Positions 1 to 64,000 of a DNA stretch of 64,000 nucleotides are shown one piece after another. The DNA is taken from positions 16,754-80,753 of the forward strand of contig CAYPFY010000003.1 of NCBI GenBank assembly GCA_964410105.1, given 5' to 3'. The notes beneath the pieces were generated by a model that saw nothing but the letters and a program-made list of their open reading frames with translations, was not told where the DNA came from and ran no database searches. This stretch comes from an uncultured Chlorobiaceae bacterium. GTDB lineage: Bacteria; Bacteroidota; Ignavibacteria; UBA10030; SZUA-254. The translations under genes and the position numbers were made by a program. The first letter of the stretch is position 1. Every line of letters begins with the position of its first letter.

Positions 1-674
1 GAGTTGGAGGCTGAGGGGGGAGTAAGGATATCCTGCTGCCCCACAAGGATGAGGGCCGGAACGTTGATCCCGTAGAGCGCCGCAGTGGTGTCGGTCCGCG
101 CCGCAAGCGCAGAGAGTGTTCCCGCCGTGGCAAGCGGGCTCGTCGAGGCGATGATTTTTCGTATTTTCTCGACGGCCGCCGGATTTTTCTCGAAGGTGCC
201 GGAACAAAAGACCGTCTTCACGAAATTCTGGGAAAAACTCTCCATCCCGCCGGCCTTGATCGATTTCATCTGCGCAGCACGGCGAAGTTTGCCTTCGTTG
301 TTGTCGGCTTCGCTCTTGGTGTCGCAGAGGACGAGTGCGCGGATCCTCTCAGGATTCCTCTCCACCGCCCGCAGGGCGATGTATCCCCCCATGGACAGTC
401 CCACGGCGACACAGCGGGATATTTTTAAATGCTCGAGGAGGCCGATGAAATCATCGACAAAGAGTTCGAGGGAATACTGCCCGTCTCCGACCTCGCTTTT
501 CCCGTGCCCCCGGATGTCATAGCTGACGACGTACGAATCCTTCGCGAGCATGTCATGCTGAGGCTCCCACATTTCCTTGCTGAAGGGGAAACCGTGGATC
601 AGGACCAGCGGAAGCCCCGTCCTTGGTCCCGCCACCGTGTACTCGATCCCATTGCCTTCCGATTTGAAGCGCAT
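1..674 (-). CDS. alpha/beta-fold hydrolase (partial; C-terminus lies beyond the left window edge)
   Basis: The reverse-strand frame starting at the ATG at 672-674 reads MRFKSEGNGIEYTVAGPRTGLPLVLIHGFPFSKEMW...RCVAVGLSMGGYIALRAVERNPERIRALVLCD. It runs with no stop codon to position 1, which is why it is absent from the ORF track. It has an HG oxyanion motif and a G-x-S-x-G nucleophile elbow (GLSMGG). Confidence 0.6.
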   Translation of the reverse strand, partial: MRFKSEGNGIEYTVAGPRTGLPLVLIHGFPFSKEMWEPQHDMLAKDSYVVSYDIRGHGKSEVGDGQYSLELFVDDFIGLLEHLKISRCVAVGLSMGGYIALRAVERNPERIRALVLCDTKSEADNNEGKLRRAAQMKSIKAGGMESFSQNFVKTVFCSGTFEKNPAAVEKIRKIIASTSPLATAGTLSALAARTDTTAALYGINVPALILVGQQDILTPPSASN

Positions 675-779
675 CAGGACCGCTCCGGCCGGAGACCCCA
701 CGGCATGCTGTCAGGCTGAGTCAGTGGACCCATGAGAGACCCCTTCGGATCAGAAACCCTTGATGTAAAGATCTTCCGC

Positions 780-1703
780 TCATCCCACGGGACTCCGTGC
801 TCTGTCGGAGATGACCGAGGCTGCGATCGAGCTCGCGATCAAGCCGAAGATCACGATGAGGGAGACGCCGATGGGAACCTCGAGGAATGGCTCGATTAGC
901 ATTTTCACCCCGATGAATCCCAGGACGAGCGACAGTCCGTATTTGAGGAACCTGAATCCCTTCATCGCTCCGGCTACCACGAAATAGAGCGACCGCAATC
1001 CAAGCACGGCAAATATATTCGACGTGTATATGATGACGGTGTCGCGCGTGATCGCAAAGATCGCCGGGATAGAATCGGTCGCAAACGCGATATCGGTCGT
1101 CTCGATCATGACGAGAACGAGGAATAATGGAGTCATCAGTTTTTTCCCACCCGCTCTGACGAAGAATCTCCCTCCCTCGTACTTATCGGTCATGGGGAAG
1201 AATCTCCTCGCGAACCGCACCGCTGGGTTGCGCTCGGGATGGACCTCCGTTTCCTTCTGCAGCGCAAGCTTGACCGCCGTGAAGACGAGGAATAGTCCCA
1301 GGATGTAGAGTATCCAGTGGAATTTTGCCACAAGCGCCGCCCCCAGAACGATGAACAGCGCCCTGAGGATGATGGCGCTCAATACTCCCCAGAACAGGAC
1401 CTTGTGCTGATCATCGCGGGGAACCGCAAAATAGGCCAGGATGACGATGAAGACGAAAACATTGTCGACCGAGAGGGCCTGCTCGACCAGATAGCCCGCG
1501 AGGAACTCCAGGGCCTTCGTTTTTCCGAGCTCAAAGAAGACGAAAACGTTGAAAAGAAGCGCCAGGCCGATCCATGCCAGCGACCATCCGAGGGCCTCCT
1601 TCATCGTCGGGAAGTGCGCCCTCCGCTGGATGATGCCGAGATCCACCGCCAGGAGCAGAAGGATGAACAGGTTGAACAGGACGAGAATGAGGCGTTCGCT
1701 CAC
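780..1703 (-). CDS. TerC family integral membrane protein
   Basis: 307 aa and very hydrophobic, with several predicted transmembrane segments. The protein shows TerC/Alx-type conservation, for example LAGYLVEQALSVDNVFVFIVIL, and a second half-repeat DSIPAIFAITRDTVIIYTSNIFAVLGLRSLYF. Confidence 0.8.
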   Translation of the reverse strand: MSERLILVLFNLFILLLLAVDLGIIQRRAHFPTMKEALGWSLAWIGLALLFNVFVFFELGKTKALEFLAGYLVEQALSVDNVFVFIVILAYFAVPRDDQHKVLFWGVLSAIILRALFIVLGAALVAKFHWILYILGLFLVFTAVKLALQKETEVHPERNPAVRFARRFFPMTDKYEGGRFFVRAGGKKLMTPLFLVLVMIETTDIAFATDSIPAIFAITRDTVIIYTSNIFAVLGLRSLYFVVAGAMKGFRFLKYGLSLVLGFIGVKMLIEPFLEVPIGVSLIVIFGLIASSIAASVISDRARSPVG

Positions 1704-1748
1704 GGCGCAACTCCCGCGGGGCCGGCTGAGGTGGTCACCCCGGCCGGA

Positions 1749-3119
1749 TCAGGCGCCGTTTTTGCCTTTTTTCGGCTCGTCCCTCTTGCCCATCATGACG
1801 TAATCACGAACGCCGTGGCCCATGTAGATCTGCCGGGGACGGGCGATCTTCTGCTCCTGGTCGAGGAGCATTTCCTGCCACTGCGACACCCATCCTGGAG
1901 TCCGGCCGATCGCGAAGAGCACCGGGAACATTTCCACCGGGAAGCCCATCGCCTGGTAGATGAGGCCGGAATAAAAATCGACGTTGGGATAGAGCTTTCT
2001 CTTAATGAAATACTCGTCCTCAAGCGCAATTCTCTCCAGCTCCAGCGCAATGTCGAGTTTCGGACTCCGCCCGGTGACCTCGAACACCTCGTCAGCCAGC
2101 TTCTTGATGACCTTCGCCCGGGGATCGTAGTTCTTATACACCCTGTGACCGAAGCCCATCAGCTTCCCCTTGCCCTCTTTGACCGAAGCGATGAAGCCCG
2201 GAACATTGTTCTTGTTGCCGATCTCATCCAGCATCACAAGGACCGCCTCGTTCGCTCCCCCGTGCAACGGCCCGTAAAGGGCCGCAGCCGCGGCGGTCGT
2301 CGCCGAGTAAGGGTCGACATGAGAGCTTCCCACGCTCCGCATCGCGCTGGCGCTGCAATTCTGCTCGTGGTCTGCATGCAGGATGAAGAGAACGTCCAGA
2401 GCATGCTCCAGGACCGGATGGACCTTGTATTTAAGCTCCGTCATCTTGAAGAGCATGCTGAGGAAATTCCCCGCATAACTCATCTCGTTGTCAGGATACA
2501 CGTAGGGACGCCCGACGCTGTGCCGGAATGCAAACGCGGCGAGCGTCGGCATCTTTCCGACAAGCCTGAATATCTGAAGCTGCCGAGATTGCGGATCGAA
2601 TATGTTCTTTGCATCGGTATAAAAAGTCGATAGGGCCGCCACGGAGCTGATGAGCATTCCCATCGGATGAGCGTCGTAGTGGAACCCGTCCACGAATTTC
2701 TTTATGTTTTCGTGAATGAGCGTGTGCATCATGACGTCGTTCACCCAATCCTCATACTGCGACTTTCTCGGCAATTCGCCGTAGATGATCAGATATGCGG
2801 TCTCGAGGAAATTGCTTTTCTCCGCCAGCTGCTCTATGGGGTACCCCCGGTACCGGAGGATTCCCTTATCCCCGTCGATGAAAGTGATCTTGCTCTTGCA
2901 GGCCGCCGTGTTCATGAACGCGGGATCGTACGTCATCAGGCCGAAATCATCCGGATTAACCCTGATTTGCCGTAAATCCATCGCCCGGATGGTCTCCATC
3001 TCGATAGGAACCTCGTACTGCCTGCCCGTGCGGTTATCGGTGATGGTGAGAGTGTTCTTGCCGTTGGAAGGCGCGCCGGTCTTCTGGTCAACTTTCAAAG
3101 GCGCCGTTGCATTCGCCAT
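1749..3119 (-). CDS. gltA: citrate synthase
   Basis: 456 aa. It contains the citrate synthase signature GFGHRVYKNYDPRA together with HADHEQNCSASAMR and GPLHGGANE. Confidence 0.9.
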   Translation of the reverse strand: MANATAPLKVDQKTGAPSNGKNTLTITDNRTGRQYEVPIEMETIRAMDLRQIRVNPDDFGLMTYDPAFMNTAACKSKITFIDGDKGILRYRGYPIEQLAEKSNFLETAYLIIYGELPRKSQYEDWVNDVMMHTLIHENIKKFVDGFHYDAHPMGMLISSVAALSTFYTDAKNIFDPQSRQLQIFRLVGKMPTLAAFAFRHSVGRPYVYPDNEMSYAGNFLSMLFKMTELKYKVHPVLEHALDVLFILHADHEQNCSASAMRSVGSSHVDPYSATTAAAAALYGPLHGGANEAVLVMLDEIGNKNNVPGFIASVKEGKGKLMGFGHRVYKNYDPRAKVIKKLADEVFEVTGRSPKLDIALELERIALEDEYFIKRKLYPNVDFYSGLIYQAMGFPVEMFPVLFAIGRTPGWVSQWQEMLLDQEQKIARPRQIYMGHGVRDYVMMGKRDEPKKGKNGA

Positions 3120-3213
3120 AGCTTTACTCCCCGAAGAAGATGTTAACTACTCAAGGACTTGGCCGAAATGTACGAAGATTTGCGGAAAGATGCATGCCGG
3201 TTGTGATGAGAGG

Positions 3214-4584
3214 CTACCCCAAAAGCGCCCCCGCACGGTCCGCGACGGCGCGGGCACTCTCGACGCAATCACCGACCGCGATCCCTCCCTTGAAGTTGCT
3301 GCAGAAAAAAGCCCCGCGGTAGTTTTCCTCAAACCTTTCCATGGCCCGCACGACCCGGCCATGCCCGAGGTTGTACTGCGGGATGGCCCGATCCCACCGT
3401 GAGATTCTTGTGTAGACAGGCTCCCCCCGCACTCCGATCAATTCCCTGAGTTCGGCCGCTGCAATCCCCGCCAGCCCGCCGTCGTCGAAAGAGACGAGAT
3501 CGGGCTGCCGCGCGCCCCCGACGAATGTCGTGATCCCCTCAAACCCTTGCGGCGAGCGTTCCGGAAACAGGGCTGACGACCAGATGCTCCCCAGGATTCT
3601 TCTCCCCTCGACTTTCGGCACCAGAAATCCAAATCCATCGAGCTGACGGCCGATCTGATCACGCCGGTACCCCGTGAAAATCTCGGCAACCGGCGGATAG
3701 TATATCGCCTCCAGGCCCGATGCCATCTCGGGATCGATCGCCCGTACGATCTCCGCAGATGCGTGCGCCGGGGCCGCGAGTACTACTCCATCCGCCTCGA
3801 GCGAGGACCGCTGCCCGTTCTCCTCGTAGGATACCGTGTAGACAGGAAGTCTTCCCGCCCTGGCAGGTATGATGTTTATGACGGAAACCGAGCAAAGAAC
3901 GTTTTTCCCCAGTTTTCCCGCCAGGGCGTCCGGAAGACTCTGCATTCCTCGTACAAACGAAAAGAGCCTTGAGCGGGTTTTCGATCCCGGGCTCCGCCGC
4001 GAGAAGATCGCCCCCTTCATCAGCGAACCGTGAGCCGACTCAAGCGCATGGAGCTTCGGAAAGGCTGCCTGGACCGAAAGCTTTTCGGGACTTCCAGCAT
4101 ACACGCCCGCGACAAATGGGTCTATGGTGTAGTCCAGGAATTCCCTGCCAAGCCGGCGCTCCACAAACTCGGCGACCGTTTCCTCCCATCTCGCCCTGCC
4201 GACAAAGGGTTCCTTAAGTAGTCGCGCTTTTCCCCGAAGACTCCACAACCGGGAGCCGAGGAACGAGAGAGGTCCCGAGGGCAACTCCTCCAGGACCCCG
4301 CTGCGGACAATATAACGCCGCTTCGCCGCCGGGTTCGCGTAAATTTTCTCGCCGGCGATGCCAAGGTCCCCAAAGAGATCAGCAAGCAGGGGGGTCGATT
4401 CAAGGGCGCTGTTCGGCCCTGTCTCGACCAGCCAACCCCCCTCACGAATCGTTTTCATCGTGCCCCCCGGCGAGCTTCCCTTCTCCATGACCGTCACGCG
4501 ATAACCTTTCTTTGCGAGCCAGTAGGCCGCCGAGAGTCCCGAAATCCCGGCACCGACCACCACGATGTGTTTTGCAAGGCTCAT
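3214..4584 (-). CDS. hemY: protoporphyrinogen oxidase (FAD-dependent; HemY/PgoX-type)
   Basis: N-terminal FAD dinucleotide-binding fold HIVVVGAGISGLSAAYWLAKKGYRVTVMEKG. The likely start is the internal Met (MSLAKH...) at 4584, which directly abuts the hemH stop at 4581-4583. It is the last gene of the heme cluster. Confidence 0.7.
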   Translation of the reverse strand: MSLAKHIVVVGAGISGLSAAYWLAKKGYRVTVMEKGSSPGGTMKTIREGGWLVETGPNSALESTPLLADLFGDLGIAGEKIYANPAAKRRYIVRSGVLEELPSGPLSFLGSRLWSLRGKARLLKEPFVGRARWEETVAEFVERRLGREFLDYTIDPFVAGVYAGSPEKLSVQAAFPKLHALESAHGSLMKGAIFSRRSPGSKTRSRLFSFVRGMQSLPDALAGKLGKNVLCSVSVINIIPARAGRLPVYTVSYEENGQRSSLEADGVVLAAPAHASAEIVRAIDPEMASGLEAIYYPPVAEIFTGYRRDQIGRQLDGFGFLVPKVEGRRILGSIWSSALFPERSPQGFEGITTFVGGARQPDLVSFDDGGLAGIAAAELRELIGVRGEPVYTRISRWDRAIPQYNLGHGRVVRAMERFEENYRGAFFCSNFKGGIAVGDCVESARAVADRAGALLG

Positions 4585-5624
4585 CGCCCATGGGGGCAGA
4601 GCGCCGGGCACTGAGCGAAATCCCGGCAGCCTGGAAGGTTCATCGGCTCACCCCTGAGGCGGCGAAGGACGAGGTCCTCCAGACATTCTATGAACTTGGG
4701 ACGGTCGTTCAGCGCGCCCATCATCTCGAATTGTTCGATTCCGTGTTCTTGTGCCAGAGCCCGCGCCTCGATGTCGATCTCATGAAGCGTTTCGATGTGC
4801 TCGGTGACGAACGCGACGGGGACTACCAGCAGTTTCTTTCTCCCGGACGCTGCCAGATCCCGGATGGTATCGGTGAGCGAAGGTTTGACCCACTCCGCCG
4901 GTCCTACCCTGCTCTGGTAGCAGAGATGAGATGGCGACGGCCAGCCTCCCTTCTTAGCCACGAGGCGCACCGTTTCTTCAATTTGCAGCGTGTAGGGATC
5001 CCCTTCCTCCACCAGGCTCATAGGTACGCCGTGGGCGCTGAACACGAGGTCGACCTCCTCGATCCGAGGCTGAAACTTCGCGAAGGTTCTGTTGATGTTA
5101 TCAACGATGCCCTCAATGTAGAGGGGATGGTTGTAGTAACAGCAAATCCCCTCACTGGGGACATGATTGAAATTCTGGACATTGCACTGCCGGGTCCATT
5201 CCTTCATGCTCGAGAGAGTGGTGGCCTTCGAGTACTGGGGATAGAGGGGGAGAAGTATCACCCGCTGAAAGTTTTGCTCCTTCAGCCGGGGAATCACCTC
5301 CTGAGTCAGCGGGTGCCAGTAGCGCATCGCAACGAAAACCCTCGCGGATCCGTTCAGACGGGTTTCCAGCGCGCGGGCCTGCGCAAGGGTGAGTTCGAGG
5401 ATTGGGGATTTGCCCCCGATCTCCCGGTAATGCTCGGCTACCTTCGTGGCACGTCGGCTCGCGATGAAACGAGCCAGGGGACGCCGGGCGAGGAACGCCC
5501 CGGGAAAGTTGATGATGTCCGGATCACGGAAGAGATTGCGGAGGAAGGGTTCGACCGCCTCGAGGGAATCGGGGCCCCCGAGCTGAAAGAGAACGACCGC
5601 AATCTTATGATTCGGAGCGCTCAT
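4581..5624 (-). CDS. hemH: ferrochelatase
   Basis: 347 aa. The N-terminus KIAVVLFQLGGPDSLEAVEPFLRNLFRDPDII is typical of HemH. The gene overlaps hemF by 4 nt. Confidence 0.9.
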   Translation of the reverse strand: MSAPNHKIAVVLFQLGGPDSLEAVEPFLRNLFRDPDIINFPGAFLARRPLARFIASRRATKVAEHYREIGGKSPILELTLAQARALETRLNGSARVFVAMRYWHPLTQEVIPRLKEQNFQRVILLPLYPQYSKATTLSSMKEWTRQCNVQNFNHVPSEGICCYYNHPLYIEGIVDNINRTFAKFQPRIEEVDLVFSAHGVPMSLVEEGDPYTLQIEETVRLVAKKGGWPSPSHLCYQSRVGPAEWVKPSLTDTIRDLAASGRKKLLVVPVAFVTEHIETLHEIDIEARALAQEHGIEQFEMMGALNDRPKFIECLEDLVLRRLRGEPMNLPGCRDFAQCPALCPHGR

Positions 5625-6505
5625 GCCCAGGATCGCGGCGTTTGTAATACCTGAACGAGCGCTTCCTCCCGGGAACCCGGCTCAATCCGGTGCCCGTACA
5701 CCCAGCGTACCTCCGGCGGGAGAGAAGCCAGGATCGATTCGGTCCTTCCTCCGGTCTCAAGGCCGAATATCGTTCCCCGGTCGTAGATCAGATTGAATTC
5801 GACGTACCTCCCGCGGCGGACAAGCTGCCATCTCTTCTCCGAATCGTGCCAGGTTTCACCGGTGCGCCTCGTGACGATCGGCATGTAAGCCGGCAGGAAA
5901 CTAGCCCCCACATCCTTGACGAACAGGAAGAAACGGTCAGGGTCCGCACGCTCATTGTCAAAGAAAATCCCGCCGATCCCCCGCGATTCCTGCCGGTGAG
6001 GGAGGTAGAAATATTCGTCGCACGACCTCTTGAAGCGGGGATACCACCGAGGATCATGCTTATCGCATGCAACCTTCAGAACTCGGTGGAAATGCCGCGC
6101 GTCTTCTTCGAAGAGATAGCACGGGGTGAGATCGATCCCTCCCCCAAACCACGAGTCGCCGTCGTCGCGCTCCAGGTAACGCAGGTTCATGTGCACCGTC
6201 GGCACCATGGGGCTCACGGGATGGATGATGACCGAAATGCCGGTTGCGAAGATTGTTCCGGTCCTGACATTCATTTTCTCCGAAAGCCGCGGGGTGATGT
6301 CGCTCCGGATTGCGGAGAAATTTGCGGCACCTTTTTCGACCCAATCTCCTCCCTGGACCGTGCGCGACCTTCCGCCCCCCCCGCCGGGATGCGACCAGAG
6401 ATCCTCAATGAAGACCCCTGTCTGCAATCCCTCACATATCGTATCCTGCAGAGTCTGGAAAAAATCTCTGGCCCTATCCCTTAGCGGTCCCTCGATGGCC
6501 GGCAT
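5621..6505 (-). CDS. hemF: oxygen-dependent coproporphyrinogen-III oxidase
   Basis: 294 aa. Conserved HemF blocks are present: RSRTVQGGDWVEKGAANFS, GISVIIHPVSPMVPTVHMNLRY and WFGGGIDLTPCY. Confidence 0.9.
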   Translation of the reverse strand: MPAIEGPLRDRARDFFQTLQDTICEGLQTGVFIEDLWSHPGGGGGRSRTVQGGDWVEKGAANFSAIRSDITPRLSEKMNVRTGTIFATGISVIIHPVSPMVPTVHMNLRYLERDDGDSWFGGGIDLTPCYLFEEDARHFHRVLKVACDKHDPRWYPRFKRSCDEYFYLPHRQESRGIGGIFFDNERADPDRFFLFVKDVGASFLPAYMPIVTRRTGETWHDSEKRWQLVRRGRYVEFNLIYDRGTIFGLETGGRTESILASLPPEVRWVYGHRIEPGSREEALVQVLQTPRSWA

Positions 6506-6662
6506 GCCTTATGCCTGACGGCGGCTCAGGTGCACGCTGCCGTCGAAACCGAAACTGCCGGAACATTCCGCACCCGCCGGACGCTCTCCCCCGGTGCGGA
6601 TAGGTATTTTGCCCCGGCTACCGTTGGACCGTGATGTCCGGCGAGCGCCCGGAAGCCCGGCA

Positions 6663-7085
6663 TCACATCCCTCGCAATATGCGCTCCAGTTTCTCCGCAT
6701 GCATAGTCTCGTCAACAATCAATTCTTCAAGCTTCACCTTCAGACCCAGCTCCCCCGCCTCCTCCGCCTGAAGACAACGCTGCTTGTAGCTCTCAATGGC
6801 TTCACGCTCAAGTTTCAGGTCGTATCTCAACATGCCCTTGACGTCCTTCGGACATTTGTGCTGCACGGGCTCCGTCGTCGGTTTCCCCCCGAGCGATGCG
6901 ATCTTCTCGGCCAGGAAAACCGCGTGCTGCATTTCCCCGCTGACTTCCGGGGAGAGAAGCTCCCTCAGCTCTTCTCCATCCCAGCCCGATGCCACTGCTG
7001 TCTGGTAAAGGTAAAGGATAGATGCTCCCAGCTCGTTCGCCAGGTCCCCGTTCAGTCCCGCAATCAGTGCTTTCTTATCCGCCAT
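6663..7085 (-). CDS. bfr: bacterioferritin (heme-binding ferritin-like iron-storage protein)
   Basis: 140 aa. The N-terminal block LNGDLANELGASILYLYQ matches the Bfr N-terminus. GEMQHAVFLAEKIASLGG aligns with E. coli Bfr DEMKHADRYIERILFLEG and keeps the heme-ligand Met. The C-terminal LIVDETMHAEKLERIL matches Bfr ILRDEEGHIDWLE. Confidence 0.7.
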   Translation of the reverse strand: MADKKALIAGLNGDLANELGASILYLYQTAVASGWDGEELRELLSPEVSGEMQHAVFLAEKIASLGGKPTTEPVQHKCPKDVKGMLRYDLKLEREAIESYKQRCLQAEEAGELGLKVKLEELIVDETMHAEKLERILRGM

Positions 7086-7100
7086 GTCTTTCTCCTCGTG

Positions 7101-8129
7101 TTAGTGATAGATAAGGCTCTCCTCCCTCACTGCCGCGATCAGATGCTTGACGTGGTCGACCGGAATGTCAGGGAAGATGCCGTGGCCCAGGTTGAATATA
7201 TGCCCCGGACCCTTGCCGAATTTTTTCAAGATTTTGCCTGTTTCGTCACGTATTGTGTCGGGGTTCGCATACAGCACTGCCGGGTCCAGGTTACCCTGGA
7301 GCGCTACCTTTTCCCCAACAAGGTCCCGGGCCTTCCCGATATCGGTCGCCCAGTCAAGCCCCACTCCCCGCGCTCCGCTCGAGGCGATTTTTTCCAGCGA
7401 GTGGCCGCAATCCTTGCAAAAGACGATCACGGGCAAGTTCCCCAGCTCCGAAATGACCTGGCTAATGTAATGAAGCGAAAACTCCCGGAATGCCTCCTGC
7501 GTGAGGATCCCCCCCCATGTGTCAAAGATCTGAACCGCCTGAGCGCCCGCTTCGCACTGTTCGCGCAAGTACGCTGCCACGCTCCGGGCCAGCTTCGCCA
7601 GCAGACGGTGAGCGAGCTCCGGCCGCTCATAGATCAACTGCCTGATGAGCCGGAAATCCTTGGTGCCGCGCCCTTCGACCATGTACGCGGCCAGCGTCCA
7701 GGGAGAGCCCGAAAACCCGATCAGAGGTACACGCCCCCGGAGCTCCCGCCTGGTGAGAGAAATCGCATCCATGACGAATTTCATTTTCCCGGCAGGATCG
7801 CGGAGTTTTTCTATCTGCGATTCCGTCCTGATCGGCGCGGGAAACTGCGGACCCCCTTCTCCTTCCCGGACGATGAGCTCCATCCCCATCGCCTCCGGGA
7901 CAACGAGAATATCGGAAAAAATTATCGCGGCGTCAACCCCCAGGATCTCGACCGGCTGCAGCGTCGCCTCGGCGGCGAGCTCCGGCGTCTTGCAGAGGGT
8001 CAGAAAATCCGCCCGCTGCCTGAGGGCCCGGTACTCGGGCAGATATCGCCCCGCCTGCCGCATGATCCAGACCGGAGTCCTTGCCACGGGCTCTCTCATA
8101 AGAGCCCTGAGGAAGAGATCGTTCGTCAT
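7101..8129 (-). CDS. hemE: uroporphyrinogen decarboxylase
   Basis: 342 aa. The N-terminus NDLFLRALMREPVARTPVWIMRQAGRYLPEYR is the HemE signature. Confidence 0.9.
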   Translation of the reverse strand: MTNDLFLRALMREPVARTPVWIMRQAGRYLPEYRALRQRADFLTLCKTPELAAEATLQPVEILGVDAAIIFSDILVVPEAMGMELIVREGEGGPQFPAPIRTESQIEKLRDPAGKMKFVMDAISLTRRELRGRVPLIGFSGSPWTLAAYMVEGRGTKDFRLIRQLIYERPELAHRLLAKLARSVAAYLREQCEAGAQAVQIFDTWGGILTQEAFREFSLHYISQVISELGNLPVIVFCKDCGHSLEKIASSGARGVGLDWATDIGKARDLVGEKVALQGNLDPAVLYANPDTIRDETGKILKKFGKGPGHIFNLGHGIFPDIPVDHVKHLIAAVREESLIYH

Positions 8130-8917
8130 CCGGATGCCGTCGAAAAGGTTTTTGCCATCGCCTCCACCATCGATTCAACGGTCGATCCACCGGCCACGAT
8201 CTCAGCGCGAAAACCCTCCCTCTCGACCGCCTCACGCGTCGCAGGGCCGATGACGGCTATTTTTGCATGAGCGAAAATCTCGGCGAGCTCCGCCGGCGGG
8301 AAGAGTTTTGCAAAGTTCAGAAAGGCCGACGGGCTCGTGAAACTCACGATATCGATTTCCCGGAAGAGAAACTTTTTTTTCAGCTCATGGATGTCTGACT
8401 GCTCCGGCTCAGTGGTCCGGTAGACGGTCACCGAATCAATGCTTGCTCCGAGCAGCCGCAGGTTGTCGGCCAGGATGTCCTTTCCCAGGCTCCCCCTCGG
8501 AAAGAGGAATGACCGCCCCTTCAAATCCTCCTGTTCGAGCCGCCGGGAGAGATCGGCTGCCGTGAATTTGTCCGGCATCGCCACGACGTGCGGCGTGAAC
8601 TCCTCAACAGCCCGCCGGGTTTTCTCTCCCACCACAAAAATCTTCTTTGATGCGCATTCGTGAGGGCCGGCGCCCCGCTCCTTTAGCCTCTGGAAAAAAT
8701 ATCGGACGCCGTTCGCGCTCGTGAAGATAAGGCCGTCGTACATGGAGAGACCACCGAGCGCGCGATCGCATTCCTCCCACGTCTCGGGAGGGGCGATTTC
8801 AATGGTGGGAAAGTGCAGGGCTCGCCCCCCGAAGCGTTCGATCGCAGCCACCATTCCTCCGGCCTGATCGCGGGGACGGGTGACGAGGACAGTCTTCCCG
8901 GCAAGCGGCTGGTTCAA
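8126..8917 (-). CDS. hemD: uroporphyrinogen-III synthase
   Basis: 263 aa. It has the HemD-like N-terminal block GKTVLVTRPRDQAGGMVAAIERFGGRALHFPTIEI and the IFTSANGV motif. It overlaps hemE and hemC by 4 nt each. Confidence 0.8.
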   Translation of the reverse strand: MNQPLAGKTVLVTRPRDQAGGMVAAIERFGGRALHFPTIEIAPPETWEECDRALGGLSMYDGLIFTSANGVRYFFQRLKERGAGPHECASKKIFVVGEKTRRAVEEFTPHVVAMPDKFTAADLSRRLEQEDLKGRSFLFPRGSLGKDILADNLRLLGASIDSVTVYRTTEPEQSDIHELKKKFLFREIDIVSFTSPSAFLNFAKLFPPAELAEIFAHAKIAVIGPATREAVEREGFRAEIVAGGSTVESMVEAMAKTFSTASG

Positions 8918-9864
8918 GTGAGGATTTCGCCCTGAATTTCGAGGCTGCGGATTTTTTCCAGAATTTCCCGGCCTCCCCCCTCAAACAGGGTGCTGGCCAG
9001 GGTCGAGCCGAGTTTTTCAGAATCTTCGGGGGGGCCGTGAATAGCCCCCCGCACGATCTTTTTCCCGTCGAGGCTGCCGATCATCGCGTCGAGACGAAAG
9101 GTATTTTGCTCGATCCTCCCGTAAGCCCCGATCGGGACCTGGCAACCGCCTTCAAGCACACGCAGAAGTGCCCTTTCCCCCAGGGCTGAGATTGTCGCAG
9201 CGCTGTTTCCCAGCTCCCTTACGTACCGAAGGAGCGGCGACTTCTCCCTGACCTGAATTCCCAAAGAACCCTGTCCCACCGCCGGCAATACCCGCTCCAG
9301 AGGGAGGACCTCAGAGATCCTCTCGCCACAGCCCAGCCTGATCACCCCGGCGCGGGCAAGAACCATTCCCCCCCACTCGGAGGAGTCAAGCTTCGAAAAC
9401 CGGGTGTCGAGATTTCCCCGCAAATCGACAATTTTCAGGTCAGGCCTCCAGCTGAGGAGCTGGGATTTTCTCCTCAAACTTCCGGTCGCGACCGTCGCCC
9501 CCCGAGGAAGCCCCCCGAACGTCATGCCGTTCGTGCGTGCGATGAAGACGTCGCGGACATCCTCCCGGCGGGTGATCGCGCCGATTTCGAGTCCCTCCGC
9601 AAGCTTCGTGGGAAGGTCCTTGAGGGAGTGCACAGCGAGGTCGATCTCTTCCCTGAGCAGTGCATTTTCGATTTCTTTTGTGAAAACTCCCTTCCCGATC
9701 CTTGAGAGGGGGGCATCCATGATCACATCCCCCGCCGTCCGGATGATTTTTATCGATACGCTTAAACCGGGAAAACGGCGCTCGAGCTCTCCTTTTGTCC
9801 ACTCCGCCTGCCAGAGGGCAAGACGGCTCCCCCGGGAGCCGATGACGATTTTCTGCCCGCTCAC
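8914..9864 (-). CDS. hemC: hydroxymethylbilane synthase (porphobilinogen deaminase)
   Basis: 316 aa. The N-terminus IVIGSRGSRLALWQAEWTKGELERRFPGLSVSIKIIRTAGD is a classic HemC N-terminus. Confidence 0.9.
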   Translation of the reverse strand: MSGQKIVIGSRGSRLALWQAEWTKGELERRFPGLSVSIKIIRTAGDVIMDAPLSRIGKGVFTKEIENALLREEIDLAVHSLKDLPTKLAEGLEIGAITRREDVRDVFIARTNGMTFGGLPRGATVATGSLRRKSQLLSWRPDLKIVDLRGNLDTRFSKLDSSEWGGMVLARAGVIRLGCGERISEVLPLERVLPAVGQGSLGIQVREKSPLLRYVRELGNSAATISALGERALLRVLEGGCQVPIGAYGRIEQNTFRLDAMIGSLDGKKIVRGAIHGPPEDSEKLGSTLASTLFEGGGREILEKIRSLEIQGEILT

Positions 9865-11114
9865 GACCCCGCCTCCTTGTCCAGCCCGAAGATGTGCCGG
9901 ATGATCGAGACTTTTGCCCGGGTTTCCGTCGAACCGCTTTTCAGATTGACCATCGGGGCGTGGAGGATCTTGTTCACGATCCGCTTCGTCATCGTTTCGA
10001 TTTCCGCACGGCTCTCCGGGGAAAACCGGCTGAGGTGCTTTTCAACCTCCTCCGTGCGAATGAATTCAAAATGCTCGCGCAGCTGCTGAATCGTCGGGGT
10101 GACATCGAGCGAGTCATACCAGTGCGTGAAGCGGGTCAGCTCGTCGAGGATGATCTGCTCGACCTTCGGGATCTCGTCCCGGCGGTGCCGGAGGTTCCTG
10201 TCGACGGCATGGTTGAGGACGTCGATATCCTTGAGAAAGACGTTTTCAATGGAATTCGCGGAAGGGTCAATGTTCCTCGGAACCCCGATGTCGATGATGA
10301 ACAAGGGGCGCTTTTCCCTCGATCTCATGGCACGACGAAGGTCCTCGGCGGAGAGTATGTACGCCGGGGATTCGACCGAGCTTATGAGAATGTCGACCCG
10401 GTGGATTTCCCCCATCATGCGGTCCATGTCGACGACCTCGGCCCCAAGATCCGCCGCAAGCTCGGCCGCGCGCTCCCTCGTGCGGTTGGCGATGAGGAGC
10501 GTCCCGAGACCCCTTCCGGCCAGATGCCGCGCCGTGAGTTTTCCCGTTTCACCGGCCCCGATGAGAAGGGCCGTTCTGCGGGAAAAGTCTTCAAAGATTT
10601 TTGTCGCAAGCTCTGCCGCAGCATAGCTGACCGATACGGCCCCTTCGCCGATCTCCGTTTCGGTCCGGGCCCGCTTGCCGGTGTGAAACGCAGCGTCAAA
10701 CAGGCGGCTCATGATCGCGCCCGTAAACCTCTGCTCCCGGGCCGAAGCGTAGGCCTCCTTCATCTGGGAGAGAATCTGGTCCTCGCCGAGCACCATCGAA
10801 TCGATCCCGGAGGCGACGCTGAATATGTGCCTCACGGCGTGCGCCGAAGTGAAATTGTAAAAATGCTTTTCCTCAAAATCTGACCCATTTTTATTCCGCG
10901 CCAGAATGGTCCAGAGCGGCGAGCCGTTCACGTCGCCGGGAATATAATAAAGCTCCGTCCGGTTGCACGTCGAGACGAGGACCGCTTCACGAACGAGCTT
11001 TTTTGCAAAAAGCTCCGAAAGTGCTCGCGCGGATTCCACGGCCGAGAACCAGAATTTCTCCCGGATCTCAACCGGAGCCGTCCGGTGATTTATGCCGATG
11101 CAGCCGATGTTCAC
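9861..11114 (-). CDS. hemA: glutamyl-tRNA reductase
   Basis: The protein contains NIGCIGINHRTAPVEIREKF and LVSTCNRTELY (catalytic Cys) plus the NADPH-binding GAGETGKLTARHL. The ATG-initiated ORF would add 41 non-homologous residues, so the probable start is the in-frame GTG at 11112-11114 (VNIGC...). That start gives about 417 aa and a 14-nt gap to the upstream gene. Confidence 0.85.
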   Translation of the reverse strand: MNIGCIGINHRTAPVEIREKFWFSAVESARALSELFAKKLVREAVLVSTCNRTELYYIPGDVNGSPLWTILARNKNGSDFEEKHFYNFTSAHAVRHIFSVASGIDSMVLGEDQILSQMKEAYASAREQRFTGAIMSRLFDAAFHTGKRARTETEIGEGAVSVSYAAAELATKIFEDFSRRTALLIGAGETGKLTARHLAGRGLGTLLIANRTRERAAELAADLGAEVVDMDRMMGEIHRVDILISSVESPAYILSAEDLRRAMRSREKRPLFIIDIGVPRNIDPSANSIENVFLKDIDVLNHAVDRNLRHRRDEIPKVEQIILDELTRFTHWYDSLDVTPTIQQLREHFEFIRTEEVEKHLSRFSPESRAEIETMTKRIVNKILHAPMVNLKSGSTETRAKVSIIRHIFGLDKEAGS

Positions 11115-11128
11115 TCGAGGGAGCCGAC

Positions 11129-11950
11129 TCAGTAGAATTTGTGAAAACCGCTGAAGAACATGTTGATGATGGTCATGGAGAACATCGCGATGGCAAACCC
11201 CATCATCGAGATGACCATGATCCGCCTTCCCTGCCATCCGGCCACTTTTTTCGCTCCAAGCTCGACCCCGTAGATAAGCCAGATCATAGCCGTCCCGATG
11301 AGTTTCGGGTCGGTATAGGGGGATCCCGATACGCTCGGCAGCCAGATCAGCCCGAGGATGATCGCCACCGTCAGGAGTATGAATCCGAAAACCGTCGCAG
11401 TGAAACTCATTCTCTCAAGGATTTCCAGGTTGGGAAGACGCTTGTAGATGACCCCGAACTGGCTCGATTTTATGTCGTGATATAACATCAGGTAGAGGAA
11501 TCCATAGACGGCCGAGATGGTGATCGCGGCATAGCCTAATAGCGCGCTCGTGACATGAAACCCGAGGAGATTATTCCTCAAAATCGGGGGTATTTCCGCC
11601 ACTTCCCGTATAAACAGAGACGAGATGAGCTGGAAGAAAAAAGGGAACATCAGAATGAAATAGCCCGTCGCGCTGTTCTTCGTCCTCATTTCAATGTACG
11701 TGTAAGAGACGGTGACGGTGAAGGCGATCAGCGAAAAGAGTTCAAATACGGATGTGATGGGGGGGTGCCCGAACTGGATCGTCCGGAGCGCTATATACAG
11801 GGCATGGACAAGGACAGTTGTGCGAAGGAGCGGCGTTTTGAGGTTCCCGAAGTACCTGATGCCGCTGAAAAACGATTTCGCGTAAGCCCAGATGGCGGCA
11901 AAATAGAGAAGCGGGAGCAGTACCTCGAACAGGCCGATAAGTGTACGCAT
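11129..11950 (-). CDS. cytochrome c assembly protein family membrane protein (HemX/CcsA-like) located upstream of hemA
   Basis: 273 aa with about 8 predicted transmembrane helices. It carries a Trp-rich WAYAKSFF region. The family and its position next to hemA resemble Bacillus HemX. Confidence 0.65.
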   Translation of the reverse strand: MRTLIGLFEVLLPLLYFAAIWAYAKSFFSGIRYFGNLKTPLLRTTVLVHALYIALRTIQFGHPPITSVFELFSLIAFTVTVSYTYIEMRTKNSATGYFILMFPFFFQLISSLFIREVAEIPPILRNNLLGFHVTSALLGYAAITISAVYGFLYLMLYHDIKSSQFGVIYKRLPNLEILERMSFTATVFGFILLTVAIILGLIWLPSVSGSPYTDPKLIGTAMIWLIYGVELGAKKVAGWQGRRIMVISMMGFAIAMFSMTIINMFFSGFHKFY

Positions 11951-12043
11951 GGAGGCAGAATCTTAACGGAAGATACCTATTCCAGCCGCCATTTTCAAGA
12001 ATTTTAAACGGCTCACGGCTCCTGAATGCGGGCGGAGCTCATC

Positions 12044-12072
12044 TTGCAACTCCACCCCCTCTTTGTTATATT
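12044..12072 (+). promoter_or_regulatory. candidate sigma70-like promoter (TTGCAA-N17-TATATT) 6 nt upstream of the peptidase start
   Basis: TTGCAA at 12044-12049 is followed by a 17-nt spacer and TATATT at 12067-12072, with ATGATG at 12079. No RBS is evident, so the transcript may be short-leadered. The organism may use non-canonical promoters. Confidence 0.3.
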
Positions 12073-12078
12073 GAATTG

Positions 12079-13470
12079 ATGATGGAACGTGTTCTCGATT
12101 ACATAGCTCAGAATAAGCTCCGCCATGTTGATGAGCTTAAAACTCTCCTTGAGATTCCGAGCATAAGCACCAACCCGGAAAACAAACCCGATGTTGAACG
12201 GTGCGCGACCTGGGTCGCCGATCACCTGCGCCAGATCGGGATGCAGAATGTCACTCTGTTCCCCACGGCCGGTCACCCGGTTGTCTACGCGGACTGGCTC
12301 CACGCCCCGGGCAAACCGACCGTGCTTTTTTACGGCCACTACGACGTCCAGCCCGTCGACCCTCTGAATCTCTGGACCTCGGCCCCGTTCGAACCCGAAA
12401 TCCGCGGCGAGAATCTCTATGCTCGCGGGTCCGCCGACGATAAAGGCCAGGTCTTTATACACCTTAAGAGCGTCGAGGCTTTTTTGAGAATCCAGGGAAG
12501 CCTCCCCGTCAACCTGAAGATGATCATAGAAGGGGAGGAGGAGATCGGGAGCGAACACCTGCAATCCTTCGTTGAGGGGCAGAAAAAGCTGCTGGAGGCC
12601 GATCTCGTCCTCATCTCCGATACATCGATGTTTGCCCGCGGCGTCCCGTCGGTCTGCTACGGTCTCCGGGGACTGGCCTATATGCAGGTTGAGCTCGTCG
12701 GGCCCGACAAGGATCTCCACTCGGGTTCGTTCGGCGGCTCCGTGCATAATCCCATCCAGGCTCTCTCGGAACTTATCTCCCAGCTTCACGACCGCGACGG
12801 CCGCATCACCATCCCGGGCTTTTATGACGATGTCAGGAAGCTGACGCCCCGGGAACGCGCGGCGTATAAGAAACTCCCCTGGAACGACAGGAATTACGCT
12901 CGCGGCCTCGGAGTCGCCTCGCTTTACGGCGAGAAGGGCTTCACGACCCTCGAAAGGCTCTGGGCCCGCCCGACTCTCGAGTGTAACGGCATCTGGGGAG
13001 GTTTCACAGGCGAAGGGGCGAAGACGGTCCTGCCGTCGAAAGCCTCGGCAAAGATTTCAATGAGACTCGTCCCCGACCAGAAATCCGACCGTATCGCCGG
13101 CCTCTTCACGAAACATTTCAGAAAGATCACTCCAAGGACAGTCAAGGTTTCCGTGAATTATCTTCACGGAGGCGAGGCGGCTATCACTCCGATCGAAAGC
13201 CCCGGCGTCCAGGCCGCCGCCAGGGCGCTTGAAAAAGGATTTGGGAAGAAACCGCTCTTCCAGAGGGAAGGGGGATCGATCCCGATCGTTGTCCAGTTCA
13301 AAGAGCTGCTCGGGCTCGACACTGTGCTCCTCGGGTTCGGCCTGCCTGATGAAAACGCGCACGCCCCGGATGAGTTCATCAACCTCGAAAATTTCTACGG
13401 CGGCATCAGAACCGTCGCCCATTTTTACAACGAACTGCCTCGCTTCATCTCCGACGGAAGAAAGGGCTAA
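12079..13470 (+). CDS. M20 family metallopeptidase (dipeptidase / ArgE-DapE-CPG2 family)
   Basis: The internal Met start (MMERVLDY...) is used. Motifs present are GHYDVQP, ARGSADDKGQ and IIEGEEEIGS, which are the M20 metal-binding and catalytic blocks. A dimerisation-domain segment is also present. Confidence 0.85.
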   Translation: MMERVLDYIAQNKLRHVDELKTLLEIPSISTNPENKPDVERCATWVADHLRQIGMQNVTLFPTAGHPVVYADWLHAPGKPTVLFYGHYDVQPVDPLNLWTSAPFEPEIRGENLYARGSADDKGQVFIHLKSVEAFLRIQGSLPVNLKMIIEGEEEIGSEHLQSFVEGQKKLLEADLVLISDTSMFARGVPSVCYGLRGLAYMQVELVGPDKDLHSGSFGGSVHNPIQALSELISQLHDRDGRITIPGFYDDVRKLTPRERAAYKKLPWNDRNYARGLGVASLYGEKGFTTLERLWARPTLECNGIWGGFTGEGAKTVLPSKASAKISMRLVPDQKSDRIAGLFTKHFRKITPRTVKVSVNYLHGGEAAITPIESPGVQAAARALEKGFGKKPLFQREGGSIPIVVQFKELLGLDTVLLGFGLPDENAHAPDEFINLENFYGGIRTVAHFYNELPRFISDGRKG

Positions 13471-13525
13471 CGATTTCCGTGACCGGCGCGCTCCCTCCCC
13501 CGCGGGCGCCCCGATCACATCCAGG

Positions 13526-14791
13526 ATGTACCCAATGAAGTTTACCGTACTATTGATCTCCCTCGCCGCGCTTTCGTGCAAGGTCGGCAATATGACCGGG
13601 CCGGGACAGAATGGGCAGGTCCCCGTCAACCGTCCCCCCGGCACTCCGGCGTACTTGCGCGCAACCGCGCTCTCCGCTTCGCTGATCGAAGTCGAATGGA
13701 TCGATACCTCACGCATCGCCTCGGGATTTGCCGTCGAAAGGCTCATCAGGGGCGACAGCACCTGGGATTTTGTCGACTCCGTCGTCGCCCCGGCAACCAA
13801 GTACCAGGACGCAGGCCTGCGCTGCGCCAGCACCTACTCGTACCGCGTGTACGCCTATAACGACCTTGGCCGCTCGTTTAACTCGAATATCGCCGACGCC
13901 TCTACTCCCTTCGACTCCATCATCGTCGAAAAAAGCCCCGACCGCCAGGATCTTTACGGGATCGCATTCTATGACGCCCACACCGGCATCGGCGTCGGGA
14001 ACCATGGCGCCGTCATCCGCACGCTGAACGGGGGCGGGCAGTGGGATTCGGTACGCCGCGTCACCGGCGAACTTCTCCGGTCGGTCGCCCTTTCTACCGG
14101 CTCCGTCGCCATGGCTGTCGGCACCGGGGGGACGATCATCCGCTCCACCGATCGCGGCGCCTCCTGGGGAACACTGACGAGCGGCACACAAAACGATCTT
14201 CGCTCCGTCGCCTACATCGGAGGAACAAGCTGGATCGCCGTCGGCTACGGAGGCACCATCCTCCGCTCGAGCAACGCCGGGGTAACCTGGCTCCGCCTCA
14301 CGTCGGGGATCAGCGCAACGTTATATGGGGTCGCCTTCTCCGGGTCCTCGATGGGAGTCGCCTCGGGCACAGGCGGCGTCATCCTCTGGTCCTCCAACAG
14401 CGGAATCGACTGGGCGAAACAGAATAGCGAGACCGCCCGCGCCCTCTATTCAGTCTCAATGCCCGCGCCAGGCATGGCCGTCGCCGTCGGGGAACTGGGC
14501 ACCATCATCCGCACGACGGATGCCGGCGGAACCTGGGTCCCCATTTCGTGGGGATCCCTCTTTCAGCTCTATGCCGTCTCTCTCGCCGATTCTATGCATG
14601 GGGTCGCTACCGGCGCTACCGGCGGGATCGTCCATACTGAAGACGGCGGATTGACCTGGGTCCGCCAGCCTTTCTCCGTCCCCTCTATCTTCCTCGGGAT
14701 CTCCGCCCACCACGGCGGGGAGGTCACGGCGGTCGGGAGCTCAGGGACCATCGTCCATACCGTCTCCTGCTCCGGCGGCTCCCCTCCGTGA
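13526..14791 (+). CDS. lipoprotein with a fibronectin type III domain and a BNR/Ycf48-like beta-propeller
   Basis: Signal peptide with lipobox (MYPMKFTVLLISLAALSC). The FN3-like segment reads LRATALSASLIEVEWID...YSYRVYAYNDLGRS. At least 7 Asp-box/BNR repeats of type S/T-x-D/N-x-G-x-T/S-W follow (STDRGASW, SSNAGVTW, SSNSGIDW, TTDAGGTW, TEDGGLTW ...). Confidence 0.7.
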   Translation: MYPMKFTVLLISLAALSCKVGNMTGPGQNGQVPVNRPPGTPAYLRATALSASLIEVEWIDTSRIASGFAVERLIRGDSTWDFVDSVVAPATKYQDAGLRCASTYSYRVYAYNDLGRSFNSNIADASTPFDSIIVEKSPDRQDLYGIAFYDAHTGIGVGNHGAVIRTLNGGGQWDSVRRVTGELLRSVALSTGSVAMAVGTGGTIIRSTDRGASWGTLTSGTQNDLRSVAYIGGTSWIAVGYGGTILRSSNAGVTWLRLTSGISATLYGVAFSGSSMGVASGTGGVILWSSNSGIDWAKQNSETARALYSVSMPAPGMAVAVGELGTIIRTTDAGGTWVPISWGSLFQLYAVSLADSMHGVATGATGGIVHTEDGGLTWVRQPFSVPSIFLGISAHHGGEVTAVGSSGTIVHTVSCSGGSPP

Positions 14792-15327
14792 GGATTTATA
14801 CCCGGAAGGGAGACAAAGGCGAAACCTCGTTTTTCGGCGGGAAAAGAGTTTTGAAAAACTCCCTCCGCATCGAAACCTACGGGACCGTCGATGAACTGAA
14901 TAGCATCGTCGGGGTCTGCCGGTCTCTCAACACGGTCAGCGAAATTGACGGAATTCTTGAAAGAATTCAGAACGATCTCTTCGTGCTCGGAGCCGAACTC
15001 GCAACGGTCTCGCCCCCGAAGAAGAGTTCTCCCCGGATCCTCGCCAAAGACATCTCCCGCCTTGAAATGGAGATCGATACGATCGAGGCCCTTCTCAAGC
15101 CGCTCAAACACTTCATCCTTCCCGGCGGCAACCGCACCGCCGCCATGATTCATTTCGCCCGGACTGTATGCCGCAGAGCTGAGAGGCTCGCCGTGAGCCT
15201 GTCACGGAAAGAATCGGTCAGCGACGTCTCTGTCGCCTACCTCAACCGGCTTTCAGACCTGCTGTTCGTTCTGGCGCGCCGGATCAATTCTCTCGGGAAT
15301 TCTCCCGAACGAGAGTGGAATCCATAA
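14788..15327 (+). CDS. ATP:cob(I)alamin adenosyltransferase, PduO-type
   Basis: 179 aa. The N-terminus MRIYTRKGDKGETSFFGGKRV is the hallmark of the PduO/MMAB family. Its start overlaps the stop of the upstream lipoprotein gene. Confidence 0.85.
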   Translation: MRIYTRKGDKGETSFFGGKRVLKNSLRIETYGTVDELNSIVGVCRSLNTVSEIDGILERIQNDLFVLGAELATVSPPKKSSPRILAKDISRLEMEIDTIEALLKPLKHFILPGGNRTAAMIHFARTVCRRAERLAVSLSRKESVSDVSVAYLNRLSDLLFVLARRINSLGNSPEREWNP

Positions 15328-15614
15328 TACCCCGGGGTTTTCGAAATCTGGCTTCACAACGGAGTGGCTGAAGGGGGGCGCTCGGAGAGGAAATAAAAAA
15401 CCGGGCGAGTATGGCATTCCAACTTGGGAGGCGAAGTCAGAAACCGTGGGTCCCGCCCGGTTGATACCAAGATAATACAACGGCTGACAAAAGTCAAGGT
15501 TTTTTTAGTGTCGCCCCCCGATTCTGCGCTCGATCGGCCGGAAAACCCTTTGACTTTCAGGCTATTTCTTTCTATATTCCCGTGCTTCCTGAGCGAAAAC
15601 TCGAATAAAATTCC

Positions 15615-16055
15615 GTGCTGACTGAATTCGGACGAATTTTTATCTTCTTTATCGTCGGCGTCATTTTCGTCGCCGGAGGTCTCATCACCGCATGGCTGGT
15701 CCGCCCCAAGCGATGGTATCCCAATAAGTTGACGTCTTATGAATGCGGCGAAGAACCGGTCGGCGATTCCTGGGTCAGATTCAACATCCGGTTTTATGTC
15801 GTCGCCCTGATTTTTCTCGTCTTCGACGTCGAAGTCATCTTTCTTTTTCCCTGGGCTGTCGTCTACCAGAAACTCGGGATGTTCGCTTTTGTCGAAATGC
15901 TGATTTTTATCGCGATCCTGCTCCTCGGATATGCCTATGTCTGGAGGAAAGGGGATCTCGACTGGGATAAGCCTGAGCCCATGATCCCTACCCTCCCCTC
16001 ATCAGCCCCGCGTGACGAAATGGAACTTGCCAGACCTTATGGGACTCCTCGATAA
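15615..16055 (+). CDS. nuoA: NADH-quinone oxidoreductase subunit A
   Basis: The protein contains [40 protein letters not shown]. It has a short Pro-rich C-terminal tail that overlaps the nuoB start. Confidence 0.85.
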
Positions 16056-16533
16056 ACAGTTCAATAACAGCAATGTTGTGATCACTTCCCTCGATAACCT
16101 GCTCAACTGGGCCCGGTTATCGTCCCTCTGGCAGATGCAGTTCGGCCTCGCCTGCTGCGCCATCGAGATGATGGCGACCTCCGCCTCCCACTACGACTTC
16201 GACCGATATGGCGTGATCCCCCGGGCAACCCCACGGCAATCCGATCTCATGATCGTCGCAGGGACGGTGACTCTGAAGATGGCGATACGCATCAAACGCC
16301 TCTACGACCAGATGTCTGAGCCGCGCTACGTGATCTCCATGGGAAGCTGTTCGAACTGCGGAGGGCCCTACTGGGAGCACGGTTACCACGTACTCAAAGG
16401 GGTCGATCGTGTCATACCCGTCGATGTCTATGTCCCCGGCTGCCCCCCGCGGCCCGAGGCTCTGATGGAAGGCGTCATCAAATTGCAGGAGAAGATCCGG
16501 AACGAAAGCCTGGTGAAGGCGAACCGCGTATGA
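16012..16533 (+). CDS. nuoB: NADH-quinone oxidoreductase subunit B
   Basis: The protein contains [18 protein letters not shown] and [10 protein letters not shown] with [16 protein letters not shown], which are the N2 cluster ligands. The start could instead be the downstream Met at about 16039. Confidence 0.9.
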
Positions 16534-16991
16534 CTCCTACCGAGATCGGCGAGAGGCTCAAGTCGGCATTTTCCGAAAAAATCATCGACGTGAAACCGGG
16601 GGGAGAAGCGAAGGTTTCCCCGGCAAGTATAAGGGAGTTAGCAAAATTTCTCCGGGACGAACTTCAGTTCGACTACCTGATGTGCCTGAGCGGGATGGAT
16701 TACGGGAAAAATGTCCTGGGAGTGGTCTATAACATCGCCTCAGTGAGCACCAAGGTGAAGTATACGCTGAAACTCGAGGTTCCCGCCGACAATCCCGACG
16801 TCCCCTCCGTCTTCGAGATCTGGCCTTCGGCGAACTGGCATGAGCGTGAGGCTTACGACCTTTTTGGAATACGCTTTGCCGATCACCCCGATCTCCGGCG
16901 CATTCTTCTCCCGGACGACTGGGAGGGATTCCCCTTGAGGAAGGACTACAAGCTCCCCGAGTTTTATCAGGGGATGAAGGTTCCATACTGA
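16530..16991 (+). CDS. nuoC: NADH-quinone oxidoreductase subunit C
   Basis: The protein contains [39 protein letters not shown], which is the 30-kDa subunit signature. Confidence 0.85.
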
Positions 16992-16992
16992 T

Positions 16993-18147
16993 ATGTTTGA
17001 GACCCGCACCATAAGGACCAGCACCGGCCGCGCCCTCCGGACAGAGGAGATGATCGTGAATATGGGCCCCCAGCACCCCTCTACTCACGGGGTGCTCAGA
17101 CTCGAACTTGTGGTCGACGGCGAAATCGTCGTCGATGTGATCCCTCATGTCGGCTACCTCCACCGCTGTTTTGAGAAGCACGCGGAAGCAATGACGAACT
17201 ATCAGCAGGTGATACCGTACTGCGACCGGATGGACTATGTGGCCGCCATGAATATGGAGTACGGATATGTTCTCGGGGTGGAGAGGCTGCTCGGAATCCA
17301 GGTTCCCGAACGGGTGGAGTATATCAGGGTGATCATGCTCGAACTCCAGCGCATCGCCTCTCACCTGATCGCCCTCGGCACCTACGGACTCGATATCGGC
17401 GCATTCACGCCGTTCCTCCTCATGTTCCGCGACCGTGAACGGATTCTCGATCTCTTCGAGACCACCTGCGGAGCCCGGCTTCTCTATAATTACATCTGGG
17501 TGGGCGGTCTGTCTCATGACCTCCCCCCGGGATTCGTCGATAAAGCAAAGGCATTCTGCCACTACTTCCGCCCGAATATCAAGGAGTTCAACGATCTGCT
17601 ATCGTATAACGAGATTTTTGTGAAACGGACGGCAAACGTCGGCGTCCTGCCCGCCAGGGTGGGGATCGCCTATGGCTGCTCAGGCCCCATGCTCCGCGGC
17701 TCAGGCGTCGACTGGGACCTCCGGCGCGATGACCCCTATTCGATCTATGATCGCTTCCAGTGGGCAGTTCAGGTGGGGCGAGGGGAAGCGGGAACCGTCG
17801 GAGACTGCTGGGACCGGTATATGGTCCGGATGCGAGAAATGGAGCAGAGCGTCTCGATTATTGAACAGGCCCTCGAAAATATTCCGCCGGGCGACGTTCA
17901 GTCCGCCGTCCCGCGCCGCATCCGTCCGAACGCAGGCGACATCTATGTCCGCACCGAGTCCTCGCGCGGCGAGCTCGGCTTCTACATTGTAAGCGACGGG
18001 TCGACGAGCCCCTACCGCGTGAAGGCGCGCTCGCCGTCCTTCGTCAACCTGAGCGTGATGCCAGAAATCTGCCGCGGCTCGATGATCGCCGACATCATCG
18101 CCATCACCGGAAGCACCGATATCGTCCTCGGGGAAGTGGACCGCTGA
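16993..18147 (+). CDS. nuoD: NADH-quinone oxidoreductase subunit D
   Basis: The protein contains [18 protein letters not shown] and [10 protein letters not shown], which are the 49-kDa subunit blocks. Confidence 0.9.
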
Positions 18148-19166
18148 TGGATCAGTTCCTCAAGGCCACGCTGGGAAGCGACCTCCTCGCCTACGTCGTC
18201 ATGGCGGCGCTTCCTCTCGCCTGGATCCTTCCCTACGCGCTCTTTGCCGTCTGGCTCGAGCGCAAGGTTTCGGCCCATATGCAGGACCGGCTCGGCCCGA
18301 TGCGCGTCGGAGGATGGCACGGATGGGCCCAGACTCTTGCCGATATCCTCAAGCTGATCCAGAAGGAAGACATCGTTCCCGCGGCCGCCGACAAGACGCT
18401 TCACTTTCTTGCTCCCTGGGTCGTGTTCATCGGCTCGTACGCGGCTTTCGCGGCGATTCCCTTCAGCAGCGCGTTCGTCGGAAGCAATATCAATCTCGGA
18501 CTCTTTTATGTGATCGCCGTTTCGTCCCTCGTCGTCGTGGGGCTCCTCATGGCCGGCTGGTCGTCCAACAATAAATGGTCCCTGTTCGGAGCCATGCGCT
18601 CCGCCGCCCAGATCGTGAGTTACGAGATTCCGACCATTCTCGCCCTGCTCGCCGTGGTCATGATCGCCGGCACCCTGAATCTCCAGGAGATCAACCAGCA
18701 GCAGACCGGGTGGTTCTGGAACTGGTTTATTTTCAAAAAATTCCCCTTCGTCTTCGTGGCCTTCATCATCTATTTTGTGGCTTCCCTCGCCGAGACGAAC
18801 CGCACCCCGTTCGATATCCCCGAGGCGGAATCGGAACTCGTCGCAGGTTACCATACCGAGTACAGCGGGATGAAGTTTGCCCTCTTCTTCCTGGCCGAGT
18901 ATGCAAATATGTTTGCCGTCTCGGCAATTGGATCGAGCCTTTTCCTCGGAGGATGGAACAGCCCGTTCGGATCGTATCTCAGCGGCCCGCTCTGGGGCGT
19001 GTTCTGGTTCCTGTCGAAAGGGATGTTCTTTGTGTTCGTTCAGATGTGGCTGCGCTGGACCCTTCCCCGTCTGCGGGTCGATCAGCTGATGTACGTTTCA
19101 TGGAAAGTCCTCACCCCCTGGGCATTTGTCTGCATACTGGGAGTGGGATTCTGGATGATGCTCTGA
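18147..19166 (+). CDS. nuoH: NADH-quinone oxidoreductase subunit H
   Basis: The protein contains [34 protein letters not shown]. It is multi-pass. It follows nuoD directly with a shared stop/start and no nuoEFG in between. Confidence 0.9.
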
Positions 19167-19768
19167 TGGGCCGCTATTTCTCCGATATCTTCAAATCAGT
19201 CTGGACGGTCCTCATCGGGATGAAGGTGACCTTCAGGCACCTCTTCACCCCCGCCGTCACGATCCAGTATCCGGACGTCAAACTCAAGCTACCGGAGCGC
19301 GCCCGCAACCGTCTCTACGTCAATATGGACGATTGCATCGGCTGCTTCCAGTGCGATATGGCCTGCCCCGTCGACTGCTTCAAGATCGAAACGGTGAAGA
19401 GCCTCCCGACAGAAGATCTCGGCATGACATCGACAGGCCAGAAGAAACGGCTCTGGGTGCCGACGTTCGATATCGATATCGCAAAGTGCTGCTACTGCGG
19501 GCTCTGCGTCTATCCCTGCCCGACCGAATGCATCAAGATGACCGATGTGTACGAATTCTCCGAGTTCAACCGCCAGAACCTCATCTATAATTATGCGACG
19601 GTCACTGCCGACGAAGCGGCAACGATAAGGACGCGCGCTGCGGACTTTGAAAAAGAACAGGCCGCGAAAAAAGCCGCTGCCGCCCAGGCCGCCGCCGCCG
19701 CCAAGGCCGCACAGCCGCCGGCATCCGGGCCATCATCCCCCGCTCCTCCCCCGGAAAAGAAACCATGA
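19166..19768 (+). CDS. nuoI: NADH-quinone oxidoreductase subunit I (2x[4Fe-4S]) with an Ala/Pro-rich C-terminal tail
   Basis: Two C-x2-C-x2-C-x3-CP motifs are present (CIGCFQCDMACP and CCYCGLCVYPCP). The start overlaps the nuoH stop (ATGA). The last roughly 55 residues are low-complexity (AAKKAAAAQAAAAAKAAQPPASGPSSPAPPPEKKP). Confidence 0.85.
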   Translation: MGRYFSDIFKSVWTVLIGMKVTFRHLFTPAVTIQYPDVKLKLPERARNRLYVNMDDCIGCFQCDMACPVDCFKIETVKSLPTEDLGMTSTGQKKRLWVPTFDIDIAKCCYCGLCVYPCPTECIKMTDVYEFSEFNRQNLIYNYATVTADEAATIRTRAADFEKEQAAKKAAAAQAAAAAKAAQPPASGPSSPAPPPEKKP

Positions 19769-20283
19769 GCTTCTACGACGCGATTTTCTATTTCTTCGCC
19801 GCCGTGACCCTTGCATCGGGCGCCATCGTGGTTTTCACCAGGAATATTGTCTACTCAGCGTTCGCGCTTCTCTTTACATTTTTCGGGGTCGCCGGCCTCT
19901 ATGTCCTCCTCAATGCGGACTTCATCGCCGTGGCCCAGCTGCTGATCTACGTCGGCGGCATCCTCGTCCTTTTGATCTTCGGCGTCATGCTCACCCACAA
20001 GGTGGTGAGCGTCGAGATGAAGACGGGCACCCTGCAGACACTTCCCGCCTCCATCCTCGTCGCCATGACCGCAGGCTCGCTCTGCGGCGTCTTCTATGTC
20101 ACCGACTGGAAAATTGTCCGGGGCCTCCGGGAACCCGCCGCGACGGCCGGTTCGCTGGGAGAGATGTTCATGACCTCCTATGTTCTCCCGTTCGAGGTCG
20201 CTTCGGTCGCGCTCCTCGTCGCCCTTCTCGGCGCCGCCATGATCGCGCGAAAAGTTCCCCGAAATATTTCCCGGGGGACCTGA
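19765..20283 (+). CDS. nuoJ: NADH-quinone oxidoreductase subunit J
   Basis: 172 aa and hydrophobic. Its position and the motif LIYVGGILVLLIFGVML fit NuoJ. Confidence 0.8.
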   Translation: MSFYDAIFYFFAAVTLASGAIVVFTRNIVYSAFALLFTFFGVAGLYVLLNADFIAVAQLLIYVGGILVLLIFGVMLTHKVVSVEMKTGTLQTLPASILVAMTAGSLCGVFYVTDWKIVRGLREPAATAGSLGEMFMTSYVLPFEVASVALLVALLGAAMIARKVPRNISRGT

Positions 20284-20284
20284 T

Positions 20285-20593
20285 ATGGAGGTCGGACTCA
20301 CTCATTATCTCTTCCTGAGCGCAATTCTCTTCTCCCTCGGGATCTACGGCATCATTACCCGGCGGAACGCGATCATGGTTCTCATGGGGATCGAGCTGGT
20401 GCTGAATGCGTCCAATATCAACTTTATCGCCTTCTCCCGGTTCGGGGGGATGCGGCTCGACGGCCAGGCGATCGCCGTGTTTGTCATCATTCTCGCCGCC
20501 GCCGAAGCCGCCATAGCCCTAGCGATCGTCCTCCATATCTATCAGAAATTCCATACGGTGAACGTGGATGAAGTCAGCAAACTGAAGGAGTGA
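20285..20593 (+). CDS. nuoK: NADH-quinone oxidoreductase subunit K
   Basis: 102 aa. The protein contains LFSLGIYGIITRRNAIMVLMGIELVLNASNINFIAFS, which is the NuoK/ND4L signature. Confidence 0.9.
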   Translation: MEVGLTHYLFLSAILFSLGIYGIITRRNAIMVLMGIELVLNASNINFIAFSRFGGMRLDGQAIAVFVIILAAAEAAIALAIVLHIYQKFHTVNVDEVSKLKE

Positions 20594-20594
20594 A

Positions 20595-22829
20595 ATGTTG
20601 GAGCTTCTTGTCCGATCGTCCATCCTCGTCCTCCTGCTCCCGCTCCTGAGCTTTCTCACCCTGATTTTCCTGGGCAAGAAACTCTCCCGGGGAGGGGACT
20701 GGCTCGCCACGGCAAGCCTCTTCGCCGCCCTCGCCCTCTCGGCGATCGTCCTCGTCGGAAAACTTTCCATCGAGAAGCCGGTCGTCTTCACCTTTCCCTG
20801 GATCGATTTCGGAGCCCTCCCGGGCGGAGCCCCCTTCGAGGTGTTCCTCGGGCTCACGATCGATAATCTGTCGGCCATCATGATGCTCGTCGTGACGCTG
20901 GTGAGCTCCCTCGTTCACCTCTTTTCGATAGGGTATATGCACGGGGACGTCCGCTACTCGCGATATTTCGCGTTTCTCGGCCTCTTCACGTTCTCGATGC
21001 TGGTGATCGTGCTGACGAGTAATTTTTTCACGATGTACGTGGGCTGGGAACTCGTCGGTCTGAGCTCCTACCTCCTCATCGGACACTGGTATGAGAAAAA
21101 ATCCGCGGCCGATGCGTCGAAGAAGGCCTTCATCGTCAATAGGATAGGGGATATCGGCATGTTCACCGGCATCCTTATCCTGTATCATACATTCCGCACC
21201 TTCGGCTTCGCGGAGATTTTCTCCGCCATCCGCGGTGGACAGCTTCCGATGGGAAGCGAGTCGTGGCTTACCGCCGCCGGGATTCTCATTTTTTGCGGAG
21301 CCGTAGGCAAGTCCGCGCAATTCCCCCTCCACGTCTGGCTTCCGGACGCCATGGAGGGCCCTACCCCGGTGAGCGCCCTCATCCATGCCGCCACGATGGT
21401 CGCCGCAGGCGTTTACCTCGTCGCTCGCACCTTCCCCATCATGACCGGAACCGCCCTGACCGTCATCGCCTACATCGGAGCCATCACCGCCTTCATCTCC
21501 GCGACGATCGCAATCGCACAGAATGACATCAAAAAAGTTCTTGCATATTCGACGATATCGCAGCTCGGCTATATGATCATGGGGCTCGGCGTCGGCGCCT
21601 ATACGGCCGGCTTCTTCCACCTCGCCACCCACGCCATGTTCAAGGCCGGGCTCTTCCTGGGCTCAGGCTCCGTCATCCACGCCATGCACCATGCCCTCGG
21701 CCACGAAGGGCATACGGATCCCCAGGATATCCGGAATATGGGGGGCCTCAGGAAGAAGATGCCGGTGACTTTTACGACATTTTTGATCTACACCCTCGCG
21801 ATCAGCGGAGTTCCGCTTACCTCGGGATTCCTCAGCAAGGACTCGATCCTTGCCGGAACCCTCGCCTTCGCACATCTCACCGGCCATACTCTCATTCCCG
21901 TCGTGGGTTTCGGCGTCGCCGGGCTGACCGCGTTCTATATGTTCCGTCTGGTCATTCTGACTTTTTTCGGGAACCATGCCGATGAACACCGGTCGGAATC
22001 TCTTAAAGAATCTCCTCAGACGATGACGATTCCGCTCATAATCTTTGCCGCCCTGAGTCTTTTCGTTTTCTTTTCCTCCGATCCGATGGATGCATCGCAA
22101 GGGTGGTTCGCACGCGCCGTCGAAAGGCCGCTCTCGGTTGTTCCCGAGACTGCCCGCGCCGCCGGCATCGAGGTCTTCGAAGAGGCCCACCATGCCGCCC
22201 ACTCGACGGCCATGGTTCTCTCCCTCGCCGTCGCAGGGTTCGGGTTTCTTCTCTCCTTCCTGACCTCCTCCTGGAAGACCTTCAGCGCCGACCGGTGGGC
22301 CGAGAGGTTCGGGGCAGTTCACACGTTTTTGGCGAACAAGTGGTATTTCGACGAGCTCTACGGCGCCGTGGTCGTCGGAGGCACTCTCGCCATCACGCGC
22401 ATGTGCCGCTGGTTCGATACCTATGTCGTCGATGCGATCGTGAACGGCACCGCAAGCTGGACCCGGGCGATCGTCTTCGGATACGGCGAACATTCGCACG
22501 ATAAGAAGTTCAGCGCCGCAGCTTTCATGGCCCTGAGCATCGCGGCAGCCCTCGGCGTCGCGGTCTGGACCGGCCAGTGGTTCTGGTCACAGGGTTCCTA
22601 TATCAGCGCCTTCAGCATGCCGCTCCTTACCGGCGCCCTCACCTTTTTCTTCTTCTTCTCGGGCGTGGGAGGATTTGATAAGTATGTGGTCGACGGGGCG
22701 GTCAACGGGGTTGCGTATTTTTCGGGGTTTTTCGGGATCCTCATGCGAAAACTTCAGACCGGAAGGGTGCAGTCCTATATCCTCTTCGTCCTTCTCGGCG
22801 TGATGATCCTTTTTTACATTTTTCGTTGA
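20595..22829 (+). CDS. nuoL: NADH-quinone oxidoreductase subunit L
   Basis: 744 aa. It is an antiporter-like subunit with a long C-terminal extension. Motifs WLPDAMEGPTPVSALIHAATMV are present. Confidence 0.9.
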   Translation: MLELLVRSSILVLLLPLLSFLTLIFLGKKLSRGGDWLATASLFAALALSAIVLVGKLSIEKPVVFTFPWIDFGALPGGAPFEVFLGLTIDNLSAIMMLVVTLVSSLVHLFSIGYMHGDVRYSRYFAFLGLFTFSMLVIVLTSNFFTMYVGWELVGLSSYLLIGHWYEKKSAADASKKAFIVNRIGDIGMFTGILILYHTFRTFGFAEIFSAIRGGQLPMGSESWLTAAGILIFCGAVGKSAQFPLHVWLPDAMEGPTPVSALIHAATMVAAGVYLVARTFPIMTGTALTVIAYIGAITAFISATIAIAQNDIKKVLAYSTISQLGYMIMGLGVGAYTAGFFHLATHAMFKAGLFLGSGSVIHAMHHALGHEGHTDPQDIRNMGGLRKKMPVTFTTFLIYTLAISGVPLTSGFLSKDSILAGTLAFAHLTGHTLIPVVGFGVAGLTAFYMFRLVILTFFGNHADEHRSESLKESPQTMTIPLIIFAALSLFVFFSSDPMDASQGWFARAVERPLSVVPETARAAGIEVFEEAHHAAHSTAMVLSLAVAGFGFLLSFLTSSWKTFSADRWAERFGAVHTFLANKWYFDELYGAVVVGGTLAITRMCRWFDTYVVDAIVNGTASWTRAIVFGYGEHSHDKKFSAAAFMALSIAAALGVAVWTGQWFWSQGSYISAFSMPLLTGALTFFFFFSGVGGFDKYVVDGAVNGVAYFSGFFGILMRKLQTGRVQSYILFVLLGVMILFYIFR

Positions 22830-22851
22830 ATTGAATTTTTAAGGAGCGACA

Positions 22852-24444
22852 ATGGTCTTCGGAATTCTCACGTGGCTGACGTTCCTGCCGATCGCAGGGA
22901 TGGTCATCGTTCTGCTCCTGCCGAAGGAGCGGCTCGACACTATACGGTGGACCTCGGCCTTCGTCGCCGGGGCCCAGGTCATCCTCGCCGCCATCGTCTG
23001 CCTGAACTTCAACCGGGGGATGGGCGGGATCAACACCGCCGAGGGCTTTCAGTTCATCGAAAAAGCCACCTGGATCGACGTCAAGTCGGTCGCATGGTTC
23101 GGCCGGGTCCATATCGATTATTTCCTGGGGATCGACGGCCTCAGCGTCCTCATGGTGATCCTCACCGCCCTCATTTCGTTCATCGCCGTCTTCGCCTCCT
23201 GGGGGATCCAGAAGTCGGTCAAAGGCTATTTTGCACTGCTCCTGCTGCTCGATGCCGGGATGATGGGGGTGTTCGTCTCCCTCGACTTTTTCCTCTTCTA
23301 CGTTTTCTGGGAGCTGATGCTTCTGCCGATGTACTTCCTCATCGGCGTTTGGGGGGGACCCCGCCGCGAATACGCCGCCATAAAATTCTTCATCTATACT
23401 CTCTTCGGGTCGGTGCTGATGCTCCTTGCGCTTCTGGCCTTGTATTTCAGCGTCTCCGTCGCTGACCCCGCCACAGGGGAGAGGATTCATACCTTTAATA
23501 TGCTCGCCATGATGAACCCGGCCAACTATGACCCCGGCTCCATACTGGCCGGGATCAATACGTCGTGGCGCTACCTCGCCTTCATCGCCCTTTTCATCGG
23601 GTTCGCCATCAAAGTGCCCATCTTCCCGTTCCATACCTGGCTGCCCGATGCTCACGTCGAAGCGCCGACGGCGATCAGCGTGATCCTCGCCGGAGTTCTG
23701 CTCAAGATGGGGACCTACGGGCTTCTGCGCGTAAGCTTCCCGATGTTTCCCGACGCCACCGTCCATTACCAGGTGCCCCTCGCCATCCTGGCTTTCATCA
23801 ATATCGTCTACGGGGCTCTCTGCGCCATGGCGCAGGATGATTTCAAGAAACTGATCGCCTACTCAAGCATAAGCCATATGGGCGTGGTTCTTCTGGGCAT
23901 GGCCGCGCTCAATACGCAGGGGATCACCGGGGCGGTGTTCCAGATGTTCAATCACGGCACCATCACCGCCATGCTCTTTCTTATCGTCGGGGTCATCTAC
24001 GACCGCGCCCATACCCGCGGCCTCGACGATTTCGGGGGGCTCATGAACCAGATGCCGAGATACTCAGGCATCATGACCGTGGCATTCTTCGCGGCGCTCG
24101 GTCTGCCGGGCCTGAGCGGCTTCATCAGCGAGGCTTTTTCGTTCCTGGGGGCGTTTCAGGCCGAATCGATCCGCACGATCACGATCGCATCGACCGTCGG
24201 GATCGTCCTCACGGCAGCCTATATGCTGTGGACTCTCCAGCGGGTTTTCCTCGGCAGCCTGCCCGATAAGTGGAAGTCGCTGCCCGATATCAACGGCCGG
24301 GAATTGTTCACGCTCGTCCCGCTGGCCGTCATCGTAATTTTTCTGGGGATCTACCCCGCGCCGGCCATTAACCTGATGAGCTCCGCCGTCAATACCCTGG
24401 TCGATGTGGTCGGAAAAAGCGGCGGGATGGCCCTTGGACGCTGA
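22852..24444 (+). CDS. nuoM: NADH-quinone oxidoreductase subunit M
   Basis: 530 aa. The protein contains FPFHTWLPDAHVEAPTAISVILAGVLLKMG. Confidence 0.9.
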   Translation: MVFGILTWLTFLPIAGMVIVLLLPKERLDTIRWTSAFVAGAQVILAAIVCLNFNRGMGGINTAEGFQFIEKATWIDVKSVAWFGRVHIDYFLGIDGLSVLMVILTALISFIAVFASWGIQKSVKGYFALLLLLDAGMMGVFVSLDFFLFYVFWELMLLPMYFLIGVWGGPRREYAAIKFFIYTLFGSVLMLLALLALYFSVSVADPATGERIHTFNMLAMMNPANYDPGSILAGINTSWRYLAFIALFIGFAIKVPIFPFHTWLPDAHVEAPTAISVILAGVLLKMGTYGLLRVSFPMFPDATVHYQVPLAILAFINIVYGALCAMAQDDFKKLIAYSSISHMGVVLLGMAALNTQGITGAVFQMFNHGTITAMLFLIVGVIYDRAHTRGLDDFGGLMNQMPRYSGIMTVAFFAALGLPGLSGFISEAFSFLGAFQAESIRTITIASTVGIVLTAAYMLWTLQRVFLGSLPDKWKSLPDINGRELFTLVPLAVIVIFLGIYPAPAINLMSSAVNTLVDVVGKSGGMALGR

Positions 24445-25928
24445 TGCTCGAACAGATCACACATAGCACGAGGCTTTTCCTCCCCGAGACGATCCTGGGC
24501 GCAACTCTCTGCGCGATCATCCTGGCGGATCTTCTCGGAATAAGGAGGACCGCGTGGCTCGCCCTTGGCGGGATCGCCGCCGCCGCATGGTTTGTCCTCA
24601 AACAAGTCTCCCTCGCGCCGAATTCGATTTTTTCGAACATGGTCGCCGTCGATCCCTTTTCGGTCTTCTTCCGCATCGTCATATTGGGAACAAGCGCCCT
24701 CATCGTGATCTTTTCAATCCAGGCGAGCGAGCTGAAGTCGAAAAATCTGGCCGAATACTTTGCCCTCATCATGTCGCTCACGCTGGGCATGATGCTTATG
24801 GCCGGCGCCAGCAATCTGCTGATGATGTATCTCTCCCTGGAACTCACAAGCCTCAGTTCGTATGTCCTGGCCGGGTTCACAAAGGAGGCCGATGACTCAA
24901 GCGAGGCGTCGCTCAAATACGTGATCTACGGAGCCGTGTCTTCCGGAATGATGCTCTACGGCATCTCCATCCTGTACGGGCTCACCGGAGCGGTCGATAT
25001 CTACGGGATCAACCGGGCCCTCCTGACCACCGATATCAACCCCGTCGCCCTCATCATCGCGGGAATTCTGGTCGTCGCCGGCTTCGGCTATAAGATTTCC
25101 GCGGCGCCGTTCCATTTCTGGACGCCCGACGTCTATGAGGGAGCCCCGATCACAATCACGGCATTTCTATCGGTCGCATCGAAGGCCGCCGGGTTTGCCA
25201 TGATGATCCGGTTCTTCAAAGTCTCCTTCCTCGACCCCGCCATCGGCAACCTCGCTCTCGGCTCCTGGGCTTCCTTCCGCGGGTTCGAATGGAACCAGAT
25301 CCTCGCCATGCTCTCCGTCCTGACGATGATCCTGGGGAATCTCGTCGCCATCTGGCAGAAAAACCTGAAACGCCTCCTCGCCTACTCGAGCATCGCCCAC
25401 GCGGGCACGATGCTCATGGCCGTCGTGGTGCTCTCCAACGAGGGGATCGCGGCGGTGCTCATTTACTTCGTCGTCTATCTCTTCATGAACCTCGGGGCGT
25501 TTTACCTCGTGATGCTCATCGCGAATAAGATCGGAAGCGAGGATATCGATCACTATAAAGGCCTCGGCGCACGCTCGCCGTTTGCCTGCGTCGCGATGAC
25601 GGTCTTTCTTCTCTCCCTCACCGGCATTCCCCCCACCGCCGGCTTCGTCGGAAAGCTGTATGTGTTCGCCGCGCTCATCAATGCGAAATGGTTCTGGCTG
25701 GCCCTCGTCGGAGTGCTCAACGGCGTCGTATCGCTTTATTATTACGTCAGGATCGTGCGCAATATGTTCCTGCGAGGCGACGACGCGCCCGGCCCCCCGG
25801 TCGAATTCTCTTTCCTTGAAATCTCCCTCGTGCTTGTCCTTCTGGTGCCGACCCTCCTATTGGGGCTCTATTTCGGCCCCCTGGTCGAATTCGCCCAGGC
25901 CTCGGTCGCCATGTTCGGCGTCCGCTGA
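24444..25928 (+). CDS. nuoN: NADH-quinone oxidoreductase subunit N
   Basis: 494 aa. The protein contains ISAAPFHFWTPDVYEGAPITITAFLSVASK. It is the last gene of the operon. Confidence 0.9.
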   Translation: MLEQITHSTRLFLPETILGATLCAIILADLLGIRRTAWLALGGIAAAAWFVLKQVSLAPNSIFSNMVAVDPFSVFFRIVILGTSALIVIFSIQASELKSKNLAEYFALIMSLTLGMMLMAGASNLLMMYLSLELTSLSSYVLAGFTKEADDSSEASLKYVIYGAVSSGMMLYGISILYGLTGAVDIYGINRALLTTDINPVALIIAGILVVAGFGYKISAAPFHFWTPDVYEGAPITITAFLSVASKAAGFAMMIRFFKVSFLDPAIGNLALGSWASFRGFEWNQILAMLSVLTMILGNLVAIWQKNLKRLLAYSSIAHAGTMLMAVVVLSNEGIAAVLIYFVVYLFMNLGAFYLVMLIANKIGSEDIDHYKGLGARSPFACVAMTVFLLSLTGIPPTAGFVGKLYVFAALINAKWFWLALVGVLNGVVSLYYYVRIVRNMFLRGDDAPGPPVEFSFLEISLVLVLLVPTLLLGLYFGPLVEFAQASVAMFGVR

Positions 25929-25997
25929 GCCCCTCCGCCCTGCCCCCTCCACGGTCCGGATTGACGTTAAGGGGAATATTTTGTAGTTTTTTTTACA

Positions 25998-26717
25998 ATG
26001 CCGAAGAAAGCGAACCAGGAGAGCCGCCCCCTCCCGGCCCAGCACGCCTCCATCCTCGTCGTCGAGGATGAACGCCACCTCGCGGATTCCGTCGCGCGGC
26101 GGCTGCAGGAGGAGGGTTATGCGGTCGATATCGCCCACGACGGGGAAGAGGGGTTCCAGCTCGCCAGCACGAAAAAATATGACCTCATCATCCTCGATCT
26201 CCTTTTGCCGCGCAAGGATGGTTTGCATGTCCTCAGGGAACTGAGGCGCAACAAAGTCCAGAGCATGGTGCTCGTCCTGACGGCGAAAAGCACGATCGAG
26301 GACCGGGTCGAAGGGCTGCGAGGCGGGGCCGATGACTATCTCTCAAAACCCTTCGCCTTCGCCGAGCTGGTCGCCCGGGTCGAAACTCTGCTCCGCCGCC
26401 ACGGCGCCGAGCAGAACACGGTGCTCCGTGTCGCCGACCTCGAGCTCGATATCGACACCCGGCACGTCCGCCGCGCGAGCCGGAATATTCACCTCACCGC
26501 AAAGGAGTTCCTTCTTTTAGAACTTCTCATGCGCAATAAGAACCGGATCATGACCCGCCGCGCTATCGCCGAACAGGTGTGGGGTTATAATTTCGAGACC
26601 GGCACCAACGTCGTCGACGTGTATGTCAACTACCTCCGGAAGGCGGTCGACGAGGGTTTTCCACGGAGACTGATCCATACGATCCGCGGGGTGGGCTTCA
26701 TCCTCAAGGAGGAGTAA
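25998..26717 (+). CDS. OmpR-family response regulator (receiver + winged-helix DNA-binding domain)
   Basis: The receiver domain has the phospho-acceptor Asp in LIILDLLLP and the conserved LTAKS and ADDYLSKPF blocks. The C-terminal winged helix includes RIMTRRAIAEQVWGYNFE...VDVYVNYLRKAV. Confidence 0.9.
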   Translation: MPKKANQESRPLPAQHASILVVEDERHLADSVARRLQEEGYAVDIAHDGEEGFQLASTKKYDLIILDLLLPRKDGLHVLRELRRNKVQSMVLVLTAKSTIEDRVEGLRGGADDYLSKPFAFAELVARVETLLRRHGAEQNTVLRVADLELDIDTRHVRRASRNIHLTAKEFLLLELLMRNKNRIMTRRAIAEQVWGYNFETGTNVVDVYVNYLRKAVDEGFPRRLIHTIRGVGFILKEE

Positions 26718-28091
26718 GTGCTTCGCTCGGTCCGATCCCGCCTCACCCTCTGGTTCACCGTGGTTTTCGCCGTCTCCTTTCTCCTCGTTTCCGTTCTCAT
26801 CTATGAGTATATCAGCACGATACTCTCCGATTCCCTCAACCAGGCGCTGACACGGGAGACGATGTGGCTGGCGGCACGCATGGAGCGCTCAACCGAGAGG
26901 AATGAGCCGAGGAGCGAAGTGCAGGATGAGATTTTCGAGCACGCCGCGTTTTATCCGGAAAAGGAGTATATCGAAATCTGGGACGACAGCGGGAAGATTT
27001 TTTATCATTCCATGAATCTCGGGAAGGTCGATACCCTGCTGAGCCACATCCCCCCGTCGAATACCTCCAGGATCGTGACGGTGCCGAACTTCCACGACCA
27101 GGAGATCCGGATCGCTACCGCTAAGAATGCCGTCGCTACGGTCTACCTCGCCATGCCCACCGACAGCATCACGAGCCCGGTGAGCCACCTCATGCGGATT
27201 TTTGTCTGGATCCTCCCGGTGGTGATTGTCGTCGCCCTTGCCGCGGGGACGTTTTTTGCAAAAAAATCGTTTTCTAAAATCAACGAGGTGGTGAAGGCCG
27301 CCCAGCATATCACGGCCGACCGGCTCGATAACCGCATCCCCCCGCATCATACGGACGACGAGATCGGCCGGGTCATCTCGACATTCAATGAGATGATTTC
27401 ACGGCTGGATGTTTCGTTCGCCCAGATGAAACAGTTCTCCGCCGACGCCTCCCACGAGCTCCGCACACCCCTCACCGTGATGCGCTCCCAGCTCGAAACC
27501 GCCCTCCACAGCGGGGCAAGTCTGGGGGAAATCCGTGAGCTTGTCGCCAATTGCCTCGATGAGGCCCTCCGTATGTCGAGCATCATCGATAACCTCCTCC
27601 TGCTGGCGAAAGGGGACGCGCAGACGATCAGACAGGAGCCCGTGGACCTCCGCCGGCTTCTCAGGATCACCTACGACGAGAGCGTGATCCTCGCCTCCGT
27701 GAAATCGATCGCCGTTACCCTGGAGGCCCCCTGCCACGCAACCGTCAGGGGCGACGAGGAACGCCTGAGGCAGATGCTCTTGAACCTCATCGACAACGCG
27801 ATCAAGTACAGCCCGCCGAACGGGACGATCATGCTGAAGCTGTCACGGGAGGATGGGCGGGCGGCGATCTCCGTGAGGGACCGCGGGATCGGAATCCCTC
27901 CGTCGGAAATCCCGAGAATCTTTGACCGGTTCTACCGCGTGGACCGGGCCCGGTCCCGCGAGCTGGGAGGAGCAGGCCTCGGGCTCTCGATCGCACAATG
28001 GATCGTCCAGGCCCACGGCGGCACGATCGATGTGAAAAGCGATGTCAATTCGGGAAGCCAGTTCACGGTCTTCCTCCCCCTGGCCGCTTAG
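26718..28091 (+). CDS. sensor histidine kinase (two transmembrane segments, periplasmic loop, HAMP, HisKA, HATPase_c)
   Basis: The H-box is ADASHELRTPLTVM. The N-box is LIDNAIKYSPPNG. The G-boxes are RDRGIGIPPSE and GGAGLGLSIAQ. It is translationally adjacent to the response regulator. Confidence 0.9.
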   Translation: MLRSVRSRLTLWFTVVFAVSFLLVSVLIYEYISTILSDSLNQALTRETMWLAARMERSTERNEPRSEVQDEIFEHAAFYPEKEYIEIWDDSGKIFYHSMNLGKVDTLLSHIPPSNTSRIVTVPNFHDQEIRIATAKNAVATVYLAMPTDSITSPVSHLMRIFVWILPVVIVVALAAGTFFAKKSFSKINEVVKAAQHITADRLDNRIPPHHTDDEIGRVISTFNEMISRLDVSFAQMKQFSADASHELRTPLTVMRSQLETALHSGASLGEIRELVANCLDEALRMSSIIDNLLLLAKGDAQTIRQEPVDLRRLLRITYDESVILASVKSIAVTLEAPCHATVRGDEERLRQMLLNLIDNAIKYSPPNGTIMLKLSREDGRAAISVRDRGIGIPPSEIPRIFDRFYRVDRARSRELGGAGLGLSIAQWIVQAHGGTIDVKSDVNSGSQFTVFLPLAA

Positions 28092-28839
28092 CGCTCTTTC
28101 GAACCCGTTCGTAGATCAGCCGCGCCCCCTCCAGGACGAGCAACGGCTCTACATACCTGATCTCATTGCTCATCTCGGCCAGGACCTTCGAAAATCCCCC
28201 CGTCGCGACGACGATAGCGTGCTTCCCCAGAATCCTCTTTATTCTTCTGATCATTCCGTCGGCGGCTTCCACGGCCCCGAACATTATGCCCGATTGCATC
28301 GCCTCCACAGTTCCGGTTCCCAGTATGTTTTCCGGGTACTTGAACGCGACCTCCGGCAATAACGCCCCCCGGCGGAAGAGCTCCGCCGCGGACGTGCCGA
28401 CTCCCGGGGCGATAACGCCGCCGAGGAATTCCCCCTTTTTTGAGATGGCATCGTACGTGGACGCCGTGCCGAAATCAGCGACGATCACCGGCCCGCCATA
28501 TTTCGCGAAAGCCGCCACCGCCGCAGCGATCCTGTCCGCCCCGAGAGCCGCTGCTTCATATTTGATTTGCAGCCCCACCTCAAGCGCCCCGCTGATGATG
28601 ACCGGTTCCTTCCCCAAAAATTTTCTCGACATCCGGACGTAAGCCGCCGTGAGCGCCGGAACGACGCTCGCGATCACGACCCCCTCCACCTGCTTGACCC
28701 GCTGCTCGAGGATGTTGCGCACCCCCGCCCAGATCTCGTCGTCCGTCTGTTCGCGGCTCGTCAGATGCCCCTCGATCAGCGGCTTCCGGAATCCGGCAAG
28801 ACGGGTCCGCGTGTTCCCGATGTCTACGGCCAGGATCAT
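28063..28839 (-). CDS. coaX: type III pantothenate kinase
   Basis: The N-terminus MILAVDIGNTRTRLAGF is the Baf/CoaX signature. Its 3' end overlaps the histidine kinase 3' end by 29 nt, and the two genes are convergent. Confidence 0.85.
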   Translation of the reverse strand: MILAVDIGNTRTRLAGFRKPLIEGHLTSREQTDDEIWAGVRNILEQRVKQVEGVVIASVVPALTAAYVRMSRKFLGKEPVIISGALEVGLQIKYEAAALGADRIAAAVAAFAKYGGPVIVADFGTASTYDAISKKGEFLGGVIAPGVGTSAAELFRRGALLPEVAFKYPENILGTGTVEAMQSGIMFGAVEAADGMIRRIKRILGKHAIVVATGGFSKVLAEMSNEIRYVEPLLVLEGARLIYERVRKSAKRPGGGRP

Positions 28840-29570
28840 GAGATGACCGTGACCTCCCCCGCGTTCACTTTCTGGATGCCGCCCCCGGCTTCAAGCATGA
28901 GCCCACCGTCCTCGGCAAGGCCGGCCGCCTTTCCCTTGAGAACTGTTTCCCCGCTCAAAACCGTGACAACCCTGCCGATCATGGAACTGTAAGAAAGCCA
29001 GCCATCAAGGATGGTCCGGTGATCGCCCTGTTTCAGAGTCGGGTAGAGAGACTCCATCTGCCACAAAATCTCGGCCATGAGGCCGAACCGCTCAAAACTT
29101 TTCCCCGAGTGGAGCGCAAGGGATGTCGCCCCGATGTTTTCGGGAAAACGGGTCTGGTTAACATTGACTCCGATCCCCGCGACGATCTCTCCCGTAAGAT
29201 TTTCGCAGAGAATGCCAGAGAATTTGCCCCCCGCCAGGAGCAGATCGTTCGGCCATTTGCATGTGGGGACGATGCCTGTAAAACATTCAACCGCGCGCGC
29301 GACGGCCAAGGCGGCGTAAAGTGAAAATATTCCAAAATTTTCCGGGGGAATGCCCGGACGCAGTTTTACCGAAAAGGTCAGATTCTTCCCCGGTTCAGAA
29401 TGCCATTTCCGCTGAAATCTGCCGCGGCCCGCCGTTTGCTCCTCGGCAAAGACAACCCCCCCTTCCGGGAGATCGTGAAGCTTCGCATACGTGTTTGTCG
29501 AATCAATCATTTTGAAGAAAACAAGTTTTTTCCCGAACGATCCCTTGATCAGTTTGCTAAACTCTTCCAT
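28836..29570 (-). CDS. birA: biotin--[acetyl-CoA-carboxylase] ligase (no N-terminal HTH domain)
   Basis: The protein contains EQTAGRGRFQRKWHSEPGKNLTFS, which is the BirA catalytic GRGRxxR/W motif. At 244 aa it is shorter than HTH-bearing BirA. Its start overlaps coaX by 4 nt. Confidence 0.85.
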   Translation of the reverse strand: MEEFSKLIKGSFGKKLVFFKMIDSTNTYAKLHDLPEGGVVFAEEQTAGRGRFQRKWHSEPGKNLTFSVKLRPGIPPENFGIFSLYAALAVARAVECFTGIVPTCKWPNDLLLAGGKFSGILCENLTGEIVAGIGVNVNQTRFPENIGATSLALHSGKSFERFGLMAEILWQMESLYPTLKQGDHRTILDGWLSYSSMIGRVVTVLSGETVLKGKAAGLAEDGGLMLEAGGGIQKVNAGEVTVIS

Positions 29571-29847
29571 GGCGATGGGATGGTAGCAAAATAGTCGAGA
29601 AAAGTCAACTGCCTCTGTCAGAAAAGCGGCGGAATGTCAGTGAAATCGCCATTTTCTGACATGCTGACAGAGTCGATGCGTTCCTCAATTAAGGGTCATG
29701 CATAAGAATCCCGGAAAAACGACTGTTTTGGCTGGTAACACAGATACTGGGGGCTGGCACAGGCATTGTAAGAGAAAGTGTGTGGATTTTAAAATCCGGC
29801 CGGCATGCCCGGACGGATTATCGAATTTTTCAAAGGAGAGAAATACA

Positions 29848-31794
29848 ATGGCAGGAAAAATAATTGGAATCGACCTCGGAACCACAAATTCCGTGGTCGC
29901 AGTGATGGAAGGAAATGACCCCGTCGTGATCGCGAACTCGGAAGGGGCCCGCACGACGCCCTCCGTCGTGGCATTCACCAAAGGAGGCGAGCGCCTCGTC
30001 GGACAGGCTGCCAAACGGCAGGCGGTGACGAATTCCCAGAATACGATTTTTTCCATAAAGCGGTTCATGGGACGGTTCTTCAACGAGGTTACCGAGGAAA
30101 TGAAGCTCGTCCCCTACAAGGTGGTCCAGGGAGAGAATGTTACGGCGCGCGTCCAGATCGGTGATCGCGTCTACTCGCCGCCGGAGATCAGCGCAATGAT
30201 CCTTCAGAAGATGAAGCAGACGGCCGAGGATTATCTCGGCACGAAGATCAGCGATGCGGTGATCACCGTCCCCGCGTATTTCAACGACGCGCAGCGGCAG
30301 GCCACCAAGGAAGCCGGGGAGATCGCAGGCCTTAACGTCCGGCGCATCATCAATGAGCCGACCGCCGCGGCCCTCGCCTACGGCCTCGACAAGAAACATA
30401 AGGATATGAAAGTTGCCGTCTTCGATCTCGGCGGAGGAACGTTCGACATTTCCATCCTCGAGCTGGGCGAAGGCGTTTTTGAAGTGAAGTCGACCAACGG
30501 CGACACTCATCTCGGCGGAGATAATTTCGACCAGCGCCTCCTCGACTATATCGCCGATGAATTCAAGAAGCAGGAAGGGGTGGATCTCCGTAAGGATCCG
30601 ATGGCCCTCCAGCGGATGAGGGAAGCCGCCGAGAAAGCGAAGATGGAGCTTTCGCAGCTCCTCCAGACGGAGGTTAACCTCCCGTTCATCACCGCCACAA
30701 GCGAGGGGCCGAAGCATCTCAACCTCAATATCACCCGTGCGAAATTTGAGCAGCTGGTCGAGGACCTCATCCAGCGCTGCATGCCTCCGGTTGAAAAGGC
30801 TCTCAGCGATGCAGGCCTGAGGCCGAACCAGATCGATGAGGTCATACTCGTCGGCGGAATGACCCGGGTCCCGCGGGTCCAGCAGCTGGTGAAGAGTATT
30901 TTCGGCAAAGAAGGACACAAGGGAGTCAATCCGGACGAGGTGGTTGCCGTCGGCGCCGGAATCCAGGGCGGAGTCCTCTCAGGGGACGTCTCCGATGTGC
31001 TCCTCCTCGACGTTACCCCGCTCACGCTCGGCATCGAAACGCTCGGCGGAGTCATGACGCACATGATCACAGCCAATACGACGATCCCGACCAAGAAGAG
31101 CGAAATCTTCTCTACCGCTTCCGACAGCCAGCCCTCGGTCGAGATCCATGTCCTTCAGGGAGAACGACAGTTCGCCGTCGATAACCGCACGCTCGGCCGC
31201 TTTCACCTCGACGGAATCCCACCGGCTCCCCGGGGGGTCCCCCAGATCGAGGTCACCTTCGATATCGACGCCAACGGGCTTCTCCATGTGGCCGCCAAGG
31301 ACAAGGCGACGAATAAGGAACAAAGCATCCGGATCACGTCCTCCAGCGGATTGAGCAAGGAGGAGGTGGAAAAGATGAAGGCCGATGCCACCGCCCACTC
31401 GGCGGAAGACAAGAAGCGCAGGGAAGAGGTCGATACGAAGAATCAGGCCGATACCCTCGTGTTCCAGACCCGGAAACAGATGAAGGAGTTCGGCGAGAAG
31501 ATTCCGGCCGACGTGAAATCGAAGGTCGAATCGGCCGCCGACGCCCTCGAGGCTGCCATCAAGTCGGGGAATATGGCCGATATCAAATCGAAGATGGAGT
31601 CCCTCAATAACGCCTGGAACGAAGCGTCCGGAGCCATGTACCAGGCGGCAACTGCCGCCGGAGGCGCTGACGCGCACGGCGGAGCGGAGACGACGCCTCC
31701 CCCCCCGGGAGGCCCTGCCCCGGAAGCGAAAAAGCAGGCGGGGAAAGCCGTTGAGGACGCCTCCTTCGAGGTTGTCGACGATAAGGATAAATGA
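29848..31794 (+). CDS. dnaK: chaperone DnaK (Hsp70)
   Basis: The start [19 protein letters not shown] is preceded by the RBS AAAGGAGAGAAA. Motifs [12 protein letters not shown] and [14 protein letters not shown] are present. The upstream 50 codons of the listed ORF are not DnaK-like. Confidence 0.95.
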
Positions 31795-31918
31795 CCCTAT
31801 TGTCGGCACTCGGCGGGAGAGACGGCGCACACGGTTCGTCACCGGCGGGCGGGTACGATTCTCAACAAAATCGGCTGCACGAGCTCACCGCCCGCGGGAA
31901 CTGATCACTCAGCTATAG

Positions 31919-31962
31919 GAAGCCGCCGCTGATCGCTGAGGCGATCGGCGTGCGGCTTTTTC
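31919..31962 (+). terminator. rho-independent terminator downstream of dnaK
   Basis: A GC-rich imperfect hairpin (GAAGCCGCCGCTGATCGC ... GCGATCGGCGTGCGGC) is followed by TTTTT. Confidence 0.5.
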
Positions 31963-31989
31963 ATTGACCAGGAAAAGGATGGAATTTTT

Positions 31990-34617
31990 ATGAACTTTAA
32001 TAAATTCACGATTAAATCACAGGAGGCGGTCTCGAACGCGCAGGAGATCGCCGCCAATTACCAGAATCAGGCGATCGAATCGGAACATCTCCTTGCCGCC
32101 CTTGTCCAGGACAGCCAGGGGGTCGTCGTCCCGCTCCTCCAGAAGGTCGGCGCGAATGTCGATTATATCAAGATAAAAATCAACGAAGCGATCGAGCGCC
32201 TTCCCAAAGTATCGGGCGTGACCAACCATTACGCCGGCGGCACCCTGAATCAGGTGTTCGACGCCGCCCTCAAGGAGGCCAACCTTCTCAAAGACGAATT
32301 CATCAGCACCGAACACCTCCTTCTTGGCCTTCTCACGATCAAGTCCGCCGCCGCACAGCTGCTCACCGACCAGGGGGTGACCAAGGACGAACTTTACAGG
32401 GCGTTGAAGGATATCCGGGGGTCCCAGCGCGTGACTGACCAGACCCCTGAGGAAAAATACCAGTCCCTCGAAAAATTCGGCCGCGACCTTACCGACCTTG
32501 CCCGCAATGGGAAACTCGACCCGGTGATTGGACGTGACGAGGAGATCCGGCGCGTTCTCCAGGTCCTCTCCCGCCGTACGAAGAATAACCCGGTCCTTAT
32601 CGGCGAGCCGGGCGTCGGCAAGACCGCCATCGCCGAAGGCCTCGCACACAGGATCATGCAGGGGGATGTGCCCGAGAATCTGAAGTCCAAGAGGATCATC
32701 GCCCTCGATATGGGGTCCCTCATCGCCGGCACGAGTTTCAGGGGGCAGTTCGAAGAAAGGCTGAAAGCCGTCCTCAAGGAGGTCACTGAATCCAACGGCG
32801 AGATCATTCTTTTCATCGATGAGCTCCATACGCTCGTCGGGGCCGGGGCGGCTCAGGGTGCCGTGGACGCCGCCAACATGCTGAAACCCGCCCTCGCCAA
32901 GGGTGAGCTCAGGGCGATCGGCGCGACGACAATCGATGAATACAGAAAATATATTGAAAAGGACCCCGCCCTCGAACGCCGGTTCCAGCCCGTGCTTGTC
33001 GACGAGCCGTCGGTCGAGGATACCATCTCCATCCTCCGGGGCCTCAAAGAACGCTACGAAGTGCACCACGGAGTGCGCATCACCGACGGCGCGATCGTCG
33101 CCGCCGCCCAGCTCAGCTACCGCTATATAAGCGACCGCTTCCTTCCCGATAAAGCCATAGACCTCGTCGATGAAGCGGCGTCGAAGCTCCGTATCGAGAT
33201 CGACTCGATGCCTGAGGAGCTCGATGAGATCGAGCGACGCATCAAGCAGCTTGAGATTGAACGGGTGGCGGTGATGCGGGAGAAGGATGATGAGTCGCGG
33301 GACCGCGTCGCCACGATCCAGCGCGAGCTCGCGGACCTCAATCAGAAGCGCACCAGCCTCCGTGCACACTGGGATGTCGAAAAGGAGCTTATTTCCTCGA
33401 TCCGCAAGATGAAGGAGGAGATTGAGGCCGCAAAAGCCGAGGCCGACCGGAATGAGAGGGAGGGAAACCTGGCCAAGGTTGCCGAGCTGCGTTATGGCGT
33501 CATCGCGTCTCTGGAAAAAAAGCTGAAAGAGGCAGGTGCCAAGCTCGCCTCAGCACAAAAGGACAAGAAAATGCTCAAGGAGGAGGTCGACGCCGACGAC
33601 ATCGGCGAAATCGTCTCCCGCTGGACGGGCATCCCCCTCAACCGGATGCTCGAAAGCGAACGCTCAAAGCTCCTTCACCTCGAAGAAAGGCTCCACCGGC
33701 GAATCGTCAACCAGACCGAGGCGGTGCATGCCATCAGCGACGCGATCCGCCGCAGCAGGGCGGGCCTGCAGGATGAAAAACGGCCGATCGGCTCGTTTAT
33801 TTTCCTCGGGACGACCGGGGTGGGTAAGACGGAGCTTGCCCGCGCCCTGGCCGAAGAACTCTTCAATGACGAGAATGCCCTCGTCCGGATCGATATGAGC
33901 GAGTACATGGAAAAATTCTCCGTCTCGCGCCTCATCGGCGCCCCGCCCGGCTACGTCGGCTACGAAGAGGGGGGCCAGCTGACCGAAGCGGTGCGGCGCA
34001 AACCCTATTCCGTCGTGCTCCTCGATGAGATCGAGAAGGCCAATCCCGAGGTTTTTAACCTGCTCCTCCAGCTGCTCGAGGACGGCAGGCTCACCGATAG
34101 CAAGGGTCGCACGGTCAATTTCAAGAATACGATCATCATCATGACGTCCAACCTCGGCTCGCAGCTCATTCAGGAGCGGCTCGCCGGAAAGGCAACACGG
34201 AACGGCGACCTGGAAAAAACATACGGCGAACTCAGGGTGGCGCTTTTCGAGATGCTCAGGCAAAACATCCGGCCCGAATTCCTGAACAGGATTGACGAAA
34301 TCATTCTGTTCAAACTGCTCGGGAGAAAGGAGATCCGCAGCATTGTCGACCTTCAGCTGGCCCGCGTCCATCAGATGCTCGAAGACAAGCATATTTCTCT
34401 CGAAGTCTCCGAGGAAGCGAAAGACTGGCTCGGTAAACTCGGCTACGACCCGACCCTGGGCGCCCGGCCCCTCAAGAGGGTTATTCAGAAATATGTGGTG
34501 AACAAACTCTCGGAGCGCCTGCTCGCCGGGGATTTCTCCGACGGCGATACGGTCTCTGTCGAGCTCGATAAACGGGGCCTCATCGAGTTTGTGAAAAGAA
34601 TTCCCGCCGTAGCCTGA
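31990..34617 (+). CDS. clpB: ATP-dependent chaperone ClpB
   Basis: 875 aa. It has two AAA+ modules ([15 protein letters not shown] and [17 protein letters not shown]), a coiled-coil middle domain, and a Clp N-domain. Confidence 0.95.
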
Positions 34618-34631
34618 CTCATTTCACCGAT

Positions 34632-34662
34632 GGCGGGGAAGATCCCCTTTTCCCCGCCTTTT
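34632..34662 (+). terminator. rho-independent terminator downstream of clpB
   Basis: The hairpin is GGCGGGGAAGATCCCCTTTTCCCCGCC, followed by TTTT. Confidence 0.55.
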
Positions 34663-34758
34663 GTGACAGGGTTTTCCTCCCCGCAGAAAACTCTTTGCTT
34701 ATCCTTCCGGATTTTAGTACTTTTAATCCTCCAAGTGTATTCCCACGATTGACAATCT

Positions 34759-35661
34759 ATGATTTCTCTCATCGTCCACGGCGGCGCATGGGACATCCCC
34801 GAGCGCGAAATCGACGCTCATCGCCAGGGATGCCTTGCGGCGGTTAATCTCGGCTGGCAGCTCCTGCAAAACGGACGCAGCGCTGTGGATACCGTCGAAC
34901 AGGTCGTCCGGTTGCTCGAGGATGACGTGACGTTCGATGCCGGGAAGGGTTCCCATTTGAACGCCGCGGGAGAGGTTGAGCTGGACGCAAGTATCATGGA
35001 CGGGACTACCTTCCGGTGCGGCTCGGTTGCCGCAGTGCATCGCGTCTCAAACCCCATCTCCCTCGCCCGCAAGGTCATGGACGAGAGCGAACATGTGCTC
35101 CTCGTCGGAGAGGGCGCAGAACGGTTTGCCGCCGAATGCAAGCTTGCCCTCTGCAACCCCGAAGAGCTGATTATCCCGCGGGAAAGGGCGCGATGGGAAT
35201 CTTTGAGAGGGAAGGCTCGTTTTAGCTCAAAAGACGCGTTCATGAAGACCGCAGGCGATACCGTCGGCGCCGTGGCGCTCGACAGCAAGGGAAAAATCTG
35301 CGCCGGAACCTCGACCGGGGGTACGCTGAACAGATATCCGGGTCGCGTCGGCGATTCACCCCTCATCGGCTGCGGCTCCTATGCGGATTCCGCCGTCGGA
35401 GGAGTCTCCGCCACGGGCTGGGGGGAGGCGATTATCAAGGTGGTCCTTTCGAAGACTATCATCGATATCATGGACACGAACGGGCATGATCCGCAGGCCG
35501 CCGCCTCGCGAGGCATCGAGATTCTTAAGGTCAAAGCGGAGGGTTTTGGCGGAGTGATCGTGATGAACCGTGAGGGGTCCGTCGGCTTATCCTATAACAC
35601 CCCCCGCATGGCCCGCGCATTCATGTGCTCCGGCATGGCCGAGCCCGTCGCATCAGTATGA
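34759..35661 (+). CDS. isoaspartyl peptidase / L-asparaginase (Ntn-hydrolase, plant-type asparaginase family)
   Basis: The N-terminal LIVHGGAW and the autoproteolytic site GDTVGAVALD, with Thr as nucleophile, are followed by GTSTGG. Confidence 0.85.
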   Translation: MISLIVHGGAWDIPEREIDAHRQGCLAAVNLGWQLLQNGRSAVDTVEQVVRLLEDDVTFDAGKGSHLNAAGEVELDASIMDGTTFRCGSVAAVHRVSNPISLARKVMDESEHVLLVGEGAERFAAECKLALCNPEELIIPRERARWESLRGKARFSSKDAFMKTAGDTVGAVALDSKGKICAGTSTGGTLNRYPGRVGDSPLIGCGSYADSAVGGVSATGWGEAIIKVVLSKTIIDIMDTNGHDPQAAASRGIEILKVKAEGFGGVIVMNREGSVGLSYNTPRMARAFMCSGMAEPVASV

Positions 35662-36989
35662 ATCCCTCGTCACTGACCGGCCATATGCTCGAGCTCCTAG
35701 GCCGGATCAATAATAACCACCATCCACCGGATCGCATCGTCTCCGATTTCTTCCGGTCAAGGACATATCTGGGATCCCATGACCGCCGCGTCATCGCCGA
35801 ATCGGTCTTCAACCTCCTACGCTACCGCCGGGGCGCCGAGGCCCTGCTGCAGCAGTTTGCAAAAACGTCGGGCAAGGAGTTCACGGAGGGCCCCGGTCGC
35901 TTGATCCCGCTCCTGGCTGCCTCTGGAATCATCCACCCGCCGGAAGCTCCCCCATTCCAGATTCCGAGATCAGTCTGGGTTGAAAAACTCCCGGATCTGG
36001 ATATGGAAGTGTTTCTGAGCTGGATCCGGGCACACGGGGGCTTTGATTTTCTTGACAAAGACGACCCCGAAACACTCGGCGTACGCTACTCTTTCCAGGA
36101 CTGGATGGTCGGGGAATGGGAGGCCCGCTATGGCGCTGGAACGGAGGGACTTCTCCACGAGCTGAACGCCCCCGCCCCCGTTACTCTGCGCGTGAATTTT
36201 TCAAGGGCGACGCGGGAAGAGTGCCGCTCCAGATTACAGGGTGAGGGAATTGAAAGTGAGCCGACGAGACTGTCTCCGGCAGGCCTCACGGCAATGCGAA
36301 GGTTTTCCGTGGGATCCTCTCAAACTTTTAAGGATGGCTGGTTTGAGATACAGGATGAGGGGAGCCAGGTCGTTTCTCTCGTCGCTGACCCCTCCCCGGG
36401 CGAAACCGTCATCGACAGTTGCGCGGGGACAGGCGGGAAATCACTCCACCTGGCAGATCTCATGAGGCATTCGGGTGAGATCCTCTCGCTCGACATCGAT
36501 CCGCACCGCCTGGAAGAGCTCGGGCGACGGGCCCGCAGGCAGGGTGCCTCCATAGTCAAGGCGATGCGGCAGGTTGAGCCGGACAAACTGGCCGATGCTG
36601 TGCTCGTCGATGCCCCGTGCAGCGGTTCGGGAACTATTCGCCGCAATCCCGCCCTGAAATGGATCCCCGAATCGCTCGTCGATCGCAGCGCCGCCAGGCA
36701 GCGGGAAATCCTCGCGCGCAGCGCCCGCTTTGTCAAGCCCGGGGGAAGAATCGTCTACGCCACCTGCTCGCTATTCAAGAGGGAGAACGAGGATGTTGTC
36801 GAACATTTTCTTTCCGGCAATCCGGACTTTTTTGCCGACACCTCCGAATCGACGCTCTTCCCGGGAAGGCCGGACGTGACTCTGCTTCCCCATATTCACG
36901 GGACCGACGGATTTTTCATTTCGCGGATGAGACGACGGAGTCTCACGCCTCAGGAGTCAAATGAAAATATCTCACGAGAGGATTTATGA
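35658..36989 (+). CDS. rsmB: 16S rRNA (cytosine-C5)-methyltransferase, NOL1/NOP2/Sun family (RsmB-like) with a NusB-like N-domain
   Basis: SAM-binding DSCAGTGGKS and the catalytic block DAPCSGSGTIRRNPALKW are present. The internal Met start (MNPSS...) overlaps the asparaginase stop (ATGA). Confidence 0.85.
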   Translation: MNPSSLTGHMLELLGRINNNHHPPDRIVSDFFRSRTYLGSHDRRVIAESVFNLLRYRRGAEALLQQFAKTSGKEFTEGPGRLIPLLAASGIIHPPEAPPFQIPRSVWVEKLPDLDMEVFLSWIRAHGGFDFLDKDDPETLGVRYSFQDWMVGEWEARYGAGTEGLLHELNAPAPVTLRVNFSRATREECRSRLQGEGIESEPTRLSPAGLTAMRRFSVGSSQTFKDGWFEIQDEGSQVVSLVADPSPGETVIDSCAGTGGKSLHLADLMRHSGEILSLDIDPHRLEELGRRARRQGASIVKAMRQVEPDKLADAVLVDAPCSGSGTIRRNPALKWIPESLVDRSAARQREILARSARFVKPGGRIVYATCSLFKRENEDVVEHFLSGNPDFFADTSESTLFPGRPDVTLLPHIHGTDGFFISRMRRRSLTPQESNENISREDL

Positions 36990-37480
36990 AAAAACTTTTT
37001 CTCTTCGCCCTGGTGATTGCATCCTGTTCGCGCAAGGACGAAGCGCTGTTATACAAAGAAGGGCGCGAGGCGGAATCCCGGAAAAACTATCAGCTCGCCG
37101 CCGAGCGGTTTGAAGACATTGTCGACAGATTCCCCTCACGCCCTTACGCGGAGAGCTCGCTCGTCCGGCTTGCAGACATTTACACGAATGGCGCCAAGGA
37201 TGTTCCCAAGGCGGTTCGAGCCTACCGCCGTTACTATCTCATGTTCCCCGAGAGCAAACAGGCCCCTACGATGCTTTTTCTCTCGGGTTTTCTGTACAAT
37301 AACGATCTCCATCAGCTGGACAGCGCGAGATCGGTTTATGAAATTTTCCTTTCACACTATCCCCATCACGAGCTCGCGGCATCCGCGAAGTTCGAGCTCG
37401 AAACTCTCGGGAAAGATCCCGGGGCAGCGCTCGAACCGAGGGTGAGCTCGGGCGATTCCGGGCGGGCCGGAAGGCAGTGA
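36986..37480 (+). CDS. small TPR-like lipoprotein
   Basis: Lipobox MKKLFLFALVIASC. The rest is helical TPR-like repeats (YQLAAERFEDIV..., YAESSLVRLADIY...). It is translationally coupled on both sides (ATGA and GTGA overlaps). Confidence 0.6.
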   Translation: MKKLFLFALVIASCSRKDEALLYKEGREAESRKNYQLAAERFEDIVDRFPSRPYAESSLVRLADIYTNGAKDVPKAVRAYRRYYLMFPESKQAPTMLFLSGFLYNNDLHQLDSARSVYEIFLSHYPHHELAASAKFELETLGKDPGAALEPRVSSGDSGRAGRQ

Positions 37481-38379
37481 CCCCCCAGGACTACCGAAAG
37501 TTTTTACGGCCGGAGGTCGTCGCCAAGCTCGCCAATATGGAACTGGTGGCGCGCCTCGTCGTCGAGGGGTTCATCACGGGGCTCCACAAAAGCCCCTACC
37601 ACGGCTTCAGCGTCGAATTCGCCGAGCACCGGCAGTATATGCCGGGCGACGAGGTGAAACATATCGACTGGAAGATATTCGGAAGGACGGACCGCTACTA
37701 CATCAAACAATTTGAGGAGGAGACGAATCTCAAGTCGTATCTCATCGTCGACGCAAGCAAGTCGATGGCCTACGCTTCGGAAGGACATCCCACCAAGCTT
37801 GAGTACGCCTGCTACATCAGCGCCGCACTCGCCCACCTCATGGTCCAGCAACGCGATGCCGTCGGCCTCACAACATACGACGAGAATGTCCGGACCTATA
37901 TGCCTCCGCACGCGACGAAGGGCTATCTCACGGAGATCCTGAGGCAGCTTCAAAACCTGACCCCCGGCCAGAAGACCCGGACGGCAAATTCCCTTCATCA
38001 GGTCGCCGAACGCATCAGGCGCCGCGGACTTGTGATCGTCATGAGCGATCTGTTCGATTCGCCCGGCGACGTCATGAAGGCGCTCCGTCACTTCCGGCAC
38101 AAGAAAAATGAGGTGATCGTGCTCCAGATCCTCGATCCGATGGAACGGAGCTTCGCCTTCGGCAGGGATGCCATCTTCAAGGACATCGAAACGTCGGAAG
38201 AGCTCGCGACGCAGCCCTGGCATATTCAGAAATCATACCAGGAGGAAATGAAGCGGTTCCTGGAAAAACTCAAGAAGGAGTGCCGGGAGAATAAAATCGA
38301 CTACGCGCTGCTCGATACCACCACCCCCTTCGACGTCGCCCTTTTCGAGTATCTGCACAAACGGCAGAAATTGGGGTAA
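37477..38379 (+). CDS. DUF58 domain protein (vWA-like; MoxR/Bat-operon associated family)
   Basis: The DUF58 core is LHKSPYHGFSVEFAEHRQYMPGDEVKHIDWKIFGRTDRYYIKQFEEE...LIVDASKSM. The gene has a GTG start. Confidence 0.8.
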   Translation: MTPQDYRKFLRPEVVAKLANMELVARLVVEGFITGLHKSPYHGFSVEFAEHRQYMPGDEVKHIDWKIFGRTDRYYIKQFEEETNLKSYLIVDASKSMAYASEGHPTKLEYACYISAALAHLMVQQRDAVGLTTYDENVRTYMPPHATKGYLTEILRQLQNLTPGQKTRTANSLHQVAERIRRRGLVIVMSDLFDSPGDVMKALRHFRHKKNEVIVLQILDPMERSFAFGRDAIFKDIETSEELATQPWHIQKSYQEEMKRFLEKLKKECRENKIDYALLDTTTPFDVALFEYLHKRQKLG

Positions 38380-38509
38380 GTCCGGTGTGCAGACAAGAGT
38401 CCGTCCTCTAACCGGAAACCCGTCGGTCCAGCGTCTTCCCGCTCCGGGCTCGCAGCATTGACCGGCTTTGCGTAGGAGCAACGTTTACACCGTGTGAGGG
38501 AGAGATTTT

Positions 38510-38959
38510 GTGAGATCGAATCTGGTAATCATAGTCGTGCTCGCGACTTCTCTGAGCTGCACCGGGCCTGCCGGGTCCGAAGGGCCGATGGGGGAAGGCC
38601 TCGCATCCCTCTCCGACCCGGAGATAATGCCGACCGTCATCTATACGAATCCTGCCAATAATGCGACCGGCCGTTTGGCGGACTTCACGAACCTCGTCGC
38701 AGTTCGGTTGAATTAGGTCGTGGACGTTAGCCCCATCAGACCATCGGTGATGCTCTCATGTCCCGTCGGAGATGTATTGTTTGATACCACAGCGATCCCC
38801 GCACAGAATACGGACGCGGCCGGCCTCGGCCCGATCGATGCGAGCACTTCCTCCTTTCATTTTCTTTGGAAAATATCCCAACAGTATTCTCCCCGCATGG
38901 ATTCTTCGGCAACCGGGGCCAACAGCAACCCCTCAAAACTCCATTCTTATTCCGGTTGA
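38510..38959 (+). pseudogene. remnant of a secreted/lipoprotein gene with a Big_5/SbsA-type Ig-like domain, interrupted by an in-frame TAG
   Basis: Two ORF-track entries (38510-38716 and 38720-38959) lie in the same frame and are separated by a single stop. The combined product has a signal peptide with a Cys (LATSLSC) followed by PTVIYTNPANNATG...VAVRLN*VVDVSPIRPSVML. That pattern resembles the P-x-V-x-x-x-P-x-x-G-A-T-x-V ... F-x-x-x-M beginning of SbsA-type Ig domains. It sits at the edge of the lower-GC island. Confidence 0.3.
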
Positions 38960-39084
38960 CCCCCGAACCGTATTTCAGGGTGCTGAGCTGCCCCACCCTG
39001 AAATATGAAGACCCCAGCATCAAAGCAGCAGGCAAAGCTTCTTAGCAGATTCGAGAGCGTGTTGTTGGCGAAAGAGAAATTCAG

Positions 39085-39459
39085 ATGAAGAGATTCACGG
39101 GACGGAAAGGAATGTGCTGCAACTCTGCTATGCAGTCGAAAGATATTCCGAAATATTGCAAGCTCGATTTGATCGGAGAGGAGTTGTTGAGGATGGCAAT
39201 TACCAAAGTGGGACTTTCTGCTCGCGCGTACGATCGCATCCTTAAGATTGCAAGAACCATTGCCGATCTCGCCTGTTCAACCAATGCACATCCCGAACGC
39301 ATCAGCGAAGCGATTCAGTATAGGAGATTGGACAGGGATCTGCGGCAAGCGCAACTGAGCAATAGTTTCCGCCATGATATTGCTCCAATGATACTTAAAC
39401 AAAAAAATCCTGCCCTCTCGATACTACTGATTGAGAGCAGGATTGTCCCCTGCCGTTAA
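39085..39459 (+). pseudogene. orphan 3' fragment of a comM/yifB (Mg-chelatase-like AAA+ ATPase) gene, copy 1
   Basis: Residues ...GEELLRMAITKVGLSARAYDRILKIARTIADLACSTNAHPERISEAIQYRRLDR match the extreme C-terminal Mg_chelatase_C helix bundle of YifB/ComM (E. coli ...LGLSIRAWQRLLKVARTIADIDQSD...EAVSYRAIDR). No AAA+ or Lon-like N-terminal part is present upstream. Confidence 0.55.
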
Positions 39460-39505
39460 GTGGTTGCTTCCTCAGCCTAAGGTCTTCTCACCATACTGTT
39501 TCGTG

Positions 39506-40378
39506 TCACTTCACGCGTTGAATAGTTATTCGAGCCACGGGATTCTGCCATCCGTGCAGAGAGGGACTTAGATTTCCTACTCCGAGGATGCCCCGATGGT
39601 GAGAGATGACATCGTTCGTTGCGGTGCGATTGTTGCCGTCTGGCGGCATGGAGACGGGACCGATTGAACCACATGGATCGACGATGCTCGTTGAGAGTTC
39701 ATCGTTCGCTTCGGTGCCAGCATCGTAGCCATTTGTGTAGAAGACCTTCGATTTATAGCCGCCAGGAAGTTTTACACCATCAAGGCCTGTGAAGCCATCG
39801 TTAGTGCAGATAAGCATCGTAGCCACGGAAAGACGCTTTGCTTGATCTGCCGTGGTGATTCGGAATGTTCGGGAATTGGGTCCCGGACCGCCCACCCGAT
39901 GTATCGGCGCATTGATGACAACAACGTCGAACACACCTGCGCGAGTTTTCAGATCTGTTTCCGCCACGCTCGGATCGCCATTTTCGGCAATCAACCGAAT
40001 CCCCTCTGAAGCGGCAGCGCCAATTTGAAATAGATGGACGTTTTTTGTATGGGTTGCGATCACGCCCGGTGAAAACGGTTGACCAGTCGTAAGATTCTCA
40101 ACCGTCACGTCGTACATCTTAAGGGCATCGTCATCCGCCGACTCCGTGTCATCGTCACTCTCTGATCCAGCGGTTTCTTTTGCAAGATTTTGTTGAGAGC
40201 CTATTCCTGGATCCGTCGAGGCGTGCATATCGCCGGACTTGCTCGAGCAACCGGATAGAACCAAAAGCGCCACAGGGACGGAAGCAACCACTAGGATCAC
40301 TAACGATGGAAAAACTGCGGTGAGTTTCATAATCGATCTCCTTGATATGTCAGAGAGAGAGTTGTGAACTGAATACAC
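39506..40378 (-). CDS. lipoprotein with a spondin_N-like domain
   Basis: Signal peptide with lipobox (LLVLSGCSS) and an acidic low-complexity linker. The block MYDVTVENLTTGQPFSPGVIATHTKNVHLFQIGAAASEGIRLIAENGDP recalls bacterial Spondin_N proteins (TxxNLTxxQPxSPxxxxTH). The family assignment is from memory and was not searched. Confidence 0.5.
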   Translation of the reverse strand: MYSVHNSLSDISRRSIMKLTAVFPSLVILVVASVPVALLVLSGCSSKSGDMHASTDPGIGSQQNLAKETAGSESDDDTESADDDALKMYDVTVENLTTGQPFSPGVIATHTKNVHLFQIGAAASEGIRLIAENGDPSVAETDLKTRAGVFDVVVINAPIHRVGGPGPNSRTFRITTADQAKRLSVATMLICTNDGFTGLDGVKLPGGYKSKVFYTNGYDAGTEANDELSTSIVDPCGSIGPVSMPPDGNNRTATNDVISHHRGILGVGNLSPSLHGWQNPVARITIQRVK

Positions 40379-40556
40379 AAGGTAGCATATACCGTCACAA
40401 AACTATTGCGGAAGCTTAACATTTTAATAAAGGTTGAAACGATTGCGGCTCGACCCAGTCACCACGCATTTTAACCGGCCTTCACTCATGATACTTTTGT
40501 GACAAATTTTCCTATCTTTATACGAGAATGAGCACCGAAAATTCATACAGACAACG

Positions 40557-41279
40557 GTGAAACGAGTACTCATCATTGAAGACGATACAGCGATTGCCAA
40601 CCTGGTGGAAATCCACCTCAAGGATTTGGAATGTGCTGTCGACAAGGTTGCTGACGGCGCCGAAGGGCTCACGAAGGCGTGGGCGGGACGGCATGACCTG
40701 ATCATTCTTGACCTTATGCTTCCCAGCATGAGCGGACTTGACGTCTGTAAAGAGATTCGATCTGTGAACAGGACTATTCCAATTCTCATGCTGACTGCTC
40801 GATCGGAGGAATTTGATCGTGTCCTCGGACTTGAATTAGGTGCCGACGATTACTTGACGAAACCGTTCAGTGTGCGTGAGCTCGTGGCTCGAGTTAAGGC
40901 GATCTTTCGCCGGGTTGAGGTTGCAAAGCAGGAGCAACAGCAAGGCGAGATGAACGCACTAACCATCGGAGAGATTGCAATTGATCCTCTCAAGCGACGA
41001 GTAACTCTGAAGGGTGAGAAGATCGAGCTGACCGCTAAAGAATTTGACCTGCTCCGAATCTTCATGCAGAATCCTGGCCGAACCTACTCTCGACAGGAGC
41101 TTCTGGACATCGTGTGGGGGTACCACTTCGACGGGTACGATCATACCGTGAACTCACACATCAACCGACTTCGGACAAAAATCGAAACAGATCCATCCAA
41201 GCCGAAGTACATTCTCACCGTCTGGGGCGTCGGATACCGATGCGCCGAAGTAGAAGAAATTGAGTTAGGAAATGCCTAG
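40557..41279 (+). CDS. OmpR-family response regulator (second copy, on the island)
   Basis: The protein contains RVLIIEDD, DLIILDLMLPSMSGLDV, LMLTARSEE and GADDYLTKPFSVRELVARV, plus a winged helix. It is divergent from the lipoprotein gene across a 178-bp intergenic region. Confidence 0.9.
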   Translation: MKRVLIIEDDTAIANLVEIHLKDLECAVDKVADGAEGLTKAWAGRHDLIILDLMLPSMSGLDVCKEIRSVNRTIPILMLTARSEEFDRVLGLELGADDYLTKPFSVRELVARVKAIFRRVEVAKQEQQQGEMNALTIGEIAIDPLKRRVTLKGEKIELTAKEFDLLRIFMQNPGRTYSRQELLDIVWGYHFDGYDHTVNSHINRLRTKIETDPSKPKYILTVWGVGYRCAEVEEIELGNA

Positions 41280-42735
41280 ACTCTTTTTCAAGAGTCTGTA
41301 CTGGAAGATTTCCGCCGTCTTCCTCCTGCTACTTCTCCTTCTCGGTATCGCCTTTAACTTTATCACGCTGTTCTCTACTGAAATGTACTTCCAGGAGGGA
41401 AATCAGCGGCTTCATCGTCGTTTTGCCAGCTTCGTTGCAGATTTATTACAATCGTACAGCAGTACCTCGCTTGACCAAGGTGAAATTCAAAAGGTGTTCG
41501 AACAGGTGAACAAGATGAATCCGAGCGTCGAGGTGTATCTCATCGATGAGCAGGGAACCATCCTCTACTCATCTACGCCGTTTGAGAACTTGAAGCTTCA
41601 TCAGATTGACATCCAACCCATTAAGAAATTTCTTGCTGTAGAAGGTAAACAATTTACGATGGGAGAAGATCCGAAAGGTATCCATAAAGAAAAGGTGTTC
41701 ACCGCCGCTCCGTTCGTCTTTCATGAGAAAAAGGGTGGCTACGTGTACGTGATTTTAGGCGGTGAGGAATATGATTCAGCTCTTCAGTTTATTCAACAAA
41801 ACTACATTCTCCGTCTCGGCGTTAAAACGCTCATCATCAGTTTGATTGCCGCAGCGATCATCGGCTTGCTGAGCATCGGATTCCTCACCCGTCGTTTATA
41901 CAGGTTGACAAAGGCAATGACTGAATTCAGTATCGGCAACTTTTCACAGCGGGTTTGTAACGTGAGCGATGATGAGATCGGCACAGCCGCACGCACATTC
42001 AATCAGATGGCAGAAATGATTCAACGGCATGTTGATGAGCTTGCGGCAATCGATTCGTTGCGTCGGGAACTTATTGCGAATGTTTCGCACGATCTCCGCA
42101 CCCCGTTGTCATCAATGCAGGGGTACGTTGAAACAGTGATTCTTAAAGACGCATCTCTTACGACCAGTGAGCGTCAAAAGTACCTTCAGACGATTCTTGA
42201 GAGCACGATCAAACTCAACGCGCTTGTGCAAGAATTATTTGAGTTGAGCAAACTCGATGCAAGGCAGACATTGCCAAAGCCGGAGTCATTCTCGCTCTCG
42301 GAACTCGTCCAAGATGTCGCGCAAAAGTTTCACCTGCGGGCGGAGAAGAATAATATTCAGATTGATACGTCTCTCCCCAACGATCTTCCGTTCGTTCGAG
42401 CAGATATTGGGATGATCGACCGAGTATTGCAGAACTTAATAGAAAACGCCATCAACTACACGGCAGCAAATGGACGCATAACCCTGCACGTAGCCCGCGT
42501 TGAGGACAAATTGCGCGTTGATATTGCCGATACAGGATGCGGTATTCCTGCGAGGGACCTTGCCAGCGTGTTTGACCGTTTTTACCGGGCCCGAAGTAAC
42601 CGCTCAGCCAATGATGGCACAGGTCTGGGGCTGGCGATTGTGAAGAAGATATTGACGCTCCACGGCGAGGATATTCACGTGGAGAGTCGTGAGCATGTTG
42701 GGACCAGATTCTACTTCACGTTACCATTGTCCTGA
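41272..42735 (+). CDS. sensor histidine kinase (second copy, on the island)
   Basis: Two transmembrane segments flank a periplasmic domain of about 150 aa. The H-box is VSHDLRTPLSSM. The N-box is LIENAINYTAANG. The G-boxes are ADTGCGIP and GTGLGLAIV. It overlaps the response regulator by 8 nt. Confidence 0.9.
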   Translation: MPRLFFKSLYWKISAVFLLLLLLLGIAFNFITLFSTEMYFQEGNQRLHRRFASFVADLLQSYSSTSLDQGEIQKVFEQVNKMNPSVEVYLIDEQGTILYSSTPFENLKLHQIDIQPIKKFLAVEGKQFTMGEDPKGIHKEKVFTAAPFVFHEKKGGYVYVILGGEEYDSALQFIQQNYILRLGVKTLIISLIAAAIIGLLSIGFLTRRLYRLTKAMTEFSIGNFSQRVCNVSDDEIGTAARTFNQMAEMIQRHVDELAAIDSLRRELIANVSHDLRTPLSSMQGYVETVILKDASLTTSERQKYLQTILESTIKLNALVQELFELSKLDARQTLPKPESFSLSELVQDVAQKFHLRAEKNNIQIDTSLPNDLPFVRADIGMIDRVLQNLIENAINYTAANGRITLHVARVEDKLRVDIADTGCGIPARDLASVFDRFYRARSNRSANDGTGLGLAIVKKILTLHGEDIHVESREHVGTRFYFTLPLS

Positions 42736-42764
42736 AATTTAACACGTTATGCCCTTCTGATATG

Positions 42765-42988
42765 CAGTCGCAAGATATTCAGAGCTAGTGTAGGCTCGAT
42801 TCAGCGGAAGAAGAGTTGTTAAGAATGGCAATTACGAAACTGGGGCTTTCCGCGCGAGCTTATGATTGCATTTTGAAGGTGGCACGCACCATTGCTGACC
42901 TCGCGGCTTCAACCGATATTCGTCCCGAGCATATTAACGAGGCACTACAGTCCAGAAGCGCGGACAGGAATTTGTGGCAGAGTGGATA
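42765..42988 (+). pseudogene. orphan 3' fragment of a comM/yifB gene, copy 2 (diverged direct repeat of copy 1)
   Basis: The fragment translates to ...EEELLRMAITKLGLSARAYDCILKVARTIADLAASTDIRPEHINEALQSRSADRNL, which is the same Mg_chelatase_C end as copy 1 in the same orientation. Identity to copy 1 is roughly 75% at the nucleotide level over about 215 bp. It begins about 30 nt after the histidine kinase stop. Confidence 0.5.
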
Positions 42989-43399
42989 GCGATCAGAACA
43001 GCAGCACTTGAAAGAAATTTGATTGACTAAGTTTTAGCATCATTCAGATTGACTGATACTTGTATTTCTTGAGTAAAGTGAACAAATTTGCACTCGTTTA
43101 TCGCATGAATCTCACCCCATTTTTCACATCGTGACAATTGAATTATGAAGTTCAGTGCTCGGAACAGATCATAAGGCAGGATCACTGCAGTTGAGGATCC
43201 TCAGCTCAAAGTCGGTGATACGGCTTAGGCCGTCATCAAATCTACGAAACTATTATCGGAAAGGATGGTCTCCCAATGTCCTCTTTCTGCCCTCGGAGAG
43301 TTGCTAATGTTGTTCAATGAGACAATGAGCCCGTGGATGGCTGATCCAGCGAAATAAGGAGTCAGTACACATCATTCGGTCGATTCCTGACTCGGTTAT

Positions 43400-45712
43400 T
43401 CACTCCATTCCTAACTTCCTCAAAAACACACCGTAGCGTGTGTCTGAGCGCAGATTTTTGAACCGCGGATCGACCTTGACCCATGGCAAGTGGTCGTCAC
43501 CCTCCTCAATTCCCTTGTTGAGATATTCGAATGCTTTGTCATTATCCCCCGCCCGTGCATACAATACGGAAAGTGTCCAGGGATAGTGGTAGCCCTCCTT
43601 CTCGAGATAAAGCTCGATAGACTTCAGCACAAATCCATTCCAGCCCGAATGTGAGAACGCACGTCGCAGTTCCACTGTGTCAGCAGGACTTGACCAGAAT
43701 TCTGATCCGGCGAGGTAGTGAGAAACGGCTTTGTCATAAAACCCTTTCTGTTCATCAATCAGTCCTGATAGCCAGACCCAGGGTGTGACCTGCAGCTGTT
43801 CAAGGGCAAGATCACTCCGACCTAAATGGAAGTACGAGAGCGCCAACTGCTGACCTAAAAGATTTGACAGCGGATCACGCTGGTAGGCAAGCCTATTCTG
43901 CTTGATCGCCTCCTCGAACCGTCCCATCGCGAGCAGGGCATAAGCGTATTCCATGTAAGACCACGCGTATCCGGGGTTAAGTTCGATGGCCTTTCTGAAT
44001 TCACTCTCGCCATCTGCAAACTTCCAATCGGAAAACACCTTTACATAGCCGAGCGGGCCATGCGCCTCACCGAGGGAACTGTCTATCTCCAGAGCTTTTG
44101 TTGCAGCCGCCCGTATCTTCGGTACTGCCTCCCTCGCGGGCATCAGTTCACCGGAGACTAGAAGGTATGCTTCAGCAAGTCCAACGTACGCTGAGGCATA
44201 TGATGGGTCTATCTCGATTGCCTTTTGGAAAAATTCTACTCCTTTGCTAGATCCGTTTGGCCCCGTGCAATTAATTTCATAGCGACCTTTCAGATAGAAT
44301 TGGTACGCTTCAGTGTTCTCAGTATAACGTCTGGTGAGCTTTTGCCGCTCTTCGCCGGTCAACCTCACCCTCAAATTCTGCAGAATATTGTTCGCAATTT
44401 CCTCTTGAACAGAAAAGATATCGGCAAGCTTTCGGTTGTAGTGATCTCCCCAGATCTGACTCTTGTCATGGGTGTCCACAAGTTCGGTCTTGATTGAAAT
44501 CTCGTCCCCTCGGCTGAGAACTCTGCTCATCAGCACGGCACGGACGCCGTTTAAATCCTTGCTGACTGCCTGCGGGTCAATCAGCCGGTGCTTGTATCCT
44601 ATCACGGAGCTGAACGCCGTCACCCTCACATTGGGCAATCGAGAAAGATTGTCAATGATGCTTTCTGCAACTCCATCGCTGAAGTACTCGAGGGTTGTAT
44701 CCGCGCTCTCATTGACGAACGGCAATACTGCAAGATCGATCCCATAAGAGTGTCGTGGAAATAAGAACAAGCTTATGGCAGCAACCAACACAGCGAGACC
44801 GATTCCCCCAACATATAGGTGACTTCGCTTTACCCGATAGATCATTGCCCTGATCGGATGGAGTTTCAGGGTGGAAGTCTCAAGCTCCGTCGCAATCTTC
44901 TTGAGGTCCGTGATCATATCCTGAATTCGTTGGTATCGATTGCGAGCGTTCCGCTGCATTGCTCTACCGGCAATCCCGACCAATTTCAACGGGACCTCCG
45001 GACGGACCTTTAGAATCGGCACTGGGTCGTCGTGGAGGATCTGGTAGATGATCGCCTGCTCATATTCGCCGGGAAACGGAAGCTTTCCGGTCATCATCTC
45101 ATACATCATGACGCCGAGCGACCAGATGTCGGTCCGCTGATCGACCTCCTCGCCGCGCGCTTGCTCGGGTGACATATATATGACCGTCCCGACAATCGAA
45201 CCGAATTTGGTGAGACGTGTTTGACCGGAGAATCTAGCGATTCCGAAATCGAGAATTTTCACGACGCCATCGCCGGTCACTATGATATTTTGAGGCTTGA
45301 TGTCACGGTGGATGATGCCGGACTGATGCGCCTTTGATAATCCTTGCGAGATCTGAATCCCGATTTCGACGGCTTCCTTTACGTCAAGAGGGCCCCGGGC
45401 GATTTTCTTTGCGAGCGTCTCACCTTCATAGTATGCCATGCTGATGAACAATTGCCCCGGCCCTTCGGGACCATGTTCGGTCTCCCCGATTTCATAGATT
45501 GTGCAGATGTTCGGATGGTCAAGTGCTCGCGCCGCCCGCGCCTCGTGAATGAACCGTTCTCTTGCTTCCGGATCGGCTGTGACGTCTCTCGGCAGAAACT
45601 TCAGCGCAACAGGGCTCTTAAGTCTTGAGTCCTCCGCCTTGTAAACTATGCCCATCCCGGCTTCGCCGAGTTTTTCCACAATCCTATAGTGCGAGATTGT
45701 TGAGCCGATCAT
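43400..45712 (-). CDS. transmembrane Ser/Thr protein kinase with an extracytoplasmic TolB-N-like module and TPR repeats
   Basis: The N-terminal Hanks kinase has GxGxxG-like YRIVEKLGEAGMGIVYKA, catalytic HRDIKPQNII, DFGIA and the activation-loop GTVIYMSPE. A transmembrane helix at about aa 300 is followed by LPFVNESADTTLEYFSDGVAESIIDNLS and then several TPR-like repeats (AYVGLAEAYLL..., EAIKQNRLAYQRDP...). Confidence 0.85.
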   Translation of the reverse strand: MIGSTISHYRIVEKLGEAGMGIVYKAEDSRLKSPVALKFLPRDVTADPEARERFIHEARAARALDHPNICTIYEIGETEHGPEGPGQLFISMAYYEGETLAKKIARGPLDVKEAVEIGIQISQGLSKAHQSGIIHRDIKPQNIIVTGDGVVKILDFGIARFSGQTRLTKFGSIVGTVIYMSPEQARGEEVDQRTDIWSLGVMMYEMMTGKLPFPGEYEQAIIYQILHDDPVPILKVRPEVPLKLVGIAGRAMQRNARNRYQRIQDMITDLKKIATELETSTLKLHPIRAMIYRVKRSHLYVGGIGLAVLVAAISLFLFPRHSYGIDLAVLPFVNESADTTLEYFSDGVAESIIDNLSRLPNVRVTAFSSVIGYKHRLIDPQAVSKDLNGVRAVLMSRVLSRGDEISIKTELVDTHDKSQIWGDHYNRKLADIFSVQEEIANNILQNLRVRLTGEERQKLTRRYTENTEAYQFYLKGRYEINCTGPNGSSKGVEFFQKAIEIDPSYASAYVGLAEAYLLVSGELMPAREAVPKIRAAATKALEIDSSLGEAHGPLGYVKVFSDWKFADGESEFRKAIELNPGYAWSYMEYAYALLAMGRFEEAIKQNRLAYQRDPLSNLLGQQLALSYFHLGRSDLALEQLQVTPWVWLSGLIDEQKGFYDKAVSHYLAGSEFWSSPADTVELRRAFSHSGWNGFVLKSIELYLEKEGYHYPWTLSVLYARAGDNDKAFEYLNKGIEEGDDHLPWVKVDPRFKNLRSDTRYGVFLRKLGME

Positions 45713-46225
45713 AGGGGTGCATTCACCAGCCGATTTTTTGAGTGTTCCGTTTTTTCACGTACTGATCACGCCCGGAAATTCAGTCGATAAGAGTATGACA
45801 CAACTGAGCAATCTGTTGGTTCATTCCCACATGACTTCTTCGGGCATTTGTCAAGGAAACGATTACAGGATAAGCGGATGATTGACGCGCTCCACGTGAG
45901 ATGGTTTATTGGGATATGGGTTGGCCGATCGTGATTCTCCTCTACCCCCGAAAATCGAGAATCGAAATGAACGAAACGACTGAAACTAAGAAGAATATAT
46001 CTGATTGTCAAAACTAACAACTCGTGATCGAAAAACCAACGAAGTTTGTCCGCGGGCAGTGACTTTGCGAACATGGCCGACGATGGACGATAGCACCGAT
46101 CGAGGCCGGATCCAGGGGCTTTTGTGCCATGAAGGTGACATGGCAAGAAGGCACCAGACCCTTCCTCTTTCGCTCTCGTTCGCTACGGGGAACTGAAGGC
46201 GCCCGCACGCGGGATCGCCCTGTAA

Positions 46226-49147
46226 TTGCATGTTTCTGGCCCATTCGATAAATTGACATCGAAGGTCTCGTTCCCTTCTCACTTTTTCCCTTGGAAAACT
46301 TTGGAAACGCTCGTCGTCAAGGGCGCCCGCGTCCATAATCTGAAAAATATCGACGTGGAGATGCCCCGCGATAAACTGATAGTCATCACGGGCCTCTCCG
46401 GCTCCGGCAAATCGAGTCTTGCGTTCGATACGATTTACGCCGAGGGGCAGAGACGGTATGTCGAAAGCCTCTCCGCGTACGCCCGCCAGTTTCTCGGCCT
46501 CATGGAAAGGCCCGATGTCGATAAAATCGAGGGGTTGAGCCCCGCGATATCGATAGAGCAAAAGTCGGTCTCCCATAACCCCCGCTCCACAGTCGGTACC
46601 GTCACCGAGATCTACGACTACCTGAGACTCCTTTTTGCCCGGGTCGGGATCCAGCATTGTTACAATTGCGGCCGGAGAGTCCAGAGGCAATCAGTCGACC
46701 AGATCATCGATGCCGTCATGTCGTACTCTTCCGGCTCGAAGATCCACATCCTTGCGCCCGTCATCCGGGGGCGAAAAGGCCATTACCGTGAACTTTTTGA
46801 GGAAATCCTTCGGGAAGGCTTCCTTCGCGCGAGGGTCGACGGCGAGATCAGAGAGATTTCGCGGGGGATGCAGGTCGACCGCTATAAGGTGCATAATATC
46901 GAGATCGTCGTGGATCGGCTCTCCGTGAAGGGAGATATGCGCAGCCGCATTGCTGATTCCATCGAAACAGCTCTCCGGATGGGGTCCGGGCTGGTCATCA
47001 TCGACTCCGGAGCCAAGGAACAGCTTTTCAGCCAGCATCTCGCCTGCCTCTACTGCGGGATAAGCTATGATGAGCCCGCTCCGAATTCTTTTTCGTTCAA
47101 TTCGCCCTATGGCTCATGCCCTTCCTGCAGCGGGCTCGGCGAAACAAAGGAGTTCGATCTGGACCTCATCATGCCGAACCGCTCACTTTCCATTAACCAG
47201 GAGGGGCTCGCTCCGCTCGGAAAGCCGCGCGACACATGGCTCTGGCGACAGGTCCGGGCGGTGGCTTCAAGATTCCAGGCGGATCTCGACCAACCCCTTT
47301 CCCAGCTTCCAAAGAACTTTGTCGATGTCCTCATCAAAGGGGGAGGGAATGAAAAATTCGACATTCGTTACACCTACTCGACGGGCCGCATCGCCACGTA
47401 CCGGCAGCGGTTCGAGGGTCTGCTGAAGATGCTGAAGCATTACTACGACCAGACCTCCTCCGAGGGAATCCGGCAATGGGTGGAGTCTTATATGCGCACG
47501 AAAGCCTGTCCCCTGTGCGGGGGAGGACGGTTGCGCCGCGAGAGCCTCGCCGTCCGCCTTGTCGACTCCGAAACCGCCCGTGAAGTCAATATCCGCGATC
47601 TGGTGCAATTCTCAATCCGGGAGGCTTTCGGTTTTTTCTCACAACTGCACCTGAGCGCCCGCCAGATGGAGATCGCCCGGCAGGTTTTGAAGGAAATAAC
47701 GCAGCGGCTCGGTTTTCTCCTCAACGTCGGCCTCGATTACCTCACGCTTGACCGCTCCGCGCGCACCCTTTCCGGAGGAGAAGCGCAGCGCATACGGCTT
47801 GCCACCCAGATCGGCTCACGCCTCGTCGGCGTCCTCTACATCCTCGACGAACCGAGCATCGGACTTCACCAGCGGGATAACGTGAAGCTGATCGACAGCC
47901 TCAAGGAGCTGAGGGATATGGGTAACACGGTCATCGTCGTCGAGCATGACAGGGAGATGATCCGCTCCGCCGATTACCTTGTCGACCTCGGACCCGGCGC
48001 CGGCGAACACGGAGGCCATGTCGTCGCGACAGGGAAACCCTCCCGGCTCCGGATGGGAAAATATGACGGCGCTTCGTCGTCGACTGCCGAATATATAACC
48101 GGGAAGAGAATCATCGAACTTCCCAGGAGCCGGCGGGACGGTTCGGGCAATGTCATTAGGCTCCGGGGTGCCCGGGGGAATAACCTGAAATCGGTGACGC
48201 TCGCGGTCCCCCTGGGAAAATTCGTGTGCATCACGGGGGTGAGCGGCTCGGGGAAATCGACGCTTATTTCAGAAACCCTTTACCGGATTTTGTCCAGAAA
48301 GTTTTATAAGTCAAAAGACGTCCCGCTCCCCTACGGTTCCATTGACGGCCTCGCCTATGTCGACAAGGTGATAGAGATCGACCAGTCCCCCATCGGACGT
48401 ACTCCCCGCTCAAACCCGGCGACTTATACCGGCTTATTCACGTATATCCGGGATCTCTATGCGCAACTTCCCGAGGCGAAGATACGGGGCTATAAGGTGG
48501 GCCGGTTCAGCTTCAACGTGAAGGGGGGACGCTGCGAAGAATGCCAGGGGGACGGAGTCCGGAAAATTGAAATGAATTTCCTGCCCGACGTCTATGTCCT
48601 CTGCGAAGTCTGCAAGGGAAAAAGATATAACAGGGAGACGCTCGAGATTCTGTTCAAATCGAAATCCATCGCAGATGTTTTGAATATGACCGTCGAGGAG
48701 GCCGTCACTTTTTTCAGCGAAATCCCCCGCCTCCGCCGAAAGCTCGAAACCCTGCGAGATGTCGGCCTCGGTTATATCAGGCTCGGCCAGCAGGCAACAA
48801 CCCTCTCCGGCGGGGAAGCCCAGAGGGTCAAACTCTCAACAGAACTCTCCAAGGTGGGGACCGGAAAAACTCTCTATATCCTTGATGAGCCCACGACCGG
48901 GCTTCATTTTGAGGATATCCGGATGCTCCTCTCGGTTCTGAATAAGCTCGTCGATAAGGGAAATACCGTCGTCGTCACCGAGCATAATCTCGACGTGATC
49001 AAGACGGCCGACTGGATCATCGACCTGGGACCGGAAGGGGGGAAGGAGGGGGGTGAAATCATCGCCGAGGGAACTCCAGAAGCGGTTGCCAGGAACCGAC
49101 GCTCCTATACGGGGATGTTTCTGAAGGGGGAATTGAAACTCTCGTAG
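46226..49147 (+). CDS. uvrA: excinuclease ABC subunit A
   Basis: Two ABC ATPase modules are present ([12 protein letters not shown] and [11 protein letters not shown]) with zinc-finger Cys clusters. The probable true start is the in-frame TTG at about 46301 ([31 protein letters not shown]...), matching canonical UvrA N-termini. The 25 residues upstream of it are non-homologous. Confidence 0.9.
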
Positions 49148-49159
49148 GAAATCCCTACC

Positions 49160-50212
49160 TTGCCGAAACCTACCATGGCGGGTTTCTCACAGAAAGATAA
49201 AACACGCCTCATCCCGGTTTTCAAGGCAATCCTGACCGGCGCATACACCCCGCTCGACCTGCGGGAATTCGTCCTTCTTTGTCACGATCTCGCTCTTCCT
49301 TTTCTTCGGAAAAAGATTCATCAGGGCAAGCTTAACCTCGCCTCGATCCGTCTCAATGAACATGATGCGGTCTATGATTGCCTCGCCGACCTTTTCGCAC
49401 GCGATGATCAGGGGAATTTCCAGTCCATCCGTAAGTTTTTCGACGCTCAGCTTCCCGATTGGGAATCCGGCGATGCCGATGGCCTCATCGTCACCCTCCG
49501 CCATCTCGTCTTCGCCAAGATTAATAACGGCATCATCAGGCTTTATTCCGAGGCGGATCCCGCGCTCGGAAAAATTCTCAGGAACATGAAGAAAGCGCTG
49601 GAAACCAGGTCACTGTTCGAGCAGACGACGAGATTCGGCGATGTCTTCCTCGTCCCTGCCGGAGCCGACCCGCTCTTTCATCTGCCCCCCCTGGCACCAG
49701 ATCAGATCCAGCGTGCCTTCTCTCTCGCCGTTCTTTTGCACGACAATGTCCCGACGATGCTCTCCAAACTCCGGTCCGTCCTCATCGACCAGAACGATTG
49801 CCAGAGATCGGTACTTATGATGACCGCAGCCCTGATGTTCAAGGAAATCTATGAGTTGGGCGGGGAGGAGGCGTCCCAACCCAACGTTGCTGAGGAACGC
49901 CTGGAGAGAGAGCGTCTGGGCAAAATTATCACAAAAATTCGGGGGGAAATGTGGGCCGAACTGCATCCAGGCTATGTCGGGAAGGGGAAGTGCAGCGAGG
50001 AGATTTTTGCAAAATACCTGGACGCCATGGATGATATACTCCAGGGGTTTCTCGCCGATGATAATCCGGACGGATTTACTTTTTACGAGCATCTGAGGGC
50101 AAAAATGCCCGAGCTCACTCCCGGGGAGTACAGGAAAAATCACCGGATCACGCTTGAATATTTTGCCAAGGTCGGCCGGGAACGCATCCGAAAGGAACTG
50201 AAATCTGAGTGA
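49160..50212 (+). CDS. hypothetical protein (no recognisable domain), first gene of the FG-GAP/anti-sigma-like module
   Basis: 350 aa, predicted soluble and helical. It starts 13 nt after uvrA. No sigma-70 region 2 or region 4 signature could be identified by eye. Confidence 0.5.
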   Translation: MPKPTMAGFSQKDKTRLIPVFKAILTGAYTPLDLREFVLLCHDLALPFLRKKIHQGKLNLASIRLNEHDAVYDCLADLFARDDQGNFQSIRKFFDAQLPDWESGDADGLIVTLRHLVFAKINNGIIRLYSEADPALGKILRNMKKALETRSLFEQTTRFGDVFLVPAGADPLFHLPPLAPDQIQRAFSLAVLLHDNVPTMLSKLRSVLIDQNDCQRSVLMMTAALMFKEIYELGGEEASQPNVAEERLERERLGKIITKIRGEMWAELHPGYVGKGKCSEEIFAKYLDAMDDILQGFLADDNPDGFTFYEHLRAKMPELTPGEYRKNHRITLEYFAKVGRERIRKELKSE

Positions 50213-50256
50213 TCTCCGTTGCCATTGTCACCGGTTAGTTTACTGATAAAGCGCAT

Positions 50257-51633
50257 ATGAAGCATATCGAAGAAAAGATACTGGAGCGTTATGTCCTCAG
50301 GGCGGACGGGGGGACGGACCCCGCGATTGAGGCGCATCTGAAGGAATGCCCCGGTTGCGACGCGCTGAGGCAACAGATCAAGTCCTATTACGACGAATTC
50401 TCCGAAATCCGCCGCGAGCGGACTGTGGAAAACCCGGAGGCGATCACGCTCAGGAATATGCGCGTCGCGCCTTTTGAAACATTGCGCATGCCTGTCACGC
50501 TTCCGGCCCGCGTCGTTCTGTTCGCCATCCGCCATCCCGCTTACTCCGTCATGAGCCTTGCCGCGGCCATCGTTCTTGCGCTCGTGCTTCTCTACCCCGG
50601 CAAGGCGCCCAAGGATCTGAATCCTTCGTATGCGCGCCCGAAGGATGAATTCCTCGTCGTCTATAACAAGGACGGCGAAGAGCTCTGGCGTAAACATGTC
50701 GAGAAGGGGTGGGACATCGAACTTGCCAAATGGCCGCTGAACCGCCGATCGATTTTTACCGCCGACGCGGACGGCGATGGAAAGAACGAAGTTTTCTGCA
50801 TCTATGGCGGCATCTACGATAATCCGACTCTGAATGCCGTGTTCTGCTACAACCCGGACGGCTCAGAGCGGTGGAAGTATCAGTATCATCGGAATATCAG
50901 TTTTGGGTCGGAATCTTTCGTCGATAACTACTTCTTTAACTCGATGGTCGTCGGCGATTTTGACCGGGACGGTCACCTCGATATTATTGCCGAGCTGGAA
51001 CATGCCAAGCGCTATCCCAACGTGATCATCCGTCTGGACGCAAAAACGGGCGATTTTCTGGGAGAGTTCTGGCACCCGGGGAATGTCGAGTACATGGCCC
51101 ACAGGGATATCGACGGCGACGGCGTCGAGGAGATTTTCCTGACAAGTTCCAACGCGTTCGCCGGCGCCGCACCCCTCCTCGTGCTTGATCCGCGTGCGAT
51201 CAAGGGGGTGGCCCCCGTTCCGCCCGAATTCGCTCCCCCGGGAGTTCCGCAGGGTCTTGAAAAATACTATCTCCTCTTCCCTCGGAGCGGCCTGGAAAAA
51301 TCAAAAGATTTTCTCTCTACCGCGGGCGAGGTGATGTACTTCAAGTCCGACGGGACTCTTGAACTGATCGTATCCGATCACTTCAAAAACGGAACGTCTT
51401 TTGCGCTCAATTTTTACCTCGATTCGACGATGCGCTGCACGAAGGTGCTCGCCACCGAGCCGAATCTGCAATACGCGCGCAGGCTCCAGTCCGAGGAGCT
51501 GACGCTCCGGAAGATCACCGAGAGCATCCTGGACTCGCTCCGGACGTCGATTCAGTATTGGGATGGGGAAAAATTTGTGAACGAGCCGACGATGAATAAG
51601 TACTATAAGTCGGCCCTTAAACCCCTGCCATGA
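50257..51633 (+). CDS. anti-sigma-factor-like membrane protein: N-terminal zf-HC2 zinc finger, one transmembrane helix, and an extracytoplasmic FG-GAP-repeat domain
   Basis: The N-terminus ILERYVLRADGGTDPAIEAHLKECPGCDALRQQI has the H-x3-C-x2-C motif of zf-HC2 anti-sigma factors. The transmembrane helix is VVLFAIRHPAYSVMSLAAAIVLALVLLY. The ectodomain has FG-GAP-type Ca-binding repeats (DADGDGKNE, GDFDRDGHLDII, DIDGDGVEEIF). Confidence 0.65.
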   Translation: MKHIEEKILERYVLRADGGTDPAIEAHLKECPGCDALRQQIKSYYDEFSEIRRERTVENPEAITLRNMRVAPFETLRMPVTLPARVVLFAIRHPAYSVMSLAAAIVLALVLLYPGKAPKDLNPSYARPKDEFLVVYNKDGEELWRKHVEKGWDIELAKWPLNRRSIFTADADGDGKNEVFCIYGGIYDNPTLNAVFCYNPDGSERWKYQYHRNISFGSESFVDNYFFNSMVVGDFDRDGHLDIIAELEHAKRYPNVIIRLDAKTGDFLGEFWHPGNVEYMAHRDIDGDGVEEIFLTSSNAFAGAAPLLVLDPRAIKGVAPVPPEFAPPGVPQGLEKYYLLFPRSGLEKSKDFLSTAGEVMYFKSDGTLELIVSDHFKNGTSFALNFYLDSTMRCTKVLATEPNLQYARRLQSEELTLRKITESILDSLRTSIQYWDGEKFVNEPTMNKYYKSALKPLP

Positions 51634-53084
51634 AGACGGCCGTGGCTGTCTTTCTTGTCCTGGCGTGGATCACCCCTTCCGAGGCCCTCCATGTGAAAAA
51701 AGTCTCGCCCGGCCAGAACGCGCTCAATGTCCAAAAAAATTCCCGGATCGCTGTGACGTTTGATGATCCAATCACTCCCGCGGCTGCCGCCGGACAGACA
51801 ATACGCGTGGTCGGGAGTCTCAGCGGGTTTCACCTCAACAACTGGGTCGCTTATGACGCAGCCACCCGAACCCTTACGATCAGCGCGCGGTCGCCTTTTG
51901 CGGTCGGCGAGGTGGTGACCGTTATTCTGACGACGGGTCTGACAGATTCATCCGGCACTCCCATGCTGCGGCCTTTTGTGTGGAGCTTTACGATTCGAGC
52001 TGAACGGGGGACGGGCACCTTTGCCGAGACGCAACGCGTCCCGGTCGGCTCCGAGATAAATTCGGTTGCCGCATGCGATCTGGACTCCGACGGCGCCCTC
52101 GACCTTGTCAGCTCCAACGGCCGGGGTAGCAGCATCTCCACTCTCAGGAACGACGGACACGGCTCGTTCACCCTCCATCAGACTGTCGAGACCGGCATGA
52201 ATACGCTCGACGCTTTCCCCATCGATATCGACGCCGATGGATTTGCGGACGTCGCGGCAGTTCACTGGAATGCCAGCGATCTCTATATACTTCACAACGA
52301 CGGCCACGGTAACCTGACGACCCGGTCACGGATCGAACCCGGCTACATACCGTACGATGTCGCCATCGCGGATTTCAACGGCGACGGAAACCTCGATATA
52401 GCTCTCCCCAATCAATGGGGGAACGACGTTGCGGTGCTCACGAATGACGGCACCGGGTCTTTCACGAAATCCCAGGCGCTCCCCTCCGGGGTGATGCCCA
52501 GCGCCATCTGCGTAGGGGATTTCGATAACGACGGGGATATCGACTTTGCAGTCGTCAATTTCAGTCTCAACAATGTGACGATTTTCACCAACGATGGAAA
52601 AGGGATTTTTAGCGAAGCGTCCTCGGTTGATGTGGGGAGCAACCCGCTATCGATTGCGGCCGGCGATTTCGACGGGGACGGTTTTCTGGACCTCGCCGTT
52701 GTGAATCACAATATGGTGAGCGTCTCGATCTTGAAAAACGACGGCACGGGACACTTCCGCCATTCACAGACTTTTTTTACCAAGGGGAGGCCATTCTGGG
52801 TCGTCTGCGGGGACTTTGACGCCGACGGCGACCTCGACCTCGCCGTGTCGATATTTTCCCCCGGCGGTGTTACAATTCTCCGGAATGACGGTCACGGGAA
52901 TTTCATCTCTGGAGGCACTATACCGACAAGCCCCATGAATCTGCGCCTCGCCTGCGGCGACTGGAACGGTGACGGGGCTCTCGACATCGCAGTCGCCAAT
53001 AGAAACCCAAACGGCGTCCTCGTTCTCACAAACCAAAAATCGAAACCCCGCCAGGAATCCCTAAAACAGTCCGGTTTCCGCTGA
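51630..53084 (+). CDS. secreted protein: SbsA-type Ig-like (Big_5) domain followed by a 7-bladed FG-GAP beta-propeller
   Basis: Signal peptide MKTAVAVFLVLAWITPSEA. The Ig-like domain begins VSPGQNALNVQKNSRIAVTFDDPITPAA. Seven repeats follow, of the pattern D-x-D-x-D-G-x-x-D (CDLDSDGALDLV, IDIDADGFADVA, ADFNGDGNLDIA, GDFDNDGDIDFA, GDFDGDGFLDLA, GDFDADGDLDLA, GDWNGDGALDIA). The start overlaps the stop of the upstream gene (ATGA). Confidence 0.75.
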   Translation: MKTAVAVFLVLAWITPSEALHVKKVSPGQNALNVQKNSRIAVTFDDPITPAAAAGQTIRVVGSLSGFHLNNWVAYDAATRTLTISARSPFAVGEVVTVILTTGLTDSSGTPMLRPFVWSFTIRAERGTGTFAETQRVPVGSEINSVAACDLDSDGALDLVSSNGRGSSISTLRNDGHGSFTLHQTVETGMNTLDAFPIDIDADGFADVAAVHWNASDLYILHNDGHGNLTTRSRIEPGYIPYDVAIADFNGDGNLDIALPNQWGNDVAVLTNDGTGSFTKSQALPSGVMPSAICVGDFDNDGDIDFAVVNFSLNNVTIFTNDGKGIFSEASSVDVGSNPLSIAAGDFDGDGFLDLAVVNHNMVSVSILKNDGTGHFRHSQTFFTKGRPFWVVCGDFDADGDLDLAVSIFSPGGVTILRNDGHGNFISGGTIPTSPMNLRLACGDWNGDGALDIAVANRNPNGVLVLTNQKSKPRQESLKQSGFR

Positions 53085-53373
53085 TTCACCGGCGGTAGAC
53101 TTAAGGAACACCCCCCTGCAAAGAATTTTTTTTTGAAAATTCTCTGCAACCCTCCCCAACTGCCTGTATAAGGTACTAGAAGCGGTTACAGATTGACCGA
53201 TCACTCCTCTCGGAATATGGATCAGGGAGTAGAGGAGATGGGGAGAGGCAGATTAAATGCTGCCCTCCTCTCTATCCCCAAAGGGCTTGCGATCTCACCG
53301 CGCTAGGGGCCCGAATCGCATCAGGATTTTACAGGTGCGAATCACCGTACGTTTCTTCATAGGAGGGTTTTCC

Positions 53374-56300
53374 ATGTACAGTTGCGTCCGTATGTTCCTG
53401 CTCGCTTCCATTCTGCCCACCCTTGCTCTGTCACAAAATCCGACGACCAGCTGGCAACCGGTATTTCCCTATCCGACCGGGGGCGATCTGTATGCCATCA
53501 CGAGCGTCGGGGGTGTCCTGACGGCCGTCGGTACCGGGGGAACCATGGTAACCTCTTCCGACGGAGGGCAGACATGGCGGCTTCACCCGTATGTGGGCGG
53601 AACCACTGAAACATTCAAAGCCCTCGCCTACAAGTACCTTTCGAAAACGGTGCCGCCCCTGCAGAATTTCCCCACTGCGATTGCAGTCGGTACCAATGGA
53701 ACGATCGTGCGGACGACAAACGGCGGCACCTCGTGGTCGAAAGCCACCAGCGGCTCAACCCGTAATCTCTATGGAATCTCATTCAACGGAATTGATAATC
53801 CGGTGAACGGTACCGGCGGTGCAGTCGCGGTCGGGGATTCGGGGACGATTCTCTACAGCTCGAATTCGGGCAGCAGCTGGAATTCCATCTCGTCTCCGAC
53901 TTCTTCGAGGATCGTAGGGGTTTCGTTCAGCCCCGTCATAGCCGGACTAGGAATTGCCTCCGCTGCTAACGGAGACCTTCTTCGGACGAAGAACGGCGGG
54001 ACCAGCTGGACGCCCCTGGGAAATTTCCCTATTTCGCCGCGGCAGGTTAGATTCATTGACACTGCCAAAGTCATAGTTCTTGACAACGTCTCATTCTTCA
54101 TTAGCTCGGATAGCGGTTCGAACTGGTCACAGAATTTTATCTCCAACAGCGATTCCCTTGTGAAGAATTTTCAATGTTTCGCGGCCTGGAATAAAGACAC
54201 TATTCTTGTGGGATCCGAATACCGTCTCTGGCGAACGACCGAGAATTTCGGGTCGGGCTGGCACCTCTGGCCTCCCCGCGGACAGACTGAGCGTGACATA
54301 CTCTATTACGGGCTCGTTTTCGTAAACAATACTACGGCGATAGCGGTGGGGTATGGAGGAGTCATCGCGAGGACCACAAATGCCGGCGACGACTGGACAA
54401 CGGTGGCATACGGGGCGTCGGGCTCGTATAAATCGGTCTCGTTCAGTGACGAAAAGCACGGATGGGTGGTCGGCGAGAATTCCGCAATCGTCCGGACCAC
54501 AAACGGCGGCCAGAGCTGGGCCGCGCTCTCCGGCTATCCCTGGAGCAACGTCCACGAGGACCAATTTCACGGATACCGCGGCGTTCATTTCATCAATAAC
54601 GATACCGGGTGGGTCGTCGGCGATTTGGGAAAGATTCTGCGAACATACGACGGCGGCGTTTCATGGGCGGACAGGAACACCGGGTCGTCTTCCAATAACG
54701 CCGTGCATTTCTTCAATGCCGAGACGGGTATCGTTGTGGGCACGGGCGGTTTCTACGGACAGGTAAATTACCCCAACGATGTCCCCGGAATATACCGTAC
54801 AACCAACGGAGGCGACACGTGGGCAATCCAGGAGAGTCTCTTTACGCCGGGCACCCGTGGCCATCTCTATAACATGTGCTTCGTCGACGCCAATCATGGC
54901 TGGGCCGTAGGAGATACAGGCTCCTATCCTTCGTTTGTGCCTGGCATCGCCCAGACCACCGACGGCGGCTTGTCGTGGACGGATAGCCTCCTACCGTTCG
55001 CGGGTTCGTTTAAGGGGATCTTCTTCAGGGATATTTCCCACGGCTGGGCCGTGGGGATGAAAGGGATATATCCCTCCGCGCAACCGCTGATCCTCCAGAC
55101 GACAAACGGCGGCACGAGCTGGTCCGAGGAAACAGGACACCCATACTTTTCCTCAGCTCTGAATGCCTCGTTCGAAAATGTCTTCTTTATCAGTTCGGCA
55201 GTCGGTTTTGTGGTCGGTTCGTCCCGTATCGACCCGGCCATCAATCCTTACGTGCCCGTCCCCGCGTTCGGTGCGCTGGCGTTCACGACGAACGGCGGAT
55301 TGTCCTGGAGCAGGGATACATCGTCCGCAGCCTATCTCAAGGACATAAGTTTCGCTCAGATCCCGGGATTTGGCTTTGTGGGATTCTCGGTGGTAGCCGG
55401 CATTTATTGCTCGGCCACGATTGTCGGTCCAGTGCAGACGGATACGTGGACGGGAGCCGTCGATAGCAATTGGAATAACGGGGCAAACTGGAGCCTCGGG
55501 ATCGCTCCCCTCAAATTTCATCATGTTCTGATTAGCCCTAACTCCATTCATCCCGACCCGGTCATATTTCACCGGCAGGATATTGTTGCCATAGCAAGCC
55601 TGTATCTCGCCGACACATTAACAGTGAGGGATTCTGTAAGGCAGTTTGTTGTGAAAGGGCCGGTGACGCGTCAGGCTGGCGGATATATCAACGCGAAGGG
55701 AACACACGGTAACTATCTGTTCGGAGGAGGGTTCATTGTCATCCCGGGCTTTCTCTCGAACGCATCCGGATCCTCGTCCGTCAGCGCCGTCGCCGGATCC
55801 TTCATCGATCTTGGGAACTCGAGCGCCTCATTCAGGGGAACGGGGGACGTTTTCGGAAACTACTATGACCTGATATTCGATTCCTCGTCGGTCATGAGAT
55901 CGGCCGGCGGAATATCCGTGGAGAACACTCTCACCGTTCTCAAGAGGCTTGATGTCAACGACAACGATACTGTCGAGGTTACAAATGCCGATCCGCAGTC
56001 GATCCAGGGGGACGGAAAAGTTGAGGGGGGCACAATAAGCCGGAAAATTCAGGTCGACGCATCAGACCAATACCGCTTCGAGAGTTCCGGTTCATTTGTC
56101 CGGTTCGACGTCGGGTCGACGTACCCGGATCTGATGGACATGACCGTCAAGGCAGGATCAACGCCCCGGGCCTTCGAGTTGAACTGGGAACCCGTCCCCG
56201 TAAGCCAGCGAAGCGTCACAGACCACACGATCCGTGCATATCCCGTTCAACAGTCCACGAAGTACGTCATCGGGATCCCGGGCTCATCTCTGGCCCTCAG

Positions 56301-57633
56301 GAAGACGGGCAGTATACTCTACGATCCCAATTTCAAGCCGAAAGTGAAACGGATCTATTCGGTCAGGGCCCGGGGCGGCGGAGGGGGAGGGCTAGGGAAG
56401 ACCGGAGCGTCGCCTGAGAACCGGTTCCAGGCAGAACTTTCTCTCAGGTATGAACCCTCCGAAGTCGATTCGGCCGTCGTCGAGGATTCTCTTGTTCTCG
56501 CCCGCGGACCCGTCGCCGTGGATTCTGTCGTGGACGGCTGGAATATGGTCGCGCTCCCCGTGGTGCCGGAGAATACCACCAAGGACACCGTCTTCCCGGG
56601 GGCGATTTCCAGGGCGTACAACTACAACGGCTCGTACCAGATACAGACAACCCTTGCGCCTCAGACGGGCTACTGGCTGAAATATCCGTCAAGACGGGCG
56701 ATCGCGATTCTCGGGAACGACCAGGAGACTGCACCCGTCATCGTCAAAAAAGGATGGAATCTGATCGGTGCTCTCAGCTACGCTGTCAGCGCATCCACCG
56801 TCATCCCCTCCTCGCCCGGCCTGCTGGCGAGTCAGTTCTTCGGCTACAGCCGGGGATACAAACCCGCGGCCACACTGAGCGCGATGCGGGCTTACTGGAT
56901 AAAGGCGAACGCCGACGGGTCGATTTTCCTCGATGCCAATGCGGTCGCCTCGGCAAAAACAGTTTCTCCTCTCGCAGCATTGAACGACCTGAATGCGCTT
57001 ACAATTTCCGACAACTCGGGCACCGGGCATGAAATCTACTTTGGAGGAAACGTCGATCCGGCGCAGTTCGAGTTGCCGCCGCTGCCTCCTGAGGGGGTCT
57101 GCGATGTCCGGCTCTCGACCAACCGGATGGTCGAAGTTGCCGATCGGAAGAATGAGAAGGTAGTCCCCATAAAAATTACCTCGGCGCTTTATCCCGTGAC
57201 GATCCGATGGCAAATCAAGGATGAGAGCTACACCGGCGCTATCCGGGTGGGAGGAGTTTCCCGGCCGCTTCACGGCACGGGAAGCGTGACGGTCGATGAT
57301 CCGTCGTCCGCGATATTGCTCGTGCTTTCGCCGGTTCCGCGCCGCGAAATACCCGTCGAATTTGCCCTCCGGCAGAACTTTCCGAACCCGTTCAATCCGA
57401 GCACCACAATCCGCTACGAGCTTCCAGAGGGTGGCAGGGTGGCTTTGCGGATCTATAACATACTCGGGCAACTCGTCGCGACCCCCATCGACGAGGTGCA
57501 ACCTTCCGGGTTTAAATCCGTAGTATGGAATAGTGGAGGGTCGGCGAGCGGGGTTTATTTCTACCGGCTCGAGGTAACGACCAATAACAAGAATGTTTTT
57601 CTGAGCACGATGAAGATGGTCCTCCTAAGGTAA
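53374..57633 (+). CDS. giant (about 1,420 aa) secreted multi-propeller BNR/Ycf48-like repeat protein with a T9SS C-terminal sorting domain
   Basis: The Met is preceded by the RBS AGGAGGG. A signal peptide is present. At least 12 Asp-box repeats occur (SSDGGQTW, TTNGGTSW, SSNSGSSW, TKNGGTSW, TTNAGDDW, TTNGGQSW, TYDGGVSW, TTNGGDTW, TTDGGLSW ...). A middle region of about 650 aa has no recognised family. The C-terminus FPNPFNPSTTIRYELPEGGRVALRIYNILGQLV...VYFYRLEV matches the Por/T9SS C-terminal domain consensus. Confidence 0.8.
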   Translation: MYSCVRMFLLASILPTLALSQNPTTSWQPVFPYPTGGDLYAITSVGGVLTAVGTGGTMVTSSDGGQTWRLHPYVGGTTETFKALAYKYLSKTVPPLQNFPTAIAVGTNGTIVRTTNGGTSWSKATSGSTRNLYGISFNGIDNPVNGTGGAVAVGDSGTILYSSNSGSSWNSISSPTSSRIVGVSFSPVIAGLGIASAANGDLLRTKNGGTSWTPLGNFPISPRQVRFIDTAKVIVLDNVSFFISSDSGSNWSQNFISNSDSLVKNFQCFAAWNKDTILVGSEYRLWRTTENFGSGWHLWPPRGQTERDILYYGLVFVNNTTAIAVGYGGVIARTTNAGDDWTTVAYGASGSYKSVSFSDEKHGWVVGENSAIVRTTNGGQSWAALSGYPWSNVHEDQFHGYRGVHFINNDTGWVVGDLGKILRTYDGGVSWADRNTGSSSNNAVHFFNAETGIVVGTGGFYGQVNYPNDVPGIYRTTNGGDTWAIQESLFTPGTRGHLYNMCFVDANHGWAVGDTGSYPSFVPGIAQTTDGGLSWTDSLLPFAGSFKGIFFRDISHGWAVGMKGIYPSAQPLILQTTNGGTSWSEETGHPYFSSALNASFENVFFISSAVGFVVGSSRIDPAINPYVPVPAFGALAFTTNGGLSWSRDTSSAAYLKDISFAQIPGFGFVGFSVVAGIYCSATIVGPVQTDTWTGAVDSNWNNGANWSLGIAPLKFHHVLISPNSIHPDPVIFHRQDIVAIASLYLADTLTVRDSVRQFVVKGPVTRQAGGYINAKGTHGNYLFGGGFIVIPGFLSNASGSSSVSAVAGSFIDLGNSSASFRGTGDVFGNYYDLIFDSSSVMRSAGGISVENTLTVLKRLDVNDNDTVEVTNADPQSIQGDGKVEGGTISRKIQVDASDQYRFESSGSFVRFDVGSTYPDLMDMTVKAGSTPRAFELNWEPVPVSQRSVTDHTIRAYPVQQSTKYVIGIPGSSLALRKTGSILYDPNFKPKVKRIYSVRARGGGGGGLGKTGASPENRFQAELSLRYEPSEVDSAVVEDSLVLARGPVAVDSVVDGWNMVALPVVPENTTKDTVFPGAISRAYNYNGSYQIQTTLAPQTGYWLKYPSRRAIAILGNDQETAPVIVKKGWNLIGALSYAVSASTVIPSSPGLLASQFFGYSRGYKPAATLSAMRAYWIKANADGSIFLDANAVASAKTVSPLAALNDLNALTISDNSGTGHEIYFGGNVDPAQFELPPLPPEGVCDVRLSTNRMVEVADRKNEKVVPIKITSALYPVTIRWQIKDESYTGAIRVGGVSRPLHGTGSVTVDDPSSAILLVLSPVPRREIPVEFALRQNFPNPFNPSTTIRYELPEGGRVALRIYNILGQLVATPIDEVQPSGFKSVVWNSGGSASGVYFYRLEVTTNNKNVFLSTMKMVLLR

Positions 57634-57683
57634 GAACAGCCTCCTCCTATGCCTTGTGGATTAGGGAAGAGGTGAGGCGAAGT

Positions 57684-57719
57684 GAGAAACCCCGGTGCAG
57701 CCGCATGCGCCGGGGTCTC
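57684..57719. terminator. GC-rich hairpin between convergent genes (possible bidirectional terminator)
   Basis: GAGAAACCCCGGTGC ... GCGCCGGGGTCTC is an imperfect inverted repeat. It lies between the 3' ends of the giant protein gene (+) and the glycosylase gene (-). It has no clean U-tract. Confidence 0.3.
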
Positions 57720-57751
57720 ACGCGTTTAGGGGGGATCTCCCGGGAAGAAGT

Positions 57752-58339
57752 CTACGGCCTTGAAACGAACCGGCTTCCCTTGACGTGGAATCGCCACGGC
57801 TTTTCTGCACCTTTGCGTATCCCGATCCGGCGTGTGCGCCCGATTCGCGAGCTCGCGATTTTCGCCCCTCTTCCGATGTAAATCTCGCTCCCGGTCAAGT
57901 CGATTCCGTTCTCCTTGCGCCCGATCGCAAGGGCCTGACACAACCTGGCGGGGCCGCTCGTTAACTTGGTGTCATCCTCGACACCTCCCCTGTTCTTCAC
58001 CATGGTTGACATTCCCCTCAAAGGCTCGAGCGCCCGCAGGAGGATTGCTCGTCCCTTCCCCCGCCTTTCCGTCACGACATTCGAACAAAAATGCATCCCG
58101 TATGTAAAATAGACATAGAGGTGGCCTCCCTCCAGGAACATGACCTCGTTCCGCTTCGTTTTTCCCCGGTAAGCGTGACTCGCTGGGTCTATTTCCCCCA
58201 GGTAGGCTTCTACCTCGACAATTCTTCCCGCCAGAGTTTTCTTCCCGAGCTTGCGTACGAGAAGTTTTCCGAGTAAATCTTTTGCGACAGTGAGTGTAGG
58301 GCGGAGATAAAAGGAGCGGGGGAGCTTTTCGTGATGCAT
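57752..58339 (-). CDS. DNA-3-methyladenine glycosylase (MPG/AAG family)
   Basis: 195 aa. The protein contains LPRSFYLRPTLTVAKDLLGKLLV and GEIDPASHAYRGKTKRNEVMFLEGGHLYVYFTYGMHFC, which are the MPG-family signatures. Confidence 0.85.
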   Translation of the reverse strand: MHHEKLPRSFYLRPTLTVAKDLLGKLLVRKLGKKTLAGRIVEVEAYLGEIDPASHAYRGKTKRNEVMFLEGGHLYVYFTYGMHFCSNVVTERRGKGRAILLRALEPLRGMSTMVKNRGGVEDDTKLTSGPARLCQALAIGRKENGIDLTGSEIYIGRGAKIASSRIGRTRRIGIRKGAEKPWRFHVKGSRFVSRP

Positions 58340-58357
58340 CCGCGGAAATGGAGGGTG

Positions 58358-59965
58358 TTAGCGCTTTGTGAAGTCCTTGATGATTTTATCGACCTCCTCC
58401 TCCGAGATGCCGGTGCCGAGCTTAGAGCTGGATTTGGCCGCTGGCGGCGGCGGCACGGCGTCCGATTTTTTGGGCGCATTGCTCGCCTTCAGCCGGATTC
58501 TTTCGTCGATCTCCTCCATCCACGATTTTCCACCTTTTGCCGGTGTTTCCCGCTGTGCCGGCGGCCCCGGTGCGGGAGCGCTCCGCACTTCCTGGGGAGC
58601 GTCAGGCGGATTGATCGGACGTGTCTCGAAGGCCAGCCTTTTGACGTTGAACATGTGCTTGGCCGAAACGTTCTCTGAAATAATCGATCCGCCAAATGTC
58701 CCCGGCCCGAGCGTCATCGACGGCAGGAGCTCATTTGTGTACCCGACAGCGCCGAGCGCCGCCTGCGTATTGACGAGGACCCTGAAGGCCGGCTTTTCAA
58801 GCGCGAATTTCATGATGATATCCTCGTCCATCGAGTGGATCACCATCGTATGCCCGATCCCGCCGAATTCAAGGAGCTCGACGCAGCGTTCGCAACCCTC
58901 GCGCCAGTTTTCAACCGTGTAAAAAGAAAGGACGGGCGAAAGCTTTTCACGCGAGAGGGGGTGAGATCTTCCCACCTCCTGAAGTTCCGCGATCAATACC
59001 TGCGTATCTCCGGGGACGCTGATCCCAGCGTTCTGGGCGATGAATGTCGCCGGCTTTCCCACCATGTTCGGGTTGATGGCCCCTCGGGAATCAAACATGA
59101 GCCGTCCCAGTTTTTCCTTGTCGTCTCCTTCCACGAAGTGACATTTGCGGCGTTTGAGTTCCTCGACGACGACGGTTTTTACGGATGAATCGACGACGAC
59201 CGATGCCTCGGTCGAACAGAGGACCCCGAGGTCGAAGATTTTTCCGGAAACGACGTCCGCAACCGCTTTGCGGAGATTTGCGGTTTTTTCAATGTAGGCC
59301 GGCACATTTCCCGACCCCACCCCGTAGGCGGGCTTACCGGAGCTGTACGCGGAACGGACCATGGGATTGCTTCCCGTGGCAAGGATGATCGAGACGAGCT
59401 TGTGTTTCATCAGTTCGTTCGTGGCCTCAATCGTCGGGTTCGAGAGGCAGGACATCAGCCCCTGGGGGGCCCCGGCGGCCCCCGCTGCCTGGGCGATGCA
59501 ATTCATCGCCTCGACCGTGCACCGTGCAGCCCGGGGATGGGGACTGGCAACAATGGCGTTTCGTCCTTTGACGGAGATGATTGCCTTGAACATGACGGTC
59601 GAGGTCGGGTTCGTGGAAGGGATGAGGGCCGCGACCACTCCCATCGGCTCTGCAATCTCGATGATCTTTTTCTCCCTGTCTTCCCGGATGACGCCGACCG
59701 ACCGGAGGTCTTTGATCGATTCCCACACGCGTCGCGTCGCAAATTCGTTTTTCTTCCTCTTGTCCTCGGATTTGCCGAATCCCGTCTCCTCGTGGGCCAT
59801 CCGGCCGAGACGCTCCGCCGCTTCAAACCCCGCATCGGCCATGGCCTTCACGATCCTGTCAACGCGCACCTGGTCGTAGGCGCGGAATTCTCCCTGCGCC
59901 TGCTTCGCCTTCTGGACGAGATCGCGCATTTCCTGTATGGATTGAAGATCCTTGTCAAGCGCCAT
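58358..59965 (-). CDS. CoA-acylating aldehyde dehydrogenase, EutE/PduP family, with a C-terminal extension of about 95 aa
   Basis: About 440 aa align to the EutE/PduP architecture. The catalytic Cys lies in GVLCSTEASVV. The N-terminus MALDKDLQSIQEMRDLVQKAKQAQGEF is like EutE. After the domain ends (…NVKRLAFETRP), a Pro-rich linker (INPPDAPQEVRSAPAPGPPAQRETP) precedes two short amphipathic helical segments, SWMEEIDERIRLKA and GISEEEVDKIIKDFTKR. Confidence 0.75.
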   Translation of the reverse strand: MALDKDLQSIQEMRDLVQKAKQAQGEFRAYDQVRVDRIVKAMADAGFEAAERLGRMAHEETGFGKSEDKRKKNEFATRRVWESIKDLRSVGVIREDREKKIIEIAEPMGVVAALIPSTNPTSTVMFKAIISVKGRNAIVASPHPRAARCTVEAMNCIAQAAGAAGAPQGLMSCLSNPTIEATNELMKHKLVSIILATGSNPMVRSAYSSGKPAYGVGSGNVPAYIEKTANLRKAVADVVSGKIFDLGVLCSTEASVVVDSSVKTVVVEELKRRKCHFVEGDDKEKLGRLMFDSRGAINPNMVGKPATFIAQNAGISVPGDTQVLIAELQEVGRSHPLSREKLSPVLSFYTVENWREGCERCVELLEFGGIGHTMVIHSMDEDIIMKFALEKPAFRVLVNTQAALGAVGYTNELLPSMTLGPGTFGGSIISENVSAKHMFNVKRLAFETRPINPPDAPQEVRSAPAPGPPAQRETPAKGGKSWMEEIDERIRLKASNAPKKSDAVPPPPAAKSSSKLGTGISEEEVDKIIKDFTKR

Positions 59966-59976
59966 GAAAACCTCCT

Positions 59977-60414
59977 TTAAACCTCGGTGAGCTGGCCCGA
60001 TGTCCAGAGAAACAATCCGGTCCGATCATCCTGTGACCGAGACAATGGGTCTCCCTCGAATTCGTCAATGAAAACTTCAAGGGCGAAGAGTTTCGTCCCC
60101 GGGAGGACATGCCCGCCAAACACGCGTCCCTGAAAATCGCCGAGAAGAACATGGACGTGGACGAACGGCTTACCGTCCCGCACGCTGACGTTTCCGCTCA
60201 GGCTGAGGATCTCCATGCCCCCCGGGAATTCCATCGGATTGTACCTTTTCGTTCCCTGGTCGTAATAGGCGACGACGGCATGAGTCGTCGCGCCGATCGC
60301 CTGTATCCGCCCCAGCCGGATTTTTTCACGTTGGACGATTTCGGTGAGTCCCTCGAGCAGGTCTGCGCCCAGCGGCAGCTGACCCATGATCGTTCGCTTG
60401 ACGGTGTAGTTCAT
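59977..60414 (-). CDS. DUF296 / PPC-domain protein
   Basis: 145 aa. The protein contains RLGRIQAIGATTHAVVAYYDQ...VHVHVLLGDFQGRVFGGHVLPGTKLFALEVFI, typical of the PCC/DUF296 beta-fold. Confidence 0.6.
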   Translation of the reverse strand: MNYTVKRTIMGQLPLGADLLEGLTEIVQREKIRLGRIQAIGATTHAVVAYYDQGTKRYNPMEFPGGMEILSLSGNVSVRDGKPFVHVHVLLGDFQGRVFGGHVLPGTKLFALEVFIDEFEGDPLSRSQDDRTGLFLWTSGQLTEV

Positions 60415-61481
60415 CAGTTGCCGATTGCGGGGAATTCAAGCGCCTGCTGACCTGAAGCCGGAAGGGGGGAGCGCGGGATGTTGAAATGGGTGTAGGCGAG
60501 ATCCGTGGCCTCCCGGCCGCGCGGCGTCCGGACCATGAATCCTTCCTGAATCAGGTAAGGCTCATAAACCTCTTCGATCGTCCCGGGTTCTTCACCTACC
60601 GCGACCGCAAGGGTGTTGACTCCGACCGGCCCCCCGGCATATTTTTCCACGATCGTCCTCAAAATGCGCTTGTCCATCTCGTCGAGCCCGTGATCGTCGA
60701 CCTCGAGCTTGTTGAGGGAATAGACAGCCACATTCTTTGTGATCACGCCGCCGTATTTTTCCAGAGATTCCTCCACCTGGGCAAAGTCCCTGCACCTTTT
60801 CAGGAGCCTGTTGGCGATTCGCGGTGTTCCGCGTGAGCGCCGTGAGATCTCGCTCGAACCATCCCCGTCGATCCCGACGCTCAGGATCGCCGCGGAACGG
60901 GTGATGATGCGGCGCAGATCCTCCGGGCCGTAGTAATCCAGCCTGTTTGTTACGCCGAACCGGGATCTCAAGGGGGCGGAAAGGAGTCCCGCGCGCGTCG
61001 TTGCGCCCACAAGCGTGAACCGGGGTAGGCTGAGTTGAACGCTCCGGGCATTCGGACCGCTGTCGATGACGATGTCGATCCTGAAATCCTCCATGGCCGA
61101 ATAGAGGTATTCTTCGACGATCGGGTTCAGCCGGTGGATCTCGTCGATGAAGAGGACATCCCCGGTCTGGAGATTAGTGAGGACGCCGGCAAGGTTATAC
61201 GGTTTGTCGAGCGCCGGACCTGACGTCGACCGGATCTGTACACCCATCTCGTTGGCGATGACGTATGCAAGGGTGGTCTTTCCCAGCCCCGGAGGCCCGG
61301 TGAGGAGGACGTGATCCAGATTCTCGGCCCGTTTTCGCGCGGCCGTGATGAAGATGCGGAGATTATCGACGATCTTTCTCTGGCCGACGAAATCGCTGAA
61401 CCGAACCGGACGCAATGTCCGGTCGAGCTCGGCTTCCGATTCAGCGCGCTCGGGCGATGTATGGTCTGATCGCTTCGACAT
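60414..61481 (-). CDS. ruvB: Holliday junction branch-migration ATPase RuvB
   Basis: The Walker A is [14 protein letters not shown] and the Walker B is [11 protein letters not shown]. Sensor and winged-helix segments are present. Confidence 0.95.
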
Positions 61482-61520
61482 GTGGAAAATGTACTGAGAT
61501 TGGATTTTAATTGCAAGAGC

Positions 61521-62111
61521 CTATTTCGAGGCGTGGTGGAGCGCGCGCTTGATCATCTCCTCCACAGGGAGATCCCCCTCCTCGGCGAGGACCTGCCTGA
61601 GCGCCTGCTCGGCACCCGAACGCGTATGGCCCAGCGACATAAGCGCGATGATCGCCTCCGATCGGCTCTTCAGCTGAGCGCTCGTCGCGGCGAGCGGGGG
61701 CTCCTTCGCCTTTCCAAGCTTGTCGCGAAGTTCCAGACAAATCCTCTCGGCCGTCTTTCTCCCGACTCCCGAAATTGCCGTCAACGCGGATATTTTCCCC
61801 GACCCGATCGCCTCACGGATCTCTGCCGTCGAGAGGCCGGACAAAATACCCTGGGCAATTTTTGGGCCTATCCCTGTGACCGAGATGAGGAGACGGAAGA
61901 TCTCTCGCTCAATCTCGGTCGCGAATCCGTAGAGCTGCATGATATCCTCCCGGACGTGGAGATACGTCAGAATCGTGGCCTGGCCGTCGGCCTGCTGCAA
62001 TTTTTCGTAGGTGGAAAGGGGGATGGTGACCGCGTAGCCGACCCCGTTAACGTCGATGACGAGCTCGGTCGGCGCCCTGCTGACGATTCTGCCGCGGAGG
62101 TAGGAGATCAT
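61521..62111 (-). CDS. ruvA: Holliday junction DNA helicase subunit RuvA
   Basis: The N-terminus MISYLRGRIVSRAPTELVIDVNGVGYAV, the HhH motifs LISVTGIGPKIAQGIL, and a C-terminal domain III are present. Confidence 0.9.
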   Translation of the reverse strand: MISYLRGRIVSRAPTELVIDVNGVGYAVTIPLSTYEKLQQADGQATILTYLHVREDIMQLYGFATEIEREIFRLLISVTGIGPKIAQGILSGLSTAEIREAIGSGKISALTAISGVGRKTAERICLELRDKLGKAKEPPLAATSAQLKSRSEAIIALMSLGHTRSGAEQALRQVLAEEGDLPVEEMIKRALHHASK

Positions 62112-62662
62112 GAGAATTTTTCAGGGTGGGAAGCGTAGTATGATTTCCAGCTTCGCGCCCGAAGGGCGGGTGCCGAAGAGCGCCTGTGCACGTGGCAGAT
62201 CGATACGGCGAGGGCATCCGCGGCATCATGCTGCATGGGGGCCTCCTCCAGGTGGAGCAAGGCCTGCACCATGAACTGGACCTGCTCTTTTGAAGCGCTT
62301 CCCCTCCCCACGATCGCTCTTTTGACCTCGCGGGGGGAGTATTCATGCGCCGGAATGTTTCGCGCAACCGCGGCAAGCAGCGCTGCGCCCCGTGCGTGCC
62401 CGAGCTTCAGGGCCGACTGGGCGTTCCGTCCGCAAAATGCCGTCTCAATGGCGAATGCGTCCGGTCGATACCGTTCGATGACCGCCTCCAGCTCGTCGAA
62501 AATCTTTTTGAGCCTCTCCGGCATGCTCGCCCGGCTGTCGCTGCGAACCACGCCGCAGGCGAGCATCCGGACCTCCGTCCCCCCCCGCTCTCCGGAGTCG
62601 GGAGCCTGGACGACGCCGTACCCCGTCTTGAGACTGCCGGGGTCAATGCCGAGAATGATCAT
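62108..62662 (-). CDS. ruvC: crossover junction endodeoxyribonuclease RuvC
   Basis: The N-terminus MIILGIDPGSLKTGYGVV has the catalytic Asp. It overlaps ruvA by 4 nt. Confidence 0.9.
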   Translation of the reverse strand: MIILGIDPGSLKTGYGVVQAPDSGERGGTEVRMLACGVVRSDSRASMPERLKKIFDELEAVIERYRPDAFAIETAFCGRNAQSALKLGHARGAALLAAVARNIPAHEYSPREVKRAIVGRGSASKEQVQFMVQALLHLEEAPMQHDAADALAVSICHVHRRSSAPALRARSWKSYYASHPEKFS

Positions 62663-62665
62663 CGG

Positions 62666-63418
62666 TCATTCAGCGCTGAATCCCGCCATGACTTTTTCGT
62701 CGATGTCGAAGTTCGAGAAAATGTGCTGCACGTCGTCATGCTCTTCCAGCGCCTCGATGAGCTTCAGGACCTGCTCCGCCTCCCTCCCCTCGACCCTCAC
62801 GGTGAGTTCCGGGAGCCTCTGAATCTCCGCCTCCTCCATGGGTATTCCCTTCGATTCGATCGCACGCCGGACAGCCTCAAAGTTCTCGGGCGAAGTGACG
62901 ATCTCGTAGAGCTCGTCCTCCGCGACCATGTCGTCGGCCCCGGAATCGATGATGATGTCCATGAGCTGATCCTCCGGGTACTTCGCCCTCAAGACCCGGA
63001 TGATCCCTTTCCTGTGAAAGAGGCGCGTCACGGAGTTCGTCGCCGCCAGTTTTCCGCTGGAACGCTCAAGGATATGCCTGATCTCGGCAACGGTTCTGTT
63101 CTTGTTGTCCGTCACCGACTCGATGATCAGGGCCACCCCCCCGGGCGCGAACCCTTCATACGTCACTTCCTCGTACGAAACGCCGGGCAATTCCCCGGTC
63201 CCGCGCTGGATCGCCCTCTTGATATTCTCGGCGGGCATGTTCGCAGCCTGCGCCTTCTCGACGGCGAGCCGGAGCCTCGGATTTCCGGAAACGTTTCCGC
63301 CTCCGTCGCGCGCGGAGATGGTCATTTCCTTGATAAGCCTCGTGAACAGGCGTCCCCGCCTCGCATCGTTTACCCCCTTCTTCCTCTTGATCTTCGCCCA
63401 CTTATTGTGACCTGACAT
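62666..63418 (-). CDS. yebC: YebC/PmpR family DNA-binding transcriptional regulator
   Basis: The internal Met start is used. MSGHNKWAKIKRKKGVNDARRGRLFTRLIKEMTISAR is the YebC N-terminal signature. It is the first gene of the yebC-ruvCAB operon. Confidence 0.85.
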   Translation of the reverse strand: MSGHNKWAKIKRKKGVNDARRGRLFTRLIKEMTISARDGGGNVSGNPRLRLAVEKAQAANMPAENIKRAIQRGTGELPGVSYEEVTYEGFAPGGVALIIESVTDNKNRTVAEIRHILERSSGKLAATNSVTRLFHRKGIIRVLRAKYPEDQLMDIIIDSGADDMVAEDELYEIVTSPENFEAVRRAIESKGIPMEEAEIQRLPELTVRVEGREAEQVLKLIEALEEHDDVQHIFSNFDIDEKVMAGFSAE

Positions 63419-63440
63419 GACGGCCTTCCTTTGCAAGAGG

Positions 63441-64000
63441 TTATTGTGGCGCCGCGACGGGCTCGGCACCCGTGCGGATATCCTTGATCTTCAGTTGCGG
63501 AAAACTCGGGCCCCCGGGGAGCGACGCCGCTTCGTACTCGTCGACGGAAAAGACGACATCGAGGTTTTTCCCGTAGGTCCGCACTTCGTCAATCAGCCCG
63601 CCCAGCCCGAACCCGATCGCATCGAGGACGCGCTCTCCCTGACGGAGCTTCATACGGAGGTGATCCTTGCCGACAATTTTCGGATTTCCGAGCATCTCGA
63701 CATGACGGGCGAGGAAGACGGGGCGCATGTTGCCGGGACCGAACGGGGCGAATTCGCGGAGCACCCGGACGAACCGGGGCGTGAGCTCGGAGAGGGTGAT
63801 CTCCGCATCGATCTTTATCTCGGGAGTTCTCATTTCTTCGGACATCAGCTCGTCGACGACGAGGTTGAAGGCTTCCCGGAATTCGTCAAGCCTGTCGAGC
63901 GCCACCGTGACCCCCGCCGCGTATTTGTGGCCGCCGAACTGGATGAGCTTGTCTTCAACGCGCTTCAGCGCCTTGTGGATGTCGAATCCCACGACGCTCC
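63441..64000 (-). CDS. recJ: single-stranded-DNA-specific exonuclease RecJ (partial, C-terminal portion; the gene continues past the right window edge)
   Basis: ...FGGHKYAAGVTVALDRLDEFREAF... is the DHHA1 domain GGH motif, followed by a RecJ C-terminal OB-like region. The ORF is open to position 64000. Confidence 0.7.
   Translation of the reverse strand, partial: SVVGFDIHKALKRVEDKLIQFGGHKYAAGVTVALDRLDEFREAFNLVVDELMSEEMRTPEIKIDAEITLSELTPRFVRVLREFAPFGPGNMRPVFLARHVEMLGNPKIVGKDHLRMKLRQGERVLDAIGFGLGGLIDEVRTYGKNLDVVFSVDEYEAASLPGGPSFPQLKIKDIRTGAEPVAAPQ

Follow-up and report, generated by a model that had tools for sequence, protein, structure and literature searches.

A two-helix C-terminal tail on an acylating aldehyde dehydrogenase: a candidate encapsulation signal for the dispersed FRAG1 microcompartment shells

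Introduction

Among bacterial microcompartments (BMCs), the type I aldehyde dehydrogenases (AldDhs; IPR013357) carry their encapsulation peptide (EP) at the C-terminus, as seen in the EUT2, GRM6, ACI, FRAG5 and FRAG8 types (Sutter et al. 2021). The classical metabolosome EPs, found on PduP, PduD, EutC and EutE, are N-terminal, and share a hydrophobic spacing (h-x-x-h-h-x-x-h) and an acidic polar face.

A dispersed, “shell protein only” BMC type, termed FRAG1, was described from 57 loci and is most prominent in Ignavibacteria (Sutter et al. 2021). [quoted passage not shown] It was left without an assigned enzyme, encapsulation peptide or function, and EP-HMM searches of FRAG genomes gave no matches. 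In the papers searched, we found nothing on FRAG1 or its cargo beyond Sutter 2021.

Here we describe an aldehyde dehydrogenase (ALDH) with a tail of ~85 residues, and we put at about even the chance that this tail serves as a two-part encapsulation signal, directed to FRAG1 shells encoded elsewhere in the genome.

Enzyme class and catalytic domain

The 535-aa protein is the translation of an ORF on the minus strand (58358..59965) of the 64-kb window, by which we mean the whole stretch of DNA analysed. The relevant features are:

57752..58339, minus strand: methylpurine-DNA glycosylase (MPG, Pur_DNA_glyco; PF02245, 235.7 bits)
58361..58420, minus strand: terminal helix H2, residues 516-535 (LGTGISEEEVDKIIKDFTKR), encapsulation-peptide-like element
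58421..58471, minus strand: linker 2, residues 499-515, Pro/Lys/Ser-rich, disordered, not conserved
58472..58528, minus strand: helix H1 and its cap, residues 480-498 (KSWMEEIDERIRLKASNAP), AlphaFold2 (AF2) helix 482-495
58529..58618, minus strand: linker 1, residues 450-479, Pro/Ala-rich, predicted disordered
58619..59965, minus strand: ALDH catalytic domain, residues 1-449, TIGR02518 / AdhE-N-terminal-like, CoA-acylating, type I
59216..59218, minus strand: codon of the presumed catalytic Cys250, within the ALDH catalytic domain
59977..60414, minus strand: PCC/DUF296 (PF03479)
60414..61481, minus strand: RuvB (PF05496, PF17864 and PF05491)

The best model for the enzyme is TIGR02518 (NCBIfam), with 614.7 bits over residues 4-449, which is 5 bits under the curated cutoff of 620.1. 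The match spans model positions 1-446 out of 488, and the unmatched last 42 are the C-terminal region of the TIGR02518 family itself. Next comes the N-terminal half of AdhE (NF010378, positions 8-451 out of 872), with 553.6 bits (cutoff 951). Pfam reports nothing besides Aldedh in the protein, with no Fe-alcohol dehydrogenase domain after it, so that the bifunctional architecture of AdhE is not present.

The first-pass annotation had labelled the protein “EutE/PduP-type”, which is wrong in detail, as TIGR02518 fits far better than PRK15398 (254.2 bits, cutoff 403). A type II EutE/PduP-type enzyme (PRK15398; IPR012408 in Sutter 2021) was rejected on account of this score below cutoff, a weak match to 5JFL and the lack of an N-terminal EP. 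In terms of PDB structures, the matches are 3K9D (501 bits), 5J78 (497), AdhE structures (~367) and the PduP-type 5JFL (~185). The 3K9D entry is named only “aldehyde dehydrogenase”, and we take it to be Listeria Lmo1179. Residue 4 of our protein aligns with residue 5 of 3K9D, leaving no N-terminal extension. C250 (context GVLCSTE) does not vary among 78 sequences and lines up with the Cys found in 3K9D and in 5J78; it is presumably the catalytic Cys.

Because TIGR02518 is the best model, and because we take IPR013357 to be its equivalent, the protein is provisionally assigned to IPR013357. By sequence, the tailed ALDH probably falls into the branch of AldDhs in which those from BMCs bear C-terminal encapsulation peptides. 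It is predicted to be an active type I acylating acetaldehyde dehydrogenase that would form acetyl-CoA.

Genomic neighbourhood and shell-gene searches

Pfam agrees with the neighbours named in the first reading of this DNA, a DNA glycosylase and a DUF296 protein, and adds RuvB further upstream. The MPG gene lies 18 bp downstream of the ALDH stop codon, and it is found at 1.5 kb or less from the tailed ALDH in 74 of the 115 related loci whose flanks were long enough to tell. It is context only, and stands outside the mechanism proposed below. On the other side, only 11 bp separate PCC/DUF296 from the ALDH start on the same strand, making co-transcription with the upstream neighbours likely; a scan of the minus strand between neighbours, not tuned for Bacteroidota, found no promoter-like or terminator-like sites. 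The ALDH is thus probably co-transcribed with housekeeping neighbours.

The ruvB-PCC-ALDH order recurs in Ignavibacteria (L001-L005) and in Kryptonium (L089), while a pseudouridine synthase takes the PCC position in loci L006-L008. At other tailed-ALDH loci, the neighbours were read from sequence motifs as efp-accBC.

As for shell genes, six probes, each validated above 96 bits against PF00936 or PF03319, gave zero BMC-H or BMC-P matches in the 64-kb window with tblastn and phmmer. Pfam annotation of 40 further ORFs (85..51633) gave no shell protein, no PduL/Pta and no alcohol dehydrogenase. For a few ORFs, among them 51630..53084 and one of 1458 aa at 53257..57633, coverage came from the shell probes only. 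This is in agreement with the original statement that the window has no shell genes, phosphotransacetylase (PTAC) or alcohol dehydrogenase (ADH).

The same picture is seen in the related loci. Here the tailed ALDH differs from the type I BMC AldDhs, as none of its 173 loci (~2.0 Mb) has a shell gene at ±10 kb or less. With about five scattered shell loci per genome, approximately 3 chance proximities would be expected, and the Poisson P of zero is ~0.05, as a rough estimate.

Anatomy of the tail

The Aldedh (Pfam) and NCBIfam models stop at around residue 449, and the last ~85 residues are therefore an appendage. It contains two conserved helices, whereas the chains of 3K9D and 5J78 continue for only ~15-17 residues past the domain. 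The order is linker 1, helix H1, linker 2 and terminal helix H2. AlphaFold2 places the helices at 482-495 and 522-534, with the linkers disordered (pLDDT <50). The first-pass annotation had described a Pro-rich linker and two amphipathic helices. The peptides that it quoted were located at residues 451-475 (INPPDAPQEVRSAPAPGPPAQRETP), 481-494 (SWMEEIDERIRLKA) and 520-535 (ISEEEVDKIIKDFTKR). Its interval, 58358-58640, corresponds to residues ~443-535 plus the stop codon.

Conservation ends, in linker 1, after a conserved “PIN”, and the mean frequency of the commonest residue falls to 0.45, compared to 0.86 in the catalytic domain. This linker has between 19 and 62 residues in relatives. Linker 2 is even more variable (mean frequency 0.37; 19-50 residues in relatives), and its pLDDT is below 50 across residues 496-512.

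The family motif of H1 is S-W-[MIL]-[DE]-E-I-[ED]-x-R-[IL]-x-x-[KR]-A-G-N-x-P, present in 324 of 328 distinct tails. Residues W482, I486, R489, I490 and A494 are invariant (n=78 sequences). The hydrophobic moment of H1 is above the 90th percentile of the protein, and its confidence in the AF2 monomer is moderate (pLDDT ~55).

The family motif of H2, [IL]-[SP]-[ED]-x-x-[VI]-[DE]-x-[IL]-[IVM]-x-x-F, is present in 314 of the 328 tails. In 300 of these 314, the motif ends 2, 3 or 5 residues from the C-terminus (range 1-8), and its F is invariant although the search pattern permitted five residues. AF2 models this helix (522-534) with a pLDDT of ~80. The hydrophobic-moment check proposed in the first-pass annotation was run and supports an amphipathic helix, with a value of 0.80 that is the maximum of the protein (11-residue window; mean 0.29, 95th percentile 0.57). 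The polar faces of H1 and H2 are strongly acidic (MEEIDE, SEEEVD), and the extreme C-terminus of the tails is basic (FTKR, FSKR, FKK). W482, I486 and I490 make up the hydrophobic face of H1, and V525, I528, I529 and F532 that of H2.

The tail is made up of two short amphipathic helices, and the disordered linkers that carry them are long and free to vary in length. A stretch of “LGxG” preceding H2 becomes “LPLP” in Rhodothermales.

Conservation and distribution of the tail

Both H1 and H2 are kept in the 328 distinct tails (GC 0.40-0.70), and the linkers are free in length and sequence. For this reason, the conservation of the two helices is far beyond chance, and the tail is, as judged from these alignments, under selection. 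The ALDH domain is fused to the tail in all 170 of the fetched loci that hold the upstream region. A tail profile searched against 1.84 billion representative proteins gave 63 matches, 62 of them fragments of the same enzyme, and retrieved no tails of other type I AldDhs. A search of the PDB with the tail gave nothing meaningful (best E = 0.35, a Pro-rich stretch). No H1-like or H2-like peptide was found on other ORFs in 2.07 Mb of these lineages, where the only hits were chance matches within L7/L12 and DnaK (E >0.3).

The tail is found in Ignavibacteria, unclassified Bacteroidota MAGs, Chlorobi-type MAGs, Chloroherpetonaceae, Ca. Kryptonium, Rhodothermales and two “Chromatiales” MAGs. Among its carriers with complete genomes or long contigs are Rhodocaloribacter litoris, Rubrivirga spp. 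and the 2-5-Mb contigs with P0307, P0315, P0321, P0372 and P0412.

Likeness to encapsulation peptides

As in the classical metabolosome EPs, the hydrophobic residues of H2 are spaced h-x-x-h-h-x-x-h and its polar face is acidic, but its position is C-terminal where theirs is N-terminal. Its hydropathy correlates with those of PduP (r = 0.93), EutC (0.95), EutE (0.89) and PduD (0.81), and the shuffles equalling it, per 2000, were 2, 0, 13 and 69, respectively. A fifth peptide, that of CcmN, gave no hydropathy match with H2. In all, H2 is an amphipathic terminal alpha-helix, on a poorly conserved flexible linker, with the hydrophobic spacing of validated EPs, and it looks like a microcompartment targeting peptide.

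On the contrary, the hydropathy pattern of H1 matches none of the five classical EPs compared, and a second conserved helix has no counterpart among the classical metabolosome EPs. With respect to the type I BMC AldDhs, the tailed ALDH has in common the protein end at which a targeting-like helix is placed, the combination of a linker with an amphipathic helix and, probably, the branch.

Co-occurrence with FRAG1 shells

The lineages with the tail appear to be those reported with FRAG1 fragmented shell-only loci. Both also have a dispersed genetic organisation. This match may instead mirror shared vertical ancestry within one FCB-group clade, and not a functional link. Two genomes are documented with both a tailed ALDH and a FRAG1 shell gene. 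The first is the MAG RIFCSPLOWO2_12_FULL_56_21, with the tailed ALDH at locus L018 and the BMC-P gene A3G43_13155. The second is the isolate Rubricoccus marinus, with the tailed ALDH P0325 and the BMC-P gene BSZ36_14635. FRAG1 is defined purely by its shell genes, and the tailed ALDH is outside that catalogue entry; the functional link is our inference.

The first-pass annotation had offered a satellite or fragmented BMC locus as one option. The branch of the enzyme, the spacing of H2, the taxon match and the two co-occurrence genomes speak for it, though indirectly, while the lack of shell genes near the 173 loci speaks against it. The tail is, furthermore, conserved in hundreds of homologues, all in non-BMC housekeeping contexts, which is half of what had been named as grounds for giving up a microcompartment. 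Since such contexts are exactly what a FRAG-type system would show, the idea of a satellite or fragmented BMC still stands.

A possible cargo for FRAG1

In the mechanism that we propose, the tail would be a bipartite targeting and scaffolding appendage, with the FRAG1 shell genes located elsewhere in the genome. Like the peptides of PduP, PduD and EutC, H2 would bind a shell hexamer or trimer, here one of FRAG1, on the luminal side, and H1 may provide a second contact. Two helices per subunit on an oligomeric enzyme would give multivalency, which could nucleate the core of a compartment. Inside the shell, acetaldehyde or a similar short aldehyde would be converted to acyl-CoA, as in other metabolosomes.

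This reading has the advantage of an open slot, with FRAG1 being without an identified enzyme. Against it stand the absence of shell genes within ±10 kb in the 173 loci, and the position of the ALDH gene amid housekeeping and DNA-repair genes (ruvB-PCC-ALDH-MPG) or next to efp-accBC; genes for BMC cargo usually belong to operons that are inducible. Also against it, no companion cargo with an H1-like or H2-like peptide was found in the 2.07 Mb, published EP HMMs reportedly have no matches in FRAG genomes, and H1 is as conserved as H2 yet unlike a classical EP.

A broader proposal can be made, to which we would give slightly less than an even chance. The tailed ALDH would be the core cargo of FRAG1, and H1 with H2 a new bipartite encapsulation signal that EP models miss. 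FRAG1 would be a short-aldehyde-oxidising metabolosome, and its cargo gene would be constitutive, in an operon for DNA repair or housekeeping and at a distance from the shell genes. Such a fully dispersed organelle “regulon”, as opposed to an operon, would have been ancestral to Ignavibacteria, Kryptonia, Chloroherpeton-type Chlorobi and Rhodothermales.

The tailed ALDH is, in this sense, a first plausible cargo candidate, and gives a first concrete hypothesis for the contents of FRAG1 shells. Cultured organisms, among them Rubricoccus marinus and Melioribacter roseus, make it directly testable, as does co-expression in E. coli. In more general terms, locus-based BMC discovery can miss cargo genes that are distant from shell genes, and linker plus terminal-helix appendages on type I AldDhs offer a search route to them. 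The H1 and H2 motifs are possible seeds for finding more FRAG1 cargo, and possible new targeting tags for engineered shells.

Alternative explanations

The closest contender, which we consider somewhat unlikely, is a scaffold that works without a shell. The helices would dock a partner, such as a separate ADH or a phosphotransacetylase, or drive self-assembly into filaments or condensates, and toxic acetaldehyde would be channelled with no protein shell around it. Such an assembly would amount to a split version, acting in trans, of the spirosomes formed by the bifunctional AdhE, whose N-terminal half is homologous to the catalytic domain of the tailed ALDH; where AdhE has its Fe-ADH domain, the tailed ALDH has a disordered two-helix tail. 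The rank of the AdhE N-terminal halves as next-best models after TIGR02518 fits this idea, as do multivalent short helices on flexible linkers, which are a generic assembly design, and the constitutive housekeeping contexts of a gene that was never beside shell genes in the loci examined. A Zn-ADH gene lies ~0.6 kb from the tailed ALDH in one Chloroherpetonaceae contig (L090). However, neither ADH nor PTAC is a conserved neighbour among related loci, and nothing in the tail resembles the linker or the ADH domain of AdhE (Pfam gives only Aldedh). A scaffold also does not account for H2 specifically fitting the spacing of metabolosome EPs, nor for a taxon range that coincides with an orphan shell system.

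A lineage-specific regulatory tail, with no compartment involved, seems to us quite unlikely. H1 and H2 would either fold back on the enzyme, in an autoinhibitory or cofactor-gating role, or be read by a chaperone, a protease or another regulator. Vertical inheritance in one clade and the housekeeping operons are consistent with this, and so are the difference of H1 from an EP and its pLDDT of only ~55 in the AF2 monomer. The linkers, on the contrary, vary from 19 to 62 and from 19 to 50 residues, and tethering to an external target therefore fits better than docking at a fixed place within the molecule. Regulation would also leave the strict C-terminal placement of H2 and its EP-like pattern unexplained, and 3K9D and 5J78, its nearest relatives among those that lack the tail, have crystal structures and are named aldehyde or acetaldehyde dehydrogenases.

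Flexible linkers with a terminal amphipathic helix are the architecture of known membrane-targeting sequences, and the tail could in principle hold the ALDH at the cytoplasmic membrane in the manner of MinD or FtsA. The basic extreme C-terminus would suit such a role. We find it very unlikely, as the polar faces of both helices are acidic, which is unfavourable for anionic bacterial membranes, and the hydrophobic face is short, with four to five residues.

Lastly, targeting to an HK97-fold encapsulin nanocompartment is hardly credible and was rejected: Family 1 targeting peptides are likewise C-terminal and linker-attached, and Family 4 encapsulins are noted in Rubricoccus, but by inspection the tail has no motif like the Family 1 consensus SDGSLGIGSLKRS, which is unlike H1 and H2, the “LGxG” ahead of H2 gives way to “LPLP” in Rhodothermales, and the taxon distribution differs, with bacterial Family 4 confined to Rubricoccus and Rhodothermus and Ignavibacteria not mentioned in the main text of the encapsulin survey.

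The neighbouring 1458-aa protein bears a T9SS C-terminal sorting domain. The same identity was considered for the tail and rejected, as the tail is formed by two isolated helices and not by a beta-sandwich.

Anatomy and conservation of the tail

The CoA-acylating aldehyde dehydrogenase (ALDH) is translated from an uninterrupted ORF of 535 residues. Its catalytic domain spans residues 4-449 (NCBIfam), and Aldedh is its sole Pfam domain. The gene and its immediate neighbours in the window are as follows.

58358-59965, minus strand: ALDH
58358-58640, minus strand: region singled out by the first-pass annotation, residues ~443-535 plus the stop codon
Beginning 18 bp downstream of ALDH: methylpurine-DNA glycosylase, MPG (Pfam)
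Ending 11 bp upstream of ALDH, same strand: PCC/DUF296 protein (Pfam)
Preceding PCC/DUF296, same strand as ALDH: RuvB, RuvA, RuvC and YebC

The last ~85 residues form a tail of a first linker, a helix (H1), a second linker and a terminal helix (H2), and contain all the tail peptides quoted in the first-pass annotation. The best 120 homologues are from Ignavibacteria-type MAGs, with 67-83% identity and the tail covered in all. Their alignment has two conserved blocks with unalignable Pro-rich linkers between them. In terms of the mean frequency of the commonest residue, the catalytic domain reaches 0.86, H1 0.73 and H2 0.69, with 0.45 for linker 1 and 0.37 for linker 2. Linker lengths in relatives range from 19 to 62 residues (linker 1) and from 19 to 50 (linker 2).

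AlphaFold2, with a 78-sequence alignment, predicts helices at 482-495 and 522-534, with pLDDT of ~80 for H2 and below 50 for the linkers. The amphipathic character claimed for both helices holds: H2 has the maximum 11-residue hydrophobic moment of the protein (0.80; mean 0.29, 95th percentile 0.57), and H1 lies above the 90th percentile.

We pooled 328 distinct tails from all lineages collected, with locus GC of 0.40-0.70. The H1 motif S-W-[MIL]-[DE]-E-I-[ED]-x-R-[IL]-x-x-[KR]-A-G-N-x-P is present in 324 of them, and the H2 motif [IL]-[SP]-[ED]-x-x-[VI]-[DE]-x-[IL]-[IVM]-x-x-F, with an invariant F, in 314. Almost all of the latter (300/314) end 2, 3 or 5 residues from the C-terminus (range 1-8). 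The tail is thus a selected, modular structure.

It is also exclusive to this enzyme. Among 1.84 billion representative proteins the tail profile has 63 matches, 62 of them C-terminal fragments of the same ALDH family, and nothing in the PDB resembles it. In 170 of 173 related loci the tail directly follows an ALDH catalytic domain; two of the other three (L090 and L091) begin at a contig end. The sole non-ALDH match, a 3037-aa library protein (P0166), has six weak stretches and no BLASTP match to ALDH; it is probably a false positive caused by low complexity or a coiled coil.

Enzyme type

The top-scoring model is TIGR02518 (acetylating acetaldehyde dehydrogenase, “EutH_ACDH”), with 614.7 bits, just below its cutoff of 620.1 and with the last 42 model positions unmatched. 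The AdhE N-terminal half model gives 553.6 bits. The label “EutE/PduP-type” from the first-pass annotation is imprecise, as the EutE-type model PRK15398, with its cutoff at 403 bits, gives only 254. Nearest in the PDB is 3K9D (501 bits), closely followed by 5J78 (497 bits) and then by AdhE (~367 bits), with the PduP-type chain 5JFL at ~185 bits. PDB molecule names being generic, we take 3K9D to be Listeria Lmo1179, 5J78 a Geobacillus enzyme and 5JFL a PduP. The conserved two-helix tail exceeds the C-terminal extension seen in 3K9D and 5J78 about fivefold in length. Cys250, presumably the catalytic cysteine from what is known of acylating ALDHs, is invariant across the family alignment, and the PDB alignment reveals no N-terminal extension.

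We equate TIGR02518 with IPR013357, and on that basis the tailed ALDH belongs, by sequence, with the type I AldDhs. AldDhs of bacterial microcompartments (BMCs) are of two types: type I (IPR013357) has a C-terminal encapsulation peptide (EP) and type II (IPR012408) an N-terminal one (Sutter et al. 2021, PMC8217296). As a type I enzyme, the tailed ALDH would therefore be expected to carry a C-terminal signal if it is a BMC member.

Likeness of H2 to encapsulation peptides

The hydropathy of H2 was correlated with that of classical metabolosome EPs, using one reference peptide and 2000 shuffles for each.

Hydropathy correlation of EPs with H2
EutC: r 0.95, 0/2000 shuffles as good
PduP: r 0.93, 2/2000
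EutE: r 0.89, 13/2000
PduD: r 0.81, 69/2000

H2 shares with these EPs the pattern h-x-x-h-h-x-x-h and an acidic polar face, and is EP-like in this respect. The carboxysomal CcmN peptide has no hydropathy match to H2, and H1 has no significant fit to the EP pattern.

Genomic context

The glycosylase and DUF296 protein are, as first reported, the direct neighbours of the gene. The reported lack of shell, PTAC and alcohol dehydrogenase genes in the window was borne out as well. Six shell probes, each validated at >96 bits against PF00936 or PF03319, have no match in the window (tblastn, phmmer). By Pfam, 40 further ORFs (85-51633) encode heme biosynthesis, the nuo operon, DnaK, ClpB, two-component systems, UvrA and similar functions, and shell proteins, PduL/Pta and alcohol dehydrogenase are all absent among them. 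A few ORFs, including 51630-53084 and a 1458-aa ORF at 53257-57633, were covered by the shell probes only.

Ignavibacteria have a conserved string recJ-yebC-ruvC-ruvA-ruvB-(PCC)-ALDH-MPG-uvrA, and Candidatus Kryptonium thompsonii shares its ruvB-PCC-ALDH-MPG segment. Other lineages have the gene next to efp-accB-accC, guaA and gcvH, identified by sequence motifs; the Rubricoccus marinus gene is solitary. Searched with the validated probes out to 10 kb on either side, 173 loci (about 2.0 Mb) yielded no shell gene, so the cargo-like gene is in every case genetically isolated from any shell. No other ORF in this DNA has an H1-like or H2-like peptide.

In the Ca. Kryptonium thompsonii locus (GCA_001442935.1, L089 3641-5264) a frameshift or assembly error divides the tailed ALDH between two ORFs (354 and 199 aa) that overlap, with synteny preserved for ruvB, PCC and MPG. 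The only alcohol dehydrogenase gene seen near any tailed ALDH is Zn-dependent, convergent and ~0.6 kb away, in a Chloroherpetonaceae locus (GCA_046719715.1, L090 889-1872), accompanied by ferritin, FUR and rubrerythrin genes.

Taxonomic range and FRAG1 shells

The tailed ALDH is present in Ignavibacteria and unclassified Bacteroidota MAGs, Chlorobi-labelled MAGs and Chloroherpetonaceae, Ca. Kryptonium thompsonii, and Rhodothermales, including the isolates Rubricoccus marinus, Rhodocaloribacter litoris and Rubrivirga spp. It is also found in two MAGs labelled “uncultured Chromatiales bacterium” (L035, L087), which are probably mislabelled bins. These taxa bear the same unusual set of labels as FRAG1, a dispersed BMC type known by its shell proteins only. 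“FRAG” BMCs have shell genes scattered over up to six loci (Sutter et al., PMC8217296), and Melioribacter roseus has seven BMC-P genes in five loci (Axen et al. 2014). The proteobacterial label of the two MAGs has a curious parallel in the single “Proteobacterium” of the FRAG1 list (Sutter et al., PMC8217296).

Furthermore, two genomes contain both genes: MAG RIFCSPLOWO2_12_FULL_56_21 (tailed ALDH L018 and FRAG1 BMC-P A3G43_13155) and Rubricoccus marinus SG-29 (P0325 and BSZ36_14635). Our literature search found no mention of FRAG1 besides Sutter 2021, and no later paper tying the BMCs of these lineages to a cargo.

Interpretation

The explanation that we consider most likely, at about an even chance, takes the tail for a bipartite encapsulation/scaffolding signal. 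The tail would deliver the enzyme, which oxidises acetaldehyde and forms acetyl-CoA, into FRAG1 shells whose genes lie elsewhere, with H2 acting as the EP that binds the shell and H1 making a further contact. The BMC-related reading of the first-pass annotation is partly and indirectly supported by the type I branch, the EP-like H2, the FRAG1 taxon overlap and the two co-occurrences. We infer the physical interaction of the tail with shells, the role of H1 and the presence of shells in the source genome of the window.

Several points speak against a link to FRAG1. Shared ancestry alone could account for the taxon overlap. The apparent co-transcription of the gene with DNA-repair genes is unlike inducible BMC operons, and no companion cargo was found in related-locus DNA. 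A tail for shell-independent docking or assembly, like split AdhE, is possible though rather unlikely, and a regulatory tail is doubtful. A membrane anchor is quite improbable, as the helices are acidic, and an encapsulin signal, with both motif and taxa wrong, hardly deserves consideration.

EP-bearing type I AldDhs and fragmented BMC loci are already known. What appears to be new, besides a conserved two-helix tail of such length, is the placement of the ALDH far from shell genes, inside a housekeeping operon, and the restriction of the tail to exactly the lineages with orphan FRAG1 shells. A testable proposal for the contents of these shells also appears to be new.

Other features of the window

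A stretch of ~8 kb (38400-46200) has a GC of 0.48-0.53 against ~0.58 elsewhere, and encodes a Spondin_N protein, a Ser/Thr kinase-TPR protein and a histidine kinase paired with an OmpR-type response regulator. DUF58 adjoins UvrA in relatives L001, L003 and L006. From this and the GC drop, the stretch looks like an inserted island.

What looks like a second, lineage-specific insertion lies at 49160-57633, where four genes separate UvrA from MPG, which are adjacent in relatives. They encode an unknown 350-aa protein, an FG-GAP protein, a 484-aa ORF and the 1458-aa protein, whose C-terminus (FPNPFNPSTTIRYELPE...) resembles, by eye, a T9SS sorting domain.

The complex I (nuo) operon (15615-25928, plus strand) has NuoA, B, C, D, then J, K, L, M, N. 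NuoE/F/G were not detected there by Pfam, and a 397-aa ORF within it (18575-19768) has only a weak 4Fe-4S match. Lastly, a cobalamin adenosyltransferase (14788-15327, plus strand; PF01923, 208.7 bits) is found upstream of the nuo operon, beside a YCF48/BNR-like gene. PF01923 is the PduO-type in the HMM table of Sutter et al. and occurs also in BMC loci; this copy is probably housekeeping.
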